DNA from: Promethearchaeia archaeon
GTDB taxonomy: Archaea; Asgardarchaeota; Lokiarchaeia; Sigyniarchaeales; SOKP01
Length of the DNA stretch: 64,000 nucleotides
NCBI GenBank assembly: GCA_029856125.1
Contig: JAHQWJ010000120.1
Coordinates: forward strand, 243,170 to 307,169
Direction of reading: 5' to 3'
Below the pieces are notes generated by a model that saw nothing but the letters and a program-made list of their open reading frames with translations, had not been told where the DNA came from and ran no database searches. This document shows, one piece after another, positions 1 through 64,000 of the stretch (position 1 is its first letter; every line of letters begins with the position of its first letter). A program made the position numbers and the translations under genes.

Positions 1-1
1 A

Positions 2-160
2 GTTCCCATATCTAGCGGATACGGATTAGGGGAAAAAGGTATCGGTGCTTTAACAACGATGCTTCAATCGTGCTCACCAGGGTTATTAGTAGTCAACATT
101 GACAATGGGTTTGGAGCAGGTGCCTCTGCAGCTTTAATAGCTAATAGCATCGCAAAATAA
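2..160 (+). CDS. larB: nickel pincer cofactor biosynthesis protein LarB, C-terminal fragment (runs off the left edge)
   Basis: Own translation of frame +2: [52 protein letters not shown]. It contains the LarB signature VPxSxGYG...[20 protein letters not shown], and larC is 1.6 kb away. Confidence 0.92.
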
Positions 161-283
161 ATTTTCCATCTAAGAGTTTCTTCTTAATATTTGTAAGAGA
201 TTACAAATTTAGTATATTTTTATACCAAGTTAATTTAAAATTATTATATCTTAATATATAATTTTAAAAACTATAATAAAAAA

Positions 284-955
284 GTGTATGTTATGGCACC
301 TACACCAGCTTCTATTGAAGCATTATCGAAACTGAGGCAGTTAAATCCTGTAACAGGATGGTATGTTGTTACTATTTTAGTTATTGTGTTATATATCTAT
401 GGTGTTGAGATCAAAAAAGCAAGAGAGACAAATAATTGGAGCACTGTCTTTGCTGGTTTAACATTATTAGGACTTGATCTTATTAATGAAATATGGAACG
501 GATTAGTATTTGCGTTTTCCAACTACTCGGCGTTTTGGACCACACCGGGAGCAAGTGCTTATATAATCTTAATTGGATGGAACATAGAAATCGCTTTCAT
601 GTTTTCGATCGCAGGCATTGTCTTCGCAAAATTTCTACCAGATGAAAAAGAAAAGAAAATTTTAGGACTTCCAAACCGCTGGGCTATGGCAATCGGCTTT
701 ACACTATTTTCTGTGTTTGTCGAGATTCTATTGAATTGGGGTAATTATTTAATATGGGAATATGTGTGGTGGAATTGGTACAACCCCATTTTAATCTTTC
801 TTATCGGTTATTTTCACTTTTTTGTAGGTACATTTTATGTGTATGACCTTCCCGAAAGAAAAGACAAAATTAAGGTAGTAGGGGTTATTTACGGAATAGC
901 TATCGTCCTTCTATGTATCTTCGGACCCTTATTGATGCCTCTTGGTATTTTTTAG
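284..955 (+). CDS. integral membrane protein of unknown function (about 7 TM, Trp-rich); start probably ATG 293
   Basis: 223-aa ORF with repeated hydrophobic segments, followed by an oligo-T tract. Confidence 0.75.
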   Translation: MYVMAPTPASIEALSKLRQLNPVTGWYVVTILVIVLYIYGVEIKKARETNNWSTVFAGLTLLGLDLINEIWNGLVFAFSNYSAFWTTPGASAYIILIGWNIEIAFMFSIAGIVFAKFLPDEKEKKILGLPNRWAMAIGFTLFSVFVEILLNWGNYLIWEYVWWNWYNPILIFLIGYFHFFVGTFYVYDLPERKDKIKVVGVIYGIAIVLLCIFGPLLMPLGIF

Positions 956-967
956 CTTTCAAAAATC

Positions 968-986
968 CTTTTTTTTTTATTTTTTT
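968..986 (+). terminator. oligo-T archaeal-type terminator
   Basis: Long T run broken by one A just after the 955 stop. Confidence 0.5.
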
Positions 987-1170
987 AATCAAATAACTAT
1001 TTGAACTATCTTTTGCGGTATTCAAATGAAGATAATTTAAAACTAACACAGATTTTGACCATTTTACACCTTATAAATTGAATGTGAAAGTATTTATATT
1101 TAGATTAACATAATTAATATTGAAATTACTAATTCTAAATAATCTAAAAAAAAACTAACATACTATAAAG

Positions 1171-1713
1171 TTGAGACCTATGGTCGCAACAGTTGATAAT
1201 TTTGAAAAGTCTAAAGAATTTTTTAAAAGTGGCGATATTCTTAATGCCTTAGAGAGCTTTACTAAAGCATTAAATGGTTCAGATACTTCTAAAAGCACCG
1301 TTAAAAAAGAACTAATTTTGTTTTTGGAAAATCTGTTACAGTATAGCAAGGATAACAATCTTCGAGACGAAGAAGCTATGGTTTTAAGAACTTTGGGAAG
1401 AACTCATTCTAAATTTAGAAATCACGTAGAAGGTTTAAAATATTCGTATCAGGCATTAAAAATTCAAAAAAAAATTGGAAGAAAGTTAGATATTGCTGAG
1501 AGCTTAGTTTTTCTTGCTGAAGACCTCGAAATTTCAGGTAATTACGACGAATGCGCAAAATCTTTTACTGAAGCTGCCGAAATTTTTCAAGAGTTAGGGA
1601 AATTTAATAAGGAAGCAGAAATTAAAGAAGAAATTAATCGGCTGAAAGATTTTTCTGAAGAAATGGTTAAGGACGAATTTAATTTAAAGAAATTCAATAT
1701 TGATAATTACTAA
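1171..1713 (+). CDS. TPR-repeat protein
   Basis: TPR-like helices (EAMVLRTLGRTH...YQALKIQKKIG, AEIFQELG). Confidence 0.75.
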   Translation: MRPMVATVDNFEKSKEFFKSGDILNALESFTKALNGSDTSKSTVKKELILFLENLLQYSKDNNLRDEEAMVLRTLGRTHSKFRNHVEGLKYSYQALKIQKKIGRKLDIAESLVFLAEDLEISGNYDECAKSFTEAAEIFQELGKFNKEAEIKEEINRLKDFSEEMVKDEFNLKKFNIDNY

Positions 1714-1796
1714 AGCAATCCAAGTATGGCCATTAAATTTAAAAAAATCCTTTTTTTTTTGATTTTATATTTTATGAGTAGAGTATGCTACGGCTA

Positions 1797-3083
1797 TTAG
1801 TTATTCTTGTAAAGCATTTCTATCACATTTTGACAATAAAACAGTATTTCTTTAACAGTCAGAGATGTTTCTTTGCTGATTACACTTAAATCTTCAAATT
1901 CAGGTTTAACATTGATAACTTCTGTTTTTTCTCCTTTTTTAATGAAAGAAATTTTCAAATTCAAATCATACCAATTACCATTAATTTCTATTTTTTCTTT
2001 CACATTCTTGCGATCAACGCAAACACGCTTGCTTGAATAGAACCTTACGCCAAGCGTACCCAACTCTCTTAAAGTTTTAAGTATTAAATCATAATTATGA
2101 GAAGGATCACATATAATTTTGATGACGTGGCCAGGGCGATTTTTCTTAGTAATACTTGGGATTATTTGAATGTCTAAAATATCTTCATTTCCTAAAATAT
2201 TTACAAAATTACCTAAAATTTCTCCAGATACATCGTCTACAGCTGTTTCTAGAATACTAACTTCCTCAACATAATTACTTATAGGATGTAACTCTTTAGA
2301 ACGCATTGAATCTTTTATCTCTCCGTAAAACAAACGAAGTGTATTCGAAAAAGCGTTAAACTCCTTTTGACCCGTCCCGCAGGATATCTTTAGCAAATTC
2401 ATAGAGGGAACAAATTCTGAATAGGTCGGATGCAAATTTACCAATAGCGCTGCTCCGGTAGGGGTTACTAGTTCCGATTCAATAGGTCCTCCTTTTATAG
2501 ACAAACTAGAGTTTTCTAATATTTTTACTGTAGCTGGAGCGGGGATAGGTAAGATTCCGTGGGCACTTTTTATTTTTCCGCCACCAAGAGGTACTTCGCT
2601 ACAATAATATGAGAAATCCGTGTTAAATCCTCCTATTGTATCAATAACTTTCGTTACTCCCAAAATATCAATCAATGTGTCAACTGAGCTTAATTCGTGA
2701 AGGTGAATGTTTTCAATTAATTTTCCGTGAACTTCAGCTTCAGCTTTAAATAAAGTGCTTAAGACTTTCTTTGCAAACGCTTTAGCCTGTTTCGAAAAGC
2801 TGTTCTCATTAAGATACTCCTCGAGAGCGTTCGAGAGATCCTCCGGAGTTCTATGCGTTTTAGATTCCTCTATTGTTATTTCAAGTTTATTAGTCTCTAA
2901 CCCCATCCTTTTAACGATCCCTAGATCAAGTTCTAATTTAGATACTCCTTTTAATTTTTTCTTTAAATCTTTTAAACCTGTGAGGATTTGGGTTGAATCA
3001 GGTATTAAACCTAATAACGATGCTAATAACATATCCCCTGAGATTCCTGAGTTAGTTAAATCAAAAAATATAGATTTCATCAC
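1797..3083 (-). CDS. larC: nickel pincer cofactor Ni insertase LarC
   Basis: SGISGDMLLASL, AEAEVHG...HLHELSSVDTLIDI, HGILPIPAPAT, ELVTPTGAALL, ETAVDD, KKNRPG, KPEFED motifs. Confidence 0.95.
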   Translation of the reverse strand: MMKSIFFDLTNSGISGDMLLASLLGLIPDSTQILTGLKDLKKKLKGVSKLELDLGIVKRMGLETNKLEITIEESKTHRTPEDLSNALEEYLNENSFSKQAKAFAKKVLSTLFKAEAEVHGKLIENIHLHELSSVDTLIDILGVTKVIDTIGGFNTDFSYYCSEVPLGGGKIKSAHGILPIPAPATVKILENSSLSIKGGPIESELVTPTGAALLVNLHPTYSEFVPSMNLLKISCGTGQKEFNAFSNTLRLFYGEIKDSMRSKELHPISNYVEEVSILETAVDDVSGEILGNFVNILGNEDILDIQIIPSITKKNRPGHVIKIICDPSHNYDLILKTLRELGTLGVRFYSSKRVCVDRKNVKEKIEINGNWYDLNLKISFIKKGEKTEVINVKPEFEDLSVISKETSLTVKEILFYCQNVIEMLYKNN

Positions 3084-3240
3084 ATGCTCACTCTCATGAT
3101 TAAAATAGGTGAATTTGTACCTAGTACTATAAATAAAAGAACAATACTAAAAATAATAAACCGTTGTTATTTTATAATAAATTGTACTTAATTTCAATTT
3201 AATAGTTATATATTTATGAATAAAAGAGAAATGATTAGTT

Positions 3241-3975
3241 ATGAGTGAACTTCAAACTATCAAATGTTACCTAGATCAAATACCTTCCACTTTTATAAAG
3301 TTGTTGGGCATCGATCCGCCATCTGGAATAATTCCAGAACCTGTTAATGAGGTTGTTGATCTTTATCAAGGTATTGAACGAATAAGTGTAAGCATAATTG
3401 ATAATTTTGGTTTATTTGAACTCACATTTAATAAGCCCGAATTTATGATAACAAATTCTCAGGTGATGTTGCTTCTCTCCACCAAAAACCCTTATACTTT
3501 AGGCGTACTACATCAAATGATGTATGGAGGATTCGAATTTGAACCCAACGGATTTCATTTGTTAAGATATCTAAACGAACATGGAAAGAAATCATGCTTT
3601 GTTGGAAGAAAAAAAGACATAGCCAGATACGATGGAGGAACTCATTCAATTCCAAAAGAAACGGATATGGCTACATGGGTTGAATCTGCGAAGGTTATAA
3701 ATACTTTTGAAATGTCTTGGATGCATTATTTAGATTTTGAAAATCTTCACAAACAACAACAAGCATTAAAACAAAGAACTCCCGAGGACTTGATTGATAA
3801 ATTAATACTTCGTACTGACAAATGGATTTTAGGGAACTACAAGCAACTTAGAAATAATTCTCTAATGGTAATTCTAGGAGATCACGGTAGAGTTAAATTA
3901 AATCTCGAATATTCGGGGAAAATAGCACAATGGCGGGAAGCAAGTGTACCGATAGCTATTATAATTAGGAAATAA
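3241..3975 (+). CDS. hypothetical protein, degenerate alkaline-phosphatase/PglZ-like fold
   Basis: DQIPST...LLG, IIDNFG, VILGDHG and C-terminal VP motifs resemble the AP superfamily core. Confidence 0.5.
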   Translation: MSELQTIKCYLDQIPSTFIKLLGIDPPSGIIPEPVNEVVDLYQGIERISVSIIDNFGLFELTFNKPEFMITNSQVMLLLSTKNPYTLGVLHQMMYGGFEFEPNGFHLLRYLNEHGKKSCFVGRKKDIARYDGGTHSIPKETDMATWVESAKVINTFEMSWMHYLDFENLHKQQQALKQRTPEDLIDKLILRTDKWILGNYKQLRNNSLMVILGDHGRVKLNLEYSGKIAQWREASVPIAIIIRK

Positions 3976-4002
3976 GTATGTACTATTTTTATAAAAATTA
4001 AG

Positions 4003-4536
4003 ATGTTTAAAATGGAAGAATATAAGCGTTTTACAGTTTCACTTCCTAAAGATTTATACGACAAGTTTGAAGCTTTCAGGAATAATATTGGTATTTCGAG
4101 ATCAGATAGTATTAGGAAAGCGATGTATACTTTAATGGCTAGTGAAGAGAGTATTACGAAAGCTTCTGGGAATGTTGTTGGTTGCATCCCTATAATTATG
4201 CTTCATGAACATTTTACTGATAAGCATGAAAAGGAAGATTCCGCAGAACGCTCTCACGAGATAAATCATGATGATAAACACCACGATCACGAATACGATT
4301 CCAGACCAATATACGCCTCTGTCCAACAAACAGACGAAATTTTAAAAAACGATATTCAACATCATTTCTATGATGTTATTACATCAACTTTACACGTACA
4401 TCTTGAATTTGAAAAATGTTTAGAAATTATAGCTGTGTCTGGACCCTTTGAAAGAGTAAAAAAACTTAAGGAAGCTTTGCAAAGATTAAGGAGTATCGTG
4501 TCGATACAATTTTTTATCATTGATAAAGAATTTTAA
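4003..4536 (+). CDS. nikR: NikR-family nickel-responsive regulator with His-rich insertion
   Basis: Ribbon-helix-helix N-terminus RFTVSLP...SRSDSIRKA; ACT-like C-terminus QHHF...STLHVHL...CLEII. Confidence 0.9.
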   Translation: MFKMEEYKRFTVSLPKDLYDKFEAFRNNIGISRSDSIRKAMYTLMASEESITKASGNVVGCIPIIMLHEHFTDKHEKEDSAERSHEINHDDKHHDHEYDSRPIYASVQQTDEILKNDIQHHFYDVITSTLHVHLEFEKCLEIIAVSGPFERVKKLKEALQRLRSIVSIQFFIIDKEF

Positions 4537-4847
4537 TGTTAATTTAAGTAATACCATCGACGTGGATGATCTTACATAAAAGAAAGAGAAAAGAATAAAA
4601 AATTTTCTTCAAACAAGAAAAGAACAAAGATAAAGATAAGGCGATTTATGAAGAATTTTTTATTCTATTAGATTGTGTGTGTGTTATAACTACAATGACA
4701 TATTTATAATAAAAATAAGCATACATTGAGAAATTAGTAATTTTTCAGAATTAAAAAAAAAGAATGATTTTAATTAAATTTAATAAAAATATTTTTCCTT
4801 ACAGGTGATTATTTTAAATAGATTTGCAGTTCTATGAGTGATCTTCT

Positions 4848-5045
4848 TTACAGATCTTTCTCTTGGACTGTTTTTCTACCGTTTGCTTTTGCTCGACCAA
4901 TCGCTTTATCGAGTATACCAATTAAGGCATTATTGAGTGCTGGACCATCAATTACATCTCCAGATGTGTTACAATCCTTAGATTTGATATATTCTCGAAC
5001 TTTGGATTTTACGAATAAAACATCAACTGCAGCTTTTTTAGCCAT
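4848..5045 (-). CDS. histone-fold protein, probably the face-to-face (HTkC/DUF1931-like) class
   Basis: 65 aa, LFVKSKVREY...RAKANGRKTVQEKDL; AGGAGGA RBS 7 nt upstream. Confidence 0.85.
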   Translation of the reverse strand: MAKKAAVDVLFVKSKVREYIKSKDCNTSGDVIDGPALNNALIGILDKAIGRAKANGRKTVQEKDL

Positions 5046-5052
5046 TTTTTAT

Positions 5053-5128
5053 TCCTCCTTTAATTATTTAAATATGTTTTAAAAATAAATTAGTGTTTAA
5101 AGAATATTTCTCCTACTCCTATTTAAAG
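5053..5128 (-). promoter_or_regulatory. RBS (AGGAGGA, 5053-5059) and candidate TATA box (TTTAAATA, about 5120-5127) of the histone gene
   Basis: Motifs read on the minus strand upstream of ATG 5045. Confidence 0.5.
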
Positions 5129-5456
5129 TTAGTTGAAAAAACATCATAGAAGGTTAATATTTTGGGTATACCAGCGATCTAGAATAGAGATGTTAAATTG
5201 AAATTTAACAAGGTGTACTCAATGATCTTTAGGATTTGTGTATAGGCAAGGTAATTCATATGATAGAGTTGCTACTTATGTAGTATCTTCTTACTTGAAA
5301 GTACAAGAGTTGTTCAAGCTATTTTAAAATATTTTTTGATTATATGAACAAACTCATCTAATTTTGATTAGATGTATTTTTCTAATTTTAAAAATTAACA
5401 GTTTTAACTACGAATAACGAATCAAAAAGTAAGAGGAATTATTATAAAACTTTGGC

Positions 5457-6455
5457 ATGAATTTTAAAAATCCTGTTTTAACAAGAGCACCAACAAGAAT
5501 CTGCGACATTGGAGGATGGACAGACACTTGGTTTTACCCAAAAGGAGCTGTATTTAGTTTTTGTGTGGATCTCTATAGCTATGTAAGACTTGTAGAAAAT
5601 TCAAGTAAGACGATAAAAATTTTTGCTGAGAATCTTAAACAAAGCGCTGTAATTCTAAATTTAAAAAAAATTGAATACAATGGTGTTTTGGATTTGTTAA
5701 AAGCAGCGATTAAAAGAATGAATATAGAAAATGGTTTGGATATTTTTGTGAGAGCAGACGCACCACCGGGATGTGGGACAGGTACTAGTGCGAGCGTTGC
5801 GGTTACTTTAATTTCTGCCTTAGCCACCTATAAACGATTAAATATGGATCAAAACAATATTGCTACTTTAGCACATAAACTCGAAACTGAAGAACTTGAA
5901 CTTGAAAGTGGAGTTCAAGATCAGTATGCTGCCGCTTATGGAGGGATAAATTTCATGGAAATTGATTATCCTGAAGTAAAACTATTAAAAATAAAGATTA
6001 ATAAGAAGCGTATTCTTGAACTTGAAAAGCAGTTTATCTTAGTCTATTTTGGTTCAAGAAGTTCGAGTAAAATGCATGATGCAGTTATAAGTAATTATAA
6101 AAATCGAGATAAGGCTACGCTCAATTCTTTTGAAATCATGAAACAGTGTGCATATGAAATGAAAGCCTCAATTAACTCTGACATTGAAATCCTTGGAGAG
6201 ATTATAAATAGAAATTGGGATGCTCAGAAATCTCTCCATCACTTAATGATTAATCCTATAATAAAGAAAGCAGAAAAAATTGCTAAGAGTAATGGTGCTA
6301 TAGGATTTAAGTGCAATGGTGCAGGTGGAGGTGGTTCAGCTACCATTTTAGCTGAAAGTGGATACGAATATCAGATCAAAAAAAAATTAGTTGAAAACGG
6401 TTATACAATCTTGCCATGTAAAATGAGTTTTACTGGCGTTAGAAGTTATGACTAG
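5457..6455 (+). CDS. GHMP-family sugar kinase (HddA / heptose-7-phosphate kinase-like)
   Basis: RAPTRICDIGGWTD, PPGCGTGTS, GVQDQY, KCNGAGGGG motifs. Confidence 0.85.
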   Translation: MNFKNPVLTRAPTRICDIGGWTDTWFYPKGAVFSFCVDLYSYVRLVENSSKTIKIFAENLKQSAVILNLKKIEYNGVLDLLKAAIKRMNIENGLDIFVRADAPPGCGTGTSASVAVTLISALATYKRLNMDQNNIATLAHKLETEELELESGVQDQYAAAYGGINFMEIDYPEVKLLKIKINKKRILELEKQFILVYFGSRSSSKMHDAVISNYKNRDKATLNSFEIMKQCAYEMKASINSDIEILGEIINRNWDAQKSLHHLMINPIIKKAEKIAKSNGAIGFKCNGAGGGGSATILAESGYEYQIKKKLVENGYTILPCKMSFTGVRSYD

Positions 6456-6538
6456 CTTGGCCTTATTGAATGACGATACTAATTCTAATCGAATCTACTA
6501 CGGTTTATCTTTAATTTATATTGGAGAAGATGCTTTTT

Positions 6539-6785
6539 TTCATCGAGTAGGAATTATATTATCTTTATGGGAATAAAAAGAGTTATTCATGGCGTATTGA
6601 TTTGCTTCTTGTATACTTTCGTAGAAAATATCTAGTTTATCTTTTTCCAAATCGTTATAGGAATATTAACCAATTGAGCCATACAATTTTTTAATGAGAT
6701 ATTCCGGCTTATTAAGGTTATAAGTAAGTTCAGCAAGAATATCACTCAATTCTAAAATAATATCTTCATCTATCATTACTTTCAT
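6539..6785 (-). pseudogene. probable gene relic with an internal TAA
   Basis: ATG 6785 lies just past the stop of the upstream gene; reads MKVMIDEDIILELSDILAELTY...YGSIG*YSYNDLEKDKLDIFYESIQEANQYAM... Confidence 0.35.
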
Positions 6786-6790
6786 CTTTT

Positions 6791-7573
6791 TTATTCAATT
6801 AAACCGTGACTTCGTGCTATTTCTTCAAACATCATCAAAGTGCGATACATTTCCCCAGGAACTGCATCCATTAAATTCGCTTGAATTAAATTTGCACGGA
6901 ATTTAGGATATAAATGGTTCAAATTCCCAAAACCCATTGTATCGTCCATTAAACCAGCTAATGAAAATACTTCAATAAGATTATGAATTGTATCTATGTT
7001 GGTATTAGTATTTATATTATTTATCTCATGAGCAACACTCGCGATATCAATTGAAGCTAATGTTTCACGTTTTCTCTTTTGCATTTCAAATTCTTTTGTC
7101 ATTCTTTGGGGAGGAAATAATGTAAAGCTATGGAGCATTTCTTCAAACATTGGAGATATTTCGTTAAAATTAACTTTATCAGCAAAGAAATAGAGAGCAT
7201 ATGATCTTTGTTCATGCAATATGTAATTTAACTGAATAATAACATCATAAGGTGGTTGAAATCCTTTAACCTTTAGAGTATAGCTCAATTTTTCTTTAAA
7301 GTCAATTTTGTGTATTTCCTCAATGATTTCAAAATTTTTCAAATATAAACGCAAGTTTCCAATTGCTTCTTTTATATAGTTCTTATATTTCTTGGGTTTT
7401 CCACGATAAGGATTAACTAAAGGCATTAACATTTCATTAAAGCGTTCACTATTTTCTTCGTATATCGCCATAATAAGAGGGCTTGGATTTCTAGGATCTT
7501 CCTGTACTATCCAACTACTAGGATATTTAATTTCAAAACCGTTCTTAGGATCACTATAAATTAGAAATTTCAT
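6791..7573 (-). CDS. PsbP/DcrB-like domain protein with a helical C-terminal extension
   Basis: YSDPKNGFEIKYPSSW start and FEEMLHSF end are typical of the PsbP-like fold. Confidence 0.6.
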   Translation of the reverse strand: MKFLIYSDPKNGFEIKYPSSWIVQEDPRNPSPLIMAIYEENSERFNEMLMPLVNPYRGKPKKYKNYIKEAIGNLRLYLKNFEIIEEIHKIDFKEKLSYTLKVKGFQPPYDVIIQLNYILHEQRSYALYFFADKVNFNEISPMFEEMLHSFTLFPPQRMTKEFEMQKRKRETLASIDIASVAHEINNINTNTNIDTIHNLIEVFSLAGLMDDTMGFGNLNHLYPKFRANLIQANLMDAVPGEMYRTLMMFEEIARSHGLIE

Positions 7574-7664
7574 AATTTCTCAGAATATTTGTCTTGATAA
7601 TTTTTATGGGGAGTAATTATTTAAATATTTAATTGGAATTAATAAATAATATATATGACAAAAA

Positions 7665-9668
7665 TTGAAATTCATAATGAAAGATTTTGAATTTAAGAAT
7701 ATCCCATCGAATAATAAAGATCCAATAAATTTGGATGAGCTTGGAGAAATCTCTGAGCATTTTCTCCATCAAAATGAAGACGCTATAAATTTAACCGTTC
7801 CTGAAATATTAACTCCAATTAAAAGGGGCTTAAAGAGGTATTATCACCCTCCAAGAAGTTTTGGACATACAGCAGGTATAAATTGTTTAGATATCAGTTC
7901 AAATGGCAAATACCTAGTAAGTGGATCAAATGACACTACGGTAAAGTTATGGGATTTTAAACGTGGATGTCATTTACTTACATTTAATGGACATCAAAGT
8001 TCTATTTACTCTGTATTATTTATAGATAGCTTAAATATTATTTTGAGTGGTTCTGGAGATTCTGCAATAAAAATTTGGAACTTAAATTCGGGGAACTTAA
8101 TAGATTCAATTTATACTTCAAATAATGGTTTTATTCAATCATTAAAATTTTCGAAGAGAACTGGCCATATAATCGTGGGATTACATAATGAGCGTGATTA
8201 TCGTGGGTGGACCGAAGTATGGGATTTAAAAAGAAGGAAATTAGAAAATGTAATCGAACCAGATTTTGAAGCATCACGGGCTTTTACACCTACATCTGAT
8301 TATAAATATTTAATTGGAGTTTCAAATTATGGATCAGATTTAGTAATTTTAGACTTTAAATCTGGTCATCCTGTAAATGTTTTGAAAAATTTAATTGAAC
8401 CACCTAAATATGAAGGAGGAGAAAAGGATTTTATTAGTGATTTCGTAGTATCTCATGATTGTAAATACATCTTTATCTCAACTTACTCCAATCTATTAAA
8501 AAAAATAGATATTTTATCAGGAGAAATTCTTAATTCAGTTCAGATTCGTGGGTTGAGAAACCTGAAAATTCTCCCGCCTGGTAAGTTATTAGCTGAAGTT
8601 CGTTCTGAGTTACAAATACGAGATATTAATTCTCTGGAAATAATTAATAGAATAGAGAATCCACATAAAAAAGGAATGAATTATTTGATATTCACGCCAG
8701 ATATTAAATATCTAATCTCTGCTGGGACACAGATTATAGTAACTGAGCTATCAAGTGGAAATGTAGTTAATCAATTTGGAAAAGGTTCTTTTATGAGCGA
8801 TACTGAACTTGTTAGGGATGATAAAGTAATCAGTATTGTTGACGATATACTTCTATATTGGGATATAAATGATGGAAATGTAATTAAAAAAGTTCCTACT
8901 AAACCTAAAACAATTGAACCTCATACCTCAACAAATGGTAAATATTTCTCTACATATGTTGACACCTCCTCTTTCTCAGGAGCAGATATCTGGGAAATCG
9001 ACAAATTAGAATGCATACACAACATTAAAGATTATTATATAATGGATTTCAATGATAAAGGTACACTATGTGCATGTAATCCAAGCATAAGTCTCTCATC
9101 ATATAGTTGGAGTAAGCAACAAAAAAAAGGATTAATTTCAATATTAGAAATCCCTTCAGGTAAAATCAAATTTTCAGTAAAAGTTCATGACGATAGTATT
9201 AAAGATATTAAGTTTTCTCCAAAAAAGAAATTGATTGCCAGTACTTCTTATGATAAAACAATAAAAATATGGGATTATCAGACTGGCAAAATTATTCACA
9301 ATATTAAGGATTATAGGGATGTAAGGAAATTATTCTTTTCCCCTGATGGTAAATATCTAGTTGGAGGAGACAGAAATGGAAATTTTACATTCTGGGAAAT
9401 ATCCAATGGGAAGGAATTTAAGCAGATAAGTGGTCGGGGAGATAATGCTAAATACTTGTGTTTCTCCCATGATGGTAAATTTATTGCTTTTAGCAGATCT
9501 AAAAATAGCGTAATTGTTAAGAATTTTAAAGAGGATATATCTTATGGCCCATTCAACCATTTTTCTGGAATCTATAAAATTGCATTTTCAAAAAATGATG
9601 AGTTTTTAATTACTATCACTCATAATGGAAATCTTTATTTATGGGATTTTTTACATCTCTTAAATTGA
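7665..9668 (+). CDS. WD40-repeat protein (probably a double beta-propeller)
   Basis: GH...LVSGSNDTTVKLWD, SGSGDSAIKIWN, STSYDKTIKIWD repeats. Confidence 0.9.
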   Translation: MKFIMKDFEFKNIPSNNKDPINLDELGEISEHFLHQNEDAINLTVPEILTPIKRGLKRYYHPPRSFGHTAGINCLDISSNGKYLVSGSNDTTVKLWDFKRGCHLLTFNGHQSSIYSVLFIDSLNIILSGSGDSAIKIWNLNSGNLIDSIYTSNNGFIQSLKFSKRTGHIIVGLHNERDYRGWTEVWDLKRRKLENVIEPDFEASRAFTPTSDYKYLIGVSNYGSDLVILDFKSGHPVNVLKNLIEPPKYEGGEKDFISDFVVSHDCKYIFISTYSNLLKKIDILSGEILNSVQIRGLRNLKILPPGKLLAEVRSELQIRDINSLEIINRIENPHKKGMNYLIFTPDIKYLISAGTQIIVTELSSGNVVNQFGKGSFMSDTELVRDDKVISIVDDILLYWDINDGNVIKKVPTKPKTIEPHTSTNGKYFSTYVDTSSFSGADIWEIDKLECIHNIKDYYIMDFNDKGTLCACNPSISLSSYSWSKQQKKGLISILEIPSGKIKFSVKVHDDSIKDIKFSPKKKLIASTSYDKTIKIWDYQTGKIIHNIKDYRDVRKLFFSPDGKYLVGGDRNGNFTFWEISNGKEFKQISGRGDNAKYLCFSHDGKFIAFSRSKNSVIVKNFKEDISYGPFNHFSGIYKIAFSKNDEFLITITHNGNLYLWDFLHLLN

Positions 9669-9837
9669 AAAATTATGATATTAATTTTTCTTAAAAAATA
9701 TATTAGTACATCGCTATTTAGGCAGAATGTTAATATTATTTTTCCTTAGGATTATATACCTATCAAAAATACTTATTAGATGAAAGATTTTTTTTTTTGA
9801 ATGTAAAATTCCAATGAATTTTTATTCGAAGGATAAA

Positions 9838-12800
9838 TTAAGCTTGGTATGCTTTTGCTGTGTCTCTTATGTAAACTCTAAAAACTTTTGTTTCTTTGTC
9901 GTAAAACACTGCGTCAATGTAGAGATCTTTGAAGTAAACGCTCCATATATGGTTTTGGTTTTTCGATTCAAAGTGTTCTCGATACAATGTTTTGTATCTT
10001 TCGTGTATCGATTGAAATAAATTCATTCGAGTAAACCCGCCTTGCTTTTTGAGAATAATTTCTTGTTGATTATCCCTTGGGAATGATGGTCGTAAGCGGA
10101 TTTCTTCGTCTTCGATAATCATTTCGCTTGGATTTACCAATTCGTTACGCCTTTTTTCTTGAGAATAATATGCAACCCGTAAGAGTCCGCCTTTAACGAG
10201 TTGAAATTCTATTTTATGTTGAATCTGAGCGATTAATTCTAAAATGCGACGGTTAAATGTTTTATGGTTAAATGATTTTGTGAGACCGTCAATAACGGCC
10301 CCTCTCTGAACTGGTGGTAACTTTCTCACTTTTTCTGCGAATATTCTTCGCAGTTCCTCGTCAAAATATTCGTACAGAATGTAGCAAGGTATGAGTTGAT
10401 GGTCGAAATATTTCATAAGCGTCTCGTGTCCTAAATAATTAAGTAGGTTATTCAGAAATGGCGAATTATCTCGAGTCATCATCTCTTTAAACTCTTCTAA
10501 CGGTAATAACTTGTAAAAATTGTACATTAGAAGCGGAAAAACTGTCACTATAGACGGAAACTCGAATAACTCTTTTACCTGACGCTTCATCGTTGCTTTA
10601 TATCTATCTCCCTCCAAGCTTAGCTGTTCAAGGAACCCAAAAAGTTCTTTAAGAACTGCTAAATGATTGTAACATGTTTCCCCTTCAAGTGTAATATCGT
10701 GACGGAGGTCGAATATTTCTTTTAAAAGCGAACGATCCTCGTTTAGAAGTTGTTCTGAAAACTCATCTCTACTAACTAAGTTTAACTCTTCAAGTAGGGC
10801 ATCAAAATCTGTTTTTAAATAATTCTTTTCTCGAGCGTCAACATGCGTAGTAAGTCTTTTTACTATTATAGGTTCGTATTTCTTTCCGAATTGATGCAAA
10901 AACCCGTTGCCAATTAAATACACGACAACATTCTCGATGTCGTTGTCCATCCACACCTCTAATAGCGTTTTTTTCTGTTCCCTTGTTAAATACCTAAGGT
11001 ATCTTTTTTTGAGCAAAAATTTAATCGTGCGCTCAGAGAACGTTTGAAACCTTTTCATAATCGCTAGTTGAAGTGATGCTATCGAATGGTCTATCGGCAA
11101 CTCTTCTGCATGGGGATATAATCCATTACAACTCTGCGTAAATAATTCTTTACCACTCGGTGTAAATTGCTCTTCAACGAAACGAGTGACGGAATTGATT
11201 ATATCGCTCCTTTTGGATAAATTACTATCGCTTAACATTGCCGTCAAGTTAGGTAAAAATTCCGAATCTGTATCTTTACACAATTTTTCGTAATCTACAC
11301 CCTCTAAAAATTGTGTGAAGCCGTATCGCACGAGTAATATGAAAATGTTGAAGGTAGTGAAATCGAACATATCATATAAAATCTTGCTTATCTCTCGATT
11401 TAAAGCGAACTTCAATAATTCGTAAAATTCTTTGATTTCTAATTCAATTTCGCAGTTTAAGCCTGCAACGATATTCTCCCAGGAAAATTGGGGCAACTTA
11501 AAAAAATCGCGGATTAACGCTTTTGGATTGTTGTGCGCTTTCTCTTCTAAGTCTTTTAACGAATAAACTTCCACTTTAGGGAAACCGTTGGAAAAAACTT
11601 GGTAATCATATCTTTTAAGCACGCTTTTTACTTCCAATCCGTTCTTGTCGATTTGTTCCGGTTTTTTTTTCATATAATCCCAAATATACGCGTGACCGTT
11701 GAGATCTACGACCATTAAAAGCTTATCGTTATTAATAAATCCAATTTGGGAAATTTTAGCTAAGTGCGTAAACGGTCCAAAAACAACTCCTTTTGCAAAG
11801 TTCCAGATAAACGCTTCCTTCCCGCCACCGCTTGCAAAATACTCGCCCATTGGGGTAAAGGCAAATTGGCTAAAATTACCAGCCTTTACTCGTAATTTTC
11901 TTATCTCTTTTCCATCTTCTGCGTCCCAGAAGGTAATATTAGGCGGTCCACGCCACGAAGAACCTCCAACAAGTACTTTACCGTCGGGAGAGAATGCTAA
12001 CGGTCGACCCTTTGAGTAGCTTTCGATGATAAGCGTTATTTCTCCGGTGCGATAATTCCATATTTTGACGGTTCTGTCGTACGAACTACTGGCTACGCGT
12101 ACGTTATCGGGAGAGAACGCAATTCCGCTTACGTAATCAGAATGGATTTTTACCGACGAGAGAACTTTTTTAGAAGGTAGCTCGATTACAACTATTACTC
12201 CCTTATCTTTTTCCTCTCTGGTGGAAGAAAAAGAATAAATTTTCCAAGGAGTTCCAGCCAGTAAATTTCCGGCTTCGTTAAAGCAATGAATGGAGAAATC
12301 TGAAATTTCGGTAACAAGCGTAAACGAAGTTAAATCCCATAGTTGATGTGAGGCTCTGTAGGAGCTAACAATTCCCGTAGTAAAGTAATCGCCTTTTGCA
12401 GAAGTGTAAAGACTACGCGACTCCGATTTTACCAACCAGTGCTTAATTACATCGCCTGTGAGAACATCCCAATAAAAAATTTCGTCGTTTACGAGCGTTA
12501 CCGCGAAATTACCTTTTACTTTGTTTGTAGAACAACGCGTCTTTAACCCCCCTAGCGACCCGAGGTATTTTTTTCCTCGGTAATCCCACTCACTAATTTG
12601 AGTATTCATTCCACAAAAAAGGCGTTTCATATCGGGTGTTAAGACGATATCGCGAATATAACCGCGATACTCTCCTGGTGCTGGACCAATCAACCTTTCT
12701 TCAAGCTCTAACGAATACGGATTTAAGATTGCCACGTTATACCCCTGAGCAATTGCTAACTTGCCGTTGCGAAGTACTTTCGTCCAAAATCTCCCGCCTA

Positions 12801-15339
12801 TCTCCTTAGAAAACATAATCTTCCCGGTTCGAGAGTCAATTTTTTTGGTAATTCCTTGTTCTGAACGGGTTATAAAATACTTTTTATCAGGCGTCAATTT
12901 TAGATCTGTAAGATAGTCGGACTCTCTGTATTCGTTTGGCTCATCTACTATTCCGGTGAAAACTTGGAGGACTTGTCCGGTGTTAATGTCAACAATCCCT
13001 ATATCGTCAAATTCTAAGATTCCTGCGATTTTTTCGTCTGGCAATAAGCACAACGAGCCATAATGATCGAACCCAGTTTCAATACTTTTTACGAGTTTTC
13101 CGGTTTTTAATTCCCACACCTCAACCCAATCTGGGTATTCGGAATTACCTTCTGACAATTCAGTGATAAGCAATCCGTTGGAAGTGATAAGCGCTTGGAA
13201 GCAGTGTACGATACCATCATCTTTTTTAGGCGTTTGGAACTGGTGTAGCTGTTTTCCCGTAGCAAGATCCCAAATCCGTATCGTGCTGTCCCACGCACTA
13301 CTTATGATTAAATTCTCGTAAAATGATATGCTGCTCACGGCTCCTGTGTGTCCTTTCATCGTTCTCACAAAACTATTCTCGTGGAGATCCCATAGTTTAA
13401 TGTCGTTGCAACCACTTGCGAGATATCGCCCGTCGGGGCTCACCGCTAGCGATTGTACGGGACTAATGTGCCCAAAATCGAGAGACGGCCAGAACATTTT
13501 TATTAATCCTGTTTCTTCTGGGAGCAATTCTTCGGGAAGAGTAAAGTTAATTCGGTCTTTTTCTTGGCTTGTGAATTTTTTATATGTATACATGAGAACT
13601 TCGTCTTCTAATTGTGGAGACTTTAATGCCATCGCTTTTATCTCCTTTCGAGCGCTCAAGTGCGTATCCTTACTGTGTGTATTCTCACTTTGTGTACTCT
13701 TACTTTTAGTATCCATTTTGAACAAGTCGTCTAGACTTCTCCCGCACGAAGAACAAGTAGAAGGTCGGTCAACGGTCTCTACCTTACAGAAGGGACAGGT
13801 GAAAGAGGCGCTCCAGTAAGTAGTTTTCAGCACCTCTAATTCCCTTCTTACTCGGGCGATGGCGTTTGCAGTTCCGACCTCGGGCAATTCTTTCAGTTCT
13901 TTTAGTTCTTTTACTTTTTGCGATATATCAAGCGCAAGGCCGGCGCGCTCCATGTCCAGCAACATCGCGTAAGTGGGAGATTGGTTAGCCCAAGCCATTT
14001 CGTTTTCTGGATTTAATTGCACCGCATCTTTGAAGTACTCAATCCCTTTCTTAAAGTTCCACACCTCGCCTTCAATGTATGCTAACCCGAGTAAATTTAG
14101 CGCGTCTGAGGTTAAAAATGGATCGTTGCTTAACGATACTACTTTTTTCAAACACCGTCGTTGATGCATGTATTTACCATAATCTTTATACGCCATCGCA
14201 AGCGCAAACCACGATTCGGAGTCGTCGGGCATAAGGAACAACACTTTTTTCAGTAGCGGGATAGCATAGAAGTATTTACCGATTCCACTACTAAAAAACG
14301 CAAAATCTCTCAAGAAAGGCAACTTTAAGTCGTTTTTTTCGTAATAATCAATAATGAGATTATCCCGTTTGACGAATTCTCGAGATATATGATACGCTTC
14401 TGCTAACCGTAGTTTCGCGATTGGTATTTTAGGATTAATTTCGAGAGCTTTTTCCAAATAAAGTATGGTTTTCTCAATATGATTTTGATTGAACATCGCT
14501 ATCCCTAGCCCTACCCAATAAAACGCTTTCTGCGGAACGATTTCCGTCAGAATTTTCATGTATCGGAGTGCTTCTTGAGGTTTCCCCCGCTCGTTAAGGT
14601 CTCGCACACGCGCGATTAACAGTTCTTCGTTGTCAGGGAATTGTTCCATCGCCTTCTGGAAACATTCATCCGATTGTTCGTCGCCTTTAAAAGCGCGGAG
14701 CATTTTCGCTTTGGTTTTCCATTCGTTTACGGTCTTTGCTCTGAAATTCGCAATGTATTGTATAAAAGCTTCAAGTAATTGAGGTTGTGGGTTTGCCCCC
14801 GACGACTTTAGGTCTTGAATGTTAACAGTTTTAAAGCGATCAAAAAACTTTAACGATTCAAATTGCTCAGGAGTAAGGTAGAAAAGATACCCGCCAAGTA
14901 ATAGACTCATCATTACGGGCAAGTATTCAGAATCGAACCTGCGAGCGATTTCTTCCGAAAAAACATTTTTTGCGAGTGGATCGCCAGCGTCGCAAAGCTT
15001 ACGAAGTAACGGAAAGGAGATGTTTGAATGGAGCAAACCGGTGTTGTAATCGTTTTCATACCAGACTTGGAGGTTAGAACAGTGCCCCCAGAACTCTACT
15101 TCCGGAGGAATAAGCGGAACCGTTTCCGGAAGTAACAGCGATTCGTATTCCATCGATTTGTCTAAGTTATCGGATATTTCATCGATCGAGAGTAGATTTT
15201 CTATTCTCGTCATTTTTTCGATTGGAACGTTTAAAAGTAAGTATTTACAGTTTATAAAACGCTCACCGTTTACGTATATCATGGTTTCGTTTCGTTCCAG
15301 CTTAAGGGTTAAGAAATCGTTTACTTTAAAGGTGTGCAC
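9838..15339 (-). CDS. multidomain protein: Lokiarchaeia-type N-terminal domain + TPRs + Zn ribbon + WD40 propellers + helical C-terminal region
   Basis: FKVNDFLTLKL...CKYLLLNVP...EFWGHCSNLQVW...LHSNISFPLL N-domain; TPRs at about aa 205-470; CPFC...CSSC; WD40 repeats at about aa 620-1225. Confidence 0.85.
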   Translation of the reverse strand: MHTFKVNDFLTLKLERNETMIYVNGERFINCKYLLLNVPIEKMTRIENLLSIDEISDNLDKSMEYESLLLPETVPLIPPEVEFWGHCSNLQVWYENDYNTGLLHSNISFPLLRKLCDAGDPLAKNVFSEEIARRFDSEYLPVMMSLLLGGYLFYLTPEQFESLKFFDRFKTVNIQDLKSSGANPQPQLLEAFIQYIANFRAKTVNEWKTKAKMLRAFKGDEQSDECFQKAMEQFPDNEELLIARVRDLNERGKPQEALRYMKILTEIVPQKAFYWVGLGIAMFNQNHIEKTILYLEKALEINPKIPIAKLRLAEAYHISREFVKRDNLIIDYYEKNDLKLPFLRDFAFFSSGIGKYFYAIPLLKKVLFLMPDDSESWFALAMAYKDYGKYMHQRRCLKKVVSLSNDPFLTSDALNLLGLAYIEGEVWNFKKGIEYFKDAVQLNPENEMAWANQSPTYAMLLDMERAGLALDISQKVKELKELKELPEVGTANAIARVRRELEVLKTTYWSASFTCPFCKVETVDRPSTCSSCGRSLDDLFKMDTKSKSTQSENTHSKDTHLSARKEIKAMALKSPQLEDEVLMYTYKKFTSQEKDRINFTLPEELLPEETGLIKMFWPSLDFGHISPVQSLAVSPDGRYLASGCNDIKLWDLHENSFVRTMKGHTGAVSSISFYENLIISSAWDSTIRIWDLATGKQLHQFQTPKKDDGIVHCFQALITSNGLLITELSEGNSEYPDWVEVWELKTGKLVKSIETGFDHYGSLCLLPDEKIAGILEFDDIGIVDINTGQVLQVFTGIVDEPNEYRESDYLTDLKLTPDKKYFITRSEQGITKKIDSRTGKIMFSKEIGGRFWTKVLRNGKLAIAQGYNVAILNPYSLELEERLIGPAPGEYRGYIRDIVLTPDMKRLFCGMNTQISEWDYRGKKYLGSLGGLKTRCSTNKVKGNFAVTLVNDEIFYWDVLTGDVIKHWLVKSESRSLYTSAKGDYFTTGIVSSYRASHQLWDLTSFTLVTEISDFSIHCFNEAGNLLAGTPWKIYSFSSTREEKDKGVIVVIELPSKKVLSSVKIHSDYVSGIAFSPDNVRVASSSYDRTVKIWNYRTGEITLIIESYSKGRPLAFSPDGKVLVGGSSWRGPPNITFWDAEDGKEIRKLRVKAGNFSQFAFTPMGEYFASGGGKEAFIWNFAKGVVFGPFTHLAKISQIGFINNDKLLMVVDLNGHAYIWDYMKKKPEQIDKNGLEVKSVLKRYDYQVFSNGFPKVEVYSLKDLEEKAHNNPKALIRDFFKLPQFSWENIVAGLNCEIELEIKEFYELLKFALNREISKILYDMFDFTTFNIFILLVRYGFTQFLEGVDYEKLCKDTDSEFLPNLTAMLSDSNLSKRSDIINSVTRFVEEQFTPSGKELFTQSCNGLYPHAEELPIDHSIASLQLAIMKRFQTFSERTIKFLLKKRYLRYLTREQKKTLLEVWMDNDIENVVVYLIGNGFLHQFGKKYEPIIVKRLTTHVDAREKNYLKTDFDALLEELNLVSRDEFSEQLLNEDRSLLKEIFDLRHDITLEGETCYNHLAVLKELFGFLEQLSLEGDRYKATMKRQVKELFEFPSIVTVFPLLMYNFYKLLPLEEFKEMMTRDNSPFLNNLLNYLGHETLMKYFDHQLIPCYILYEYFDEELRRIFAEKVRKLPPVQRGAVIDGLTKSFNHKTFNRRILELIAQIQHKIEFQLVKGGLLRVAYYSQEKRRNELVNPSEMIIEDEEIRLRPSFPRDNQQEIILKKQGGFTRMNLFQSIHERYKTLYREHFESKNQNHIWSVYFKDLYIDAVFYDKETKVFRVYIRDTAKAYQA

Positions 15340-15487
15340 ACTGTTTACCTGTTTTTATTGTAATTGTTTGCGTACTTTATTTTTGTCTACTATGTATTAT
15401 TTGAATTACTTTATAAAAATATGCTACTTCACAATTTTCTAATTTGTAACTGAGCTTTCAAGGAGGAATAACAAAATTTGTAATTTT

Positions 15488-15733
15488 TTAAGCATTAAAG
15501 TTCAAATAAACGATTTTTACTATTAGCACAAAATCTATTCTGATTTGCTTTTCACAAAGAATCTTTGTCTTATGACAAAGTTTGCAGAAGGGATGGTAAA
15601 TAGGCTGTATATCTCGTTCATTGCAAGCCAAGCAAATACTGGTTTCCCTATAACGCTTAATATCAATAAATACCTAATAAGAATATTTTTCAGGATCTAG
15701 TTGTTCAATATCGATGGATTCAAAATCAACCAT
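15488..15733 (-). pseudogene. small Zn-finger ORF interrupted by an in-frame TAG
   Basis: Own translation: MVDFESIDIEQLDPEKYSY*VFIDIKRYRETSICLACNERDIQPIYHPFCKLCHKTKILCEK...FNA*; AGGATGA RBS-like motif 7 nt upstream. Confidence 0.5.
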
Positions 15734-15801
15734 TTTAAAATCATCCTATTTAGTCAACATAACTAAAAATATTAGTAGATTCAATAAATAAAAATAAGAT
15801 C

Positions 15802-16434
15802 TTATTTAGGTTTATAATTGAGGGTAATTTCTGTTAAAAATGACAGGACTTCTCGGTTAACATCTTTTTTCGAAGAATTTTCTTTTTTAAAAGCCTTGTA
15901 TTCTTCCCTCGTAACTTTTTTTCTTGACATTTTTTTCTTCATTATACTATCGTTAGCCATTAATTCAATCTTTTGATTTCTTAAGTAAAAGAAGTATTCT
16001 TCAGCGACTATCCTGATTCTCCTTAAACTTTTTTCGTAGCCCTCTAATTGACTTTTATAATAATTGAAAGTAATCAAACGAGTATTGATGTCTATTTCCT
16101 TTCTTTTGAATGACTTATTCAATTCAGATATGTAATTTTTTATATTTTGGATTTGAGAATTGATTTCAAAGAAATTGTATGGCTCCCTGATTTGGGGATT
16201 GACTTTTTTAAGTTTCAGTTTTACTTCATTAGACATAAATTTTAACGCTTTAAACTGCGTGGAAGCTTCCTCTTCAGTGCTTCGCTTAACCCTTTTTTTC
16301 AGTTCCTTTAACTTTATCTTAATCTCATTTTGCTGCTTTTTTAGTTTGTATAACTCGAACAATAAATCGAGCTGGTTAAAATACTCTTCATCTGACAATA
16401 TTTCTGTGCTTGGAAAGGTTTTATTCTCAATCAT
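15802..16434 (-). CDS. Lys/Glu-rich coiled-coil hypothetical protein
   Basis: 210-aa charged helical ORF; AGGTGA RBS upstream. Confidence 0.7.
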   Translation of the reverse strand: MIENKTFPSTEILSDEEYFNQLDLLFELYKLKKQQNEIKIKLKELKKRVKRSTEEEASTQFKALKFMSNEVKLKLKKVNPQIREPYNFFEINSQIQNIKNYISELNKSFKRKEIDINTRLITFNYYKSQLEGYEKSLRRIRIVAEEYFFYLRNQKIELMANDSIMKKKMSRKKVTREEYKAFKKENSSKKDVNREVLSFLTEITLNYKPK

Positions 16435-16512
16435 AAAATCACCTACTTTTTTTCTTAATAAATTTGATGTAATTTCAGCTTATTTAAATAAAAAAAATAA
16501 AAATTTTGATGT

Positions 16513-19500
16513 TTAATCCTCCTCACTACTAAAAATATCGTTAAAAGGATTACCTTTGCCTTTATTTCCAGTATTTTTGATCTCTAATTCCACTTTCATT
16601 GGTGAATGTTTTCTTTTCCGCCTGAAAATGGCACTAATAATCCTAAAAACAATATATCCTAATACACCATAAAACACAAATGGAATTAAAAGACTTATTA
16701 TGAACACAAGAATTGTGTTTGGAGTTGGAGGATTATCGGGATCAGGTGTCGGCTCAGGGTCAGGTATGGGTTCTTCTGAAGAACTAATCGTGTGTTGGTA
16801 GAGCGATATTCCATTGGGGTGGTATTCATCGATAAGAACAATATCAAAGTAATATTTAAAATCCTTATCAGGTTCGAAATATAACGTAAAACGAGAATGG
16901 TCAAAATTATCGACTCTATCAAACAGTTGAGAATCAAAATATATATCGTTTTTGTAAATTTTTGTTTGAACTCTAGAGTTTTCAGCTGGATTGAGCCCCG
17001 ACGCAAATTCGTACGAGACATTAAATTCAAAGTTTACAGAATTGTTGTTAGTTGTAACTTTCAGACCGTTACTATGAAAATTGTAAGATGTCAGAAAACT
17101 TATAGAACACTGTCCTATTTCCTTTATGTAATCGTAAACACGAATAATTCCTTCGACTTTAGGGTAATTTAATGCCCTTTCTGGAACAAGAAAATTCACA
17201 TAATAGTTAGACTCTGTCTGTTTTTCAAGGTTTAAAACGCCTAGTTGAGGACTTTCAAAAAAAATTGATACTTGGTTTCCAAAATCCGTTAAAATTATGT
17301 TCCTAAAGGAAGCTGTAATGCTATTTACTTGCCCTAATAAAATTTCTTGATTATACTCACAATTAACTTGTAGATCGTCATTAAGAGCCATATCAACCAC
17401 TCGGAAGAAATTTGCCTGCTCGATTCGGGAAGTATTAGGATCGGAATAATATTCGTTGAACTCACTGGAGTATAGATCCTGAACAAGAGCGTTTGTATAA
17501 GAATAATTAAACACGATTTGGAGATCTAGGATTTCTGATAGCTTATAATGATAATAGAGAATTTTTAAGCTTGATGTATCAATGTTTTGGTAAATAAAAT
17601 TCCTTATTTTTTGACTGTTTAAATCGAATAATCCAAGTTCTTTTAGTAAATACGCCATATAGTAGGTATTTTCTGTCAATGACTCAATATCAGAACAATA
17701 CTGAGGGTTAAAATGGATAACTGTGTCGGATTCGTATACATTACTTTTAACATACTGATAGAGAGCTGTTTTGTTAAATGAAAGTGATTCTATATCTCCT
17801 AAATCTAGGTGATCAGCAAGGAGATTTAGTAATTTAATCGCGTAAAAACTGTTTTCAAAAGTGATATATCCTGTTTGGTATTGTTGAGGTATTGAAGTAG
17901 GAAAAGGAAGGAATGCTCCGTGAAATTCGTTCCCAATTGATTGAAATTGAGAATTTAATACGGCGTTAAGCTCTTCACGTAAATCGTATAGGACCCCAAG
18001 GTCGTTTAATTTAAAAATTCTTTTTAGGCTATTTAGTGTCATATAGGTGGTTTTGTGACTTCTTAAGAAATTTAGGTTATTTGTTTCGTTCAAATTGCCA
18101 TATTTATAGTATTCTATAGGGTAGGATCTGAATCCAATAATATTTTGATCCATACCAGTACTCGCATATATTAGAATGTGTCCTCTTAAAGGATTGAATA
18201 TACAAGCTTGTTTTATAAGTTCGTACAACCCTGATATATCTAATTCGCCAATTCTTCCTTTTTGATAAAATGAATTCACTACAGAGTTAATTGTTTCCAT
18301 AGACATATAATCGGCAGAAAGGAGCGAATAACCTCGTTCTTGTTTGTAAAAAGATAGTGAATTCGCTATTTCTTCCTTTTCTTGTTCGGTTAACTGTGAA
18401 ATTTCACCAATTTCTTTTAAACTTCGGACTATTTGGAAGGTGTCAATTAATTCATGATATTTGTACACCGTGGAACGATCCCAATTACCCAAAGTGTTTC
18501 TGTTGTTCATTACGAATTGAAGGGTTTCAGATCGACTAAAATTGGAAAACCCTGTAATATCTGACATTTCAAGCCCTATAGGTGTCGCAACTATATCTAA
18601 AGCGTTGGAGATATCGTTCACTTGAAACTTAAACTCCTGTTCGTCGTAGATCACATTGAGAAATGTGTGAAATTCGTGTGTTCTCACAGTATCAACTAAA
18701 TTTAGCATCTGTAAACTCTTTACAGCGTAATAGGAGGATATAAGATTCGGTTCGAATAATGGTGAGCCAAGAGTATCTAAGGTGAGATCGTTATCGTTAA
18801 GAAAGCTCCCAAAAAACCAATCGTATCCGTTGATAGTTTGCAATGAATTAATAAATGGCACTAATCTGTTTAGATAAAAACCATAACCCGCCCAGTCATC
18901 GATAAAGAGATTTAAAGTACTCAATGCAAAATAAGTGTTATCCAATGTAGCAACCTTAAATTCACTCACTAATCCGTCATCATAAGGTTGTCCTATAAAA
19001 CCATTCTCTTCTCCTTCAGGATTAAAACAATTCCAGATAAAATTAATATTTTCTTGTGGATCTACTAAATCCAATCTATTTAAAATATCTAAAGATAAGA
19101 CCGCATAACAATGGATTTCGAGCATTGAGCTTAAAGGATAATACATCTGAGGGAAGTTCATGTTTAGATACCGATGCGTATTCTTGTCTATAAATATGTG
19201 TAAATCCTCAGAATAGTGATCCAAGATGTAATCTATTATTTTGGTCTGATTTATATTACCTAACTTTCCGAGTGCTTCAAGAATATAAAGCCCATAGTAT
19301 GTTGCCTGTAAAGAAGGCTCATAAATCTGTGGAAAATATCCGAGATTGTCGTAATCGTTGATTTTTCTTCCGAAAATTGCTTCAATGTCATCTCCATTGT
19401 CATTAGACGAGGTATTTGGGATTATTTTTCTTATATCATCAGCATTTACCTCAATATATCCTCGCTCGATAGTATCAAACTTATTCTCAATCAATGAAAA

Positions 19501-19626
19501 GTGGGGTATCGAAAAGGTACCAATGAAAAAAACTACTATAATAATTGTTTTTACTATTTTTTGTGTAATTTTTAAATCGCTTCCTATGGGTGTAATTATT
19601 AATTTAGAAATACAATTCACCCTCAT
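16513..19626 (-). CDS. membrane-anchored surface protein with prenyltransferase/squalene-oxidase-like alpha-barrel repeats
   Basis: N-terminal hydrophobic segment; repeats PSLQATYYGLYILEALG, ATLDNTYFALSTL, PNLISSYYAVKSL, FENSFYAIKLL; PEPTPDPDNPPTP linker, then TM and basic tail. Confidence 0.7.
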   Translation of the reverse strand: MRVNCISKLIITPIGSDLKITQKIVKTIIIVVFFIGTFSIPHFSLIENKFDTIERGYIEVNADDIRKIIPNTSSNDNGDDIEAIFGRKINDYDNLGYFPQIYEPSLQATYYGLYILEALGKLGNINQTKIIDYILDHYSEDLHIFIDKNTHRYLNMNFPQMYYPLSSMLEIHCYAVLSLDILNRLDLVDPQENINFIWNCFNPEGEENGFIGQPYDDGLVSEFKVATLDNTYFALSTLNLFIDDWAGYGFYLNRLVPFINSLQTINGYDWFFGSFLNDNDLTLDTLGSPLFEPNLISSYYAVKSLQMLNLVDTVRTHEFHTFLNVIYDEQEFKFQVNDISNALDIVATPIGLEMSDITGFSNFSRSETLQFVMNNRNTLGNWDRSTVYKYHELIDTFQIVRSLKEIGEISQLTEQEKEEIANSLSFYKQERGYSLLSADYMSMETINSVVNSFYQKGRIGELDISGLYELIKQACIFNPLRGHILIYASTGMDQNIIGFRSYPIEYYKYGNLNETNNLNFLRSHKTTYMTLNSLKRIFKLNDLGVLYDLREELNAVLNSQFQSIGNEFHGAFLPFPTSIPQQYQTGYITFENSFYAIKLLNLLADHLDLGDIESLSFNKTALYQYVKSNVYESDTVIHFNPQYCSDIESLTENTYYMAYLLKELGLFDLNSQKIRNFIYQNIDTSSLKILYYHYKLSEILDLQIVFNYSYTNALVQDLYSSEFNEYYSDPNTSRIEQANFFRVVDMALNDDLQVNCEYNQEILLGQVNSITASFRNIILTDFGNQVSIFFESPQLGVLNLEKQTESNYYVNFLVPERALNYPKVEGIIRVYDYIKEIGQCSISFLTSYNFHSNGLKVTTNNNSVNFEFNVSYEFASGLNPAENSRVQTKIYKNDIYFDSQLFDRVDNFDHSRFTLYFEPDKDFKYYFDIVLIDEYHPNGISLYQHTISSSEEPIPDPEPTPDPDNPPTPNTILVFIISLLIPFVFYGVLGYIVFRIISAIFRRKRKHSPMKVELEIKNTGNKGKGNPFNDIFSSEED

Positions 19627-19800
19627 ATTTAAACAAAAAATGTGGATTATTAAAAAATTCCCGAAGTAAACTACCCAAAATCTGTTTTTGCTTCTCTATC
19701 TCATTTTTTCCTTTATAAAGAATAATTAATTAATCCCCAGTAAATCTTGATTTAACACTAAAGTCCGAGATATTATAAGTTTATTTAAAGTGATAAAAGA

Positions 19801-22800
19801 GTGGTTGAAAATAAAATTAGAAAGATTGAAAGAAAGGAAACTTTAGTATGTGAAACATGCAATAATACAATTCCAAAAGAGATTCTTGAAAAAAGTGTAG
19901 AGGGAGTAAAAAATCTCTATTGCCAATATTGTGGTGTGTCATTAAATCTCTTTCCCGATCCAATCGATAATATTGTATCTGGCGAGAGTCCTATTATCTC
20001 CCCTAATACCCAAAAAGAGTCGAACTTGACAAAAATTAAGCAAATTAGCCAAAAAAGCGATTTAACTTTGAGTTACTCAAATATAAGGAACGCTCTACGA
20101 AGTTATATTTATCAGCTGATTTATCAATTGTTAACAAACACTCCTGTAACCCTTAAAAAAATGGAGAATAAAAAAGAATTGAAATCTTCGCATATTAATA
20201 TAATACTCAAAAAACTTTGGAACGAATTAAAAGACTTGAATCGAAATGATTTAGCTAATCAAGAATTGGTAAGCTCAAGACGAAGAATTAGGAATTATTT
20301 TGAAGAATTTCAATCATCGCTGCGACCTTATAAAAAATTTCGAAAGGTTAATTTTGCTCTTTTTGCAGAAAACATCGAATTCGTTTTCGGGTTAATTTTA
20401 GGTGATTACGAATTCTCGAACCTTGCAACCTCTAAAAAACGGATAGTACTCAATTTAAAAAAGAGTTTTGGATTTAAATCAGATACGGCAACAACGAATT
20501 CGTTTACTTACAACATCTCGTTAATCGTTAGTAAAAAGATTCGCAGCATACTTAGTCAATATCACATTACAGAGGGGAACGATAATAAATTAGCATTAGA
20601 TGAAATAATTGGTCATGTTATTGATTATATAGTCACTAATAAGGATAACTTATCTGATTTAAGTGAATTCAACAACTCCAAAAAGAAAAAGTTTCATAAA
20701 ACACTGGAAATATTAATCGCCAATTTAAAAACTGACTGGATTTATCGCAAGAGCTTTGAAGATCACATCTATAGATTAATTATAGTCGTCAATTCCTTAA
20801 TGAGCGATGCTGATTATTCTTCCAACCTTATTGGATTTGAGCGGCTTATCAGCCAAGGATTAACACAATCAGCTCTCTTTGAAAAAGACCAGGATTTCTC
20901 TCCTCATTTTAAACTAAATTTAACTCTGATATTGTGTCGAATTATATACATAAAAATAAAGAATTCCCCTAGTATAACCAAATTAAGCTCTCAACCCGTA
21001 AATTTGAGCATTACGGAAGAAAATGAAATTAGAAATTCAATTTTAGATGAAATTACAGCAGGTAAAAAAATCAACTCTCAATTATTGAAGAAGTTTTATA
21101 AGTTCTCGCTAGAAAAATTTCAAACTTATTATGAAAAATTACAATTAAAATTATCTTCGGATTTGATATATGTGGAGAGCTTTCGTAATTACCTTAGTGA
21201 CCTTGTAAAACTCGTGTTTACTATCGTACATTCAATTTCAAAAAAATCACATCTTACTCAACTCGAACTTGCTGTGGTAAAAGACTTAGCAAACTATAAT
21301 TTTGAATGGTTTTATAAAAAACCAGAGAGGACCTATTTCTATTATTTAAATTCAACTAATCATTCTAATGAAGATGAGAAATCTATTAATCTAACTTTGA
21401 ATAATCAACACCTTGATAATTCCTCGGAAGAAAAGCATGTCAACCGAATTCTTAAACTTGCAAAAGAGCTAGTGGATAAAATGCAGCAACAGCAAAATGA
21501 GAATCTTAAAGAATTAGGATATGACGGGAGCATACCTTTAAAAGAGTTTGTCTTATACGATAAAGATATAGCTAGACTTCTTCAGAAGGGCATTATCAAG
21601 GATATAGACGATTTAATCGGCATTAAGGGAATGCTTCGATATGGCTTCGTAGGTTTTACTTATAGGGCAATCGACAGAAAAACAATGTTCTTTCAAAGTG
21701 GTTTATCGTTCGTCCCCCATCCTAATCGACTTAATTATTATCTTCGTGACTGTGTTTTCAAGCCTAAGAAATACCAATTTAAAAAAACGGGTACTAATCA
21801 AATATATGGTTGGATAGCTAAGGCAATCGATAGAGAATGCGGTTTAGCGTCATTTAGGAAGGAAATTGCTGAAGGAAAAATTGGATCTTTATATAAGGCA
21901 TTAAATAAAATGTTTAAATTTGAGATTACTGGAGTCTTTTGGGGCGAAAAGTCAGTAAGAAATGCTGAGGACGAGCAAATTGCTGTTACTTTATTAAACA
22001 CTGATCGCAAAGGATTAATAAGGTTACTTAGCCGAACGGGTATAGGATACGATATTCTTAATCCTTCCTCTTTAAACATGAAGAAAATAACCGAAATTAG
22101 GCGGAAATACGGAATCTCTAAAAGTATGATTGGAATGGGGTTAAATGATCCATTATCTTCAGGACACGGCGGTTATCCCAAGTATATAAAAAGTTATATT
22201 TGGAGGTGTGGTTATTACACAGCGCTTGGTATGTTACAGACTCAAATGCACGAAGAAATGAAGAAAAATGGTTTTTATAAAAAATCACTTCCAGCCTTTA
22301 GGTGGGAATATGCGAGGTGGTTTGGGAACCTTAAGCAAGGCAGAGAATTGTTCTTCGAACCTATACTTGAAGGTTTAAAGGAATTGTATGGTTATTCCGA
22401 AAGTGACCTTAATAGATTATTCCCACTTGCTAAGAAATTTGATAAAGAGCTGTTCATTCATTTGACTGAAGAGAACTATGAATTACTTGAAATTGCAGAG
22501 AAGATGGGTCACAATGCTGATCATCTAGGAGATCTGGCTAAAGATTTAATTCCTCAAGAATACGATTTTATAGAACAATATAAATTTACAAGTAATAAAA
22601 AGCAGAGGTCGTTTGAAGATTTACAATATTATTTGGTAGCTCAGAAAATATTACGCTATTATTTGGAAGACAAATCAAGAGGTGAAATTATAACGAGTTT
22701 TGATGGTGGAATATCTAATGATAATTTCAGAGAAGTTCTTAAAAGAGTTTTACATACTCAAAAATATTCTGAACTTCGAAATGTTGCTGAAGAACCCCTG

Positions 22801-23154
22801 CTAAGGCTTCTAATTTTAGATATTAATCCTTCACAAGTATCTGACATTGTAGACGATAGTAGATGTTGGATGTCGAAGTTTACGATGTATAAGAAGTTAA
22901 AAATTTACTATAAAAACAACCCATTAGTTCAGCGATTACTTTCTAGGAAGAATCTCAATTCTTTAGAAATGGCAAGAGCAGCTATAGTCGGGACAGAATT
23001 AGAGAAATATTATAAGCTGGGACTCTCGGACAAGCTTATATTAAGGAAACTCAATAATAAGTACACTTTAACCGAAATAAGAGACTTGACTATATTGATT
23101 TGGGGTCGTGATCCCGATTCCGTGAGGTTAATGCTCCATATTGGTGTGTTGTAA
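19801..23154 (+). CDS. large protein: N-terminal Zn ribbon, helical repeats, degenerate GIY-YIG-like domain, HTH-like C-terminus
   Basis: CETC...CQYC; GFTYRAIDRKTMFFQSGLS...NRLNYY...FKFEITG...AEDEQI...GLND...GHGG. Confidence 0.6.
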   Translation: MVENKIRKIERKETLVCETCNNTIPKEILEKSVEGVKNLYCQYCGVSLNLFPDPIDNIVSGESPIISPNTQKESNLTKIKQISQKSDLTLSYSNIRNALRSYIYQLIYQLLTNTPVTLKKMENKKELKSSHINIILKKLWNELKDLNRNDLANQELVSSRRRIRNYFEEFQSSLRPYKKFRKVNFALFAENIEFVFGLILGDYEFSNLATSKKRIVLNLKKSFGFKSDTATTNSFTYNISLIVSKKIRSILSQYHITEGNDNKLALDEIIGHVIDYIVTNKDNLSDLSEFNNSKKKKFHKTLEILIANLKTDWIYRKSFEDHIYRLIIVVNSLMSDADYSSNLIGFERLISQGLTQSALFEKDQDFSPHFKLNLTLILCRIIYIKIKNSPSITKLSSQPVNLSITEENEIRNSILDEITAGKKINSQLLKKFYKFSLEKFQTYYEKLQLKLSSDLIYVESFRNYLSDLVKLVFTIVHSISKKSHLTQLELAVVKDLANYNFEWFYKKPERTYFYYLNSTNHSNEDEKSINLTLNNQHLDNSSEEKHVNRILKLAKELVDKMQQQQNENLKELGYDGSIPLKEFVLYDKDIARLLQKGIIKDIDDLIGIKGMLRYGFVGFTYRAIDRKTMFFQSGLSFVPHPNRLNYYLRDCVFKPKKYQFKKTGTNQIYGWIAKAIDRECGLASFRKEIAEGKIGSLYKALNKMFKFEITGVFWGEKSVRNAEDEQIAVTLLNTDRKGLIRLLSRTGIGYDILNPSSLNMKKITEIRRKYGISKSMIGMGLNDPLSSGHGGYPKYIKSYIWRCGYYTALGMLQTQMHEEMKKNGFYKKSLPAFRWEYARWFGNLKQGRELFFEPILEGLKELYGYSESDLNRLFPLAKKFDKELFIHLTEENYELLEIAEKMGHNADHLGDLAKDLIPQEYDFIEQYKFTSNKKQRSFEDLQYYLVAQKILRYYLEDKSRGEIITSFDGGISNDNFREVLKRVLHTQKYSELRNVAEEPLLRLLILDINPSQVSDIVDDSRCWMSKFTMYKKLKIYYKNNPLVQRLLSRKNLNSLEMARAAIVGTELEKYYKLGLSDKLILRKLNNKYTLTEIRDLTILIWGRDPDSVRLMLHIGVL

Positions 23155-23196
23155 GGAATATAAATATCGCAATATCATTGTTAAATAACAGTTTTC

Positions 23197-23218
23197 CATG
23201 TAAATTAAGTTTTACATG
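23197..23218. promoter_or_regulatory. perfect 8-bp inverted repeat CATGTAAA-N6-TTTACATG
   Basis: Read directly in the intergenic region upstream of 23325. Confidence 0.4.
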
Positions 23219-23324
23219 AGTTAAAAGCGAGAATTCTACTCTTATTTAATCATGTGTTTCTCTGTTTTTACTGGAAACGAAGCAAAAGTTTGAGCTTTTT
23301 ATAGTTTTAACGTAAAAAACTATC

Positions 23325-24131
23325 ATGGGAATTCACGATCACTCGGCAATAGTATCAAAAATAAAACGAGCACCTGAGAAAGCGAATATTCACAATCTCT
23401 TTATCTTTAACAAATCTGGAATATGTATCTATGGTTTAAATCTCACAAATCTTTACCCTATAGAGCAAGAACAGCTTATCTCTTCTTACTTTACAGCTCT
23501 AATGTCATTCACAAAAGAATTGATTGGAGAAAAAATTAAAACCTTAGAAATTAGCGGTGGAATTAAATTGGTAGTATTTGAAAAAAAATCATTATTTTAC
23601 AGTATTCTTTGTAGTACAATTGAAAATTTAGAGTTTCTTGAAGATTTAATTTCTAAAATTGAATCGCAATTTATGAATTATGTTAATAAAAATAACATAA
23701 AAATGGATTTAGAATATGTTTACGACGAGCATTTAAACTATCTCATAGAGGATATTATCAAGGAGCCTTTTACCAACGAATTCGATATTGTTAAACAAAA
23801 AGAGGTAATAAATTTCCTTATCGATTTTAAGTCAAACGACGATATTAAAGGTGTTATTCTTTTAACTCATAGAGGAAATGTAATTTACTCATCAATAAAT
23901 AACATTATGTTGAAACCATTCCTAAAAGAAGTGGATTTTAGGGTGAAAATATCGAATAATTCTATTTTAAAATTATTTTATACTTCTAAAAACAAGGAGT
24001 TAATTTTTTCTGAAAATATTAACGATCTGTTTATAGTTATTCTTATTTTTGAAAGTAAAATTAAATTTGGAATAGCTGAGTTTTATTTACAGAAAGTTGT
24101 AAGAAAAATTAAGAACTTAATTGGACTGTAA
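23325..24131 (+). CDS. longin-like + roadblock/LAMTOR-like two-domain protein
   Basis: IHNLFIFNKSGICIY...LISSYFTALMSF (longin-like); DIKGVILLTHRGNVIYSS...KFGIA (roadblock-like). Confidence 0.65.
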   Translation: MGIHDHSAIVSKIKRAPEKANIHNLFIFNKSGICIYGLNLTNLYPIEQEQLISSYFTALMSFTKELIGEKIKTLEISGGIKLVVFEKKSLFYSILCSTIENLEFLEDLISKIESQFMNYVNKNNIKMDLEYVYDEHLNYLIEDIIKEPFTNEFDIVKQKEVINFLIDFKSNDDIKGVILLTHRGNVIYSSINNIMLKPFLKEVDFRVKISNNSILKLFYTSKNKELIFSENINDLFIVILIFESKIKFGIAEFYLQKVVRKIKNLIGL

Positions 24132-24282
24132 CTAAGGATAGCGTTAAGTTAATACAACTTAATTTGAAATATTCACACTTGAAATTGAGAAACTGTAAAC
24201 ATGAATTCTTTATGATTTATAAAATACAAATTAAAATATCTTAATAAATAATAAAATGTAAAAACTTAAAGTGAAATTTTAA

Positions 24283-24786
24283 ATGACCAAATCAGAAGAG
24301 GGATTAAAAACAGCTTTTGCTGGTGAATCCCAAGCTAATAGGAAGTACTTGGCTTTTTCGAAAAAAGCTGAGCAAGAAGGCTTTCCCGGTGTAGCACGTT
24401 TATTCCACGCTGCTGCTGCCGCCGAAACGGTGCACGCTAATAATCACCTGCGAGTCTTAAAAGGCATCAAATCAACCGCTGAAAACTTAAAAGAAGCAAT
24501 TGAAGGGGAATTTTCTGAGTTTACAAATATGTATCCCGAATTCATAGAAAATGCAAAAACTGATGGAAACCAAAGCGCTGAACGTTCTTTTAATTACGCT
24601 AATGATGTCGAAAAAGTACACCATAAATTATTCAAAAAAGCATTAGAGTTACTGGAAAATGGGAAAGATCTAGAAAACAAACCAATGTATGTCTGTTCTG
24701 TTTGCGGATATACACAAGAAGGAAACCCTCCAGATACATGTCCCGTTTGTAATTCTCCTAAAAAGGTTTTTAATAAAATCGATTAG
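24283..24786 (+). CDS. rbr: rubrerythrin
   Basis: AFAGESQANRKY, AETVHA, EKVH, and a C-terminal rubredoxin-like CSVCGY...CPVC. Confidence 0.95.
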   Translation: MTKSEEGLKTAFAGESQANRKYLAFSKKAEQEGFPGVARLFHAAAAAETVHANNHLRVLKGIKSTAENLKEAIEGEFSEFTNMYPEFIENAKTDGNQSAERSFNYANDVEKVHHKLFKKALELLENGKDLENKPMYVCSVCGYTQEGNPPDTCPVCNSPKKVFNKID

Positions 24787-24802
24787 AAACTTATCTTTTT
24801 TT

Positions 24803-26386
24803 TTAAATTGTCCAAGGCTTATAACCGCCCTGTATTTTACGGAAATAATCATCAATTGAGAATCCCAATTCCTTTTCAGCCCTGCGCAACGCGCCCATAG
24901 TTGCTCCATAAGCGTAATACCGTAATAGTAATTCGGAAATAGAAGAATCACCTAAAGAGATAAGTGCCTGTAATCTCGCAGCGTTGAGTGTTCTTTTTAT
25001 GTGTTTGAATTTAATTTTAATTGAAGATAAACGTCCTAATTCGTTTTCTAAGGTTTTAAATCTCTCCAATAAAATATTTAGATTTTCAGATAAATAATAA
25101 TGGCATTCATTCTCATATGGGGTGTTTAATTTAGGAATAAATGGGTTTATATTTACTTTTAATTGATTTCTAGTAAAACCTAACTTTTCAATAGATTTTA
25201 AGAGAGTAACTATATCTAAAATATCGTCATCAGTTTCCTTAGGTAATCCAATTATAAAATAAAATTTTACATTTTTAATTTTGGACTCCCGAATCATTTC
25301 TATTGCGCGGAAAATTGAATCATTAGAAACTTTTTTGTTTAAGTCATATCTTAGCGAATCATTACCCGTTTCAGGAGCTATTGTAATTGTTTTTATATCG
25401 CTTCGCTCAAGGATTTGAATAATTTTGGGTGTGATATGTTCAATTCTTATTGAGGGTAAACTAAATCGTTTACTAGAGTTAAGTATAAACTCACAGATTT
25501 CAGAAAATCGAGGATGTGAGGAGACACAGGAACCTATAAGGCTAAATTTTTCAAAATTTGAATAATTCAATCCATTTTTAATCGATTTAATAATTTCATC
25601 GAAACTTTTATTTCTGAAAGGGTAGTTATGAAAAGAAGATAAACAAAACTTACAGCGAAAGGGACACCCCCTATTTATTTCAACAAAATAATTTTCTTCA
25701 AAAATCTTTTTTATATTATCACTTTTCGATAATAATTGGTATGTTGGAGTAGGTGATTGATCCAAATTTTCCAACACAGCACGATTTACAGGATTATCTA
25801 TACTTGGGATATAAATACCTTCAATTTCTGAAACTTTGTTAAAAAAATCTTCAGTAGAATAATTGTTGGTTTTAAATTCTAAAAATTTATCAAAAAAATC
25901 TTTCAGGTTTGGCTCAGCATCTCCAATAAAAAAAAGATCAAACACTTTACTCATTGGTAAGGGATTAGAAGTTATAGCAGGACCACCACCTATTATTAGA
26001 GGATAATGTTCTGAATTTCGAGATAAATTGCTTAATCGCTTCTTAGATTCCAAAGGAATTTGAGCTTTTTCCAAAATCCATAAGATGTTTTTGAAATTGT
26101 TTTCATAATGAACGGAAAATCCTAAAATATCAAAATCTGTAGGTAATAACGCATTTTCAATGCTTCGAATGCGATTGATAGGAGAGTAGTCGTCAGACGC
26201 GGGATATTTTATATTTTCTGGAAGGAAAAATCGTTCACAAGCATAATTTGGAATCGAATTTATCATAAAGTAGAGCAATCTAATAGAATAAGAGGACATA
26301 CCCATTTGATATGTATTTGGATAAATTAATCCAAACGATAAATCAATTTTTCTCCAATCTTTGATAATTATGTTTTCTTCAAACAT
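24803..26386 (-). CDS. radical SAM protein
   Basis: EINRGCPFRCKFC (CxxxCxxC), YPNTYQMGMS, IAPETG, FIPKLNTP. Confidence 0.9.
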   Translation of the reverse strand: MFEENIIIKDWRKIDLSFGLIYPNTYQMGMSSYSIRLLYFMINSIPNYACERFFLPENIKYPASDDYSPINRIRSIENALLPTDFDILGFSVHYENNFKNILWILEKAQIPLESKKRLSNLSRNSEHYPLIIGGGPAITSNPLPMSKVFDLFFIGDAEPNLKDFFDKFLEFKTNNYSTEDFFNKVSEIEGIYIPSIDNPVNRAVLENLDQSPTPTYQLLSKSDNIKKIFEENYFVEINRGCPFRCKFCLSSFHNYPFRNKSFDEIIKSIKNGLNYSNFEKFSLIGSCVSSHPRFSEICEFILNSSKRFSLPSIRIEHITPKIIQILERSDIKTITIAPETGNDSLRYDLNKKVSNDSIFRAIEMIRESKIKNVKFYFIIGLPKETDDDILDIVTLLKSIEKLGFTRNQLKVNINPFIPKLNTPYENECHYYLSENLNILLERFKTLENELGRLSSIKIKFKHIKRTLNAARLQALISLGDSSISELLLRYYAYGATMGALRRAEKELGFSIDDYFRKIQGGYKPWTI

Positions 26387-26422
26387 ACAGAAATTACCAT
26401 AATTCGTTAGAACATTGTATGA

Positions 26423-27223
26423 TCAAGAATCTAGCTCCCGTCCTTTTAATAATTTCTTAATTTCTCCAACAATTAAAGGTAAAACTCTCCCAATTTTATG
26501 GTTAATTACAACCTCTGCTTTCTCATCTAAGTCTGTTCTCTCATCATTTACTATTATTAACTTTCCCTTTTCTCTTAATGTATATAACGGTAAATCACAC
26601 ACAGGAGCAACTGAAAGGGAAGACCCTGCAATTAACATTACATCCGCTTTCTGAGCTAAAGCTTGAGATTGGTACATCTCGAACCGGGGTGGAGCTTCAC
26701 CGAACAAAACAACAGAGGGTTTAAGGGGAGAAGCGCAATAATCACATGAAGGTCCTGTTTTCTTCTCTTTTTTTAATTTTCGAAAGATTTGTTCTTTTGT
26801 ATATGATGCTCTACATCCAAAGCAAGTAAACCTATTGACGCTTCCGTGGATTTCATAAACTATTACAGAACCAGACTGTTGATGAAGTTCATCTATATTT
26901 TGAGTGATTACTGCTTTCAATATACCCAAATCTTCGAGCTCTGCAAGAGCGTAATGCCCTAAATTCGGTTTTGCTCTAAATATATTTGGAGCAATCTTTT
27001 TAGCCATTTCCCAGAATTTAGTTGGATTTTTAAGAAACGATTGTATGTTTCCATAAATTTCTGGCTTGTATTTTTCCCAAAGGCCTCCCTCGCTTCTAAA
27101 ATCCGGGATGCCTGATTCTGTAGAGATTCCCGCCCCAGTTAACGCTATAGCTTCTTTTGAATTAAAAAGTAAATTTGCTGCTTGCTGAATTTTCTTTTTT
27201 TCAAGTAAATTAATAATTTTCAT
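26423..27223 (-). CDS. cobB: NAD-dependent protein deacylase (sirtuin)
   Basis: GAGISTESGIPDFR, TQNIDELH, EIHGS, two CxxC, KPSVVLFGE. Confidence 0.93.
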   Translation of the reverse strand: MKIINLLEKKKIQQAANLLFNSKEAIALTGAGISTESGIPDFRSEGGLWEKYKPEIYGNIQSFLKNPTKFWEMAKKIAPNIFRAKPNLGHYALAELEDLGILKAVITQNIDELHQQSGSVIVYEIHGSVNRFTCFGCRASYTKEQIFRKLKKEKKTGPSCDYCASPLKPSVVLFGEAPPRFEMYQSQALAQKADVMLIAGSSLSVAPVCDLPLYTLREKGKLIIVNDERTDLDEKAEVVINHKIGRVLPLIVGEIKKLLKGRELDS

Positions 27224-27483
27224 GTACTTTGGTTAGAATTTCTAGATTAAGAATTGAATATAGATACGATGTTCTAATGGCTCGATTATTTTTATAATAT
27301 TTTTAGAAATTATTAAAAGTTACTTGTTATAAACGTACAGAAAAACTATAAAATTCCTAAAATTAAAATATCTCTTATATATTCTTTTATTTAAACTTGA
27401 TTCAAAGGAAAAGAATTATATTTTTCGTTAATTTAAATTCTTTAAGGGATATTTTAAGTGATAAACTATTGTTTCTTTAGAAA

Positions 27484-28371
27484 ATGATTACTGGTTTCTC
27501 TATAATCTTAGATGATGATGTGTTATATGTTTCAAATGAAAATAAGTATCCTACATTTGAAATAGTATTATTTGTCAAGAAGTTAATAAGTAGTCTTAAT
27601 CCTAAAAATTTTTGGCGTTTAACTAATATCTATTTCGAAGGAGAGACTGGTAAAGAACGAATGATAATAAAGCACATAGTCACAGAGAATGATCAAAACC
27701 TATTTTTTTGTATAACAGGTGATTTCCTTTCTAATTCTGAAGAAATTTCTAAACTCATGGCAGAATATTACGAAAAAGTTACATTGAACTATGAAACTGT
27801 AGAATTTATTCAAAAAGCCTCAAAAAATTCCGAATTCTCAAAAATTATCAAGCTCATTACTGCTTATCTATGGGATAAATATCGAGAACCATTGGAAGAT
27901 GAAAATATAGATTTAAAATGTTCTGATACAGAAAATAAAATAATATACTGTGGGATTTCTTCTCAGGGATTGCCAATTATTTCACAATTATACGACAAAA
28001 CGCTTCTACACAACTTTCATAGAGAAATTACAGGTGAAAATATAGAATTGCTTAGCTCAAATATTTCAGCTAATTTAGCTACGATAGCTATGAATACTCA
28101 AATCAGAGCTAAAACTAATATTAAAGAAGTTCATTTTGATGATTTAGGGGAAAATGGATGCAAGAAAATAATTCTCTATAGTAATATTAACGAATATTCC
28201 TTAGATTTCATTGCTTCTGGGGATTTTGTTAAAATTAAGGAAATTTTCAAACAATTAGAAGATAATTTCTCTCAAGAACAAGTTTTAAAGAAGGAGTTCA
28301 TGGGTGATTTAAAACCATATAGATATTTAAAAACCCACCTCGATGATATGATCCTTCAATTTGATCAATAA
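27484..28371 (+). CDS. hypothetical protein, probably tandem longin-like domains
   Basis: Two alpha/beta halves beginning MITGFSIIL and IIYCGISSQGLPIIS, both ending in K..F/Y...L...L helices. Confidence 0.5.
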   Translation: MITGFSIILDDDVLYVSNENKYPTFEIVLFVKKLISSLNPKNFWRLTNIYFEGETGKERMIIKHIVTENDQNLFFCITGDFLSNSEEISKLMAEYYEKVTLNYETVEFIQKASKNSEFSKIIKLITAYLWDKYREPLEDENIDLKCSDTENKIIYCGISSQGLPIISQLYDKTLLHNFHREITGENIELLSSNISANLATIAMNTQIRAKTNIKEVHFDDLGENGCKKIILYSNINEYSLDFIASGDFVKIKEIFKQLEDNFSQEQVLKKEFMGDLKPYRYLKTHLDDMILQFDQ

Positions 28372-28402
28372 TTCCTAAATAAAATGTTTCTTTCTTATTC
28401 TT

Positions 28403-29692
28403 ATGAAGGCTGTTATTTTAGCAGCAGGAAAAGGTAGCCGGCTTAATCCCATCACATCTACGGTACCAAAACCAATGATTCCTATTGGAGGTAAACCATT
28501 ATTAGAACACGCTTTATTAAACTTAAGAGATATAGGTGTTCAAGAAATTTTAATAATCGTCGGATACAAGGAAGAAATTATAAAGAATTATTTTGGTAAT
28601 GGACTATCAAAATTCAAAGTTAAGATCCAATATACTACACAATTAGAACACTTAGGAACAGCTCACGCTGTTGGTTTTGCTAAAGATTTCGTAGGGGATG
28701 ATGATTTTTTCCTAATGTATGGTGATTTATTAACAGATCCACAAGTATTTAAAGACATTTTAGAGATTTACCAGAAAAGTAGCTGCGAAGGATTAATTTC
28801 ATTATTTGAAGTCAACAATCCTCAAGAGTATGGGATTATTTCATTGAGCAATGAAGGATATGTTGAAAAAATATCTGAAAAACCTTCTATAGATTTAAAT
28901 CTTGGTAATCTAGCGAATGCTGGAATATTCATCTTTAATCCTTTAATATTCGAAGCTATAGAATTAACAGAGTTATCTGTACGAAATGAATATGAGTTTA
29001 CTGATTCAATGCAAATTTTGATTAACCAGTTAAAGGGAAAAATTAAAGGGTATATTATAAAGGATTTATTCTGGAGTGATATAGGATTACCTTGGCATCT
29101 TTTAGACGCAAATGAATTTATATTAAAAAGATTGAAATCCAGTTTGGAAGGAAAAATTGAAGAAAATGTAAATGTGTCAGGTAATGTTTTCATCGGCAAA
29201 AATACATTAGTTAAATCAGGTTCTTACATTCAAGGACCTTGTTATATTGGAGAAAAATCCTTAATTGGCCCAAATGCATACATACGGCCATACACCTACA
29301 TCGGTAATAATTGTCACATTGGAATGTCTGAGGTTAAGAATTCGTTAATTTTCTCAAATACCTCTATTCCTCATTTCAATTATATTGGCGATTCTATTAT
29401 ATGTGAAAATGTTAATCTCGGGGCAGGTACAAAAATATCCAACCTAAGATTTGATAATAAGAGTATATCGATGATTATCAAAGGAAAATCCATCAATTCA
29501 GGGAGAAGAAAATTAGGTGCTATTATTGGACCAAACACGCAAACGGGAATTAATTCCAGCATAATGTGTGGCAAAAAAATCGGGCGAGATTCGATAATAG
29601 GTGCTCATACAATTGTAAACGAAGATATTCCGTCTAATACTTTATACTACCAAAATGAAAACGGGATAATAAAAAAAGCTAGAAAAACATGA
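28403..29692 (+). CDS. glmU: bifunctional sugar-1-phosphate nucleotidylyltransferase/acetyltransferase (archaeal GlmU)
   Basis: LAAGKGSRLNP...PKP, EKP, hexapeptide repeats, HFNYIGDS, NLGAGT, GRRKLGAIIG. Confidence 0.9.
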   Translation: MKAVILAAGKGSRLNPITSTVPKPMIPIGGKPLLEHALLNLRDIGVQEILIIVGYKEEIIKNYFGNGLSKFKVKIQYTTQLEHLGTAHAVGFAKDFVGDDDFFLMYGDLLTDPQVFKDILEIYQKSSCEGLISLFEVNNPQEYGIISLSNEGYVEKISEKPSIDLNLGNLANAGIFIFNPLIFEAIELTELSVRNEYEFTDSMQILINQLKGKIKGYIIKDLFWSDIGLPWHLLDANEFILKRLKSSLEGKIEENVNVSGNVFIGKNTLVKSGSYIQGPCYIGEKSLIGPNAYIRPYTYIGNNCHIGMSEVKNSLIFSNTSIPHFNYIGDSIICENVNLGAGTKISNLRFDNKSISMIIKGKSINSGRRKLGAIIGPNTQTGINSSIMCGKKIGRDSIIGAHTIVNEDIPSNTLYYQNENGIIKKARKT

Positions 29693-29718
29693 AATAATTA
29701 GATTTAAAAATCCTAAAT

Positions 29719-30450
29719 TTAAGCCTTAGTAAGCTTCCTAACGCTAATTCTTTCAGTTCTCCTTATGTCACTCTTTCGAGATCGCTTGACATCAACTTCG
29801 ACTACCTCAAAGTCTTCATCTTTAGTTACGAATTCTGTATCCTCGCCTCCCTCTGGAACGCTTACCAATTTACATTTAATGATTGCACAGTTCGATAGTG
29901 GATAAATGGTTTTCGCAATTCTTACGATTTGATTGGTAAATTCTTTATAAATCATTCCAGTAATGAACTTTTCATGGTTTAATGTTTTTGCGAATTCTAT
30001 CAAAATTTCTCTCATGATTTTACGAATTATAATTTGTTGCGAACTTCGGGCTCGGGCTATAGTAGTGCATATAATCGTTAACCTATAGACATATTCGTCT
30101 TTAGTAGTAAGATTAATTATGGTTTGAATCTTCGAGCTTCCTCTTCCGATCAAGGATCTAACATAATCGTTAGTATATGAATGCCCTAAAAATATAGATT
30201 GTGCTTGCTTTGCTTCTTGATTAACTTGTACTACTTTGAATTTCAATTTTAGACTTACATCTTCGTAACGGTTTGAAAAATCATATAGTAAGGCTTCAAT
30301 GGTTCTTCCGTTAAGGTTATTTTCCATTCCGATTATTTCGCCAATAGGTTTAAAGTTGAAGCTTTTTGGGGCGATGACATTATACCATTCTTTATCTTTG
30401 AATGAAACTCTCCTTAATTTTGACTTCTTTTTTTTTGCTTTCTGACTCAT
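29719..30450 (-). CDS. rps3ae: 30S ribosomal protein eS1 (S3Ae)
   Basis: KDKEWYNVIAP, GRTIE, DYVRSL, TIYPL motifs. Confidence 0.95.
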   Translation of the reverse strand: MSQKAKKKKSKLRRVSFKDKEWYNVIAPKSFNFKPIGEIIGMENNLNGRTIEALLYDFSNRYEDVSLKLKFKVVQVNQEAKQAQSIFLGHSYTNDYVRSLIGRGSSKIQTIINLTTKDEYVYRLTIICTTIARARSSQQIIIRKIMREILIEFAKTLNHEKFITGMIYKEFTNQIVRIAKTIYPLSNCAIIKCKLVSVPEGGEDTEFVTKDEDFEVVEVDVKRSRKSDIRRTERISVRKLTKA

Positions 30451-30458
30451 ACCTTAGT

Positions 30459-30917
30459 CTACCTCATCACGATTGTCCTAATTTTATCCGGGTCGTACTT
30501 AAAATCACTTGCTAGTACTTTTTTACTCTTGTAATACTTGATAAGTCTGTAAATCTTGCTTTCTGTACGTTGTAACCCCTTTTTCGAATCTAAATCTTTA
30601 TGGTTTGTCTCCAGATGTTTTCTTAATATAAGCGCTTTTTTAACTAAATTAGTTAAGTCTTCTGGTAGAGGAGTTTCAATATCTTTTTCTTTAAGAATTT
30701 GTGAAATTGATTTGCCGGTGACTACTTTTATTAAAGGGATGCCATAAGAATCTCTTAATATCACACCTATTAGGGATTGAGAAAAACCCTTCCTAGCAAG
30801 TTTAATGACCTCGTTTTCTACTTCTTCAGAAGAAAGTTCTACCCACACAGGTTTTTCTAATCTAGCCGGGCGTGTACTTCCAGACTTCCCTTTCTTTCTT
30901 GAGTGCATTCGAGCCAT
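30459..30917 (-). CDS. rps15: 30S ribosomal protein uS15 (S15P/S13e)
   Basis: MARMHSRKKGKSGS, LRDSYGIP, PEDL, ESKIYRLIKYYK. Confidence 0.97.
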   Translation of the reverse strand: MARMHSRKKGKSGSTRPARLEKPVWVELSSEEVENEVIKLARKGFSQSLIGVILRDSYGIPLIKVVTGKSISQILKEKDIETPLPEDLTNLVKKALILRKHLETNHKDLDSKKGLQRTESKIYRLIKYYKSKKVLASDFKYDPDKIRTIVMR

Positions 30918-31058
30918 TTTTTGCGTCCTACTTTATGAATAATTTAATAATAGTAATTTTATAGATGAACAATATAAAGAATCATGTAAATTAAAATTTT
31001 TGAATTTAATAATTAAAACCTTATTAATCTAAATATATCATAGGAAATTATTGTAATT

Positions 31059-31646
31059 ATGAAATATGAAAAAGAAATAATTTATTTTATTACTGGGAAT
31101 AATCATAAATTTAAGGAAATTGCAAAATTGTTCCAAAAGGAAGAATTAGAATACGATTTAAAGCAGAAAACCGCTGCAACTATTGAAGTTCAAGCATCTA
31201 GTATTAAAGAAGTCGCTCTCTTTAAACTTAAAAGTGTAAAAACAAATTTTAATAACTCTTATTTTGTTGAGGATGCGGGGTTTTTTATTGATGTTCCTCT
31301 CAAAGGATTCCCAGGAGTATATTCCAAGTTTGTATTAAATACTATCGGTAACAAAGGTATACTGAACCTCATTAGCGATTATTTAAACACCGCTGCTCAT
31401 TTTGAAGCAGTAATAGCTCTATATTTTCAACCATTAGATAAAATATTTACCTTTGAGGGATCAGTTGAGGGAAAAGTTTCAAAAGAGATCAAAGGTACAA
31501 ATGGATTTGGTTATGATCCTATTTTTATTCCTAATGAACTGCCTAATAATACTTTTGGTGAATTATCTACGGAAGAAAAAAATTCTATTTCACACAGAGC
31601 GAAAGCTTGGCAAAAGCTGTTAACTTTTCTCAGGGCGCACCAGTAA
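31059..31646 (+). CDS. rdgB: non-canonical purine NTP pyrophosphatase (RdgB/HAM1)
   Basis: TGNNHKFKE, EDAG, GFPGVYSK, GFGYDPIF, KNSISHR. Confidence 0.95.
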   Translation: MKYEKEIIYFITGNNHKFKEIAKLFQKEELEYDLKQKTAATIEVQASSIKEVALFKLKSVKTNFNNSYFVEDAGFFIDVPLKGFPGVYSKFVLNTIGNKGILNLISDYLNTAAHFEAVIALYFQPLDKIFTFEGSVEGKVSKEIKGTNGFGYDPIFIPNELPNNTFGELSTEEKNSISHRAKAWQKLLTFLRAHQ

Positions 31647-31651
31647 TTATT

Positions 31652-34618
31652 TTAAAAAGTTTGACGGAATATATCCATTACAGATTGTCTACTTAGTTTG
31701 ATGAGGATTAAATACATCCCCAAAATCCCGAAGAAAATGGATAGGGAGAACACTCTAAACAAGACATCCAAAGGGATTGAGAATACAATAGGCATTTCTG
31801 TCAAAAGTCCTAAATTCGTTTCCATTAAGTAAGCACAAAAGGTACCGATTAAAGTCCCCATCGTTCCGCTACTCAACATAATAATTAAACTTTCAATCAA
31901 GAAGAGATTCCTTACGTTTCTTGTTTTCATACCCATAGACCTTAGAATGCCAATTTCAAATTTTCTCTCCATCATTACTGCGTACATTGTGCTTACTAAA
32001 CCAAAGATTGCTATAACAATTGCAAACCAAAGAACAACTTCCATTAAACTGCTTTGTCGATCAAACATAGATTGCATCATATTTACTTTTGTTATTGCGT
32101 CGTCAAGAAAATAATCTTTCCCTGTAGAAATATCTCGTATCTCATCTTTAGTATCTTCAATTATGGTTTCGGAATCATCTTCAAGCTTAATAAAAGCTTT
32201 ATCAACAATCATTTTTGGGTCCCATTGATTTTTAACATCCATTAACCTCATGTAGTTTTCTAAAGAAACCATAATGCCTCCACCTTCAGCAGAAGCTTCT
32301 GTAGTTCTAAAGTTAAAAAATCCTGGCATTCCTCCGGAAATACCAACAACACGGAATAGAGTAATATTTCCAGGATCGTTCGGAATTTGAGGGTTGAAAA
32401 AAGTTAATCGAATGTATTCACCGACATCATCGATGCCGAAAACAGTCGCAAGAGACTTAGCAATGATGCATGTATTATTTTCGTTAAACAATTGACTAAA
32501 TGAATAATTAAATCCGCTCCGTGGACTGCTCCAAATCATCAAATCATTATCCATTAATTTATAATAATTCCTCTCAATACCAATAAACCCGACCTCTAAA
32601 TTGTCGAAATTTGCTATATCTCCGCCTTTTACTTGATATTTTTCTTCCGCTTGTTCAGTGTAAAATTCAAAGATGTTTATAAAAGCATCATTAATAGAGT
32701 CCTCGTCAAAACCGCCTCCACTCTGGCTAAAGTCGAATAAAATCGATAAAACAGACGTTATATCAAACATGTTATATAATGACATAGCGATTTCATCTAT
32801 TCCATCAATAGTTTTTAGGTCTTCAATCGTATTGAGCGTAATTGCGTTAGTTTCGGGATTTACTCCTTGATTAATTAAAACTAAATCGGATCCATATTGA
32901 AATTTTAAATTAGTTGCCAAGTTCTGCGATTCCATCTCGGAAACGCTAGTGATAAAGAAAATGAAAGAAAAACTTATCGCAAACATCACAATTGTGCTTG
33001 TGTTCCTCCTCCTGTTTCTTTTTAGCGATATTTTAATAATATGAGCATACTTCTTAATGAATGGCGTGAAAGCTCCAATTAATAGGCTTTGTATGATTGG
33101 TATAACCCCTACTGATGCGAAGACCAACCCAATTAATATAGCCGCAATAAGTCCAATAAATAGACCGGCAATCATCATCATATCACCCGACACGAATATG
33201 CTTGGTAACAAGATAAACACTAGCATACCGATAGTAGCAAGTGCTGAGCCCATTAGAAAATTTCTAACATTCATACTTCCCTCTTTCTTTACCTCCCACC
33301 CTTCTTCTTTCTTGTGAAACGGCGTAATTGACTTAATAATATCAATTTTGGCAGTTTTTAAGGCAGGGATTAAAGAAATTACTAAAGAAACTATAGATCC
33401 TATGGAAAATGCTAAAATAACTGTTTGAGGTTGAATAACAAAGTCCATATTCTGTAGGGGAAAGTCTGTCAAAACGAAGAGTGCGCCCACAACTGGCGGT
33501 GTTCCGATAAGACCTACGATTATCCCTATAATAGATCCTACCACTCCAATCATTACACCTTCAAAAACTACCATTTTTACAGGAAACATTTTCTTTCCTC
33601 CTACAACTCTTAAGATTCCATATTCTCTAATTCTTTCTTCTGTAGATGTAGAAAGAATAGAATTTATTAAAATACCTGTAATAAGCATAGAAATAATCGT
33701 AATAAACCAAAAAATAATTGTCATACCCATTAGTAAAAACTGTTGAGCACTTATTTCCTGTAATTTCGGCATTGCTACGGTGTAAGCATTAGGATCTAGT
33801 CTTTGTTGAATTCGCGTACCTATTTCCCTAATTTGTCGTTTAGTGAAATCAATATCGCTAACAACGTAAATTGATTGTGGATTTTTAATGGTGCCCATTA
33901 TTAAGTTAATCTCTCCTTCGCGCTGCATAAATGATTGAGCTTGTTCTAGATTTACGATAATTAATGCGTTTTCTAATTCAGTAAATTTTAAGTCTTGTTC
34001 GCAGATAGCCACAACCTCGACATCTAAAGAATATTGCTGATAATTCATGTGGATTAAATCTCCGATACTCACATTTAGAAGCTCTGCAACTTTCCATAAA
34101 ATAACACATTCTCCCATATTTGGTTCGGCAACATAATTACTTCCCGTTTCAGTACCATTCTGATCTACCAAGTTTAAATATCCCATTTCTCCATTATTAA
34201 CTTCTTTTAAGAAATCGATTCCATAAACTTGTAACGAACCATTCGAATCAGTATTATCAGAAGATACTTTCACAAGCATCATAATTCGTGGAAATAACTC
34301 ATCCACACCCTCAATATCTGATAATTCATTATCTATTAGTGATTCATCAAAAAAAGGATCAAATGTTAAATCTGTATTTACGGCTTTAGATATTAGTATA
34401 TCGGAGCTTCCAGTGGTACTCGTTATAATCCCCATATAATTATAAGACATTGAATCGTTTATCATACCGATTGCGGTGAGAAGAATTATTGAAATTGTAA
34501 TTCCGCTCAACCCAAACAAAACTTTTGCTCGATCTTTTTTTATGTTTAACCAAGATTGTTGTAAAAATTGGATTCTGAGTTTTAACCTTAATTTATATAA
34601 TATATTTTGTATACTCAC
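31652..34618 (-). CDS. MacB/FtsX-type ABC transporter permease (duplicated 4-TM + extracytoplasmic domain)
   Basis: EERIREYGILRVVG and ERKFEIGILRSMG motifs; two large extracellular domains. Confidence 0.9.
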   Translation of the reverse strand: MSIQNILYKLRLKLRIQFLQQSWLNIKKDRAKVLFGLSGITISIILLTAIGMINDSMSYNYMGIITSTTGSSDILISKAVNTDLTFDPFFDESLIDNELSDIEGVDELFPRIMMLVKVSSDNTDSNGSLQVYGIDFLKEVNNGEMGYLNLVDQNGTETGSNYVAEPNMGECVILWKVAELLNVSIGDLIHMNYQQYSLDVEVVAICEQDLKFTELENALIIVNLEQAQSFMQREGEINLIMGTIKNPQSIYVVSDIDFTKRQIREIGTRIQQRLDPNAYTVAMPKLQEISAQQFLLMGMTIIFWFITIISMLITGILINSILSTSTEERIREYGILRVVGGKKMFPVKMVVFEGVMIGVVGSIIGIIVGLIGTPPVVGALFVLTDFPLQNMDFVIQPQTVILAFSIGSIVSLVISLIPALKTAKIDIIKSITPFHKKEEGWEVKKEGSMNVRNFLMGSALATIGMLVFILLPSIFVSGDMMMIAGLFIGLIAAILIGLVFASVGVIPIIQSLLIGAFTPFIKKYAHIIKISLKRNRRRNTSTIVMFAISFSFIFFITSVSEMESQNLATNLKFQYGSDLVLINQGVNPETNAITLNTIEDLKTIDGIDEIAMSLYNMFDITSVLSILFDFSQSGGGFDEDSINDAFINIFEFYTEQAEEKYQVKGGDIANFDNLEVGFIGIERNYYKLMDNDLMIWSSPRSGFNYSFSQLFNENNTCIIAKSLATVFGIDDVGEYIRLTFFNPQIPNDPGNITLFRVVGISGGMPGFFNFRTTEASAEGGGIMVSLENYMRLMDVKNQWDPKMIVDKAFIKLEDDSETIIEDTKDEIRDISTGKDYFLDDAITKVNMMQSMFDRQSSLMEVVLWFAIVIAIFGLVSTMYAVMMERKFEIGILRSMGMKTRNVRNLFLIESLIIMLSSGTMGTLIGTFCAYLMETNLGLLTEMPIVFSIPLDVLFRVFSLSIFFGILGMYLILIKLSRQSVMDIFRQTF

Positions 34619-34648
34619 TTTATCACGCTTTACTTTCGATTGTGTTAA

Positions 34649-37600
34649 TTACCTATCTAAAATACTAAATTTTTTACTTTTATTTTCGAATTTTCTTAGA
34701 AAAATGCCATTTTCTTTTAATGATTCTTTTATTTCTCCAATTTCTCGCCTAACTAATCTAACTCCTCGACATTTTTTGTTTTTACAGTAAAAATTCTCTT
34801 CTGGCTTATCTTTAAAATACCATTTACCGCAATTTATACAGTTATAAGCAACATAAATTTGATCGTGATCGCACTTCGGGCACATATAGTTAAATTGACT
34901 TGATTCAAACCATGATTGACAATACTTGCAGTGGAGAATTAAGGGATTCTTGTATTCTTCTGAAGTTTCTATGATCTCTATTCTCTTAATGACTTGCTCT
35001 TTATCAAGTTCTTTTAACCTTAGTTTCTCCGCAAAGGTATTCCTACGGTGTCTGAAACTAAATTTACCATATTTTTCCGCTAAAACATAGGATATTATGC
35101 CAAGTATGATAACACTTACAATTATTAGCAACCAAATTCCCCACGTTTGAAAATTCATTAACCCATTTTCTACTTCGACGTGAACTACTGATTCAGCTCT
35201 ATTTCCTTCTGCATCGTAAGCAACGACCATTACTATGTATGTCCCATCTAGAAATTGAGAAGTATCCCATTCAATACTTAAAACTCCGGTACCTTGATTG
35301 AAATTAAGCAAACTTCTATCAATCATCTCATCGTTGATATATATATTTATACGAGTATCATCTATTTCAATATTATCGCTGATGTTTGCCTCAATTTTAG
35401 TAATTGAGTTGACAATTTCATCGTTTAGCGGTGTGCTAATTTCGATAGTAGGAGCGATGAAATCTGTGAATTTATCATAACCTAAATAGATATTTGATAT
35501 TAACCATCCATAACCCAAGCCTGTTGTTATGTCATTGGAATGTAAAGTGAATTTGATTAAAACAATTTCATTGGAGTATTGCGAAATATCCAATGATTCG
35601 TTTCCTGCAAGATTTTCAGAATCAAAGTAGTATTCTCTTAAATTATCCCAACTTTCTCCGTAATCACTTGAGATAGAAATTGTACACTTGTCAAGTTCGT
35701 CCTGTTCCAAAAAGAATTCATTCTGTAAAGAAATTTCATACGCAAAATTCAAGAAGACATCGTATTCATCTCTAAGATGTAAAGGATATGTTATTAGACT
35801 AGCTTCCCAATCGGGCTCATATCCTTGCGAGAGACTACCGTAACTTTGGCCTAATCCTCCATATATGAAGGGATTTCCAAAGCGATAATATAGATGCCAA
35901 CTATTATCCCCTTTTAACCATTGCGTTAGCTCTTTTTGCATCGGATTTCCAGTGATATAATAATCCGATAAAGATGTAAGCGTATAATCGAACCCAATTA
36001 ATTTGCCACTTTGATTTACATTAAATTCGTAAGCAATGGGATTTTGAAAATTAAATAAATTATTATCTTGATTAAAATAATTAGTAGAGTTGAAAAACTT
36101 ACCATCGTATACATGAAACCTAAAAGTCAGATTAGTAATATCGTTCAATACGAATGACTTTACAAATTTAATTCCACGAGAGTCAACGGAGCCTAAACTC
36201 GCGTTCCACGCGCCAAATATATTAATCATAGAATAATTCTGATTATTGATTTCAATAAATACATATTCAGGATAATTGTTATCGGAATCGAAGTAATTTA
36301 ACGAAAAAGTGATTCTATCGTATTTAAATCCTTGAATATCGGATATGTTATCGTCTACATTAAAATCTATTTCAGGCGTTTGAAAGTTCGTATAGTTCTC
36401 TAGCGAGAAATAAGCCAACGCAAATCCTTTATAGTTAATAGGATCGAAATCTTCATCTATTACAGCTACAAACCTAAATTGGACAAAATTTCCAATATAT
36501 TGAGTTATATTTATTTCTTCTAAAAACCAGTCCCTTTCTTCACCTGAATAAATTCTTAACGTAATCCAGCCCGTCCAATTAGGATTTATCTGCAAAAACA
36601 TGAAATCACCAGAATTTAAACTCGTTCTTAGCCCTATTTTAGCCAAAACTTGCGTATAGTTTTTATTGATGCTAGTTATATTAAACAAGGGGCTTCTTAA
36701 CGATCCGTTAGGAAAGGGATTTGTTATGATATATGGTTGGTATGTATAGTTTAATGGAAAATCATGGTCTCTACCGAAATACATTGCTGACCAGTTCTCA
36801 GAATATAAAGTGGAACGATTGTCATTCTGATTACTTTGATTTAACATTCCCCAACCTGTTCCATTATATGACCATCCATTAAACCCATCGTTAAAATCGT
36901 GAACATATGGAAATGCCTCGCTATCATCTGGAAATTCGATATTGATACTTAATAACTCTGATAAAGGATATTTTGCATGATGAGATCCATCACTAGCGTT
37001 AAAATAGTAGTAATATTTCCCTGGTTTAGAAAATTTAACAAAATCGCTTCTAAAAACAGCTCCGTTAGTGTAATTGTCATCAAAAGCGAGAATTTGAGTC
37101 ATTGCATACTTTTTTGAAGTATTTACAATATATAAGCATACTTCTTGAGGAGGTATATTTGAGGTATCGTTATCAAAATATTCTATGAAAAACCAATAAT
37201 TATCAATAGTATAATTCTTAGCGGGTTCACTTCCATAAAATTCTTGGAGGCTAATAACTGTATCATTTTTTGCCCCCCCGAAATAATTAATCTCGGTCAT
37301 TTTTAACTCGGGAGCGAAATTATTATTCACGCTAGAAACATTCAAGGTAAAGTTACTTTTTCCTGAAATAGCTTTAACAATTAATATACATTCTGTTTGG
37401 TTATGCTTTGGAGTGAAGTAGAAGAAATCTGAGTCCCCATACCACTTTTGTGCTGCTTGTAATAACAAGGGTTCTCCAAACCGATTTGATTCATTTGCAT
37501 ATAGAAATAAATCTAAATCTGCGTTACCATCCACATTTGATAGATTGAAACTATATTGAGTGTCTTCAAGTAAATGTATTTTTCTTGCAAACACATGATT

Positions 37601-39460
37601 TTCCAAGGGATTTAATTCTGAACTTGTCAATTCGTAATTAATAGGTTCATTTATCTCAATTTCTTTGGTTAAGGCATCAATAGCCGCTTGAGTGTTCAAT
37701 CTTCCGTACCCTTCATGTACATCTTTCAGGTTATTTAATAATCCATTAAAAAGATTTGGTGAGTAATCACTTTCATCTATTTCTGTTTTAGGATCATCCT
37801 CTCTTTCGAGATTTGTTTCTGATGCGGTCATGAGTAATATAGCTTTTAACATTTTTACCCATTTAGTAAGATTCTGGTTATTCCATTCAGTCCAACTCCC
37901 CCATTTCGCATCTATTAATATGTTAATTACTGCAGAAACGATTGCTGTTGATATTGAAGTCCCGATTAAAGCGGTTGTATCATTAGATTTTCCATCTGCA
38001 CTTACAATTGAGCGATGACTTGGTATTGTACTACCTCCTGGCGCAACAATATCAGGTTTCAGAATGTTTTCTCCGACATTTCGTCCCATGCTGCTGTAAG
38101 AAGTTATCATGTCTTCATCGTTGATCGCACCAACAACTATTGCATTTTTATTAATACCTAAACTGTTAAATGGCTTAGCACCTTCGATTCCATTATTCCC
38201 CGCAGCAATAACTACTATAATATGATTTTTAATGACTTGATCAATTACAGCATTAATCGCAGTTACATCTTCTCCTATTGTTCCGATGCTTAAACACACG
38301 GAAATTATTTGATATATTGTTCTGTTTTGGATCACGCTTGCCATTGCCGATATTAAGTCTGATACATACCCTTGCCCTGAACTATTTACGACTCTATAAC
38401 TCAAAATTTTGGTAGCGTTAGCGATTCCATTAAAATGATTATAGTCCTCATAATAAGATTCGGGAAAAAATGACATAGATGAGTTGAAAGAAAAGGCTGG
38501 AGTAGTATTACTTTTTTTATGATATTTAATATAAACATCATAAATTCCTCTTTTATCAGGGGCGACATTGTGTATAATTGAATAGATTTGATTAGGATTT
38601 TGAATGGTACTAGAATTAACCAATGTAGAATTATAAAACAATTCCAGCCAAAAAGTATCTATTTCATTTGTCTGATAATCGAAGCTGGAATTTATTCCAA
38701 TTTTTGTGCTACTTTTTGACATATTTACAGTGAGAATTTTAAAAGTATAATTTTTTGAAGGTAAATAATCCTCAAATAACTCCAAATGTGTGTAATTTCC
38801 ATATAAATTAATAAAAGAAGGGCTGCTAGATTCATTGGTGAGGACGCCAGTACCTGCAATAACAGAGGATATGAAAGTTCCGTGGCCGTTTCTATCAGAG
38901 ATCAAATCGTTATCGACAAAATTCTGCCAACCTACAACTTTATTTTGTAAAAAAGCTTGATTAGGATTAATGCCACTATCTAAAACTGCGATAGAGGAAT
39001 CAGTGTCACCATTATAACCATTATTATACCAAGTGGCATTAACTGATTGTGTTTGAGCGCTAGCATAATTCATCTGAACTTCAATAATTTCATCGGTATC
39101 GATATTAATATCGGGAAATTCATTCTTATATAAAGATAAATTAACTAAAGGGATTGTTCCAGCAAATCCTGAGAAATCATTAAATAACCCATTCCAATCT
39201 TCATGCTCTTTTAAAATACCACCATAAGACACAAATCTAATCTTTGCGCTATTATTATAATTTGTATTATTAAAAAAAACTATTACATTTTTGTTACCAC
39301 TGTTTGATGTGCGTAGTGTATCTGAGAATTCTTTTTGTTTTACGAGTTTCACACCGTTTAAATCTAAAGTTTGAAATTCTAAAAGAAAACTAGTACCGAT
39401 ATTTAATCCGAGGATAAGAAGTAAGATAACAAGATATTTTGATACTTTTTTCATGTTCAA
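34649..39460 (-). CDS. membrane-anchored S8 (subtilisin-like) protease with beta-sandwich/Ig repeats and a cytoplasmic Zn-ribbon tail
   Basis: VLDSG, NGHGT, AAGN, KPDIVAPG, GTSIS; TM near the C-terminus followed by CKYC, CPKC, CINC, CKNKKC. Confidence 0.88.
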   Translation of the reverse strand: MNMKKVSKYLVILLLILGLNIGTSFLLEFQTLDLNGVKLVKQKEFSDTLRTSNSGNKNVIVFFNNTNYNNSAKIRFVSYGGILKEHEDWNGLFNDFSGFAGTIPLVNLSLYKNEFPDINIDTDEIIEVQMNYASAQTQSVNATWYNNGYNGDTDSSIAVLDSGINPNQAFLQNKVVGWQNFVDNDLISDRNGHGTFISSVIAGTGVLTNESSSPSFINLYGNYTHLELFEDYLPSKNYTFKILTVNMSKSSTKIGINSSFDYQTNEIDTFWLELFYNSTLVNSSTIQNPNQIYSIIHNVAPDKRGIYDVYIKYHKKSNTTPAFSFNSSMSFFPESYYEDYNHFNGIANATKILSYRVVNSSGQGYVSDLISAMASVIQNRTIYQIISVCLSIGTIGEDVTAINAVIDQVIKNHIIVVIAAGNNGIEGAKPFNSLGINKNAIVVGAINDEDMITSYSSMGRNVGENILKPDIVAPGGSTIPSHRSIVSADGKSNDTTALIGTSISTAIVSAVINILIDAKWGSWTEWNNQNLTKWVKMLKAILLMTASETNLEREDDPKTEIDESDYSPNLFNGLLNNLKDVHEGYGRLNTQAAIDALTKEIEINEPINYELTSSELNPLENHVFARKIHLLEDTQYSFNLSNVDGNADLDLFLYANESNRFGEPLLLQAAQKWYGDSDFFYFTPKHNQTECILIVKAISGKSNFTLNVSSVNNNFAPELKMTEINYFGGAKNDTVISLQEFYGSEPAKNYTIDNYWFFIEYFDNDTSNIPPQEVCLYIVNTSKKYAMTQILAFDDNYTNGAVFRSDFVKFSKPGKYYYYFNASDGSHHAKYPLSELLSINIEFPDDSEAFPYVHDFNDGFNGWSYNGTGWGMLNQSNQNDNRSTLYSENWSAMYFGRDHDFPLNYTYQPYIITNPFPNGSLRSPLFNITSINKNYTQVLAKIGLRTSLNSGDFMFLQINPNWTGWITLRIYSGEERDWFLEEINITQYIGNFVQFRFVAVIDEDFDPINYKGFALAYFSLENYTNFQTPEIDFNVDDNISDIQGFKYDRITFSLNYFDSDNNYPEYVFIEINNQNYSMINIFGAWNASLGSVDSRGIKFVKSFVLNDITNLTFRFHVYDGKFFNSTNYFNQDNNLFNFQNPIAYEFNVNQSGKLIGFDYTLTSLSDYYITGNPMQKELTQWLKGDNSWHLYYRFGNPFIYGGLGQSYGSLSQGYEPDWEASLITYPLHLRDEYDVFLNFAYEISLQNEFFLEQDELDKCTISISSDYGESWDNLREYYFDSENLAGNESLDISQYSNEIVLIKFTLHSNDITTGLGYGWLISNIYLGYDKFTDFIAPTIEISTPLNDEIVNSITKIEANISDNIEIDDTRINIYINDEMIDRSLLNFNQGTGVLSIEWDTSQFLDGTYIVMVVAYDAEGNRAESVVHVEVENGLMNFQTWGIWLLIIVSVIILGIISYVLAEKYGKFSFRHRRNTFAEKLRLKELDKEQVIKRIEIIETSEEYKNPLILHCKYCQSWFESSQFNYMCPKCDHDQIYVAYNCINCGKWYFKDKPEENFYCKNKKCRGVRLVRREIGEIKESLKENGIFLRKFENKSKKFSILDR

Positions 39461-42400
39461 AATTCCCCTCCATCTTCCGTACTATCCTTAATATAACTCT
39501 GTTCTTTGGAAAGTGAATTAAGGCGGTCTCTTAAGGTATTTTCAACTTTTAGAACCGAGTCATTGCGTGATACTTTAAAAAGCATTAATTCGTTCCTCTG
39601 AAGTTCATACTTACTAGCTTTATATTTCTTAGTTTTCCAAATGAAAATCGTTAAAGTAGTAAACGCCGCTAAGGCCGGACCTAGCACAAACAAAATATTA
39701 ATTTCTTCTGGAATTATAACTTTAATTTCAATAGAATTTGATGTTTCTATTACTTTTTGAAGGTAGAAATATTCAATACTCGCAGGTTTCAGCCTGATTA
39801 AAGCTTGTTTAGTCGCTTGAATTTTATAGGAAAATGTAATTTTCTCATCTGGTTGCAAACTCGTAGCAGTATAAATAAGACTTCCGCTAATTAATTCAAA
39901 TTCAATATTCGTAAAGCCAATAGCGTCGCTAATGGTAATATTTTTCGCACAAATATTCCCGGTGTTAGTAACCGTTATGTTTACCGTAATAATATCCCCA
40001 ATTTCTATTTGATCTCGATTAACTGATTTTAATATTGAAAAATTGATAAAACCAAGAATAAATGACTTTGAAGAAGCAATTTGAATCGTATTTTCCTCTA
40101 AACAACTGAAATAATTAACAGAAGGATAATAGTACCCTTTCCATCCAATTTTTATTAAGGAGATGTTAAAAATTATTAACTCATTATACATAATTTCTGG
40201 CGTAACCAGATTCTTCTTACTATTAGGTACCAAATCTCCGTATTGATCATTAAATGAAAGAGATAAATTTGGAATCACTAATCCAGCAATTCCCGTATTT
40301 TTAATATAAATTGACAAGTTAAATATTTCATCGACACTAGGGGCTAAAGTTGTGGAATTACAATGAATCTCAATCGTTCTAACATAAGGTTTTCGGGATA
40401 AATAATCGATTGGAGCAGAAAAATACACATCATTTGGTTGAGACTCCAGTGTTGTAGAATTTAAATTTTGAATAAAATCTAAATTATTATAACTAATTGT
40501 TGCATTGCTAATTGTAGCTGTATTTGGAACATAAAAAGAAAATGAAATTTGCTTTTTCTCAGATGGAGCAAGATTAAGAATATTGTATTTTAAGTAGTCT
40601 TTTTCGATTGTAAAGTTGAAAGGATTATGCATAATTCCGGGGACCATAATTGATATATTAACGTTTCTTGCGATATTTGACCCTATATTGCTAAAAACTA
40701 ACGTATAGTTATTTATCTCTCTCGTACTTGAACTATAGCTAGATAAATAAGAATATGAGGTAATAGACGCCATATTGTAAGTACTCAAAGAGATTGTATT
40801 TGATTTTTTAATATATTCAACTTTACCACTTAATGAAGTATAAGTAACTCTAGATCCTAAAACTGTATACTCGTTAACATCTCTGTAATAAAATTCTATA
40901 TCCAAATCATTTATCGAAATGTTAAACTTGTCAGAATTGATCCCCTTTATTTTTAAAATAATTGAATGGTTGTTTCTATCTGCAGGATCAAAAATCCATT
41001 CAAAAATCTCTTGGTCTTTAATAAACGTATAAGTCGATGCGTTATTGATTGTGGTAATCAAATACGGTGATATATCTTGAAAAGTTTCTGAAGTATAATT
41101 AAAAACTTCAAAATTCAACACTTCATTAATGTCAGTGTAATTAACAATAATTGAAATACTATCTAAAGAATTGTTTGTTAGGTCTATCGCAGTTTCATTC
41201 TTAAAAAGAAATTGTAATTCAATCTCGTGTTGATCAATATATTTCTGTTCTGATTCGACGATCCAATCTAGGTTATCGTTGTTTAATGCCATTTGAGGAG
41301 AAGTTCCGTCAAGTGAAATCCCAGAAATTATCGAAGGTATCTGCGGAAAATTTTCATTAACAGTAAAATTATATTTGTAAAAAGAAGAAAATGTATCAAA
41401 CCCTTCTATCGAAAAATTGTCGTAGGTATAAGATAATACCTCGTTTGGCTCTAACTTCCAATTCTCACTATTCCAAATACTCCGTTCATTGGTAAAAGTA
41501 TCTTTTAGCGATTCTGAAGATTGACCTATTGCATCTAATGAAGAAATTAATTGTGGGTTACCTATTGCAATTAAATCAATCACATGATCCATATTTTCAT
41601 TATAAGGTAAAAAATTAGTGAGATTGTTAAGATCTGGAAAATAAGTATCTACAGTTCCTGCTCCTGTTGTATCAAAATAAAAAATGTGTGGATTCTTATC
41701 AAAGTTAAAAAAATCCTCCAAAGAAGTGTATTGACCAGCATACTCAATTCTGACAACTTCCCATATAGATTCTTTAAGATCCTCATCAAGACCTAAAAGA
41801 ACTCCGATTGGTCCTATGATTATTGGAAAAATATCATCGAGTTCTATAGGTATTGGAGTAGGAACCCCCCAAGCAGTTTCGTTACCTACATTTGTAGCTG
41901 TAATATTAAATGAAAAGTCTTTAAAGGCTCCATTTGAGGCATTCCCCCCAATTAAGTCTTTTGTAATAAGTAAATTGGGTTCTGAATTTGAAATTTTATA
42001 AGTAATAACTATCTCTTCAATTGGGTTAAAAATTCCGGTAGGTATTCCTGGTAACCCTTGAATTCCGAACTGGTGTAAAAAATTTATGATATCTGCTTGG
42101 TTGTTCAGATTTACGGGTTTAACATAACTTTGCTTAAATCCATTGTCGTTAACCCAAAACAATTCAAACGAATAATCTTTAAGCGCCTGGATATCAAATT
42201 CTATCTCAGCGTAGTATAGTAATAAGCCGATTTGCTCTAATAGAAAGTCATAAAGCGTAAAGTAGGAGGGTGTTGCATCGCTTATATCAGTACAAAAAAT
42301 ATTCACATTAATTTCACTCATAAAAGCGCCTATTAAAGAAATAAATATCTTTTCACTAGGTTTGAGTGATTCTCCTTGATAGCCTAATGCGTCCCATAAA

Positions 42401-43416
42401 TTAAAACGATATTCATCTTCACTGACTTCGGTAATTCCAAGAGCTGAACCTTCATATTGTATCATTAAGCTCGTATAATGTGATTCATTAGAGAGCGTGA
42501 GCGAACTAAACGAATCACCAAAATCGCCAAAATCGTTTTGGGTCGATGTTTGATTGAACACCTCTGAAAAATTTCCAAATAGTGAATCATAGTCAAGGAT
42601 AATATCAGAGAATTGCTCAAATACATTATCTACTTCAAGATTTTCTAAATAACCTAAATCAAGTGAATCAATATTAAAATTTACCTGATCTATGGACTTA
42701 TATATATCATAGTCTAAGAAATCCAAGGAGTTCACTAATAGAAATGTGGAAGATAAATGTTGAGCATTAATATATTCTTCGGAAGTTAAACGTTCCACAT
42801 CTAAGGCTTTCCAATAACCATCCATAGGAAGGTTTTGCGTAATTTCATCAAGATAAATCTCCCAATTTGGATGATCCCCTACAAATGGAAAGAAATACGC
42901 GTTTGAGGTATTTATCGTTATTAAATCTATCTCAAATTTCTTTCTTATAATATCTAGCGCTCGATTTGCTCTAAACAATACGTCTTCTTCGCTCATTTCT
43001 TCATCGTAATAAAGAAATCCCGAAAAACCGTTAAAAGTCGTTTCATATTGCTTACTATAGCGATCTTCATTAATAACGCGAGGGAATAATTCTGGCGTAA
43101 TCCCGTTTGATACGCTGAGAAGCACATTACATTTATAAAACGCGGGATCTCTCGTATCAAACTTAGGAAGAATACTTGTATCGTTAGTGAAAAGCGATTG
43201 TTTAATGACTGATTTATTCCCTGCTACTAAAGCATTAATTTGTTCTGCATACAAATCTGTTCCCGCTATATCAGACATTTCTAGAAATTTTTCTTGAAAA
43301 TCGGATTGTTCCTCGTAATCAACTACAAATTCTTGACTGCCAAAATTGTCATATATTGGGAAAGAAATAAAATTAAGGAAGAATAAAACAGTCAATATTT
43401 CTTTAGAGTATTTCAT
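39457..43416 (-). CDS. large surface (glyco)protein with DUF11/BatD-like Ig domains and a C-terminal TM
   Basis: Signal-like N-terminus; repeated NITATNVG, FSNIGSNIARNV, IKNTG, NITVTNTG; many NxS/T sequons; C-terminal TM + basic tail. Confidence 0.75.
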   Translation of the reverse strand: MKYSKEILTVLFFLNFISFPIYDNFGSQEFVVDYEEQSDFQEKFLEMSDIAGTDLYAEQINALVAGNKSVIKQSLFTNDTSILPKFDTRDPAFYKCNVLLSVSNGITPELFPRVINEDRYSKQYETTFNGFSGFLYYDEEMSEEDVLFRANRALDIIRKKFEIDLITINTSNAYFFPFVGDHPNWEIYLDEITQNLPMDGYWKALDVERLTSEEYINAQHLSSTFLLVNSLDFLDYDIYKSIDQVNFNIDSLDLGYLENLEVDNVFEQFSDIILDYDSLFGNFSEVFNQTSTQNDFGDFGDSFSSLTLSNESHYTSLMIQYEGSALGITEVSEDEYRFNLWDALGYQGESLKPSEKIFISLIGAFMSEINVNIFCTDISDATPSYFTLYDFLLEQIGLLLYYAEIEFDIQALKDYSFELFWVNDNGFKQSYVKPVNLNNQADIINFLHQFGIQGLPGIPTGIFNPIEEIVITYKISNSEPNLLITKDLIGGNASNGAFKDFSFNITATNVGNETAWGVPTPIPIELDDIFPIIIGPIGVLLGLDEDLKESIWEVVRIEYAGQYTSLEDFFNFDKNPHIFYFDTTGAGTVDTYFPDLNNLTNFLPYNENMDHVIDLIAIGNPQLISSLDAIGQSSESLKDTFTNERSIWNSENWKLEPNEVLSYTYDNFSIEGFDTFSSFYKYNFTVNENFPQIPSIISGISLDGTSPQMALNNDNLDWIVESEQKYIDQHEIELQFLFKNETAIDLTNNSLDSISIIVNYTDINEVLNFEVFNYTSETFQDISPYLITTINNASTYTFIKDQEIFEWIFDPADRNNHSIILKIKGINSDKFNISINDLDIEFYYRDVNEYTVLGSRVTYTSLSGKVEYIKKSNTISLSTYNMASITSYSYLSSYSSSTREINNYTLVFSNIGSNIARNVNISIMVPGIMHNPFNFTIEKDYLKYNILNLAPSEKKQISFSFYVPNTATISNATISYNNLDFIQNLNSTTLESQPNDVYFSAPIDYLSRKPYVRTIEIHCNSTTLAPSVDEIFNLSIYIKNTGIAGLVIPNLSLSFNDQYGDLVPNSKKNLVTPEIMYNELIIFNISLIKIGWKGYYYPSVNYFSCLEENTIQIASSKSFILGFINFSILKSVNRDQIEIGDIITVNITVTNTGNICAKNITISDAIGFTNIEFELISGSLIYTATSLQPDEKITFSYKIQATKQALIRLKPASIEYFYLQKVIETSNSIEIKVIIPEEINILFVLGPALAAFTTLTIFIWKTKKYKASKYELQRNELMLFKVSRNDSVLKVENTLRDRLNSLSKEQSYIKDSTEDGGEF

Positions 43417-43432
43417 AATTTTTCATCTCCTC

Positions 43433-46432
43433 CTACATTGTTTCCCTATAAATATCTACAATTTTCTTTTTTCGGGATTTATTCAATAATACTTTCATTC
43501 CAATTAGAGTAAAAATTATCGATATAGCAAAAATTACGAACATATCTGTTAATGGAAAAACAGGGATATTAGGTAAACCGCTAGTTAGATTCATAGACAC
43601 ACTTAGAAGTAAACTAGTAACCCACCCTACGATGACACCTACAGTTCCACTACTTAGCATAATAATTAACGACTCTATAGTAAACATTCTCCCGATTTCT
43701 TTCCCTTTTAACCCTAAAGTTCTAACAATCCCTATTTCTTTTTTTCTTTCAATAATTGTTGAATAAGAAGATGATAGTAATCCAAATAAACAGATGATTA
43801 CTGTCGCATTCAAGGTCATAGAAAAAAACACGGCAATAATTGTGAAAAATAATTCTTGTTCCGTAATCCTTTGTTGTAAACTTATTATCTCAAAATCAAA
43901 AGAGTTCTCATTTTCCCGTTTTAGTTTATTCATGATAAACTGTGATGAACTTTGGGCATTTAGATTGAGTTTAATAAATATCTTGTCTAAGTATGGTATT
44001 GGGGGAATATCCATAATACTCATATAGGTTTCTTGAGAAATCATAACGCCCCCCATATTAGCCGATGCAGCAGATCTCCCAAATTCACCCATAAAGCCTG
44101 GCATGGCTGCTGCGACTCCAACTATTTTAAAAGTATAGATCTCAGACTCGTCCCCCCTCTGTATTACCATCCGAATAATATCTCCGAGAAGCATATCCAT
44201 ACTTAAAGAAATACCTTCTGATATAATACAAGTATAGAAAGTTTGTTCAATAAATAGTTGTTCAAAAGACGATTTGGTTTCTCCCTGTGTAAATTCCATA
44301 TATTCGGTTTTGATCGTAGATAGATATACTTCGTCAACGCCGATAAGACTTATTTCTTGTGTTGTCAAACCAGCGTAATCCCCAATCTCTGCTGTAAATT
44401 CTTTACCTTCTTCAGAATAAATTTGTGTTAACTGGAAAGGGCTGGCGATTACCGAGGAAATCCTCTCGATACCATCGATTTTTAATAATTCATCCTTAAA
44501 ATCGCTTGTGAGGATTCTATTCGGATTTACAGAAAAGTCGCTATCTTGACTTGTTTTAAGACCATCAACAGAAGTGCTAAGAAAATCACCACCCTCACCT
44601 CCAAATAATCCAAAACTCTCGACTTCTTCGGGTTCGAACCACCCTTCTGTTTCTATCACTAAATCTGAGCCTAAATTCAAGTTAGCACTCACTACACTCT
44701 CGTTCGCTAAAAAGCTAAATACGCTCGAAGTAAATATTACAAACGAAAAAGTAAATGCAAAAGTTATTATCGTGCTAGAGTTCCTTCTAACATATCTAAA
44801 TATAAAGATTCTATAGACTGGGGCTAATTTTTTGGTAAATACTGAAAAAAATCTAATAAACATTCTTAAAATTAAAGGCATTAAGGCCAATCCTGCCAAT
44901 GTCATTCCAATCAAAAATATTAATAACAAAGCGATTAAAGTTCCTGACATTAACGCCGCATCTCCAGTAGTTAATATCCTTGGGATAACAAACAATACAA
45001 ACGCTCCATTCGCGGCCAGAATAACACCCACGATTAGAAGCTTATAGTTCACCGAAGCTTTTTTTTTAAGTTTATATAACACATCCTCCTTACGATAAGG
45101 ATGGATAGATTCTATTAATTGGAGCTTCATAACTTTAATAGCAGGTGAGATACTAACAATAAGCCCTACACTTAATCCAATGATATAAGCAATTAAAAAC
45201 GACCAAATAGTAGACGAGAACGTTATATTTCCCGCTAGACCCGGTATCGATTCCGCTACAACAGCACCTGCTATCGGAAGTACGAGATATTGTGTTAGAA
45301 GTTGGGCTAGTATCATGCCTAATATCGTTCCAAAATTACATAACAACAATCCTTGTACTAAAACGATTATTAAACTGTAACGCTTGGTTGCTCCCAGCGT
45401 TCTAAAGATCCCAAACTCTCTTATACGTTCCTCAACAGATGTTTTTAGAATCCCATTAATTAAAACACCAGAAATTAGCATAGAGATCATAGTTACGAAT
45501 ACAAAAATTATCGTCAACCCGACGCTAAACATTTCAGAATAACCTAGAATGTCTAACTTTGGTAAACCTATATTATATTCGTTTAATCCGATTAAAATCT
45601 GAACTTTTCCCGCTAATTTTTTGACTCGATCTTCTGTACCGTCGATATCCCTTGCATCATATAAAAGTTCATCCCCTTTTAATGTTAAAATTAATTCGTT
45701 ACATTTTCCATTGAATGTCGTGTTACCAAAGGTATCGTAAATGGTATTAATATCAACGACAATCAAGGGTCGGTTTGTATATGTTATAGGCCATTTCAAT
45801 TGAAAATCAAAAATGCGATTTATGGTAAAATTTTTTACTCTATAATAGTAAGTATCTCCGTGCCATAATCCCATTCTAATTTCAATTGTGTCGTTCTCAG
45901 CATATTTAATTTCCTCGTTTAACCCGTAATATATAGCACATTGATTCAAAGCTAAATTAGAAATCTCTAACAATTCGTTAGTATCTGGCTTTAAAAAACT
46001 CCCAAATTGAAGTTGGTTTTCTAATTCAAAATCTATCCCCGAGATAATAACGCTACTCCTACTGTTTGCTAATTCTTGGGTTTCATAACCCTTAGAATCG
46101 TTAACATTTCCCCATAAACTCATTCTAGGAATAAAGGATTCAACTTCGTCGATATCACTATGGATCGTTTCTATTATGGGCTGATAACTGAAATAATTCG
46201 ACCGATTATCGGGCTCGCCATTATAATGTCTTACGGAAACATTAAAATCTTGTTGGCCTGCATCGATACTAAGATAATCAATGAAAGTAACTGCTATAGA
46301 ATCTGATAAAAATAGAATTAGCGCTAGAAGTCCAATAGAAATTGTAATTCCTAATACCCCAATAAAGGTCCTGGTCTTGTGACGGACGAAATCTTTTAAG
46401 GCGTATTTAAATACTATTTTTATGTTAGTCAT
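43433..46432 (-). CDS. MacB/FtsX-type ABC transporter permease, paralog of 31652..34618
   Basis: EERIREFGIFRTLG and ERKKEIGIVRTLG motifs. Confidence 0.9.
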   Translation of the reverse strand: MTNIKIVFKYALKDFVRHKTRTFIGVLGITISIGLLALILFLSDSIAVTFIDYLSIDAGQQDFNVSVRHYNGEPDNRSNYFSYQPIIETIHSDIDEVESFIPRMSLWGNVNDSKGYETQELANSRSSVIISGIDFELENQLQFGSFLKPDTNELLEISNLALNQCAIYYGLNEEIKYAENDTIEIRMGLWHGDTYYYRVKNFTINRIFDFQLKWPITYTNRPLIVVDINTIYDTFGNTTFNGKCNELILTLKGDELLYDARDIDGTEDRVKKLAGKVQILIGLNEYNIGLPKLDILGYSEMFSVGLTIIFVFVTMISMLISGVLINGILKTSVEERIREFGIFRTLGATKRYSLIIVLVQGLLLCNFGTILGMILAQLLTQYLVLPIAGAVVAESIPGLAGNITFSSTIWSFLIAYIIGLSVGLIVSISPAIKVMKLQLIESIHPYRKEDVLYKLKKKASVNYKLLIVGVILAANGAFVLFVIPRILTTGDAALMSGTLIALLLIFLIGMTLAGLALMPLILRMFIRFFSVFTKKLAPVYRIFIFRYVRRNSSTIITFAFTFSFVIFTSSVFSFLANESVVSANLNLGSDLVIETEGWFEPEEVESFGLFGGEGGDFLSTSVDGLKTSQDSDFSVNPNRILTSDFKDELLKIDGIERISSVIASPFQLTQIYSEEGKEFTAEIGDYAGLTTQEISLIGVDEVYLSTIKTEYMEFTQGETKSSFEQLFIEQTFYTCIISEGISLSMDMLLGDIIRMVIQRGDESEIYTFKIVGVAAAMPGFMGEFGRSAASANMGGVMISQETYMSIMDIPPIPYLDKIFIKLNLNAQSSSQFIMNKLKRENENSFDFEIISLQQRITEQELFFTIIAVFFSMTLNATVIICLFGLLSSSYSTIIERKKEIGIVRTLGLKGKEIGRMFTIESLIIMLSSGTVGVIVGWVTSLLLSVSMNLTSGLPNIPVFPLTDMFVIFAISIIFTLIGMKVLLNKSRKKKIVDIYRETM

Positions 46433-46474
46433 TCTAATTAAAACGTACTTTTATAATAAAATAGATGAATTATT

Positions 46475-47653
46475 TCAATCTAAAATCAATTCTTCTCCCG
46501 AAATTTGCCCCTTAATATTATTTTCTTCTATAAGTTCATCCAAAATATCGTTAAAATGTTCTGGGAGGTTTGAAACGATCGGAATTGGGACACTATTTTT
46601 AATATCACTAACTTTGATATTGGTTTTACCTTGATTCGTATATAAAAATTTAAATATTAAACTCTTACATTTTTCCTTATTAATTTCAGCGTCCTGTTTC
46701 CTTCGTAACTGCATAATATCTGTTTCTTTTAGACCTCCAATTTTCCCCTCGTGAGTTAATTTTCCATCTCTCATGTGATACACTTTCGTAGCGAATTCTG
46801 ATACCGCAGCATCGTGAGATACAGATATAAATGTTGCTCCTTTTTTGTTTAAATCTCTAATAAGGTTCAAAATCATAATTCCGGTCTTGGAGTCTAAGTC
46901 ACCAGTTGGTTCGTCGAGAATTACTATGGCTGGATCGTTAGCAAATGCTCTTGCAATTGCAACTCTTTGTTGTTCCCCACCGCTTAATTCTGATGGTGTA
47001 TGGTGAGAACGCTCATCCAACCCTACCAGACTCAGTAAATCCATTGCTTTTTTTCTCTTACCTCTTTTACTTAACTTTCCAGAAAAATGTAAAGGGACCA
47101 TTACATTTTCTAAAGCTGTCATTTGCGGTAGTAAGTTATAAAATTGAAATACAAAGCCAATTCTTTCTCTTCTTATTTCTGCTAAGTTGTTGTCATTAAG
47201 CATGGAAATATTACGCCCTTCTAAGAAAATTTTTCCTCTCGTAGGAGTATCCAATCCACCTACTAGGTTTAAAAGTGTTGTTTTGCCACTTCCTGAAGGA
47301 CCCATTATATCTATAAAATTACCTTTATCAATCGCTAAATCAACGCCGCGCAGAGCCGCTACCGCCGTGGTTCCAAGTAAATATGTTTTGTGTAGGTTCT
47401 CAACAACAATTAAATGCTCATAATCTTTTCCAACTTCTTTTTCTTGTTTTATTTCGAATTTGATTTTCTTTCTTTCTTCACGAGAGAGGGTAAGTGATTC
47501 CAATTTCTGCTGTTTTAATGTATTTTTTTGTTTTTTAATTTGCCATTTTCGAAATTCTTTGCTTTCTTTTCCCTTCCATATCGCAAGTTTTCCAGTTTCG
47601 TTTTCGTATTCATCCATTTCCTCAGTTTTTTTAATAATTCTTCTTTCAGACAT
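46475..47653 (-). CDS. ABC ATPase (LolD/MacB family) with N- and C-terminal extensions
   Basis: GPSGSGKT, IGFVFQFYNL, LSGGEQQRVAIARA, ILDEPTG, SHD. Confidence 0.95.
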   Translation of the reverse strand: MSERRIIKKTEEMDEYENETGKLAIWKGKESKEFRKWQIKKQKNTLKQQKLESLTLSREERKKIKFEIKQEKEVGKDYEHLIVVENLHKTYLLGTTAVAALRGVDLAIDKGNFIDIMGPSGSGKTTLLNLVGGLDTPTRGKIFLEGRNISMLNDNNLAEIRRERIGFVFQFYNLLPQMTALENVMVPLHFSGKLSKRGKRKKAMDLLSLVGLDERSHHTPSELSGGEQQRVAIARAFANDPAIVILDEPTGDLDSKTGIMILNLIRDLNKKGATFISVSHDAAVSEFATKVYHMRDGKLTHEGKIGGLKETDIMQLRRKQDAEINKEKCKSLIFKFLYTNQGKTNIKVSDIKNSVPIPIVSNLPEHFNDILDELIEENNIKGQISGEELILD

Positions 47654-47828
47654 TAAGTTTAACCCTTTTTTGAGTATAGAAATATAAATTGTAGAACAAA
47701 TACTAAGATAATCATTACTGCAATAGGTTTAGAAGTATTAGGAATGTTTTAAACATTAAGATTCTAATATATTCGAACATCCAATAAAAATTTTTTTAGA
47801 TATAAAACGATTGAAATAGGAGTGAAAT

Positions 47829-48551
47829 TCATTTTCTTTCTAGGTATTTTAAAATTTTCAGACTAATATCTTTCTCAGCATCTTTATGCGTTTTAAATAT
47901 ATCTGATTTTAAGTTTTTAGGTACTTTAATTAGCTCTTTCTGATTATTATCCACAATTTCTGGGTTTTTCGCAATCCAACGAGCATCATCATCTGGACCT
48001 AGCTTTTCATAATCAAACTTGATCGTAGGTGTTACCTTGAATTTATCCTGTAAATATTCTAAAAGCTGGTTTTTGTATAAGTGCGGTGATTCCTTTATTA
48101 ACGACTCCCAATCAGTTACAAATCTGTCAATAATTATTTTTTCAACTACTTGTAAATTATTTCCTGAATCGATAAAAATCGCTCCGCAAATCGCTTCGAA
48201 TACATCCGCAAGTATAGAACTGTCTTTTACTCTTTGCTTTTTTGAAGAAAAAATGTATTTCCACAATTCCATTCCTAACGCTATTTTTTGAAAAGTTCTA
48301 TTATCCTCTAAGCGTAGTTTGGTTTTAGTTAAATTGCCAGGATCGACTTCACCTTTAATATAGAGTTTAAAACTAAAGATTAATTTGATCACGGCATCTC
48401 CAAGCGTTTCGAGGATTTGATAGGAAGGAAGCTTTTTTTCGTTAGCAAATTGGGATGTGGTTAAGGCTTGAAGTAGCATTTCTGGTTTATTAAAACGATA
48501 ATTTATAAAATCTTGAAACTGATCTAGTATGTCTTCTGTAATCTTATCCAT
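47829..48551 (-). CDS. rnc: ribonuclease III family protein with a dsRBD-like C-terminus
   Basis: YRFNKPEMLLQALT, LETLGDAVI, LADVFEAICGAIFID, YKNQLLEYLQ...KDAEK. Confidence 0.85.
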   Translation of the reverse strand: MDKITEDILDQFQDFINYRFNKPEMLLQALTTSQFANEKKLPSYQILETLGDAVIKLIFSFKLYIKGEVDPGNLTKTKLRLEDNRTFQKIALGMELWKYIFSSKKQRVKDSSILADVFEAICGAIFIDSGNNLQVVEKIIIDRFVTDWESLIKESPHLYKNQLLEYLQDKFKVTPTIKFDYEKLGPDDDARWIAKNPEIVDNNQKELIKVPKNLKSDIFKTHKDAEKDISLKILKYLERK

Positions 48552-48604
48552 GCTGTATAAAATGAAAGGATAAATTTAAAAATTTAAATAAAGTTAGTTA
48601 GTAT

Positions 48605-49027
48605 ATGGAGTTAAAAAAAACTCTCTCACTTATTGAAGACATCGAGCAGAAAAATGTTAAAATTGATGAAATTCTTTCAAGTTTGCCAATATCTTCTCGT
48701 AATGAACTTCTTGAGGAAATAACGCGAGATATTATTGAACAAAATAGTATCATTAAAGAACATGGCTTTGCTAAGGAAAATACCTGTGATCCAGAATCAC
48801 CAACTCAAGAAATCTCATCAATAAATTTATTAATTGATAATCTCGTTTCAAATATTCAAAAAAATCCTTCTAAGAAAGTGCTCTATTTACGTTTATTCCT
48901 TGAAAGATTTCGAGATATTTCTGATCAAGATAAAAACGTTGTAATCCTGTCCATAAAGGACGAAGATTCTAAAGGATTAAAAGAAAAAATATTATCGATT
49001 TTGAAAGTATTCAAATTGGAAGGATGA
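48605..49027 (+). CDS. hypothetical helical protein
   Basis: 140-aa ORF with ATG start filling the gap; no recognisable motif. Confidence 0.6.
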   Translation: MELKKTLSLIEDIEQKNVKIDEILSSLPISSRNELLEEITRDIIEQNSIIKEHGFAKENTCDPESPTQEISSINLLIDNLVSNIQKNPSKKVLYLRLFLERFRDISDQDKNVVILSIKDEDSKGLKEKILSILKVFKLEG

Positions 49028-49093
49028 ATAGAAAAAATAGATTTTATATGTTATCGAATTTGATTAATTAATCCCATTTGAACTAATCTTATC

Positions 49094-49507
49094 CTATTCA
49101 GATTCAGTTTCATATTCAAACAGTTTCATTAAAATTAGAACACTTTTTATACCTTTCATTTTGATCCTAAAAGTGATGACTTTCCAAACAATTGATCCCA
49201 ATGAAATATCACCCCCTCCCAAGATGTCTGCAAAAACGTTGGTTTTTGTTTCCATAAAACCATCCCAGCCGAGAGCTTTTTTCGATATGTTCGATTTTGG
49301 GTTGTTTTCAATGCCCTCAACATAGATTCTACCCTTTTCTATCACTAAAAGGGCAGCTTGTTTTCCATCTTTAGGGTTTAAAAGTATTTTGATTAAAGAA
49401 TCCTTATAATCTTCTTTAAATTGCTCAATTGTGTTCAGGACTTCTATTTCTTTAGCCACAACCTTAGCTATTCCTTTTAACCGCTTCTTTTTTTCTTCTT
49501 CATTCAT
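49094..49507 (-). CDS. SCP2 sterol/lipid-binding domain-like protein
   Basis: AALLVIEKGRIYV...FADILGG...IKMKG...LMKLF pattern of SCP2 domains. Confidence 0.6.
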   Translation of the reverse strand: MNEEEKKKRLKGIAKVVAKEIEVLNTIEQFKEDYKDSLIKILLNPKDGKQAALLVIEKGRIYVEGIENNPKSNISKKALGWDGFMETKTNVFADILGGGDISLGSIVWKVITFRIKMKGIKSVLILMKLFEYETESE

Positions 49508-49668
49508 TGTTAATCATTTTTTTACATTAATGTAAAATAGTTTTGCCTTAATTTCCTATTTAATTAAATCTAATAATAATGAGATATCTTTAAAATTGTC
49601 TTTTTTAACGTTTATAATAAAGAAGAAGAATAATTCTAAATCGGGAGTTATGCTATAGCTCCGTGAGG

Positions 49669-49920
49669 TTAATAACTCTCAGCACCACCAGCATCAAAGA
49701 ATTCTTCAAAAGCTTTTCTATCCTGAGCAGAAATTTTGGCACTACTCATTGTTTCTTTCACAACTATAGGAGCTGACTCCTTCTCGTCGTGTATGATCTT
49801 TTTAACTATTTTAAAATCATCTGCATCTGCTTCTAAATCGAATTCTTTATCGCAAGCTTTGCAATATAATTTTTGGTTTTTTGGAAAGATGATATTGTCA
49901 CAGTCTGGGCAGAACTTCAT
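49669..49920 (-). CDS. RpoM/TFS-like N-terminal Zn-ribbon protein lacking the C-terminal cleavage ribbon (start moved to ATG 49920)
   Basis: MKFCPDCDNIIFPK...LYCKACD matches TFS/Rpb9 N-termini; no second CxxC or QTRxADE motif. Confidence 0.7.
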   Translation of the reverse strand: MKFCPDCDNIIFPKNQKLYCKACDKEFDLEADADDFKIVKKIIHDEKESAPIVVKETMSSAKISAQDRKAFEEFFDAGGAESY

Positions 49921-50211
49921 GGTTTCGATTATCACCAATTTTTCATTTTTTACTTTTTTAAGTTTATTATTCCTTAAGTGTCTTGTATAATCTTCTGTCG
50001 TCAATTAATATGTAAAATAGTTAACATTTATAAATTTATTGGCGTCCAATGAGAGAAGTTGAGTTCAGATATTTAAACTTTTCTTTTACGTTTTTAATGT
50101 ATAACAAATGAAAAGGTAATGAGAGTTTAGTTTATGCCTATAGATGGTATTAGGTTAAAGGGCGTGCTAAGTTAGGAAGTCATCTTTTTATGATAATGTT
50201 TTTTCGTAATT

Positions 50212-50928
50212 TTATCTTAATTTTTGTAAATCTATTGGGTTCCCTTCTAAACAAAGTGTACTTATTTTTTTTAAGTTGTCTAAATCCTTTATTTGAATTA
50301 TTTTATTGTGCGTACAACCAAAAAAATATAATTTTGAAAGATTTGCTAACCCCTCAATTTCGCATATATCATTATAACTCAAATCTAAATCTTCTAAATT
50401 ACCTAAGTGTTGGAGATTAGTTATAGCAGAAATTTTGTTTTTTATTAGATTTAAACTCCTTAAATTTATAAGGGAATCAAGCCCATTAATCTCAGAAATC
50501 AGATTATCACATAAACACAAATATTTTAATTTTTTTAATTTGTCTAAATTTTTAATTCTAGAAATTTTATTTTTTTTTAACCAAAGTTCTTCGAGGTTTT
50601 GAAGCGCACTTAAGCCTTTGAGTTCAGATATTAGGTTCTTTTTCAGCCATAATACCCTTAAGTTTTCTAGATTATCAAGGCCCTTTATTTCAGTAATCTG
50701 ATTATTATTTAAACACAAAATCTCTAATTTTTTAAGTTTATCTAAGCCATTAATTTGAGATATCTGGTTGTTAGATAAATCTAAAATGTGCAAGTTGGAT
50801 AATTTCTCGAGGCCTTGTATCTTTTCAATATCCTTTATGCCTTTATTGGATAAGTTTAAGGCGTGATTTTCTATATTAAATTTTTGTCCATCATATTGGA
50901 CAAAATTTTGACTTTGTTGAAAATGCAT
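50212..50928 (-). CDS. leucine-rich repeat protein (SDS22-like, 22-aa repeats)
   Basis: About 9 LxxLxLxxNxIxxIxGLxxL repeats. Confidence 0.93.
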   Translation of the reverse strand: MHFQQSQNFVQYDGQKFNIENHALNLSNKGIKDIEKIQGLEKLSNLHILDLSNNQISQINGLDKLKKLEILCLNNNQITEIKGLDNLENLRVLWLKKNLISELKGLSALQNLEELWLKKNKISRIKNLDKLKKLKYLCLCDNLISEINGLDSLINLRSLNLIKNKISAITNLQHLGNLEDLDLSYNDICEIEGLANLSKLYFFGCTHNKIIQIKDLDNLKKISTLCLEGNPIDLQKLR

Positions 50929-51043
50929 GGATTGATTTTAGTTAATCTTCTATTTAAACTTATCGTATGTGTTCTCTTTACTTAAGAAACATAAATGCTA
51001 AATTTTAAAGTAATAATTAATTATTTTAAGAGAGAATATCGAT

Positions 51044-51775
51044 ATGAATGCGATTAACAAGATTATCATCATGGGTCATCGAGGCGCTAGTAAAATAGCC
51101 CCCGAGAATACATTAAAAGCATTTAAAGAAGCAATTCGCTTAAAAGCAGACGCAGTCGAATTTGATGTCCAAGAAACAGTCGATGGTGAAATTGTTATCA
51201 TCCATGATTACGATACCCTTAGAACCGCTGGAACTGAAGGTACTGTAGAACAAATGACCCTTAAAAAATTAAAAAAATTGAATTTTGGAAATGGTGAACA
51301 AATTCCAACACTTTTGGAATTAATTGAGTTAGCAAAAGATAAAATATCTCTTAATTGCGAAATTAAAGTAGAAGGTATCGCTAAAAAAATAATTCACATT
51401 TTCCAAGATGCTGACATTCTTGATTCTACGATAGTTAGTTCATTTTTACATGAAGAATTGATTAAGATACAAAAAATTGAACCACAATTAAAATTAGCAA
51501 CCCTTGTCCCTACTGAAGCAGGAAAATTCTCAGATTGGAATTATAAGAAGAAATTAATTGATTTTACATCTGAGAATAATTACTATGCAATTAATCCGTT
51601 ATATAAACTAGCTGATAAACAATTTATCGAATATGCCCATGAAAAAAACATAAAAGTTTTTCCGTGGACTGTTGATTCTGGAATTGCTATGAAGAAATTA
51701 ATAAATATGGGCACAGATGGGATTATAACCAATGACATTACTCGTCTTAAAGAAGTTTTGAACCGTAATGACTAA
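51044..51775 (+). CDS. glycerophosphodiester phosphodiesterase
   Basis: GHRGAS...PENT, EFDV, HD, EIK, WTVD, DGIITN. Confidence 0.93.
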   Translation: MNAINKIIIMGHRGASKIAPENTLKAFKEAIRLKADAVEFDVQETVDGEIVIIHDYDTLRTAGTEGTVEQMTLKKLKKLNFGNGEQIPTLLELIELAKDKISLNCEIKVEGIAKKIIHIFQDADILDSTIVSSFLHEELIKIQKIEPQLKLATLVPTEAGKFSDWNYKKKLIDFTSENNYYAINPLYKLADKQFIEYAHEKNIKVFPWTVDSGIAMKKLINMGTDGIITNDITRLKEVLNRND

Positions 51776-51816
51776 TCCAATTAATAAAACTTAATTACAA
51801 ATTAATAGGGGATATT

Positions 51817-52548
51817 ATTTTTAATAAAAAAAAAGATGATTTTTTAGTAATAGGCCATAGAGGAGCTAGTTCAGAAGCGCCTGAAAACACTTTAAAAGCT
51901 TTTGAGAGAGCAATTGAGTTGAATGCCGATTATATTGAATTTGATCTTCAAAAGACTCTCAATAATGAGATTATTATAAGCCATGATGCCAATCTTTTAA
52001 GGACTGCTGATAAACCAAAATCTTTACGAGATATGTCAATTGAAGAAATTAAAAAAATAGATATTGGGGAAGGAGAACGAATACCTACATTACATGAATT
52101 AATGGTAACCACTAAAGGAAAAATAAAACTCCAACCCGAAATTATAGCTCCAGGAATTGTCGATGATTTAATTAACATTTTAAGAGAAGAAGACCTAATT
52201 AACACTTCAATCATTAGCAGTTTTGATATTGCGGAGCTATTAAAAGTAAAGAAAATTGAGCCACGATTAAAAATAGGCTCTTTAATTCCTAAAGCTTTAA
52301 CAAAAATTCGAATGGTAAAACGATATGTTCAAAGAGCAATAGATAATGAATTATATGCTATCCATCCATATTATCCAATAGTTGATAAAGAGTTTGTAGA
52401 TTTCGCTCATAAGAATGGTCTTAAAGTTAATGTATTTACAGTAAATGATGAAGATATGATGAAAAAACTAATTAAGTTAGGTGTTGACGGAATTTTTACT
52501 GACGATATTGCTTTATTAAATAGAACTTTAGAAAGAACTAATCAATAA
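51817..52548 (+). CDS. glycerophosphodiester phosphodiesterase, second copy; true 5' end lies upstream of the tracked TTG 51919
   Basis: In-frame upstream reads ...DDFLVIGHRGASSEAPENTLKAFERAIEL; no ATG/GTG/TTG before GHRG; start inferred at ATT 51817 (or 51814). Confidence 0.8.
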   Translation: MFNKKKDDFLVIGHRGASSEAPENTLKAFERAIELNADYIEFDLQKTLNNEIIISHDANLLRTADKPKSLRDMSIEEIKKIDIGEGERIPTLHELMVTTKGKIKLQPEIIAPGIVDDLINILREEDLINTSIISSFDIAELLKVKKIEPRLKIGSLIPKALTKIRMVKRYVQRAIDNELYAIHPYYPIVDKEFVDFAHKNGLKVNVFTVNDEDMMKKLIKLGVDGIFTDDIALLNRTLERTNQ

Positions 52549-52611
52549 AATATTTTAGTCAAATTCTATTATATTTCTTATTAATTTAAACGAAATTTTC
52601 TTAGTTTAACA

Positions 52612-54099
52612 ATGTCTTCAGTACAAAAATCACCGATAGATTTTAATAGATTATTCTTTCCAAGAGCTATTGGTATTATAGGAGCAAGCCATGATCCTGC
52701 AGGTGGTGGTTTTTTTGTTCGAGCAATGAGGGGCAAATTTAAAGGAAAAACCTACTTATTTAATCCAAGGTTAGCTGGAAAAACATTACATGGCCAGAAG
52801 GTTTACGCATCTATATTAGAAATTTCTGAACCAATAGATTATGTTATTATTGCGGTTCCCTCACGCATAGTTCCAAAGGTCTTAGATGAGGTAGGTCAAA
52901 AGTCTATTCCTTTTTGCACAATTTTCTCTTCAGGATTCCGTGAAGTTGGTAACGAGGATCTAGAAAAATTAACTCTTGAAACAGCTCGCAAACATAAAAT
53001 TCGAATCATTGGTCCAAATTGTATTGGTGTGTACAACCCTAAAGGGGGATTATTTTTTGCTTACGAGCAATCCCGCAAGCATGGTAATTTCGGAGGAATT
53101 TTTCAATCGGGAGGAATCGCTCAAAATGTTTCCCAACTCATAGTATCTTACGGTTTGTATGCATCAAAATTTATCTCTATAGGGAACTCCCTCGATCTAT
53201 CTCCAGTTGAATTTTTAGAATATTTCTTAAATGACGAGTATACAAAAATTATTGGTTTATATATTGAGAATCTGCGGAGTATTGAACAGGGAAGAAAATT
53301 TATGGATATTGTTAAAGAATGTAATTTAAACCGTAAACCTGTCATTCTTTGGCGGGCGGGATACGGAAAAGCAACTAAAAAAGCTATACTCTCTCACACA
53401 GGAGGTTTAGCGGGTAACAACGAAATTTGGAAGGCTGTAGGAAAACAAACTGGGAGTTGCATAACAAGTAACTCAAATGAACTTGCTGCGTTGGCATCTG
53501 CTTTTAATTTAACTCGTTTACCTAATTCGCGAAATGTTGGCGTGATTGGGATTGGCGGAGGTTCCACAATAGAAGCGATAGATATTTTAGAAAAGTATAA
53601 CCTAACAATTCCCCAATTATCAGAGAGAATCATCGGTAAAATGAAAAGATTCGTCCCAGATGTAAATACTAACTTATCAAACCCCATAGATTTAGGTGGG
53701 ATGGGAATTCAACCCAATATCTACTATCGTACGATATTAGCGCTTGATAAAGATCCTAACATTTCATCTATTATTTTCATTAAGGATCCCGAGAGATTTG
53801 GAGGTTTTTCTGACTTAATGGAAGAACTAGGGTATGGTGCATTAGATCTAAATAAAGAGTTTATCCGATACATATCAAAAGCGAAGAGTGTATGTACAAA
53901 ACCTATGTACTGCGTCATGCTGAAAATCAACGAGGGATTTGAAGAGTATAAAAGTAGATACAAGTTCAAGCTGAAATTGCTTAATCGAAATGTTCCAGTT
54001 TTTGAATCTTTAGATCTCGCAGGAACTGTTTTGGATAAACTAAACTCGTATCGTGAGTTCTTACAAAAACACGAAAAATATCCAAAAAGTAAAGATTAA
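52612..54099 (+). CDS. acyl/acetate-CoA ligase (ADP-forming) alpha-subunit family
   Basis: IIGAS, FSSGFRE, IIGPNCIG, QSGG, SHTGGLAG (phospho-His), NPIDL. Confidence 0.9.
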   Translation: MSSVQKSPIDFNRLFFPRAIGIIGASHDPAGGGFFVRAMRGKFKGKTYLFNPRLAGKTLHGQKVYASILEISEPIDYVIIAVPSRIVPKVLDEVGQKSIPFCTIFSSGFREVGNEDLEKLTLETARKHKIRIIGPNCIGVYNPKGGLFFAYEQSRKHGNFGGIFQSGGIAQNVSQLIVSYGLYASKFISIGNSLDLSPVEFLEYFLNDEYTKIIGLYIENLRSIEQGRKFMDIVKECNLNRKPVILWRAGYGKATKKAILSHTGGLAGNNEIWKAVGKQTGSCITSNSNELAALASAFNLTRLPNSRNVGVIGIGGGSTIEAIDILEKYNLTIPQLSERIIGKMKRFVPDVNTNLSNPIDLGGMGIQPNIYYRTILALDKDPNISSIIFIKDPERFGGFSDLMEELGYGALDLNKEFIRYISKAKSVCTKPMYCVMLKINEGFEEYKSRYKFKLKLLNRNVPVFESLDLAGTVLDKLNSYREFLQKHEKYPKSKD

Positions 54100-54135
54100 G
54101 AATTCGATCCAAAAAATAGGAATGTTTTTTATATT

Positions 54136-54939
54136 TCATTCGCTAATATGGCTCGTTTCTATAGGACGCCCGGGGCTCCCTTGATAATAAAATTTATCTG
54201 GCTTTCCTCTCCAGTTTTTATGTAAGACCGTGTTTGGGAAAATCACATTGTTATCCGTGGTTATTGCATTTGGGCCCATTATAATTCCGGGATACAAAGT
54301 CGTATTTTTTCCCATTATTATTTTCATCATGCTAATTTTTCCAAATATTGTATTTACAGCATGGCTTGATAGGGCAGATGTAGGGTAGATGAACACATTA
54401 TCGCCTAATTCAGTAAATTCTAATCCTACATACGCATCGCAGTAAATAACATTTTTCCCGAGATTATTGTGGCTTATCCTCCGCAACACTCTATTAACGA
54501 GCCATGGGAACGGAGATTTCGAAGTTAACCACATCGGAAATTTAATGATAAATCCTCGTTTATGATAGTATTTCATCATTTTACCATCCTTACTATCCTT
54601 ATCTTCTAAAACTCTTTTAAACACGCCTTCAGCAGGAGGAGATTTTTTATTCCATCTCCGTACCCATAACGCTGTAAACTCAATTAAGAGAATAAGGTAA
54701 AGGAAATAAAGAAAAAAAAGAAATCCCGGGAGTATCAAAAAATGGATTTCTAGAGGGATTGAGAGCGGAATTATAAAACCATACTCAAATAATAAGAAAA
54801 ATCCTAAACAAATATATAAAGGAACTAAGAAACTTATGAAATTTATTTTAAAAAAGTCTAAAACGGGAAGTTCTACAACTTTATCCTTTTTCTGTTCAAA
54901 TTCAGAATTTGTTTTTCCTACTCCTTTCTCTTTGCTCAT
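54136..54939 (-). CDS. membrane protein with a left-handed beta-helix (acyltransferase-like) C-terminus
   Basis: Two N-terminal TMs; LGKNV, LGDNV, MGKNT hexapeptide-like repeats; GSPGRP end. Confidence 0.65.
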   Translation of the reverse strand: MSKEKGVGKTNSEFEQKKDKVVELPVLDFFKINFISFLVPLYICLGFFLLFEYGFIIPLSIPLEIHFLILPGFLFFLYFLYLILLIEFTALWVRRWNKKSPPAEGVFKRVLEDKDSKDGKMMKYYHKRGFIIKFPMWLTSKSPFPWLVNRVLRRISHNNLGKNVIYCDAYVGLEFTELGDNVFIYPTSALSSHAVNTIFGKISMMKIIMGKNTTLYPGIIMGPNAITTDNNVIFPNTVLHKNWRGKPDKFYYQGSPGRPIETSHISE

Positions 54940-55047
54940 AATATTATTATTACTAAAATCTTATAAAAAATTATTTACATTGAATAAGACAGAAAGGGAT
55001 TTGCTCAACAAATAAAAAAAAATACAAAATAAAATAAATAAAAAAAA

Positions 55048-56337
55048 TTAGATTTTTTGCGTTTCTACTTCTATTACCTCTTGTGTAGGCAATACTTCTA
55101 TTTCTGGTTCTTGTGGACGATCGAGATATCTTATTTTAGTGAAAAACCATAAAATAATCGGATTTACGATTCCTATTAAAGCACTAGCAAGTAAGAGATT
55201 CACGACACCCATTAAACCCGCAAGAGGTCCTACTAATAACGCACCAATAGGAGCAATTGCCATAGATACTGTGTGATCAATAGACATAACGCGCCCTATT
55301 TTGTCGGATGGGACAACAGTTTGCAAAATAGTTAAGTATGTCGCAACAGTTATTGGAAAGATAATCGCTCCAAGAAACCCACCTATCATCATCATGTAGA
55401 AATTTTGATACGGTGCTAAAATGATAAGTACGTAAAACGTGAAAAAGACCATCTCTCCAATTAAATTGACCTTAATCTTGTTCTTCCACTCCTTCTTTAT
55501 TGAAGTAATTAAGGAGCCAATCACATTCCCTACTTGGATTGAACCAAAAAGGAAAGCTAAATGAAACACAGATCCATCGTGTATGATATTTATGAAGTAG
55601 GGCCACAGCACTCCGAAGGGCCTAAATATAAAGTTAAAAATCATCGCAAAAATGATCATACTTAAAAGACCCGGAATCGCCTTTACAATTTTAAATCCAT
55701 CCTTAAATTCCCTCATGAAAGATGTTTTCTCAGCAACTCTGGTTTCCTTAGCATTGAAAGGAATTTTTATCAAGAACAATGGTACTACGGCTATTAGGAA
55801 TGTTGCGCCGTCAATGAGAAAGATATAGGTAATTGGGAATAACCCTAATAGTAAAGCGGATAAAATCGGGCCGACCATGAAAATTAAGCCAGAAAACAAG
55901 AAGTTTCCTCCGTTAACTCTGCTTATTTTATCTTTGGGAACCATAGAAGGAAGTATCGCGTGGAATGTAGGGACTTGAAACGCAAAGAGAATGTTTCGCA
56001 TTGTATGTATAATCAATATCATCCAAATGGGTGTGAATCCAGTAAAAAAAATTAGGAACAAACCAAATGTCAATACTGCTTGGAACAAATCTACGGTAAA
56101 TATTATTGTCTTGCGATTTAGCCTATCAGAAAGTACTCCCGCAAACGGAGTAACGATAACTTGAGGGAGAAAAATCAAGAATGTCGCTAATGAGAGATAA
56201 AAAACGCTCTGTGTCTCAATTGTAATCCACCAAGTAATAACAAAACCGATAATTCCTGAACCTAATAGCGAAAATTGCTGTCCGGCCATAAAATAAAGGT
56301 AATGCCTAAACGATTTTTTTGTTGGTAATTCTTCCAT
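55048..56337 (-). CDS. MFS transporter (MefA/DHA3-like exporter)
   Basis: GQQFSLLGS, FAGVLSDRLNRK, PSMVP...RVNG, LQTVVP...GRV; about 12 TM. Confidence 0.9.
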   Translation of the reverse strand: MEELPTKKSFRHYLYFMAGQQFSLLGSGIIGFVITWWITIETQSVFYLSLATFLIFLPQVIVTPFAGVLSDRLNRKTIIFTVDLFQAVLTFGLFLIFFTGFTPIWMILIIHTMRNILFAFQVPTFHAILPSMVPKDKISRVNGGNFLFSGLIFMVGPILSALLLGLFPITYIFLIDGATFLIAVVPLFLIKIPFNAKETRVAEKTSFMREFKDGFKIVKAIPGLLSMIIFAMIFNFIFRPFGVLWPYFINIIHDGSVFHLAFLFGSIQVGNVIGSLITSIKKEWKNKIKVNLIGEMVFFTFYVLIILAPYQNFYMMMIGGFLGAIIFPITVATYLTILQTVVPSDKIGRVMSIDHTVSMAIAPIGALLVGPLAGLMGVVNLLLASALIGIVNPIILWFFTKIRYLDRPQEPEIEVLPTQEVIEVETQKI

Positions 56338-56641
56338 TTTTTTATTAAACCTTCAATTCTATATTCTTACAACTTAAAACCTTTTTCTTTAATACTTGAT
56401 ACGAAAGGTTCAATTAATAGTTTCGAATCGTGAAGTTTACGCATAGTTCGAACTACCGTAGAAAATGATTAGTATCATCATCATCAAAATCAATCGGGAA
56501 TAGTGAAAACTGTTTCAGTTTAAAATTGGGTAATCTACACAAAAGAAATAAGAAACAGAATGAACTAGTATTTCTCATAATGGAGCCAGAAGATATGAAG
56601 ATATCCGAGGAATTTATTGAGAATAAAATTTACCTCTATTC

Positions 56642-57043
56642 TTAAAATGGGTAAAATCTCGGGCGGTGGGTAAGGGATTTCCCTCGAATTAATTTTTCTA
56701 AGTTAGTTTTTAATGTTTTAAGCTCGTAATCCCCTTTAACTTTAATTTCATAAACATGTTTTTGATTTTTATTGTTGGTGGTTTGGTGATATAAGTTCAT
56801 TAAGTAGGACTTAGGTTTAGTAATAATATCTAAGGATATTTTTCGTAATGGTTCTTTCTGAACAGCGGTTTTTTTATCTTGGATCGTAATAGTGGTAGAA
56901 TTTCTTCGAGTCTTTACCGTAACAGAAAAATCTTTTACAATCTCTTCTAAAATGCTTAATATTTTTACTACGTGATCGGGAGCGTTCTCCCTCGCTTCAA
57001 AAATACCGATTTCCTTAGGTGAATTATTAGACAATACACCCAT
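56642..57043 (-). CDS. basic hypothetical protein
   Basis: 133-aa ORF with ATG start; no recognisable motif. Confidence 0.6.
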   Translation of the reverse strand: MGVLSNNSPKEIGIFEARENAPDHVVKILSILEEIVKDFSVTVKTRRNSTTITIQDKKTAVQKEPLRKISLDIITKPKSYLMNLYHQTTNNKNQKHVYEIKVKGDYELKTLKTNLEKLIRGKSLTHRPRFYPF

Positions 57044-57111
57044 ATTATAAAAGTAATAGTATTTAAGCTTTTTAGTCGGCGAAACCTACGACTCATGCGA
57101 TAAATTAATAG

Positions 57112-57822
57112 CTACAAGTCTCTACCCATACCGTAATAAATTAACAATCCCGAAGAAATAAGCAAAACTATAATAGAAAAACCCCATATCGTTTTAAAAG
57201 TGGGATCTTGCCACGTGTTATACAACAAGAGACCGTAAACTAAAGTAATCGCTAAAATGTTTCCAATAATGAACAAACTTAATTTTCTCTTTAAATTGGA
57301 GTCTTTAAAAAGGCTACGCAACCGTAGAGAGTAATAAATCACCGGAATAGTAAAACTTATTGTAAAAAGAATATTACCAGTGATGTAATACGGAAAACTA
57401 TATACAGGCGCCCAACTCTCGGAATAAGCCACTCCACTTGGGTATAAGTGAAATAAAAGCCAGGTTATTCCGTACGCACCTATTATTAGGATCGCTTTTT
57501 TAAGCGTAAACTCGTACTTCAATTTTAAAAGGCTTAAAATAAAAACTACTACGAATATGAACGAAAACATCGTTAGATAAGTTGCAAAAAAATATACGAT
57601 GGTAATAAATTCTCCTGGTGAAAAGAAAGCAATTAACACCGCAATTCCGTTCATTAAAAGACCAAGGCTCACGAAAAGGTAAAAACCACTTAGAGTTAAG
57701 GAATTTCGGTTGGTGTTGCGCTTTAACATTTTATAGATGAGGTAAGAAAATAACCCCACTATAAATATTTGTGGGACAAATATGATAAACAACCGCAAAT
57801 ACTCGGTGATCTGAAAAATCAT
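57112..57822 (-). CDS. 7TM-like membrane protein (Asgard-expanded family, HisKA_7TM/GPCR-like topology)
   Basis: Seven hydrophobic segments; W.PVYS loop; YYSLRLRSLFKDSNLKRKL basic inner loop. Confidence 0.7.
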   Translation of the reverse strand: MIFQITEYLRLFIIFVPQIFIVGLFSYLIYKMLKRNTNRNSLTLSGFYLFVSLGLLMNGIAVLIAFFSPGEFITIVYFFATYLTMFSFIFVVVFILSLLKLKYEFTLKKAILIIGAYGITWLLFHLYPSGVAYSESWAPVYSFPYYITGNILFTISFTIPVIYYSLRLRSLFKDSNLKRKLSLFIIGNILAITLVYGLLLYNTWQDPTFKTIWGFSIIVLLISSGLLIYYGMGRDL

Positions 57823-57939
57823 AATTACACTATTATTATTCTTTCGAAACTTTATTAAAAATTAGGTTTTTAAACTTAAAATAAATTTATTATTTTTAAA
57901 TAGGTAGGTTAGTTAATTAGCCGAACGAATATTTCGATA

Positions 57940-58959
57940 TTACTCTACTTTCCGCTCCAATATGAGATGCGTTCTAGTATATGTTAAGCCAAAGTGATTT
58001 ATAACTAAATTTTTACATTCAAACACGTTAATTTCCATCGGGACCGAGGCAAAGCGAAAATCATCATCGTAAGCCGCGTCTAAAAATTCCTTCATTAAAT
58101 AAATACTGAGTCCTTTCCCTCTGTGTTCTTTATCGATAGTAATAGAATATGCCACAAAAGAATTGTATTTTCCTTTTTGATTCTTCTTAAACGGGTTTGG
58201 AAGCGAGATAAAACATCCTACGAACTGTTTGGATTGTTTATGCCTAAGTAACTTCACCATATAAACACCTCCATATGTTCTCAGGAAAGAAAAAAAGTTC
58301 TCGACTAATTTTTCTGGGCTGGGGGTTACTCGCGATTCTGTAGCTAAGTTTCTGGAGCTCAAAATCAAAAGTGGCAATTTTATTTCTTGGAAATCGTCCC
58401 AATCTTTAAGGGAGAGAATTTCGTAACCTTCAAAATCGTATTTTTTCATCTCTTCTTCGGGAACTTTAACAAACTCTCCTTCCCATGTTCCTTGTTTAGA
58501 TTTAATATAAAACCCGAATTGGGCGAAAATTTCTTGATAAATTGGGGGATTAACAGGCTTTGAAACGCACAAATCGTTCAGACTATCTTCAGTCATGAAT
58601 CCATAGCCAAAAATAAAGGTGGGAGGGTTAATTGGTCCCCTTATTGTTTTATATTGATGTTTTTGAGCGTATGTGATTAATTCTTCAAGTAAATACTTGA
58701 TGTATTTTTCTTCGTGGTCAATTACACCAAAGAATCCAAAAAATAATACCTCCCCCCCGTCGTCGTACGCTAAAGTATGGCCTACAACCTTATTATTTTC
58801 TTTTAAAATCAACGATTTAGTGTTATATATAGTAAGATCGTGAAGTATAAAGTCGTAAAACGCTTCGCGGACGGGGATATTTATACCAAGCTGTAAGTAT
58901 TTTAAAATTTCGTTTGGCTTTTCTATCATACCTACCGATAAGCTCTCTGGATTTGTCAT
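57940..58959 (-). CDS. tandem-GNAT N-acyltransferase, YghO / bacterial ceramide synthase-like
   Basis: FFGFFG...IRGPINP...GF...NPPIY...FGF N-half; IDKEHRGKGL acyl-CoA motif A in the C-half. Confidence 0.7.
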   Translation of the reverse strand: MTNPESLSVGMIEKPNEILKYLQLGINIPVREAFYDFILHDLTIYNTKSLILKENNKVVGHTLAYDDGGEVLFFGFFGVIDHEEKYIKYLLEELITYAQKHQYKTIRGPINPPTFIFGYGFMTEDSLNDLCVSKPVNPPIYQEIFAQFGFYIKSKQGTWEGEFVKVPEEEMKKYDFEGYEILSLKDWDDFQEIKLPLLILSSRNLATESRVTPSPEKLVENFFSFLRTYGGVYMVKLLRHKQSKQFVGCFISLPNPFKKNQKGKYNSFVAYSITIDKEHRGKGLSIYLMKEFLDAAYDDDFRFASVPMEINVFECKNLVINHFGLTYTRTHLILERKVE

Positions 58960-59074
58960 CTTTCCGTTTTCTATTCTTATTATTATTTTTAACTCTAAAA
59001 TCTATCTAGTGTAATAAAAAAAGATAAAGTATCTTAAAACTTTAAGTTTTTATTATTCGTATAACTTCTCAATA

Positions 59075-60310
59075 TCAGAAATCCCAAGAAGGTTTAATAG
59101 CCTTTAGAAAGTTCTCAGTTTCTGGGATCATCTTCAAGTTCCCGTTCACTTTTCCCTCGTAATAGATAAAAACAACTTGATCCTCGAAAATATTTTCTTC
59201 CTTGAGGTATTTGAAGCAAGGCACGTAACCAAAAGGCTTTAAACCCGCGTTGTATAACATAGCTTGTTGTATAGGATGATATGCAGACGCGTAAAGTTCC
59301 AAATAGCGAATATTAAGTTTCTTTACCAGTTGTTTTACTTCCTCTATAAATACAAACAGCTGCTCTTTATTCGAAACATTGTAATTAATTTTTTCAAAGA
59401 TTCGTACTTGAGGTTGGTGTAAAAAGGAGACATATGCGTCTGAATTGTTAATTGAAATAGTTATTACGCTGTTGCCCAGATTATCCTTTTCTTCTTGGTA
59501 GGTCAAGTTTTGCTTAATAGTTTGAATTATTTTATCGTCAAAATTCAACGTCAAATGGTCAAATATCTCTGGAAATTCAAGCTGATACCTCTCGCGGGCG
59601 TAGTAATAACATGTTAAGACGCGTGGGATAATCTTCGGGATTTCTTTTCTGCGATATTTCGTTATTGTGTCCTCGTCGTATAAAATAAGCAAAAATTCTG
59701 ATTCATCTCGATTAAAAAAGATGTCTTTTTTTGGAAAAAAGGCTATCGGTTTTAACCCTATATAATCTGATAACGACTGAGATTTAGAATGAGCAGAACG
59801 TGCTTCCCCAAAATACATCAAAGCCCTTTTCTCGTATTTTTTAAGAAGAGCTATCCATGCGGCCATCAAAAGTTTTGGAAGAGAGCTCAGACCTTGAAAT
59901 TCTTTTTTAATCGTGAACCCATGGAGATACACACTTTTAATTGAAGCGTTAAATTTAATTCCAGCACAGCCAATAACTTCGGTTTTGTTTATTTTAAAAA
60001 CTATCCAATGATAGTTAGGGTCTTCGATCATCTTCCGTATTTCTTGCGCGTTTTCCAGTTCTTTGTACGGATATGTATTTTGATACACTTGTTGAAAAAT
60101 TTCTGAGATGCTTTGAGCTTCTTCAAGTTTAGCGAACTGGACCGTTGGTGTTAGTTTTTGTTCTTTAGAACCCGATCTTTTCGGAAAATTTATTCCATCA
60201 TCTAAACTTAAGTCTCTGTACTTAGCGTAGGTCCGAAGAAAGTCTTGAACAGTTACGATGGATTTTATAGTTTTAACTTGTTTGGCAATAGATTTGTTAT
60301 TCAAAAACAA
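59075..60310 (-). CDS. GNAT-family acyltransferase (two GNAT-like halves)
   Basis: VYQNTYPY, IKKEFQGL, GEARSAHSKSQ, GLKPFGYVP. Confidence 0.7.
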   Translation of the reverse strand: MFLNNKSIAKQVKTIKSIVTVQDFLRTYAKYRDLSLDDGINFPKRSGSKEQKLTPTVQFAKLEEAQSISEIFQQVYQNTYPYKELENAQEIRKMIEDPNYHWIVFKINKTEVIGCAGIKFNASIKSVYLHGFTIKKEFQGLSSLPKLLMAAWIALLKKYEKRALMYFGEARSAHSKSQSLSDYIGLKPIAFFPKKDIFFNRDESEFLLILYDEDTITKYRRKEIPKIIPRVLTCYYYARERYQLEFPEIFDHLTLNFDDKIIQTIKQNLTYQEEKDNLGNSVITISINNSDAYVSFLHQPQVRIFEKINYNVSNKEQLFVFIEEVKQLVKKLNIRYLELYASAYHPIQQAMLYNAGLKPFGYVPCFKYLKEENIFEDQVVFIYYEGKVNGNLKMIPETENFLKAIKPSWDF

Positions 60311-60515
60311 TTTGATATCCCAATAATTATATGATAATTGGTTTATTATTATGATGTAAAAATATTTAAACTTGCGTAATATCAGCGTAAGTTGTTATAT
60401 AAAGGAAACATTCTAAAAAAAAAAGTTATTAAATAATAAATTTTAACTCAGTATTTATTTAAATACAATCTCATTTTTCATCTTCAATGACAAAAAACCT
60501 TTCTTCATTTTATAA

Positions 60516-61436
60516 ATGGGTGAAATATATTTGAAGGCTGTACTTATTGATGCTCAAACAGCATCCTCCATAATCGCTGCTAAAGACGATTATATTTCTA
60601 ATTTTAGCGAGTTTGACTTACAGTCGCGCTTAGGAACCTTCGAAATGGTATCGAAAGAAGACTTAGTAGAATTTCTTTCACGACAGACCGTTGAATGGAC
60701 AAATTCTGAGGAAATTATCGTAAATAGAATTTTCAGTGAATTAAATATCTGTTACGCGCCGTACAAAGAATACCTATTGAACAGCGTTAAGCTTATAAAA
60801 ACCACCGGTCGAGAAGAATGCGACGCTGCTTACACGAGAAACACGTGCATATATGTTCCAATTTCGATGGTTCAATGGCCGTACGATCAATTAAAAGAGC
60901 TAATTGCTCACGAGCTTTTTCATGTAATCAGCACTACTAACCCAAAATTCAGGAATGACTTATATCTTAAACTTGGATTTAATGCTTGTCCCGAATTAGA
61001 TGTCCCTAAAGAATATAAACGGCTATATGTGTCAAATCCTGATACTATTGGGAAGAATTCCTATGTGAAATTTAAAAATAACGGCGCTCAGATAAAAGCA
61101 GTTCCTTTTCTCTATTCTAAAACTCCGTATACAGGTGGATATTTCTTTGAATACTTCCGTTTTACATTTCTTGAGTCTGAATTGAAACACGATAAATGCG
61201 TCCCGATATATGAAAATAGCCGGCCAAAATTCATTAGTCCTCCACATGAATTATTTGAGATGTGCGAAGAAATCGACCCCTACAATAACCAACATAGATT
61301 ACATCCTGAAGAGATTCTGGCCTATTATTGGAGCTTATTACCTTTTTCTGAATCAAAAATAGAACCTTATAACAGAAGCTATCTCGTAAAGATTCGCAAT
61401 CTCTTAGAGCAGGAAGGAACCAGTGTATTTAGTTAA
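60516..61436 (+). CDS. HExxH zinc-metallopeptidase-like protein
   Basis: AAYTR...LIAHELFHVIS and a downstream HPEEILA. Confidence 0.65.
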   Translation: MGEIYLKAVLIDAQTASSIIAAKDDYISNFSEFDLQSRLGTFEMVSKEDLVEFLSRQTVEWTNSEEIIVNRIFSELNICYAPYKEYLLNSVKLIKTTGREECDAAYTRNTCIYVPISMVQWPYDQLKELIAHELFHVISTTNPKFRNDLYLKLGFNACPELDVPKEYKRLYVSNPDTIGKNSYVKFKNNGAQIKAVPFLYSKTPYTGGYFFEYFRFTFLESELKHDKCVPIYENSRPKFISPPHELFEMCEEIDPYNNQHRLHPEEILAYYWSLLPFSESKIEPYNRSYLVKIRNLLEQEGTSVFS

Positions 61437-61520
61437 AAATGTAATCATAATTTTTTTTTAATTTTCGTTCATGAAATATAATGAGAGTGGTATAATCCCA
61501 ATAAGAAATGAAACTTAGAT

Positions 61521-61625
61521 CTAAAAAAATAGACTTCCAAAACTTACTAATACATAGCCTAACGAAAATAGAACTGCAAACCCTACGATTGTAAGAATAA
61601 TTGTATATATTTTTATGAAATCCAT
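61521..61625 (-). CDS. small single-TM protein (34 aa), not in the ORF track
   Basis: MDFIKIYTIILTIVGFAVLFSLGYVLVSFGSLFF*; GAGGGG RBS 7 nt upstream. Confidence 0.6.
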   Translation of the reverse strand: MDFIKIYTIILTIVGFAVLFSLGYVLVSFGSLFF

Positions 61626-61808
61626 TTAAGTTCCCCTCATGTTCCGTTATTCAATTTGCTCTAACTAAATAGATTATATAAAAGTTATGCCTATAGTACG
61701 AATGGATGTATTTTTAAAATCCAAATACAGAAAGCCGAATGAAGGTGTATTCATAGTTTATACAAAAATGTAAACTGTATATACAAAATAATACTTCTCT
61801 TAAATTGC

Positions 61809-61829
61809 GAATGAAATCTAATTTCATTC
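61809..61829. promoter_or_regulatory. perfect 9-bp inverted repeat GAATGAAAT-N3-ATTTCATTC, candidate operator
   Basis: Just downstream of TTAAAT and 46 nt upstream of ATG 61876. Confidence 0.45.
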
Positions 61830-61875
61830 TTACATCCAATTTGAATTTTTAAAACCATTAGAAGAGGTAAAAAAT

Positions 61876-62199
61876 ATGGTATACATTGTTGTTGAATCAA
61901 TAGCTCCACACAATCAAGCTGCAGAATCCGGAAAAAAATGGCTTGAGGTTACTAAAAAATTTCCTCCAGATAGAAGCATTAGCAAACAGGTCATGGTAGC
62001 TATACGACCTTCGAGTAGAGGAATGATTTCACTAGGTGTTTGGGACGTAAAAGAAGGGAGAGAAAAAGACGCACTCGTCCGAATGAACGAGTCAATGTTA
62101 ATGTTTGCCGAAATCCCGGGATATAAATACAGCATAAAAACATTCTTGTCTTCATTTGAAGCGATGGGTATTATAGGACTAAAACCACCTGAAGATTAG
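61876..62199 (+). CDS. small alpha/beta (ferredoxin-like) hypothetical protein
   Basis: 107 aa, GAGGT RBS, downstream oligo-T tract. Confidence 0.75.
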   Translation: MVYIVVESIAPHNQAAESGKKWLEVTKKFPPDRSISKQVMVAIRPSSRGMISLGVWDVKEGREKDALVRMNESMLMFAEIPGYKYSIKTFLSSFEAMGIIGLKPPED

Positions 62200-62263
62200 T
62201 TCGAAAAAAAATTACTCCTAATTCTTTTTTTTTATAATTTTTAGCAAATATTGAATTACAAAT

Positions 62264-62827
62264 CTATTTTCCTAGTATAATCTGCTCCCACATATTATTC
62301 CTGCTTTTAATTACTATGACAACCGTAAACAATCCCATTATTAGATTGGTCAGAATATTAGCAATTAAAAATCCCAGTTTTATATCACCATCAACAGCAA
62401 AAACAAGAACTAATACTCCAACAATACTATAAGGATCTACGAAGGGCCACAGAACTAAACTATATGGATGCATTGGAAGGTCCAATAGGATATGGAAAAC
62501 ATTTCCAAGCATACAAGAAAATATAAGAACTGGGGTTAATTTACACACCTCCTTTACCTTAACCTTATCGAGCCGAAAAAGTAAAGAAGCTATAATCGGA
62601 TAGAGAAGAACGGTAGCTAAAGCTGAGATTATTGTTCCTATAGTGAGCGCGCCAATCAGACTGTGCAAAATGAAATGATTGTCGATACCTTCACTAAAGA
62701 AAAGGAATAAAATTGGCACCTCAATATCGGGTATAAATGACCCAACAATTAAACCCGGTAGATTCAATCTTTTGTTTAGTTTTGAGAGCCCCCATGCGAC
62801 GGGGTAATGCAGAGGCGTAGCAGGTAT
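62264..62827 (-). CDS. DUF4184 / metal-dependent hydrolase-like membrane protein; start extended to ATA 62827
   Basis: In-frame extension (M)PATPLHYPVAW; GSFIPDIE, HSL, HILLD...H motifs; AGGTG RBS 7 nt before the ATA. Confidence 0.8.
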   Translation of the reverse strand: MPATPLHYPVAWGLSKLNKRLNLPGLIVGSFIPDIEVPILFLFFSEGIDNHFILHSLIGALTIGTIISALATVLLYPIIASLLFRLDKVKVKEVCKLTPVLIFSCMLGNVFHILLDLPMHPYSLVLWPFVDPYSIVGVLVLVFAVDGDIKLGFLIANILTNLIMGLFTVVIVIKSRNNMWEQIILGK

Positions 62828-63250
62828 TATTAAACACCTTTTATTATAACTACTAGTGTAATTTAATAGAATTTAAACTTAAATCCTTTCGATGTTAAAT
62901 TAAAGAGGTTTTTAATAAATTTCCTTCTATCCAATCTTCGTTATATTAATTAAGTACAAAAGGTGATTCCTGCCAATAATCTTCAACTCCGCTCTCCCAA
63001 ACTTAACGGTATTTTTAACCGCTAAGCTAAAAAACTTATTAAGTAAGGTCAATAAACCATAGGAAAGTGAGTAATCGCCTTATATTGACAGGAACCTTGC
63101 GTTTATACGAAAGACCGGTCATAAAATATACAATTTTTGTCGTATACTTTATCAAAGGAAAATGGTATTAATAAAAATTTAGGTATATAAATCTTAATAG
63201 AACATAGTCATTATTACAATAGAATAAAAGGCAAACTAGTACTCGATATT

Positions 63251-63328
63251 ATGGACGAGTTTATAATCAACGACTTCCTCACTTCTAAACTATTTGAACT
63301 TTATAAACTTATATTCTCGTTCTTCTGA
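63251..63328 (+). pseudogene. 5' stub of a Loki-type N-terminal-domain gene
   Basis: MDEFIINDFLTSKL matches MHTFKVNDFLTLKL of the 1833-aa protein at 9/14 positions, then similarity stops. Confidence 0.6.
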
Positions 63329-64000
63329 AAGAATTTCTAATATTAGAGCACTCTTACTCACGTGACCATTCAGTAATGCTAACTCTTTTATATCTTTTTC
63401 TTTATACCGCTTTATATTCAAGATACCGTCAATATAATATAATATATCTCTATTGGTTCCAGCAGAATTTAGTAATAATTGCGTTGTACCAGGTACAGAA
63501 TGACTATCCTCCGTGTAAATATATATTAGTATTTGATCAGGAGAGGAGGGGTAATATTTGCCACTTCCAACAACATTTACTTCCAATTTTTCTTTATCGA
63601 ACTGTTTTGACGTTCCTATGAATTCTGAATATCTTACATTTCCAGTGGGTTCAAATTGGAACGCATCGTGAATGTAAAGCTCGTCTGTCCATAAATCCTC
63701 CTCTGGAAGGCGGATGTAATGCTCTTCTTCAGTCTTATAATAAAAGACAACGTAATAATATCCATCAAATTGCAGATTAGTGTTTAGGATTTGCTTATCT
63801 CTATTCCAAAATTTAAAGTACCCATCAATCAATTTATCAACAAAAGGGCGATATTCATCGTATCGGTATCTATTATAACTACGACGACGCTGACCTGTAA
63901 ATTTTTTTCTGGTTTTTTTAATAAATTTTTTTATGATAGGGAGTAAGCCAATGAGTTCGCTATCATTAAGAACCTTTAAATATCCATTACGTAGAATCAG
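63290..64000 (-). CDS. hypothetical protein, 3' part (frame open to the right edge)
   Basis: The frame stays open upstream of TTG 63832: LILRNGYLKVLNDSELIGLLPIIKKF...RPFVDKLIDGYF. Confidence 0.75.
   Translation of the reverse strand: MILRNGYLKVLNDSELIGLLPIIKKFIKKTRKKFTGQRRRSYNRYRYDEYRPFVDKLIDGYFKFWNRDKQILNTNLQFDGYYYVVFYYKTEEEHYIRLPEEDLWTDELYIHDAFQFEPTGNVRYSEFIGTSKQFDKEKLEVNVVGSGKYYPSSPDQILIYIYTEDSHSVPGTTQLLLNSAGTNRDILYYIDGILNIKRYKEKDIKELALLNGHVSKSALILEILSEEREYKFIKFK

Follow-up and report, generated by a model that had tools for sequence, protein, structure and literature searches.

A lineage-specific head domain in an 1833-residue repeat protein of a Loki-type archaeon, and its possible role as a docking module

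A long gene with a modular architecture

Within the window that we analyzed (the whole stretch of 64,000 nucleotides), a single open reading frame runs from position 15339 to position 9838 on the minus strand, begins with GTG, and encodes a protein of 1833 amino acids (aa). The initial annotation, which was made from the sequence alone, had placed an N-terminal domain before TPRs, a zinc ribbon, and WD40 propellers. This order is borne out: the N-terminal domain (the head) is followed by TPRs, then by a ribbon of the form CxxC..CxxC and a double WD40 propeller, and then by a helical tail. The motifs that were quoted for the head are also all there (CKYLLL, aa 31-36; FWGHCSNLQVW, aa 83-93; LHSNISFPLL, aa 103-112; GDP, aa 119-121; EEIARR, aa 129-134; and GYL, aa 150-152).

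The head (aa 1-165; 14845..15339, minus strand) has no Pfam match and was recognized from an AF2 model and from its conservation in 154 copies. It is followed by a linker and a TPR region (aa 166-500; 13840..14844, minus strand), for which the evidence is Pfam's TPR_14 (aa 275-315, E = 7.8e-10) and TPR_2 (E = 9e-9) and the TPR-type models of NCBIfam (aa 205-460). Next are the motif CPFC-x10-CSSC (aa 515-532) and a polar linker (together aa 501-588; 13576..13839, minus strand). All four cysteines of the motif are kept in an orthologue from another source (P0152) and in a 36%-identical homologue from another genome (G327), and, judging from its sequence, the motif is zinc-ribbon-like and a putative metal site.

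The double WD40 propeller, with a lead-in segment, spans aa 589-1270 (11530..13575, minus strand). The WD40 family of Pfam (PF00400) matches it with E = 3.4e-30, and propeller models from Pfam match at about aa 623-842 and aa 1045-1268. An adjoining and convergent gene on the plus strand (7665..9668) encodes a standalone double WD40 protein of 667 aa. BLASTP aligns this protein to the propeller module along the full length of the module (E = 6e-105, 32% identity, 643 columns), and the next-best match to the module in this genome has an E value of 2e-17. By these alignments, the neighboring gene is the closest paralogue of the module in its own genome.

Beyond the propellers is a middle helical stretch without a family (aa 1271-1422; 11074..11529, minus strand), part of which (aa 1313-1407) weakly resembles aa 289-383 of a 540-aa protein (E = 0.017). 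The helical tail module (aa 1423-1714; 10198..11073, minus strand) starts with a partial copy of the head (aa 1427-1461), and the last part of the protein, about 119 aa long, is an alpha/beta domain (aa 1715-1833; 9841..10197, minus strand; AF2 pLDDT 76.2). This C-terminal domain is rare (10 of 301 genomes of the phylum), and elsewhere it is also found as a standalone small ORF. Fold comparisons of these 119 aa gave weak, beta-grasp-like hits (best Z = 4.8, to 7a1i_C, with an rmsd of 3.0 over 71 aligned residues). The best E value from Foldseek was 0.54, and a sequence profile against the PDB gave nothing below E = 0.33. No Pfam family matched the C-terminal third above the cut-off; HEPN_Swt1 had a weak match (E = 0.008) under the Pfam cut-off and was dismissed. 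Overall, the 1833-aa protein has no recognizable enzyme domain.

The gene is intact

A long fused gene could be an artefact of assembly or gene calling, or a decaying pseudogene, and two features would suit such an explanation: the odd architecture, with a partial duplicate of the head inside, and the finding of the full architecture in just two clusters in a large protein search. The explanation is already contradicted by the 1833 codons in a single open frame, by the orthologue P0152, which is 89% identical with no gaps along the gene, by the collinear, 36%-identical cassette in the other genome, and by identical contigs from four runs of four studies, which cover the gene without any difference and run across both domain junctions. 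None of the 22 runs listed is an RNA run. The gene is intact and real rather than an assembly chimera, and an artefact or a pseudogene is barely conceivable. The comparison with P0152 also shows that the head (93.9% identity) and the helical tail (95.9%) are better conserved than the TPR (83.6%) and WD40 (86.8%) parts.

The GC content of the gene is 0.398 (versus 0.327 for the genome). We had considered horizontal transfer because of this raised GC content, but the gene ranks just 57th among 1585 long ORFs, so the argument is not decisive and was dropped.

The head domain

The initial annotation stated that the head has no known function, and our searches agree. Residues 1-170 matched no Pfam family at E <= 10, the relatives are named "hypothetical protein," and the nearest protein atlas clusters are archaeal hypothetical proteins without names. 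Sequence and fold searches with the head or the tail gave no match to an enzyme or to another family. For the head model, Foldseek against the PDB gave no hits at E <= 1e-3, and the best E value from a viral fold library was 0.29. The best Z in the wide VIA fold search was 5.4, for a match limited to aa 104-160, and a second VIA search reached 4.5. Winged-helix proteins of the OmpR/PhoB type recurred for aa 1-125 at noise level (Z = 3.4 for 4ixa_A and 3.1 for 9ket_J, with Foldseek E values of 1.4-4.8). A sequence profile against the PDB (from alignment A4) found LRR chains only, and these were reached through the tails of members of the alignment. We did not find a description of the domain in full-text literature searches or in the passages of papers that we consulted; supplements may list it by orthologous-group number.

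In the AF2 model (pLDDT 84.3, pTM 0.76), the head has a four-stranded beta meander (aa 2-28), the conserved C31, a low-confidence linker with S51-I-D53-E, a helix bearing E82, F83, H86, C87, S88, N89, Q91, and W93, and then the first helical-repeat unit (aa 105-165). Several polar residues are near-invariant among the 154 copies: C31 (153 copies), S88 (153), D53 (152), N89 (152), H86 (150), and C87 (150). The spaced Cys/His residues had suggested a zinc site. C31, H86, and C87 are in keeping with this idea, but H104 is kept in just 108 of the 154 copies and C116 is not conserved (the consensus is T, V, or A). Because three candidate ligands are conserved, not four, the zinc idea is only half supported. 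As a separate observation, the many invariant polar residues would suit an enzyme or a metal site as well as a docking surface, which counts against a docking role.

An unnamed helical repeat begins in the head, whose last 60 residues form its first unit. These residues return in tandem, in units of about 72 aa (seven of them in P0015, for example), and many family members have 2-7 further units of the head type after the head. The motif LL..GYL..L..E, which had been noticed to recur in the C-terminal third, reflects the same unit, as a profile of head positions 105-165 matches aa 1427-1461 with an i-E value of 6.9e-9. The corresponding part of the head model (aa 104-170) gave weak hits to helical-repeat proteins of the HEAT/ARM type (Z = 4.0-5.4). 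No HEAT or ARM family of Pfam was found, and a protein with 11 matched stretches of the repeat (P0002) gave no families.

A lineage-specific family with changing partners

The head domain is present in 2753 cluster representatives at E <= 1e-3 (1648 at E <= 1e-30). In a sample of the phylum, 37 of 40 further genomes from the window's family carried it, as against none of 160 genomes that represent 26 other families; the copy number per genome was 1 to 17 or more. The domain had been described as highly expanded in Loki-type archaea, and these counts confirm the expansion; in this sample the domain is lineage-specific and confined to one Loki-type family. The genome studied here has six ORFs with the head, with fusions to REC, small GTPase, or LRR, and 47 ORFs that are small-GTPase-like.

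We examined partner domains in the best 150 representatives, which are the closest relatives and not a fair sample of all 2753. The most frequent partners were LRR_4 (39), Ras (17), and TPR_2 (16). LRRs are indeed the commonest partner, but at 39 of 150 the claim that the domain is usually found before LRRs goes too far. REC (3) and CDC48_N (2) were rarer partners among the best 80. The GTPase lies upstream of the head in 9 of the 150 representatives and downstream in 8, and 16 of the 150 have TM-like segments. There are also head-only proteins of 150-260 aa, and a GTPase-head protein of 409 aa with nothing after the head. Small GTPases are promiscuous domains, and the link between them and the head rests on such fusions, which is another count against docking.

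In a tree of 154 copies of the domain, the partner labels were scattered. Counting forced changes on well-supported branches, there were at least five for the upstream GTPase, at least five for the downstream GTPase, and at least three for LRR; the labels are crude (regular expressions and phmmer), and fragmentary proteins were scored as "other." The family therefore has the form that the initial annotation had suggested, a constant domain with swappable partners (LRR, TPR, WD40, GTPase, receiver, Cdc48-N, and anchors). It is multi-copy, varies in architecture, and matches no characterized enzyme.

Among 80 loci that contain family genes, 10 had neighboring GTPases (13 ORFs, versus about 4.3 expected at this genome's density), and, since the loci are partly orthologous, these counts are not independent. 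At least 19 of the 80 loci are one conserved syntenic orthologue that adjoins NadA and a MarR-like gene.

Origin by recombination

Alignments to its relatives show that the gene for the 1833-aa protein is a recombinant, built from two members of the family. Collinearity with the 36%-identical homologue in G327, a protein of 1928 aa that ends in TPR and LRR, extends over residues 1-1222. From aa 1423 onward, the tail is 39% identical to aa 123-540 of the 540-aa protein, which consists of a head plus a tail, and residues 1423-1833 derive from a gene of this type. A cassette of head, TPRs, ribbon, and two WD40 propellers was joined to the tail of such a head-plus-tail gene, with the break point inside the head domain of the latter. 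The partial head at aa 1427-1461 is the scar that marks the join. A simple insertion into the 540-aa gene had been considered and was replaced by the two-member fusion once the collinear 1928-aa homologue was found. The gene illustrates the stepwise rebuilding of such scaffolds through recombination between paralogues.

Possible functions of the head

We tentatively propose that the 1833-aa protein is a large soluble scaffold and that the head, carried on shuffled partners, serves as a module for docking or assembly; we see this proposal as the likeliest reading and as quite possible, if somewhat short of probable. The head is the constant part of the family, made up of a small beta sheet, a helix with a near-invariant polar patch (E82, H86, C87, S88, N89, and Q91, to which C31 and S51/D53 also belong), and the first helical-repeat unit. 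Recombination has placed switches or anchors (small GTPase, receiver, Cdc48-N, or membrane helices) to one side of it, and repeats that bind proteins (LRR, TPR, WD40, or its own helical repeat) to the other. The variable repeats, in this case TPRs and a double propeller, would bind their targets, and the head could then tie these targets to a partner or site that the family has in common; in some members the docking might be controlled by the fused GTP or phosphoryl switch. We infer a docking role because of this grammar of architectures and because strongly conserved segments (QCK.LLLNIP and SIDEA) lie where the model has low confidence (aa 31-75, with a mean pLDDT of 53-65). A segment that is modeled with low confidence yet conserved would fit ordering only upon binding. 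A complex prediction for the head with the GTPase domain (residues 1-175) of the C140 paralogue gave no answer (score 0.00, without controls) and speaks neither for nor against binding.

The same conserved residues might instead form the Cys/His center of an enzyme or effector (C87 or C31 with H86 and D53 or E82), which the repeats and switches would aim or gate. The near-invariant polar residues do bunch in two short motifs, and the head-only and GTPase-head proteins would suit an output domain behind a switch. However, the searches matched no enzyme in sequence or fold, H86 and C87 are adjacent within a predicted helix, and the head continues directly into a helical repeat, and we regard a catalytic head as decidedly unlikely. 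This continuity, and the 2-7 units that many members add, would be expected if the head were a mere structural cap, perhaps stabilized by metal, that starts the lineage's helical repeat and has no partner of its own. Cysteine-rich caps flank LRRs, and C31, H86, C87, and H104 (in the 108 copies that have it) could hold a structural zinc. But many members, among them the GTPase-head proteins, the head-only proteins, and the window's protein with its TPRs after the head, have no further such repeat to be capped, and more than 20 near-invariant positions are rare for a simple cap. A cap without a partner is unlikely, albeit a little less so than an enzyme.

The initial annotation also likened the family to innate-immune receptors. 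If these proteins were immune or conflict receptors (NLR- or Roco-like), detection of invaders would fall to the repeats and signaling to the head. The family is multi-copy and lineage-specific with fast domain shuffling, some of its genes form tandem arrays (of three genes in L015 and of two each in L022 and L033), and the window's copy sits in a block that is absent at that place from the nearest genome. On the other hand, PADLOC gave no families for the head or the tail (its sole match, to a piece of the HEAT-ARM_XIII model, came from the WD40 repeats), a Walker A motif is absent from P0001, and the best 25 of 54 Pfam families matched include no STAND NTPase, no NACHT or NB-ARC P-loop NTPase, and no death- or TIR-type effector. 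The head and the C-terminal third are both without a Pfam family, and the NadA/MarR-linked orthologue is conserved and no island gene. These results go against the immune reading, which is very unlikely.

Returning to the docking proposal, Loki-type Asgard archaea have unusually large numbers of small GTPases and of repeat proteins (LRRs and solenoids), whose roles bear on how eukaryotic cell organization arose, and a single unnamed head connects GTPase and receiver switches with many of the scaffolds built of LRRs, TPRs, or WD40 repeats. A bolder version, which seems rather doubtful, is that the head serves a Loki-specific signaling network as its common docking device, through which scaffolds and switches would assemble with each other or on a hub. 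Such a network would have dozens of paralogues, including LRR, TPR, and WD40 scaffolds, membrane-anchored copies, and GTPase or receiver copies, and the head family would supply the layer of effectors or scaffolds that has long been sought for the many small GTPases of Asgard archaea. The head offers a concrete handle, as a single domain to express, solve, and use as bait, and its profile could annotate thousands of "hypothetical" proteins.

Comparison with known systems

The family resembles F-box (FBXL and FBXW) and SOCS-box adaptors in that a short constant domain is combined with interchangeable LRR or WD40 repeats in many paralogues per genome. The F-box is a 45-aa motif of three helices, whereas the head has 165 aa with a beta sheet, and, unlike F-box and SOCS-box domains, the head also occurs in fusions with GTPases, receiver domains, and membrane anchors. 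The suggested link to such adaptors or to ubiquitin was not supported: no F-box or SOCS box was found in aa 1-170 (at E <= 10) or among the best 25 of the 54 Pfam families that match the whole 1833-aa protein, and a ubiquitin-like neighbor is present at 7 of the 80 loci, at least 19 of which are the single orthologue.

Roco proteins (LRR-Roc-COR) and the multidomain GTPases of Asgard archaea are similar in another way, as family members join a Ras- or Roc-like GTPase to repeat scaffolds. Asgard GTPases carry uncharacterized extra domains, and in the part of Tran et al. 2024 (PMC10933270) that we consulted, domains of unknown function are drawn as "?" beside Asgard small GTPases. The 1833-aa protein differs from Roco proteins in having no GTPase; in the family the GTPase may be on either side of the head, and there was no COR domain among the 25 best Pfam families tallied for the relatives.

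The C-terminal half of the head and its tandem copies are helical, as are HEAT/ARM alpha-solenoids, and the best fold hits are pieces of solenoids, but the head-type unit has about 72 aa and no HEAT or ARM match in Pfam. The consulted part of a preprint on Asgard solenoids (bioRxiv 10.64898/2026.10.28.762692) describes a solenoid expansion and LRR proteins "of unknown function" and does not mention the head domain. Finally, by domain order alone, the two propellers followed by a helical C-terminal third can be likened to protocoatomer, but here this order is a recent fusion that is confined to this species group.

The gene and its product

Positions 9838-15339 of the window (minus strand) hold a single open frame of 1833 codons with a GTG start. 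Its product, P0001, contains the parts that the initial annotation had recognized: an unnamed N-terminal domain of about 165 residues (hereafter, the head), TPRs (about aa 205-460, from Pfam), a CPFC-x10-CSSC zinc-ribbon-like motif seen in the sequence (aa 515-532), and two blocks of WD40 repeats, each the size of a propeller (about aa 623-842 and 1045-1268, from Pfam). The sequence motifs quoted in that annotation are all present where it placed them. Pfam has no family for the first 170 residues of P0001 or for the last 550, which form a largely helical tail. A match to HEPN_Swt1 was sub-threshold and was dismissed.

The public gene call (P0118, 1814 aa) begins at an internal ATG (Met20) and so loses the conserved first beta strands (window 15283-15339). 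We consider the GTG, which lies five codons past an upstream stop, to be the better start because it agrees with the family alignment and with an orthologue from a different source (P0152) that is exactly 1833 aa long, is 89% identical to P0001, and aligns to it with zero gaps.

The 1833-codon gene is real. Its DNA was almost complete (share of sampled words at least 0.87) in 8 metagenomic runs from 5 marine sediment or subsurface studies. Also, window 9500-15800 is tiled with zero differences by contigs from 4 runs in 4 studies, and one of these runs lies outside those flagged as possible sources of the window. These contigs span both junctions (head/TPR and WD40/tail).

The head is a large, lineage-restricted family

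A profile built from five head copies of the window's own genome matches, at E ≤ 1e-3, the representatives of 2753 clusters formed at 50% identity, and 1648 of these matches reach E ≤ 1e-30. The head is present in 38 of 201 sampled genomes of the phylum, namely the window's genome and 37 of 40 other genomes of its family, with 1 to at least 17 matches per positive genome. It was not found in any of 160 sampled genomes from 26 other families of the phylum, among them 3 genomes of the sister family in the same order.

We also searched prokaryote genomes, one for each species, for the motif [GA]HCSN[LI]QxW, which gave 595 stretches (580 confirmed). The best 80 all come from contigs of Asgard MAGs that are AT-rich (GC 0.25-0.35), and most of these records are titled Promethearchaeota or Promethearchaeia (several have "Loki" in the name); a few have other submitter labels, and one has a bacterial label. 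A record titled Nanopelagicaceae bacterium (L068) holds an Asgard-type head-LRR gene adjoining NadA, at GC 0.303, and this contig is probably mis-binned or mislabelled.

Short head-domain proteins are named "hypothetical protein" at the source and have no precomputed Pfam domain. Together with the 2753 representatives, this bears out the initial annotation's account of an expanded Loki-type domain with no known function. No description of the head turned up in the literature passages that were searched. Tran et al. 2024 (PMC10933270) draw GTPases of strain MK-D1 beside "various domains of unknown function," and a 2026 preprint (10.64898/2026.10.28.762692) treats Asgard LRR proteins as functionally unresolved. 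As far as these searches reach, the head is an undescribed, lineage-restricted family.

In other genomes, head-domain genes also occur in tandem on one strand: three at L015 (1583-2671, 2983-4011, and 4395-5456) and two each at L022 and L033.

The head has changed partners repeatedly

Six ORFs in the window's genome have the head: the window gene, a receiver-head protein with short repeats, a small GTPase-head fusion, two head-helical-LRR proteins, and one that is cut at a contig end. The receiver-head protein (L001:478-1878, plus strand, contig C40) has a receiver, a Pro-rich linker, the head, and then several short YLNPEEKKQL-type repeats. The GTPase fused to the head (L002:4973-6145, minus strand, contig C140) has deviant nucleotide-binding motifs (GDDSAAKT, DFGGEE, TNVD) and may be weak or dead.

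Among the 150 best of the 2753 representatives, the head is at the N-terminus in 108 and lies internally in 40; two copies occur in seven proteins. The Pfam partners of these 150 include LRR_4 (39), Ras (17), and TPR_2 (16), and WD40 families are absent from the top 25; the fused GTPase precedes the head in 9 and follows it in 8. Response_reg and CDC48_N were found in 3 and 2 of 80 representatives, respectively. A crude hydropathy scan gave TM-like segments in 16 of the 150 (upstream of the head in seven) and zero in P0001. The Cdc48 N-domain occurs both fused to the head and as a neighbour: at L013 and L014 (2398-2955 and neighbours), a gene for the Cdc48 N-domain alone is directly upstream of a head-domain gene, followed by a gene for a 797-aa membrane-like protein.

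On a quick maximum-likelihood tree of 154 head domains, partner labels require 39 changes, as compared to a mean of 47.1 when shuffled, and none of 200 shuffles gave a number that low. The branches with strong support by themselves require at least 5 changes for GTPase-upstream, at least 5 for GTPase-downstream, and at least 3 for LRR. Because the labels are crude, all of these figures are rough, but the tree points clearly to repeated shuffling of partners. The scattered LRR, GTPase, TPR, receiver, and CDC48_N fusions support the earlier proposal of a constant domain with swappable partners. Not every member is volatile, as one syntenic head-LRR orthologue (about 490-510 aa) sits beside a MarR-like gene and NadA at 19 or more of 80 loci. 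Small-GTPase genes flank the head at 10 of 80 loci (13 ORFs versus about 4.3 expected at the density of the window's genome), which is a weak signal because the loci are partly orthologous.

Origin of the window's gene

Residues 1-163 of P0001 match residues 2-159 of a congeneric 540-aa protein (48% identity), and residues 1423-1832 match residues 123-540 of the same protein (39% identity), so its residues 123-159 align twice. A repeat profile found the corresponding partial head copy at aa 1427-1461 of P0001, which accounts for the motif that had been seen to recur in the C-terminal third. A 1928-aa protein from another genome (G327) is collinear with residues 3-1222 of P0001, through the head, TPRs, ribbon, and both propellers (36% identity overall, 64% in the head), and has TPRs and LRRs after the propellers in place of the tail. 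The simplest history would be that a head-TPR-ribbon-double-WD40 cassette was joined to the tail of a head-plus-tail gene, with the breakpoint falling within the head of that second gene.

The propeller module is found as a gene of its own as well as inside larger proteins. A convergent, adjoining gene (7665-9668, plus strand) encodes a 667-aa double WD40 protein that aligns over its full length with the propeller parts of P0001 (32.7%) and of the 1928-aa protein (28.7%), and it is far closer to the P0001 propellers than is any other WD40 ORF in the genome.

The tail is rare, with one relative found in a search of near-length proteins. Taken as the last 550 residues of P0001, it gave matches in 9 of the 61 genomes examined from the family (the window's own among them), mostly via sub-stretches, with long matches in only two other genomes. 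Of 301 genomes of the phylum, 10 gave a match to the final 119-aa domain of the tail, which is sometimes a free ORF of 109-204 aa; its model (pLDDT 76) yielded no more than weak beta-grasp-like rows in fold searches (best Z 4.8). In G327, a 1787-aa WD40-rich protein (L111:2336-7696, minus strand, contig C149) ends in this domain (38% identity), so the domain has joined propellers more than once.

Genomic setting

The nearest genome in the sample (flank genes 84-92% identical; assembly 83% complete) has the GHMP-kinase gene (window 5457-6455) directly adjoining the orthologue of window gene 23325-24131. The window has about 17 kb extra between them (about 6533-23300). Genes 15802-23154 are elsewhere in that genome, beside genes that map to a different contig of the window's genome, and no DNA counterpart of 6533-15788 (the genes for a 260-aa protein, the free WD40 protein, and P0001) was found in that 83%-complete assembly. 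By this one comparison, the P0001 gene sits in a rearranged, strain-variable block. Its GC is 0.398 (0.35-0.45 in 400-base windows across 9800-15400) versus 0.26-0.31 in the flanks. This hints at a foreign origin or a special constraint without settling the matter, because the gene ranks only 57th of 1585 long ORFs in the genome.

Other genes in the window include a LarC-type nickel-insertion gene (1797-3083, minus strand; PF01969) near a NikR-like regulator (4003-4536, plus strand; RHH and NikR C-terminal nickel-binding domains). Another gene (16513-19626, minus strand) encodes 1037 aa that include a prenyltransferase alpha-alpha toroid domain; most genomes of the genus carry 1-3 paralogues of it, with a match in 19 of 20 others.

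Anatomy and likely role of the head

An AlphaFold2 model from a 55-row alignment (pLDDT 84.3, pTM 0.76) shows four strands at aa 2-28, a stretch of low confidence at aa 31-75, and helices at aa 79-95, 105-117, 121-136, and 140-148, then short helices. Near-invariant in 154 copies are N7, C31, S51, D53, E82, F83, H86, C87, S88, N89, Q91, W93, E95, Y98, T100, F109, L112, L115, G119, D120, A123, K128, E130, and R134. H104 is kept in 108 of 154 and C116 is not conserved, so of the spaced Cys/His noted earlier, three candidate ligands appear to be a feature of the family and a classical four-ligand site does not.

Against solved structures, the whole head had no match by Foldseek (best E 1.4), a wide VIA search (best Z 5.4), or a second-look VIA search (best Z 4.5), and the viral library gave nothing at E ≤ 0.001 (best E 0.29). 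The weak fold rows that appear cover aa 104-170, where they match parts of HEAT/ARM-type solenoids. Consistent with this, positions 105-165 recur in many members as tandem units of about 72 aa (seven in P0015), a helical repeat that Pfam does not recognize in family member P0002.

The best-supported inference is that the head would have a docking or assembly role, because the recognizable modules of P0001 are all protein-binding, because family members run from a switch or anchor to the head and then to repeats, and because the head also occurs alone and behind GTPases. In this reading, the head and the helical tail would be constant docking parts, and the TPR and WD40 binding parts would change faster. 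Identity between the two orthologues fits this, for one sequence pair: 93.9% in the head and 95.9% in the helical tail versus 83.6% in the TPRs and 86.8% in the WD40 repeats.

That the head, with its candidate ligands, is a metal-stabilized cap for the helical repeat is unlikely. It is quite improbable that it is a Cys/His enzyme; P0001 has no recognizable enzyme domain. We strongly doubt that the family consists of immune receptors, as P0001 has no P-loop and no defence-system match in its head or tail. The F-box, ubiquitin, or innate-immune analogy was not upheld. The family belongs to a known general kind, shuffled repeat scaffolds. The domain order of the receiver-head protein echoes that of a response regulator, with a switch and then an output.

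Follow-up and report, generated by a model that had tools for sequence, protein, structure and literature searches.

A Lokiarchaeial operon links a type VII ABC system with two YbbP-like permeases to a surface protein of predicted PIG-T-like fold and a membrane-anchored subtilase

Membrane-anchored subtilases are parts of secretion or surface machines, such as the mycosin MycP of ESX systems and the cell-envelope proteinases, and lactocepin PrtP pairs with the helper PrtM. YbbP is a duplicated permease of 10 transmembrane (TM) helices; its large ectodomains lie between TM1-2 and between TM7-8, and it forms a complex with two YbbA and one hydrolase (PMC12646458). The protease PIG-K, which is TM-anchored, is held by the type I scaffold PIG-T (PMC9098846). 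In this study, we analyzed a five-gene module in the window (the whole stretch of 64,000 nt of Lokiarchaeia DNA). The first-pass annotation knew of no description of this module, and a full-text literature search likewise found none. The joining in one operon of "extractor"-type ATP-driven pumps, a membrane-anchored protease, and a surface protein of predicted PIG-T shape suggests that these archaea, which are close relatives of eukaryotes, have a cell-surface machine not described before.

Five minus-strand ORFs of 392, 999, 1319, 1603, and 988 aa are present in the ORF listing, encoding an ATPase (P0001), permease A, the surface protein P0003, the subtilase P0004, and permease B (Table 1). 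The intergenic gaps are 42, 16, -4, and 30 nt in this order, an exact match to the five co-directional, packed genes described at first pass. The -4 overlap between P0003 and P0004 presupposes a TTG start of the protease; an ATG start two codons on would give a +2 gap. An RNase III gene adjoins upstream, and its gap to the operon is the only sizeable one; this region is likely the promoter region of the operon. A domain search and inspection of the neighboring genes revealed no adaptor, chaperone, or kinase gene in the operon.

Table 1. Features of the operon, with coordinates in the window.
Feature	Coordinates	Strand	Basis
ABC ATPase (P0001), 392 aa, LolD/MacB/FtsE class	46475..47653	-	ABC_tran E 1.8e-35
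ATPase C-terminal extension, residues 300-392, outside ABC fold	46478..46756	-	alignment of 56 ATPases
Permease A, 999 aa, internally duplicated type VII ABC permease	43433..46432	-	FtsX x2 + MacB_PCD
P0003, 1319-aa type I membrane glycoprotein (predicted)	39457..43416	-	hydropathy, sequons
PIG-T-like N-terminal domain of P0003, residues 52-476	41989..43263	-	predicted structure
DUF11/CARDB/TRAP-beta-like beta-sandwich of P0003, membrane-proximal, residues 1127-1233	39718..40038	-	Pfam profiles
P0003 TM helix 1241-1259 and 60-residue cytoplasmic tail	39460..39696	-	hydropathy, tail alignment
P0004, 1603-aa type I membrane-anchored subtilase	34649..39460	-	Peptidase_S8 E 5.5e-34, two stretches
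S8 catalytic region of P0004, ~residues 140-560	37781..39043	-	D161, H193, N422, S502 located
P0004 TM helix 1442-1460 and 143-residue cytoplasmic tail	34652..35137	-	hydropathy, Cys positions
Permease B, 988 aa, second internally duplicated type VII permease	31652..34618	-	FtsX x2, E 7.6e-29
AT-rich intergenic region, putative operon promoter region	47654..47828	-	175 nt, 5' of ATPase gene

Conservation of gene order was evaluated in related loci. Of 20 loci taken from further genomes of the taxonomic order, 15 carry the five genes in the same order, as do 31 of the 32 related loci having enough flanking DNA, in which the median gaps are 48, 15, -4, and 32 nt. The lowest identities among the order-conserving loci are 27-30%. 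Gene-order conservation is far above chance, and a lack of it, which the first-pass annotation had named as counting against a functional module, is not what was found across the taxonomic order. The protease is lacking in the variant of family f4 (L041; ATPase, permease A, P0003-like protein, permease B), a paralogous module in genome G138 (~24% identical; permease A-like, ATPase, P0003-like, and permease B-like), and the locus of Ca. Sigynarchaeum springense (L106). A P0003-like gene has stayed between the A-type and B-type permease genes where orthologues are down to 27% identity, as well as in f4 and the ~24% paralogue; P0003 is the constant partner of the ABC genes. Full-length P0003 relatives were detected in 102/134, 1/1, 13/14, and 4/4 genomes of families f1, f2, f3, and f4, respectively. 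With a positive control run, the module was missing in genus g6 genomes that are 98-100% complete and in two g11 genomes of the same family; hence, it is dispensable. We read the five genes as an envelope operon confined to a single order of Lokiarchaeia.

The ATPase belongs to the nucleotide-binding subunits of the LolD/MacB/FtsE class. Its best NCBIfam matches are LolD (TIGR02211, 240 bits), DarD, MacB, and FtsE, all under the equivalog cut-offs, and the closest solved structures are MJ0796, LolD, BceA, MacB, YtrE, YbbA (E 9.7e-46), and FtsE. The N-terminal extension (residues 1-80) is Lys/Glu-rich. The C-terminal extension is conserved: among the 56 aligned ATPases, its 20-residue blocks average 0.47-0.71 identity to the residues of the window. 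The ATPase of the paralogous module is alignable through residue 391; in f4 the extension is present but longer. A winged-helix fold for the C-terminal extension is a guess.

Both permeases match FtsX (PF02687) in two stretches (79.1 bits for A and 100.6 bits for B; cut-off 25.5). Permease A also matches MacB_PCD (39.3 bits; cut-off 27), as does its second ectodomain (E 8.6e-5). Hydropathy predicts 10 TM helices in permease A, with ectodomains at approximately residues 43-300 and 573-862; the ectodomains of permease B correspond in size and position and have no Pfam match. The hydropathy peaks of the permeases fit TM1, TM2-4, TM5-6, TM7, and TM8-10. Each permease is thus predicted to be a complete YbbP-type unit of ten TM helices, comprising two FtsX units and two linker helices. 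The solved relatives of the permease B FtsX domains are MacB, LolF, LolC, and YtrF, and likeness of the permeases to solved type VII permeases is detectable in the FtsX domains only. The FtsX domains, the LolD/MacB-class ATPase, and the solved relatives bear out the first-pass assignment of the ABC system to type VII. Its description as "heterodimeric" does not hold; two FtsX domains and two ectodomains, with 10 predicted TM helices, are already present in each ~1000-aa chain. A heterodimer of 4-TM half-permeases, of the LolC/LolE kind, was rejected, since each chain holds both halves and relatives occur singly: outside the order, related permeases are single and lie beside their own ATPase gene (6 loci, 4 genomes). 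Permeases A and B are ~29% identical. A quick tree places the module permeases together in one clade (SH-aLRT 100), which divides into an A clade (support 99) and a B group (support 93) that includes the window's permease B. Both groups hold rows from f4 and the paralogous module; hence, both permease types are kept in every module variant. To judge from their sequences, permeases A and B are ancient paralogues.

P0003 relatives carry the public names "hypothetical protein," "DUF7507 domain-containing," and "uncharacterized repeat protein." P0003 has 32 N-X-S/T sequons; by hydropathy, it starts with a signal-like segment and ends in a single TM helix followed by a cytoplasmic tail. The fold predicted for the head is that of PIG-T, the GPI transamidase scaffold: the best four Foldseek matches are all PIGT, and the predicted structure combines the "half-rib-cage" luminal lobe of PIG-T with type I topology and a C-terminal TM helix. 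A predicted fold in common with PIG-T is no demonstration of a common function. The Gpi16 HMM (PF04113) gave zero matches in the whole genome and in 0/62 P0003 family members, and a search of the P0003 family profile against the PDB returned no PIGT chain, all at E <= 10. The head is followed by beta-sandwich domains, a TRAP-beta-like membrane-proximal domain, the TM helix, and a conserved cytoplasmic motif. The membrane-proximal domain matches TRAP_beta (46 bits; cut-off 22.4), DUF11 (32.9; 24.6), DUF7507 (31.3; 27), and BatD (26.3; 24.1), and covers only 8% of the protein. The first-pass label of a giant Ig-like protein fits the C-terminal half of P0003 and fails for the rest. The tail motif is juxtamembrane, and its R1274 is invariant in 18 sequences, including f4.

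P0004 has 49 sequons, an N-terminal signal-like segment, a single C-terminal TM helix, and a cytoplasmic tail, as seen in the hydropathy profile. Among solved structures, it is closest to 9ues_B (E 4.9e-26) and to 3afg_A (E 5.6e-26), each annotated "Subtilisin-like serine protease." The Asp-His-Ser triad and the oxyanion Asn occur in the expected order, with an insert of ~130 residues between the catalytic His and the Asn. D, H, and N are kept in 41/43 orthologues and S in 43/43. The two exceptions, L097 and L098, have G, L, and D at the positions of D161, H193, and N422 but retain the full length; both proteases are catalytically dead. The eight Cys of the tail form four pairs (double zinc ribbon) and are all invariant in 43/43 orthologues, and the tail has weak DZR, Zn_ribbon_6, and HypA matches. 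In genomes without the module, S8 paralogues are free-standing and terminate in a Loki-CTERM signal; P0004 carries the TM helix and zinc-ribbon tail instead.

We tentatively favor a single membrane machine, to which we give a little less than an even chance, in which ATPase dimers drive two YbbP-like permeases and the PIGT-like scaffold positions the TM-anchored protease. This reading is preferred because the gene order is conserved, the core recurs in divergent variants, the permeases have YbbP anatomy, the scaffold has a predicted PIG-T fold, the triad is intact in 41/43 orthologues, and cytoplasmic elements are conserved. The machine would most likely be built on type VII ABC mechanotransmission. 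By analogy with YbbA2:YbbP1, two ATPase copies per permease would be the power source, and ATP-driven movements of the ectodomains would act on or through the scaffold. The scaffold may keep the subtilase at a fixed distance from the membrane surface, as PIG-T does with PIG-K. Membrane-embedded or membrane-anchored substrates would be extracted or presented and then cleaved, following the extract-and-hydrolyse logic of YbbAP-TesA rather than that of solute export. The ABC system and the scaffold would form the core, with the protease as a lineage-specific effector.

An FtsEX-like gate, in which the ABC complex switches the subtilase on and off via ATP-driven conformational change and P0003 is a substrate or adaptor, is unlikely. 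The ABC system is of the type VII class, 31/32 loci place the protease gene between both permease genes and in tight coupling with P0003, and published FtsEX systems switch on extracytoplasmic hydrolases. However, the permeases are 10-TM and YbbP-like rather than 4-TM FtsX, and a Pfam domain search of the locus proteins showed no coiled-coil adaptor such as EnvC or PcsB. Moreover, the ABC genes and P0003 persist without a protease in f4 and the paralogous module, and the L097 and L098 proteases keep their full length with a dead triad; hence, proteolysis cannot be the core activity. The first-pass proposal of a module centered on proteolysis is not supported, given these losses, the protease-free L106 locus, and the loss of Asp and His in 2/43 orthologues. 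The subtilase is an add-on to the module. A structural role of P0004 without catalysis, as the dead-triad orthologues would suggest, is possible.

It is likewise improbable that the five genes are co-regulated but physically separate, with two YbbP/BceB-like transporters exporting or extracting lipid or peptide and the surface proteins merely co-transcribed. Related ATPase-permease pairs stand alone in other Asgard lineages, P0004-like proteases are free-standing elsewhere, and synteny is the sole link between the ABC genes and both surface proteins. Against this, the P0003-like gene stays between the A- and B-type permeases even in the 27% orthologues, f4, and the ~24% paralogue, the gaps are of a few nucleotides or are overlaps, and both surface proteins have conserved cytoplasmic elements.

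Quite unlikely is a nutritional cell-envelope proteinase, in which P0004 would serve a peptide-fermenting archaeon as its chief extracellular protease, with P0003 as a maturation or anchoring helper in the manner of PrtM for PrtP. P0004 is large and anchored, with a catalytic-domain insert and a long C-terminal extension, and oligopeptide-type binding proteins are among this genome's surface proteins. To our knowledge, however, type VII ABC systems are not importers; the triad was lost in two lineages with the gene retained, the module persists without the protease, and close relatives are without the module.

Protein sorting was considered in view of the C-terminal signals in this genome. The motif I/V-P-G-F/Y/M occurs just before the TM helix in 14 of 145 ORFs ending in a TM helix and a basic tail, and 12 of the 14 match NCBIfam NF033507 (Loki-CTERM) at E <= 1, five of them above the cut-off. 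NF033507 is not among the NCBIfam matches of P0003 or P0004, whose cytoplasmic tails are long (60 and 143 residues). Exosortase/archaeosortase PF09721 is absent from this genome; within the order it matches in 3/134 genomes of f1 (one interrupted by stops, a 65-aa fragment, and a third of 536 aa) and in 0/19 of f2-f4, and it matches in 20/31 of f13. Loki-CTERM occurs without the module in genus g6 (4/4 genomes, 8-14 matches each), g11 (10/10), and family f19 (19/19, 3-13 matches each). PIG-K, PIG-U, and PIG-S (PF01650, PF06728, PF10510) had no match in the genome at E <= 0.01, PIG-U and PIG-S having none in the control genomes either, which makes their search a weak one, and Gaa1 (PF04114) gave one sub-threshold match of 16 bits elsewhere in the genome. 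A GPI-transamidase-like machine, in which scaffold, protease, and lipid-handling permeases cleave Loki-CTERM and re-anchor or release proteins in place of the missing archaeosortase, would suit the predicted PIG-T fold and the tails of this genome but is very unlikely, since Loki-CTERM is equally abundant in genomes without the module, f4 carries the signal but no operon protease, the protease is S8 rather than C13, and the PIG-K, PIG-U, PIG-S, and Gaa1 searches went as described; as the missing sortase for Loki-CTERM proteins, the module has mostly failed.

The single-machine reading can be set against known systems. YbbAP-TesA shares with the module a duplicated 10-TM permease of the same topology, a LolD/MacB-class ATPase, and an extracytoplasmic hydrolase encoded beside them. 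The module differs in having two paralogous permeases with one ATPase gene, a 1603-aa TM-anchored S8 protease instead of a small soluble SGNH esterase, an additional 1319-aa scaffold predicted to be PIGT-like, and a single-membrane archaeon as host. FtsEX (with EnvC, PcsB, or RipC) is likewise a type VII ABC system that does outside work on a hydrolase with no solute moved, and FtsE is a solved relative of P0001. Distinct from the module permeases, FtsX is a homodimer with 4 TM helices and one ectodomain, and the FtsEX partners are coiled-coil activators of peptidoglycan hydrolases, none of which is in the module. LolCDE, MacB, and BceAB are like the module in their FtsX-type TM domains and LolD-like ATPase, like permease A in a MacB_PCD-type ectodomain, and in the logic of pulling lipidated or lipid substrates out of the outer leaflet; LolC/LolE and MacB are 4-TM half-permeases, unlike those of the module. 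BceB has one ectodomain and signals to a kinase (PMC12646458), whereas the operon is without a kinase gene. MycP-like subtilases share the S8 domain and C-terminal TM anchor, and the mycosin model TIGR03921 matches P0004 below threshold (64.8 bits; cut-off 278.75); P0004 is far larger, has a cytoplasmic double zinc ribbon, and is encoded in an ABC operon rather than a type VII secretion locus. GPI transamidase differs in that P0003 lacks a sequence-level Gpi16 match and is 2.5x longer, the protease is S8 and not C13, and the polytopic partners are ATP-driven ABC permeases. GPI transamidase resembles the module in that its scaffold is a type I protein ending in a TM helix, the adjoining endopeptidase is likewise anchored by a C-terminal TM helix, and lipid is handled by polytopic partners (PMC9098846).

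The operon comprises five co-directional genes on the minus strand. The ORF list gives exactly the gaps of 42, 16, -4 and 30 nt reported in the first-pass annotation. If the protease starts at an ATG two codons past the TTG, a 2-nt gap replaces the overlap between P0003 and P0004. The single sizeable intergenic stretch (175 nt) lies upstream of the ATPase gene. On both sides the operon is bordered by unrelated housekeeping genes: the gene for RNase III lies upstream of it, and those for Ham1 and the ribosomal proteins S15 and S3Ae follow downstream. An Rfam scan of the window detected no RNA family. Four sequencing runs carried a metatranscriptomic label together with the flag 'probably DNA', and they yielded short low-depth contigs only, scattered over the stretch. 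All features are listed in the table.

Coordinates of the operon genes, related loci and neighbouring features (locations without a prefix in the five operon rows refer to the window)
Feature	Location	Strand	Remarks
ABC ATPase, 392 aa	46475-47653	-	ORF call; LolD/MacB/FtsE class by Pfam and NCBIfam
Permease A, 999 aa	43433-46432	-	ORF call; FtsX-type by Pfam
P0003, 1319 aa	39457-43416	-	ORF call; sole profile match DUF11/CARDB/TRAP_beta, residues 1127-1233
P0004 subtilase, 1603 aa	34649-39460	-	ORF call; Peptidase_S8 by Pfam
Permease B, 988 aa	31652-34618	-	ORF call; FtsX-type by Pfam
TRAP_beta match of P0003	window:39718-40038	-	above cut-off; TM helix follows directly
L097 protease gene	12699-17105		dead triad
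L098 protease gene	12674-17092		dead triad
Free-standing S8 proteases, 1200 aa	L129:7711-11313, L130:7654-11271	+	genomes G159, G158 (genus g6)
Paralogous module	L114:6915-16791	-	PermA-like, ATPase, 1059-aa P0003 paralogue, PermB-like, then PKD-domain protein
P0003 paralogue with TRAP_beta match	L114:9734-12913	-	above cut-off; TM helix follows directly
Signal-bearing surface proteins (at least 14; L115-L128)	G000:C72:435-3140, C18:177524-179941, C84:112608-114974, C126:113440-115716, others		Lys/Arg tail
Truncated locus L038	G189:C1:1575000-1594000		single-contig genome; P0003 ends at 965 aa; unrelated opposite-strand genes after it
LRR protein, 238 aa	window:50212-50928	-	adjoins operon region upstream
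Two glycerophosphodiester phosphodiesterase genes	window:51044-51775, 51919-52548	+, +	neighbouring; just upstream of operon region
WD40 protein, 667 aa	window:7665-9668	+	
WD40 protein, 1833 aa	window:9838-15339	-	also TPR repeats; GC 0.36-0.43
Prenyltransferase alpha-alpha toroid protein, 1037 aa	window:16513-19626	-	
Protein without Pfam match, 1117 aa	window:19801-23154	+	beside the toroid protein

Elsewhere in the window, the larger of two large WD40 proteins is encoded in a GC-richer part (GC of the remainder, about 0.31). The toroid protein apparently corresponds to a 1037-aa entry on contig C126, with which it was paired by length and contig only; that entry ends in a TM anchor followed by a tail of 47 residues.

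The source genome (3.69 Mb, 153 contigs) is 99% complete with 6% contamination. In a 400-genome sample of the phylum, full-length relatives of P0003 were found in families f1 (102/134), f2 (1/1), f3 (13/14) and f4 (4/4), which all belong to the order of the window, and matches outside the order were confined to the DUF11-like domain. Related loci include records named Promethearchaeota/Promethearchaeia archaeon, Candidatus Harpocratesius repetitus, Candidatus Sigynarchaeum springense and 'Candidatus Lokiarchaeota archaeon'; the Asgard phylum is now called Promethearchaeota. Conservation of the gene order was borne out in two mutually dependent locus sets, in which related genomes are also non-independent samples: all five genes stood in the same order in 15 of 20 loci from other genomes (one with permease A as two ORFs), and the order 1-2-3-4-5 was present in 31 of 32 adequately flanked loci (one with a split gene 4). 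The remaining five of the 20 loci were one cut by a contig end with consistent order, the truncated L038, and three f4 loci without the protease. For the larger set, 32 of 56 loci had at least 4.4 kb upstream and at least 8 kb downstream of P0003. The lone exception was the Sigynarchaeum record, with the order 1-2-3-5, and no gene was out of order in the 24 shorter loci.

Pfam assigned two FtsX stretches each to permease A and permease B. By hydropathy, each permease fits ten TM helices, and an ectodomain of about 250-290 residues follows each of TM1 and TM7. In genomes from outside the order, the closest permeases (22-25% identity; six loci in four genomes) stand singly beside their own ATPase gene; hence, each operon permease should form a transporter complete in itself, served by two copies of the ATPase. 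The term 'heterodimeric', applied to the transporter in the first-pass annotation, is not apt. The predicted topology of the operon permeases is that of Escherichia coli YbbP, to which two copies of YbbA and a single hydrolase, TesA, bind (PMC12646458). A permease tree was built by quick maximum likelihood from 29 rows with SH-aLRT support; its careful search was unfinished, and the paralogous-module rows sit on long branches. All module permeases fell into one clade (support 100). Within it, an A clade (99) separates from a B group (93), and each of the two holds an f4 row and one paralogous-module permease. Judged from this split, with f4 and paralogue rows on both sides, the A/B duplication is old and both types are retained everywhere. 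The C-terminal extension of the ATPase (residues 300-392) is conserved in the order. The idea that it covaries with the protease was dropped, because f4 and the paralogous module keep an extension without a protease.

P0003 has type I membrane topology and 32 N-glycosylation sequons. Its TM helix (1241-1259) is followed by a tail of 60 residues, whose juxtamembrane motif is conserved even in f4, with R1274 invariant. Fragments covering residues 28-1130 had no Pfam match. An AlphaFold2 model of residues 45-1240, based on 62 sequences, reached a pLDDT of 86.7 and a pTM of 0.78. With the whole ectodomain, Foldseek returned generic Ig-like domain arrays only (TM < 0.15), and the ESM Atlas gave scores of 0.75 to Ig-like clusters, below lead level. 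The PIG-T match surfaced only via VIA-align and the isolated N-terminal head (residues 52-476), for which the top four Foldseek hits were PIGT chains (E 5e-9 to 2e-6). The likeness of the head to PIG-T is thus one of predicted fold. At the profile level, the Gpi16 HMM matched nothing in the genome at E ≤ 10 and none of the 62 P0003 family members, and the P0003 family profile retrieved no PIGT chain from the PDB at E ≤ 10. No other GPI-transamidase subunit was found in the genome, apart from a sub-threshold Gaa1 match outside the operon. A P0003 profile search of 1.84 billion representatives returned 4119 proteins at E ≤ 0.001. Of the 150 matches listed, about 25 cover the profile nearly end to end; much of the rest comprises fragments and 1030-1250-aa proteins sharing the head and the C-terminal domain, and the giant proteins listed match by Ig-like repeats only. 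Short P0003 paralogues (P0045, P0048, P0064, P0070, P0073 and others) occur in public data, one of them from a high-GC organism. A TRAP_beta match followed directly by a TM helix was seen in P0003 and in one paralogue; in eukaryotic translocon-associated protein beta, too, a luminal Ig-like domain precedes a TM helix.

P0004 carries the triad D161/H193/S502 and the oxyanion residue N422. Of 43 orthologues, 41 keep Asp, His and Asn, and all keep Ser. In the subtilases of loci L097 and L098, Gly, Leu and Asp replace the catalytic Asp, His and oxyanion Asn, and full length and operon place are kept. P0004 also carries 49 sequons, and behind its TM helix (1442-1460) lies a cytoplasmic tail of 143 residues, in which eight Cys are invariant (43/43). 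For residues 600-1440, Pfam searches on fragments gave only Big_7 and a weak Reelin_subrepeat-B, and the ESM Atlas score of residues 600-1441 (0.78) was below lead level. An insert in the S8 domain had a sub-threshold OST48_MD match (E 0.0069). S8 paralogues from genomes lacking the module share 29-36% identity with P0004 over about residues 50-715. Two free-standing copies (L129 and L130) end in a Loki-CTERM signal, have no ABC neighbours and lack the combined ending of TM helix plus zinc ribbon, which is thus a feature of the operon copy that those two do not share. The f4 paralogue (L131) has a different ending from both.

The protease is not always part of the module. In f4, the module consists of the ATPase, permease A, a P0003-like protein and permease B. 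In addition to the five-gene operon, genome G138 has another module, with about 24% identity, that differs in gene order and has no S8 protease; its ATPase aligns through the C-terminal extension, and its 1059-aa P0003 paralogue matches TRAP_beta. P0003 is present in none of the four genomes of genus g6; in the three tested (98-100% complete), permease B (P0005) gave partial matches only, at 25-27% identity. The module is also missing from two g11 genomes. The P0003-head profile had no match at E ≤ 1 in these three g6 and two g11 genomes, and in the positive control it retrieved orthologues from f3 and f4 as well as the paralogue, with matches in four of five control genomes. The core is therefore formed by the ABC system together with the PIGT-like protein; the protease is an optional addition, and the module as a whole can be dispensed with.

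A C-terminal signal of surface proteins was also considered. An I/V-P-G-F/Y/M motif stands just before the TM helix in 14 of 145 genome ORFs ending in a TM helix and a basic tail. At E ≤ 1, twelve of the 14 match the NCBIfam model NF033507 ('Loki-CTERM sorting domain'), and five of these score above the cut-off. Among the 14 are binding proteins, beta-helix proteins, an M1 peptidase and proteins with a beta-lactamase fold. The PGF-CTERM model TIGR04126 had no match in the genome. No exosortase/archaeosortase (PF09721) was found in the source genome; the order almost lacks it, with 3/134 f1 genomes, all doubtful, and 0/19 of f2-f4, and in f13 it occurred in 20/31. Loki-CTERM is therefore an orphan signal in the order, and the module was considered as a candidate sortase. 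Where the module is missing, the signal was found in 4/4 g6 genomes (8-14 matches each), 10/10 of g11 and 19/19 of f19. A role as the general Loki-CTERM enzyme was mostly rejected, because the signal is just as frequent without the module.

No description of the module, of an archaeal PIG-T relative or of Loki-CTERM was found in open-licence papers and preprints, nor any paper there on GPI transamidase in Asgard archaea; for PIG-T, as for other ER-luminal scaffolds, the literature searched gave no recognised prokaryotic relative. Two duplicated permeases, combined with a giant scaffold and with a TM-anchored protease that has a zinc ribbon in the cytoplasm, make up a new architecture. To our knowledge, type VII ABC mechanotransmission has so far been a bacterial theme, and the operon would bring it into archaea. 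According to a cryo-tomography study, a cultured Lokiarchaeon lacks an S-layer, and its single membrane is covered by complex surface proteins that are unidentified (PMC9834061). The operon is a conserved, large, ATP-powered candidate, glycosylated to judge from its sequons, for part of that surface, an idea open to testing, as the operon is present in closed genomes of the order. The predicted PIG-T fold is the most important point, since an Asgard relative would bear on the origin of the eukaryotic GPI-anchoring machinery.

Parts, order, conservation and predicted fold were established directly. From there we infer, tentatively and at somewhat less than an even chance, that the five parts form one complex; the optional protease and the patchy presence of the module count against it. 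In this favoured reading, ATP would drive ectodomain movements of the two YbbP-like transporters, acting together with a PIGT-like scaffold that would position the tethered protease. The overall logic would be to extract and hydrolyse, after the model of YbbAP-TesA. The rivals are less probable. Against pure FtsEX-like gating, in which the ABC system would control the protease, speak the modules that lack one. Unlinked genes that are co-regulated would also share an operon; against this rival speaks the conserved gene order. A nutritional proteinase would make P0004 the working part, against which the dead triad in L097 and L098 counts. As for a GPI-transamidase-like sorting machine, the Loki-CTERM data argue against a general sortase, and a narrower substrate set would fit them.

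The boldest form of the sorting proposal, which we consider very improbable, is that P0003 is a true archaeal PIG-T homologue and that the module is what corresponds to GPI transamidase in prokaryotes, or what preceded it. In PMC9098846, PIG-T is described as a scaffold of type I topology; its first luminal lobe, a ten-strand 'half-rib cage', holds the protease PIG-K. In the bold reading, the PIGT-like scaffold would hold an endopeptidase tethered to the membrane, next to polytopic partners that handle lipid (in this case the ATP-driven type VII permeases), and the complex would remove C-terminal membrane anchors from a subset of surface proteins, leading to lipid transfer or release.

Follow-up and report, generated by a model that had tools for sequence, protein, structure and literature searches.

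Described relatives and related pathways

The yghO gene of E. coli is reported to be the orthologue of the Caulobacter ceramide synthase (CerS) gene CC_1154 (PMC9386255). In E. coli, yghO (ECD_02850) adjoins spt, the gene for serine palmitoyltransferase, together with genes for an ACP, an epimerase and a fatty acyl-AMP ligase. Such linkage is typical of proteobacteria and not required in Bacteroidota. According to a Black Sea survey, cerS need not cluster with spt; the same survey reports an Spt-like protein in no archaeal genome (PMC11334938). Bacterial CerS is reported to be without eukaryotic orthologues (PMC11324152), and eukaryotic sphingolipid metabolism has recently been reported to have an association with Asgard archaea (PMC12872458).

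A second type of pathway joins an acyltransferase to a ThiF-type adenylase. The two genes lie side by side in OxzAB of Pseudoalteromonas rubra, in TyzACB and TrzAS and in related N-acyl-tyrosine clusters, and acyltransferase, ThiF and nitroreductase together are described as the characterised oxazolone layout of P. rubra and mycobacteria, yielding N-acyl-amino-acid oxazolones (bioRxiv 2020.06.11.147165; PMC12856293; PMC12479983; PMC12596934). The ThiF of OxzAB-type pathways is reported to cyclise an N-acyl amino acid with ATP (bioRxiv 2020.06.11.147165; PMC12856293; PMC12479983).

The solved tandem GNAT proteins form a third point of comparison. MAB_4324 (7q3a), the glucosamine N-acetyltransferase GlmA (5kf1), Orf14 of clavulanic acid (2wpw) and MshD (1ozp) have the same two-domain fold as the archaeal protein described below (Z 18.6-22.9 over 267-295 residues). 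They share 9-14% identity with it and have no sequence-level match; the fold alone gives no substrate.

The tandem-GNAT protein of Lokiarchaeia

The window is a 64,000-nucleotide stretch of contig JAHQWJ010000120.1 from an archaeon of the Lokiarchaeia (assembly GCA_029856125.1). The gene at issue is:

57940..58959, minus strand: tandem-GNAT acyltransferase gene, 339 aa, a single intact ORF with an ATG start

The original prediction had singled out a set of motifs, FFGFFG (residues 73-78), IRGPINP (106-112), NPPIY (137-141) followed by FGF (148-150), and HRGKGL (279-284), all of which are present in the protein. Their conservation across an alignment of 64 homologues means that they are not chance: F74, G75, G108, P109, N111, P113, G118, G120, Y141, F145 and F150 do not vary, at least 90% of the homologues retain R280, and the longer forms IRGPINIP and PVNPPIY occur in 41 and 42 of the 64, respectively. 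The C-terminal domain carries a canonical CoA-binding motif A and gives the sole Pfam match, to Acetyltransf_1 (residues 207-301, 27.3 bits, cut-off 20.7), and the N-terminal domain holds most of the invariant residues. The active site presumably lies between the two domains, as expected of tandem GNATs in general. A hydropathy scan found no hydrophobic segment, indicating a soluble protein.

The AlphaFold2 model shows two domains (pLDDT 92.3, pTM 0.90). Its top fold match is 7q3a (Z 22.9, rmsd 3.4, 291 residues aligned), followed among the tandem GNATs by 5kf1 (Z 21.6) and 2wpw (Z 20.3). Unrelated GNATs such as FemAB or protein acetylases had been named as a possible source of error in the first assignment. 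FemA is a weaker match (Z 15.2, rmsd 6.7, 271 aligned) than the tandem GNATs at Z 19-23, and the RimI and ArsN models match in the motif A region alone, far under cut-off. The predicted structure is thus closer to a tandem GNAT than to a FemAB protein. A PDB sequence search with the single 339-aa protein gave nothing significant; the best sequence-profile match in the PDB is N-myristoyltransferase, at E 1.2e-4 over just 65 positions.

Relationship to YghO and the bacterial ceramide synthases

The family first proposed, that of the YghO-like tandem GNATs, is the right one. A profile made from ten CerS-type references, none picked with the archaeal profile and the Caulobacter CC_1154 sequence not among them, matches the archaeal family with an hhalign probability of 97.6 over 284 columns; it replaced an earlier profile match at 99.95 that was discounted as partly circular. 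The same profile ranks the two YghO-like ORFs of the host genome first and second of 5023 ORFs. Like CerS and YghO, the protein is soluble, probably catalyses an amide-forming acyl transfer and is matched over its full length, with the same order of motifs (FGxF, GPxN, G-x-x-x-x-E/D-G-F, NxPxY...GF, PN/PD and the motif A region). It differs in being about 40 residues shorter than YghO and only 10-19% identical to the ten references. BLASTP against E. coli YghO gives 22% identity over 115 aa (E 0.005, a single pair) and the profile-to-single-sequence comparison with that protein is weak (probability 0.5), so the link to YghO is visible at the profile-profile level only. The BLASTP value falls outside the published CerS screen as given in PMC11334938 (E at most 1e-30, coverage at least 50%). 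On these sequence comparisons, the protein is a remote member of the YghO/bacterial CerS-like tandem-GNAT superfamily.

Within the superfamily, a CerS-only profile and a profile of the bacterial branch linked to ThiF score the archaeal family about alike (median 14.7 and 18.3 bits, respectively). A likelihood tree (LG+G4) was computed from 58 of 134 rows, with rows of more than 410 aa trimmed to their last 400 residues and the partial row L312 dropped; its branches are long. A branch with support of 97/95 splits 22 Lokiarchaeia-type rows from the other 36. Four of the 22 are unnamed proteins, which group with the genome-anchored ones. The Lokiarchaeia proteins are thus a separate lineage of the superfamily, here called type A. 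The AU test rejects a clade of these proteins with the proteobacterial spt-linked CerS (p 0.002, under the same model and long branches). A clade with the ThiF-linked bacterial branch is not rejected (p 0.38), and the tree itself does not join the two. For groups named post hoc, sister positions to the wider CerS-like group (p 0.10) and to the Bacteroides-type pair (p 0.27) are not rejected either. What the tree rules out is therefore the closest CerS reading alone: of the kinship first proposed, membership of the superfamily stood and a place among the proteobacterial ceramide synthases did not.

The sphingoid pathway

A ceramide synthase requires a sphingoid base to act on, whether endogenous or salvaged, and the original prediction noted that no serine palmitoyltransferase was visible in the window. 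This observation stands for positions 50000-64000, where no Spt-like gene was found, and the whole-genome search placed none in the window either. The host genome (99% complete) has one full-length alpha-oxoamine synthase, which scores 480 bits with the BioF/Kbl model and 425 with that for glycine C-acetyltransferase, against 343, 241 and 197 with the Spt models (cut-offs 640, 500 and 670); it is under every curated cut-off. The region around its PLP-lysine differs from the motif common to the Spt of E. coli and Sphingomonas. An SDR dehydrogenase, which we take to be of the threonine dehydrogenase type, adjoins the gene here and in 25 of the 30 best-scoring related loci. From its sequence and neighbour the enzyme looks like Kbl of threonine catabolism, so the search for Spt that had been proposed as a check came out against a sphingoid pathway.

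The same holds beyond the host. None of the 135 genomes of its taxonomic family passes the Spt cut-off. In 19 of the 53 family genomes that carry a strong copy, no alpha-oxoamine synthase was detected at E 1e-40, and 13 of these 19 are at least 90% complete. Homologues of spt, acpR, aasR and cerR, neighbours in the bacterial pathway, were found at none of 55 loci of the archaeal family and at none of 80 loci retrieved with ThiF; instead, the partners of the archaeal gene are ThiF, a 7TM-like protein and a second GNAT. A CerR search of the host genome returned one NAD-dependent epimerase-type ORF (24% identity, E 1.6e-14) on a different contig.

A true archaeal ceramide synthase would be consistent with the remote CerS homology at profile level, with the two AU placements that the tree tolerates (p 0.10 and 0.27), with the reported freedom of cerS from spt linkage and with the Asgard association of eukaryotic sphingolipid metabolism. 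Against this stand the Kbl-like scores, missing Spt motif and SDR neighbour of the sole alpha-oxoamine synthase, the family genomes that fall under the Spt cut-off, the carriers devoid of any such synthase, the rejected CerS clade and the marginal BLASTP match to YghO, and this function is very improbable. With no Spt-like enzyme, carriers without alpha-oxoamine synthase, no sphingolipid genes as neighbours and the CerS clade rejected, the predicted ceramide-synthase role is not supported; the protein very probably belongs to the superfamily without being a ceramide synthase. A suggested bearing on the lipid divide is likewise weak, given the reported lack of eukaryotic orthologues of bacterial CerS and a gene context that points to a small metabolite and not to bulk lipid. 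A tempting annotation is thereby corrected: motif likeness to bacterial ceramide synthase is no evidence here for archaeal sphingolipids.

Distribution in Asgard archaea

A word-based search of 1509 candidates yielded 107 homologues. The named ones come from Lokiarchaeota, Promethearchaeota and two Hodarchaeota, in agreement with the assignment of the host to Lokiarchaeia. Strong matches (E below 1e-50) number 76 and come from 58 of the 400 Asgard genomes, of which 57 belong to the host's order; a looser tally of 195/400 consists mostly of short motif A matches and was set aside as a family count. With a broader profile, YghO-like genes appear in 105 of 134 genomes of the host's family and in 9 of 14 of a second family. 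The host itself has a second, divergent YghO-like paralogue of 392 aa on contig C152. Plasmid searches with the 339-aa protein and with its partner GNAT (c1, below) gave no match.

This distribution bears on whether the enzyme might be a non-sphingoid amide lipid synthase that joins a long-chain acyl-CoA to an amine-bearing membrane component, such as an amino-acid lipid or the amino head group of an ether lipid. Characterised members of the superfamily are reported to add a fatty acyl chain (PMC11087976). One relative (P0223, 831 aa) is a fusion of a YghO-like domain to an AMP-binding domain like that of long-chain acyl-CoA ligases, and the host genome has 12 acyl-adenylate-forming homologues. 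However, the conserved neighbours are sensing and tailoring genes, with no lipid-synthesis gene among them, and the patchy distribution of the strong family is more in keeping with an accessory function than with core membrane synthesis. Such an activity is therefore unlikely; if real, it would partly vindicate the broader idea behind the original prediction, that a Lokiarchaeon makes fatty-acyl amide lipids.

The Lokiarchaeia cassette

In the window the gene lies in a row of four on the minus strand, in the order c1, the 339-aa protein gene, c2 and c6. The three companions are:

59075..60310, minus strand: c1, partner GNAT, 411 aa, Pfam Acetyltransf_1 at 19.8 bits; in 35 of 41 wide loci
57112..57822, minus strand: c2, stand-alone membrane protein, 236 aa, five segments over the hydropathy cut-off; in 31 of 41 wide loci
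56642..57043, minus strand: c6, small protein, 133 aa, with a conserved C-terminal Pro-Phe/Leu and a variable basic linker

The G+C content of the four genes (0.335) agrees with that of the contig (0.331) and the genome (0.327), giving no sign of recent transfer or mis-binning. The wide loci number 41: the window, and regions of up to 16 kb around 40 strong places, which were picked from the 76 for their spread and the length of their contigs. Besides c1 and c2 they contain ThiF (23 loci), a TPR-family gene (20), a kinase of the PAS histidine-kinase family (19), the small proteins c7 (15) and c6 (13) and a B12 radical-SAM enzyme (4). As a background, c2-type genes occur in 1.4% and kinases in 5% of 16-kb windows of the host genome. 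Gene order and orientation vary widely among the loci, and the counts are not a statistical test, the relatives sharing ancestry. At seven narrow loci the directly adjoining genes are, instead, carbamate kinase and c13/c12. A literature search, with most subscription papers outside its reach, found no description of the family or the cassette, which combines known types of enzyme in a new way and in a new host.

The cassette exists in two old paralogous forms, type A, to which the window belongs, with c2, and type B, with the 392-aa type of YghO-like protein and a large protein. The type B cassette of the host is split over about 45 kb of contig C152. One piece (C152:67042-70333, L002) consists of c1 and the 392-aa YghO-like gene. 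The other (C152:17968-23886) has ThiF beside genes for a 133-aa and a 1257-aa protein, relatives of which have no Pfam match.

The partner c1 is modelled with a tandem-GNAT-like fold (pLDDT 90.8), its best match being 7q3a (Z 12.6, rmsd 4.6, 252 aligned) with the other top rows close behind. It is fused to the 339-aa family in two proteins of 748 aa (P0111 and P0131), and the pairing survives shuffles of gene order, inversions, fusions and the split into two paralogous cassettes. Outside the host's family, six loci from three other families of the class were examined, and c1 lies near the divergent YghO-like gene at five of them, with methyltransferases alongside at two. In one further fusion (P0137, 478 aa) the family is joined to the TPR protein of the cassette.

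Downstream in the window (51044-56337) are genes for an ADP-forming acyl-CoA ligase alpha-type subunit, a hexapeptide-repeat membrane protein, an MFS exporter and two proteins in tandem that are presumably glycerophosphodiester phosphodiesterases. These accompany the cassette in 5-9 of 55 loci.

The MFS gene, three genes downstream, could speak for a detoxifying or housekeeping small-molecule acetyltransferase that uses acetyl-CoA and is linked to its neighbours by shared ancestry only, the more so as the best fold matches (7q3a, 5kf1 and 2wpw) are tandem GNAT acetyltransferases. Those matches are 11-14% identical, however, the exporter is found in just 5 of the 55 loci, and mere shared ancestry is at odds with a c1 pairing that persists through so many rearrangements; an enzyme of this kind is quite improbable.

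The membrane protein c2 has no Pfam or NCBIfam match. In the ESM Atlas its top cluster is automatically named histidine kinase N-terminal 7TM region, and the nearest Pfam-bearing cluster, PF16927, lies at 0.89 with the domain in 10% of its members. As a lead only, c2 resembles the 7TM input region of histidine kinases and is a candidate receptor. A hydrophobic segment is missing in 19 of the 20 kinase-family proteins of the cassette loci, which would suit a separate membrane sensor.

The small protein c6 raises the main rival to a metabolic role, a protein-modification module. The target of the two GNATs would then be one of the cassette proteins, namely c6, the small helical c7, the kinase or the 7TM-like protein, and ThiF would activate a protein C-terminus, for example the c6 tail. 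The conserved end, an aromatic residue followed by Pro-Phe or Pro-Leu, makes this reading attractive: c6 ends in Pro-Phe or Pro-Leu in 14 of 16 members of a first set and 12 of 12 of a second, compared with 10 of 2819 ORFs of the genome. The TPR-family gene at 20 of the 41 wide loci and the short N-myristoyltransferase match are compatible with a protein substrate, and most characterised ThiF enzymes are reported to act on peptides, proteins or tRNA (PMC12596934). The c2 7TM-like gene is present at all 16 c6 loci. ThiF is found in cis at just 6 of them, and the tail is kept in two genomes, G183 (99% complete) and G204, in which no ThiF of the cassette type was detected. The five-gene bacterial operon described below shows no small protein by annotation, and characterised members of the YghO superfamily act on small lipids. 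Modification of a cassette protein is, on the whole, unlikely, if still a serious contender.

ThiF and its bacterial counterpart operon

The host genome has a single ThiF of the cassette type:

C152:17968-18828: cassette-type ThiF, absent at the locus in the window

Among the 76 strong family places, 35 have ThiF within 5 kb. In a reverse test, 80 metagenome loci were fetched with ThiF alone; of the 48 that extend over at least 5 kb, 34 contain a YghO-like gene and 34 contain c1. In genus g12, a YghO-like gene is present in 46 of 54 genomes and a cassette-type ThiF in only 2 of 54. All solved ThiF/E1 structures match the archaeal ThiF over its first 162 or fewer profile positions, the NCBIfam models PRK08223, PRK14851 and Rv1355c match weakly and far under cut-off, and CxxC occurs in none of 24 cassette ThiF proteins.

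The sole plasmid match that covers at least 80% of the archaeal ThiF is from Ensifer (probability 99.6 over 237 columns), where the gene lies about 1.2 kb from a YghO-like gene. The Ensifer operon encodes, in order, a GNAT-like protein, so called from its sequence and without a Pfam match, ThiF, a membrane protein, a YghO-like GNAT and a nitroreductase-family protein. This five-gene arrangement (L077:5975-11117, L078, L165, L166-L245) is widespread in proteobacteria, including Ensifer, Shinella, Bosea and Asticcacaulis, and no characterisation of it was found in the literature searched. Eighty bacterial ThiF loci contain the GNAT-like gene in 78 cases, the nitroreductase in 76, the membrane protein in 75, the YghO-like gene in 72 and Spt in none. 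By analogy with the oxazolone layout, the operon is a candidate for making an oxazolone-related product. Four sphingomonad genomes hold a ThiF-linked YghO-like gene together with a separate CerS-type paralogue, which indicates that the superfamily has functions other than ceramide synthesis.

The archaeal cassette shares with the bacterial operon a ThiF homologous over its full length, a YghO-like gene mostly within 1.3 kb of it, a second GNAT, a multi-pass membrane protein and the absence of Spt. It differs in lacking the nitroreductase, which BLASTP with the Ensifer query found at none of 55 and none of 80 Lokiarchaeia loci and nowhere in the host genome. The partners also differ: c1 has no detectable homology to the bacterial GNAT-like protein (probability 0.3), nor c2 to the bacterial membrane protein (0.1), and the tree does not join the YghO-like branches of the two systems. 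Compared with OxzAB and TyzACB, the cassette again lacks the nitroreductase, has two tandem GNATs, one of them YghO-like, and comes with a 7TM-like protein and a kinase; ThiF is missing from about half of the archaeal loci.

Further variants occur elsewhere in the superfamily. Besides the fusion to an acyl-CoA-ligase-like domain, a YghO-like domain is fused to an alpha-oxoamine synthase in P0226 (933 aa). In other Asgard lineages (L317, L318 and L319, from G082, G087 and G045) a more bacterial-like YghO adjoins an adenylate-forming enzyme related to F390 synthetase; at L317 and L319 the TIGR02304 model passes its cut-off. What recurs is the pairing of an amide-forming transferase with a carboxylate-activating enzyme, and the YghO superfamily has large non-ceramide branches of this kind in both archaea and bacteria.

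A possible acyl-amide pathway

The best explanation, held tentatively and at somewhat less than an even chance, is by analogy with these pathways: the 339-aa protein would be a soluble amide-forming acyltransferase in a cassette that makes a small acyl-amide metabolite, together with c1 and usually ThiF. Conservation of the cassette, the reverse ThiF test, the pair of c1 and YghO-like genes in three other families, the ThiF match to Ensifer, the bacterial operon with its oxazolone-like layout and the other pairings of superfamily members with carboxylate-activating enzymes argue for this explanation. Weighed against it are the presence of ThiF near only 35 of the 76 places and in so few g12 genomes, the absence of a nitroreductase, the unlikeness of c1 and c2 to their bacterial counterparts, a tree that leaves the Lokiarchaeia proteins apart from the ThiF-linked bacterial branch, the near-equal scores of the CerS-only and ThiF-branch profiles and the seven narrow loci with other neighbours.

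In the proposed pathway, either the 339-aa enzyme or c1 would take an acyl group from an acyl-CoA that is bound to motif A of the C-terminal domain and attach it to an amino acid or another amine; the acyl-CoA could be supplied by the acyl-adenylate-forming homologues of the genome, 12 in number. The ThiF-type enzyme would then adenylate the carboxylate of the product with ATP and yield an oxazolone or another activated acyl species, as in OxzAB, and with no nitroreductase the product would stay saturated. The second GNAT may hand the activated species to another amine, and at some loci the B12 radical-SAM enzyme or a methyltransferase may tailor it. Since ThiF is missing at the locus in the window, either the pathway would end there at the N-acyl amide or the ThiF on C152 would work in trans.

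The least certain step is the last, in which the 7TM-like protein and the PAS kinase, itself free of a membrane anchor, may read the product. That the product is a signal read by c2 and the kinase is doubtful, if worth entertaining. The fullest form of the idea, an Asgard synthesis-and-sensing circuit in which two GNATs and ThiF make a diffusible autoinducer of the N-acyl-amide or oxazolone type and a stand-alone seven-helix receptor and a soluble PAS kinase read it, is rather unlikely; if true, it would be a quorum-sensing-like circuit with a fatty-acyl amide ligand in the closest prokaryotic relatives of eukaryotes. In any case, the compact conserved cassette now defined in Lokiarchaeia offers a route to asking about acyl-CoA-derived amide metabolites and signalling in Asgard archaea.

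Other Asgard loci of interest

In the tree, canonical-type YghO-like genes from two further Asgard genomes (L314, G310:C28; L315, G284:C29) fall in the wide CerS-like part. In genus g5, two genomes encode alpha-oxoamine synthases (L246, G156:C370:6084-7244; L247, G153:C101:13788-14945, and also G153:C4) that share the PLP-lysine motif of the Spt references. L246 and L247 score 448 and 434 bits with the Bacteroidota Spt model (cut-off 640), against 393 and 381 with the Kbl models. No YghO-like gene lies beside the synthases at these loci; the two genomes have three and two YghO-like genes, respectively, and no strong copy of the family described here. From their sequences, and barring contamination, the g5 enzymes would be stronger candidates for a sphingoid pathway in archaea than anything in the window.
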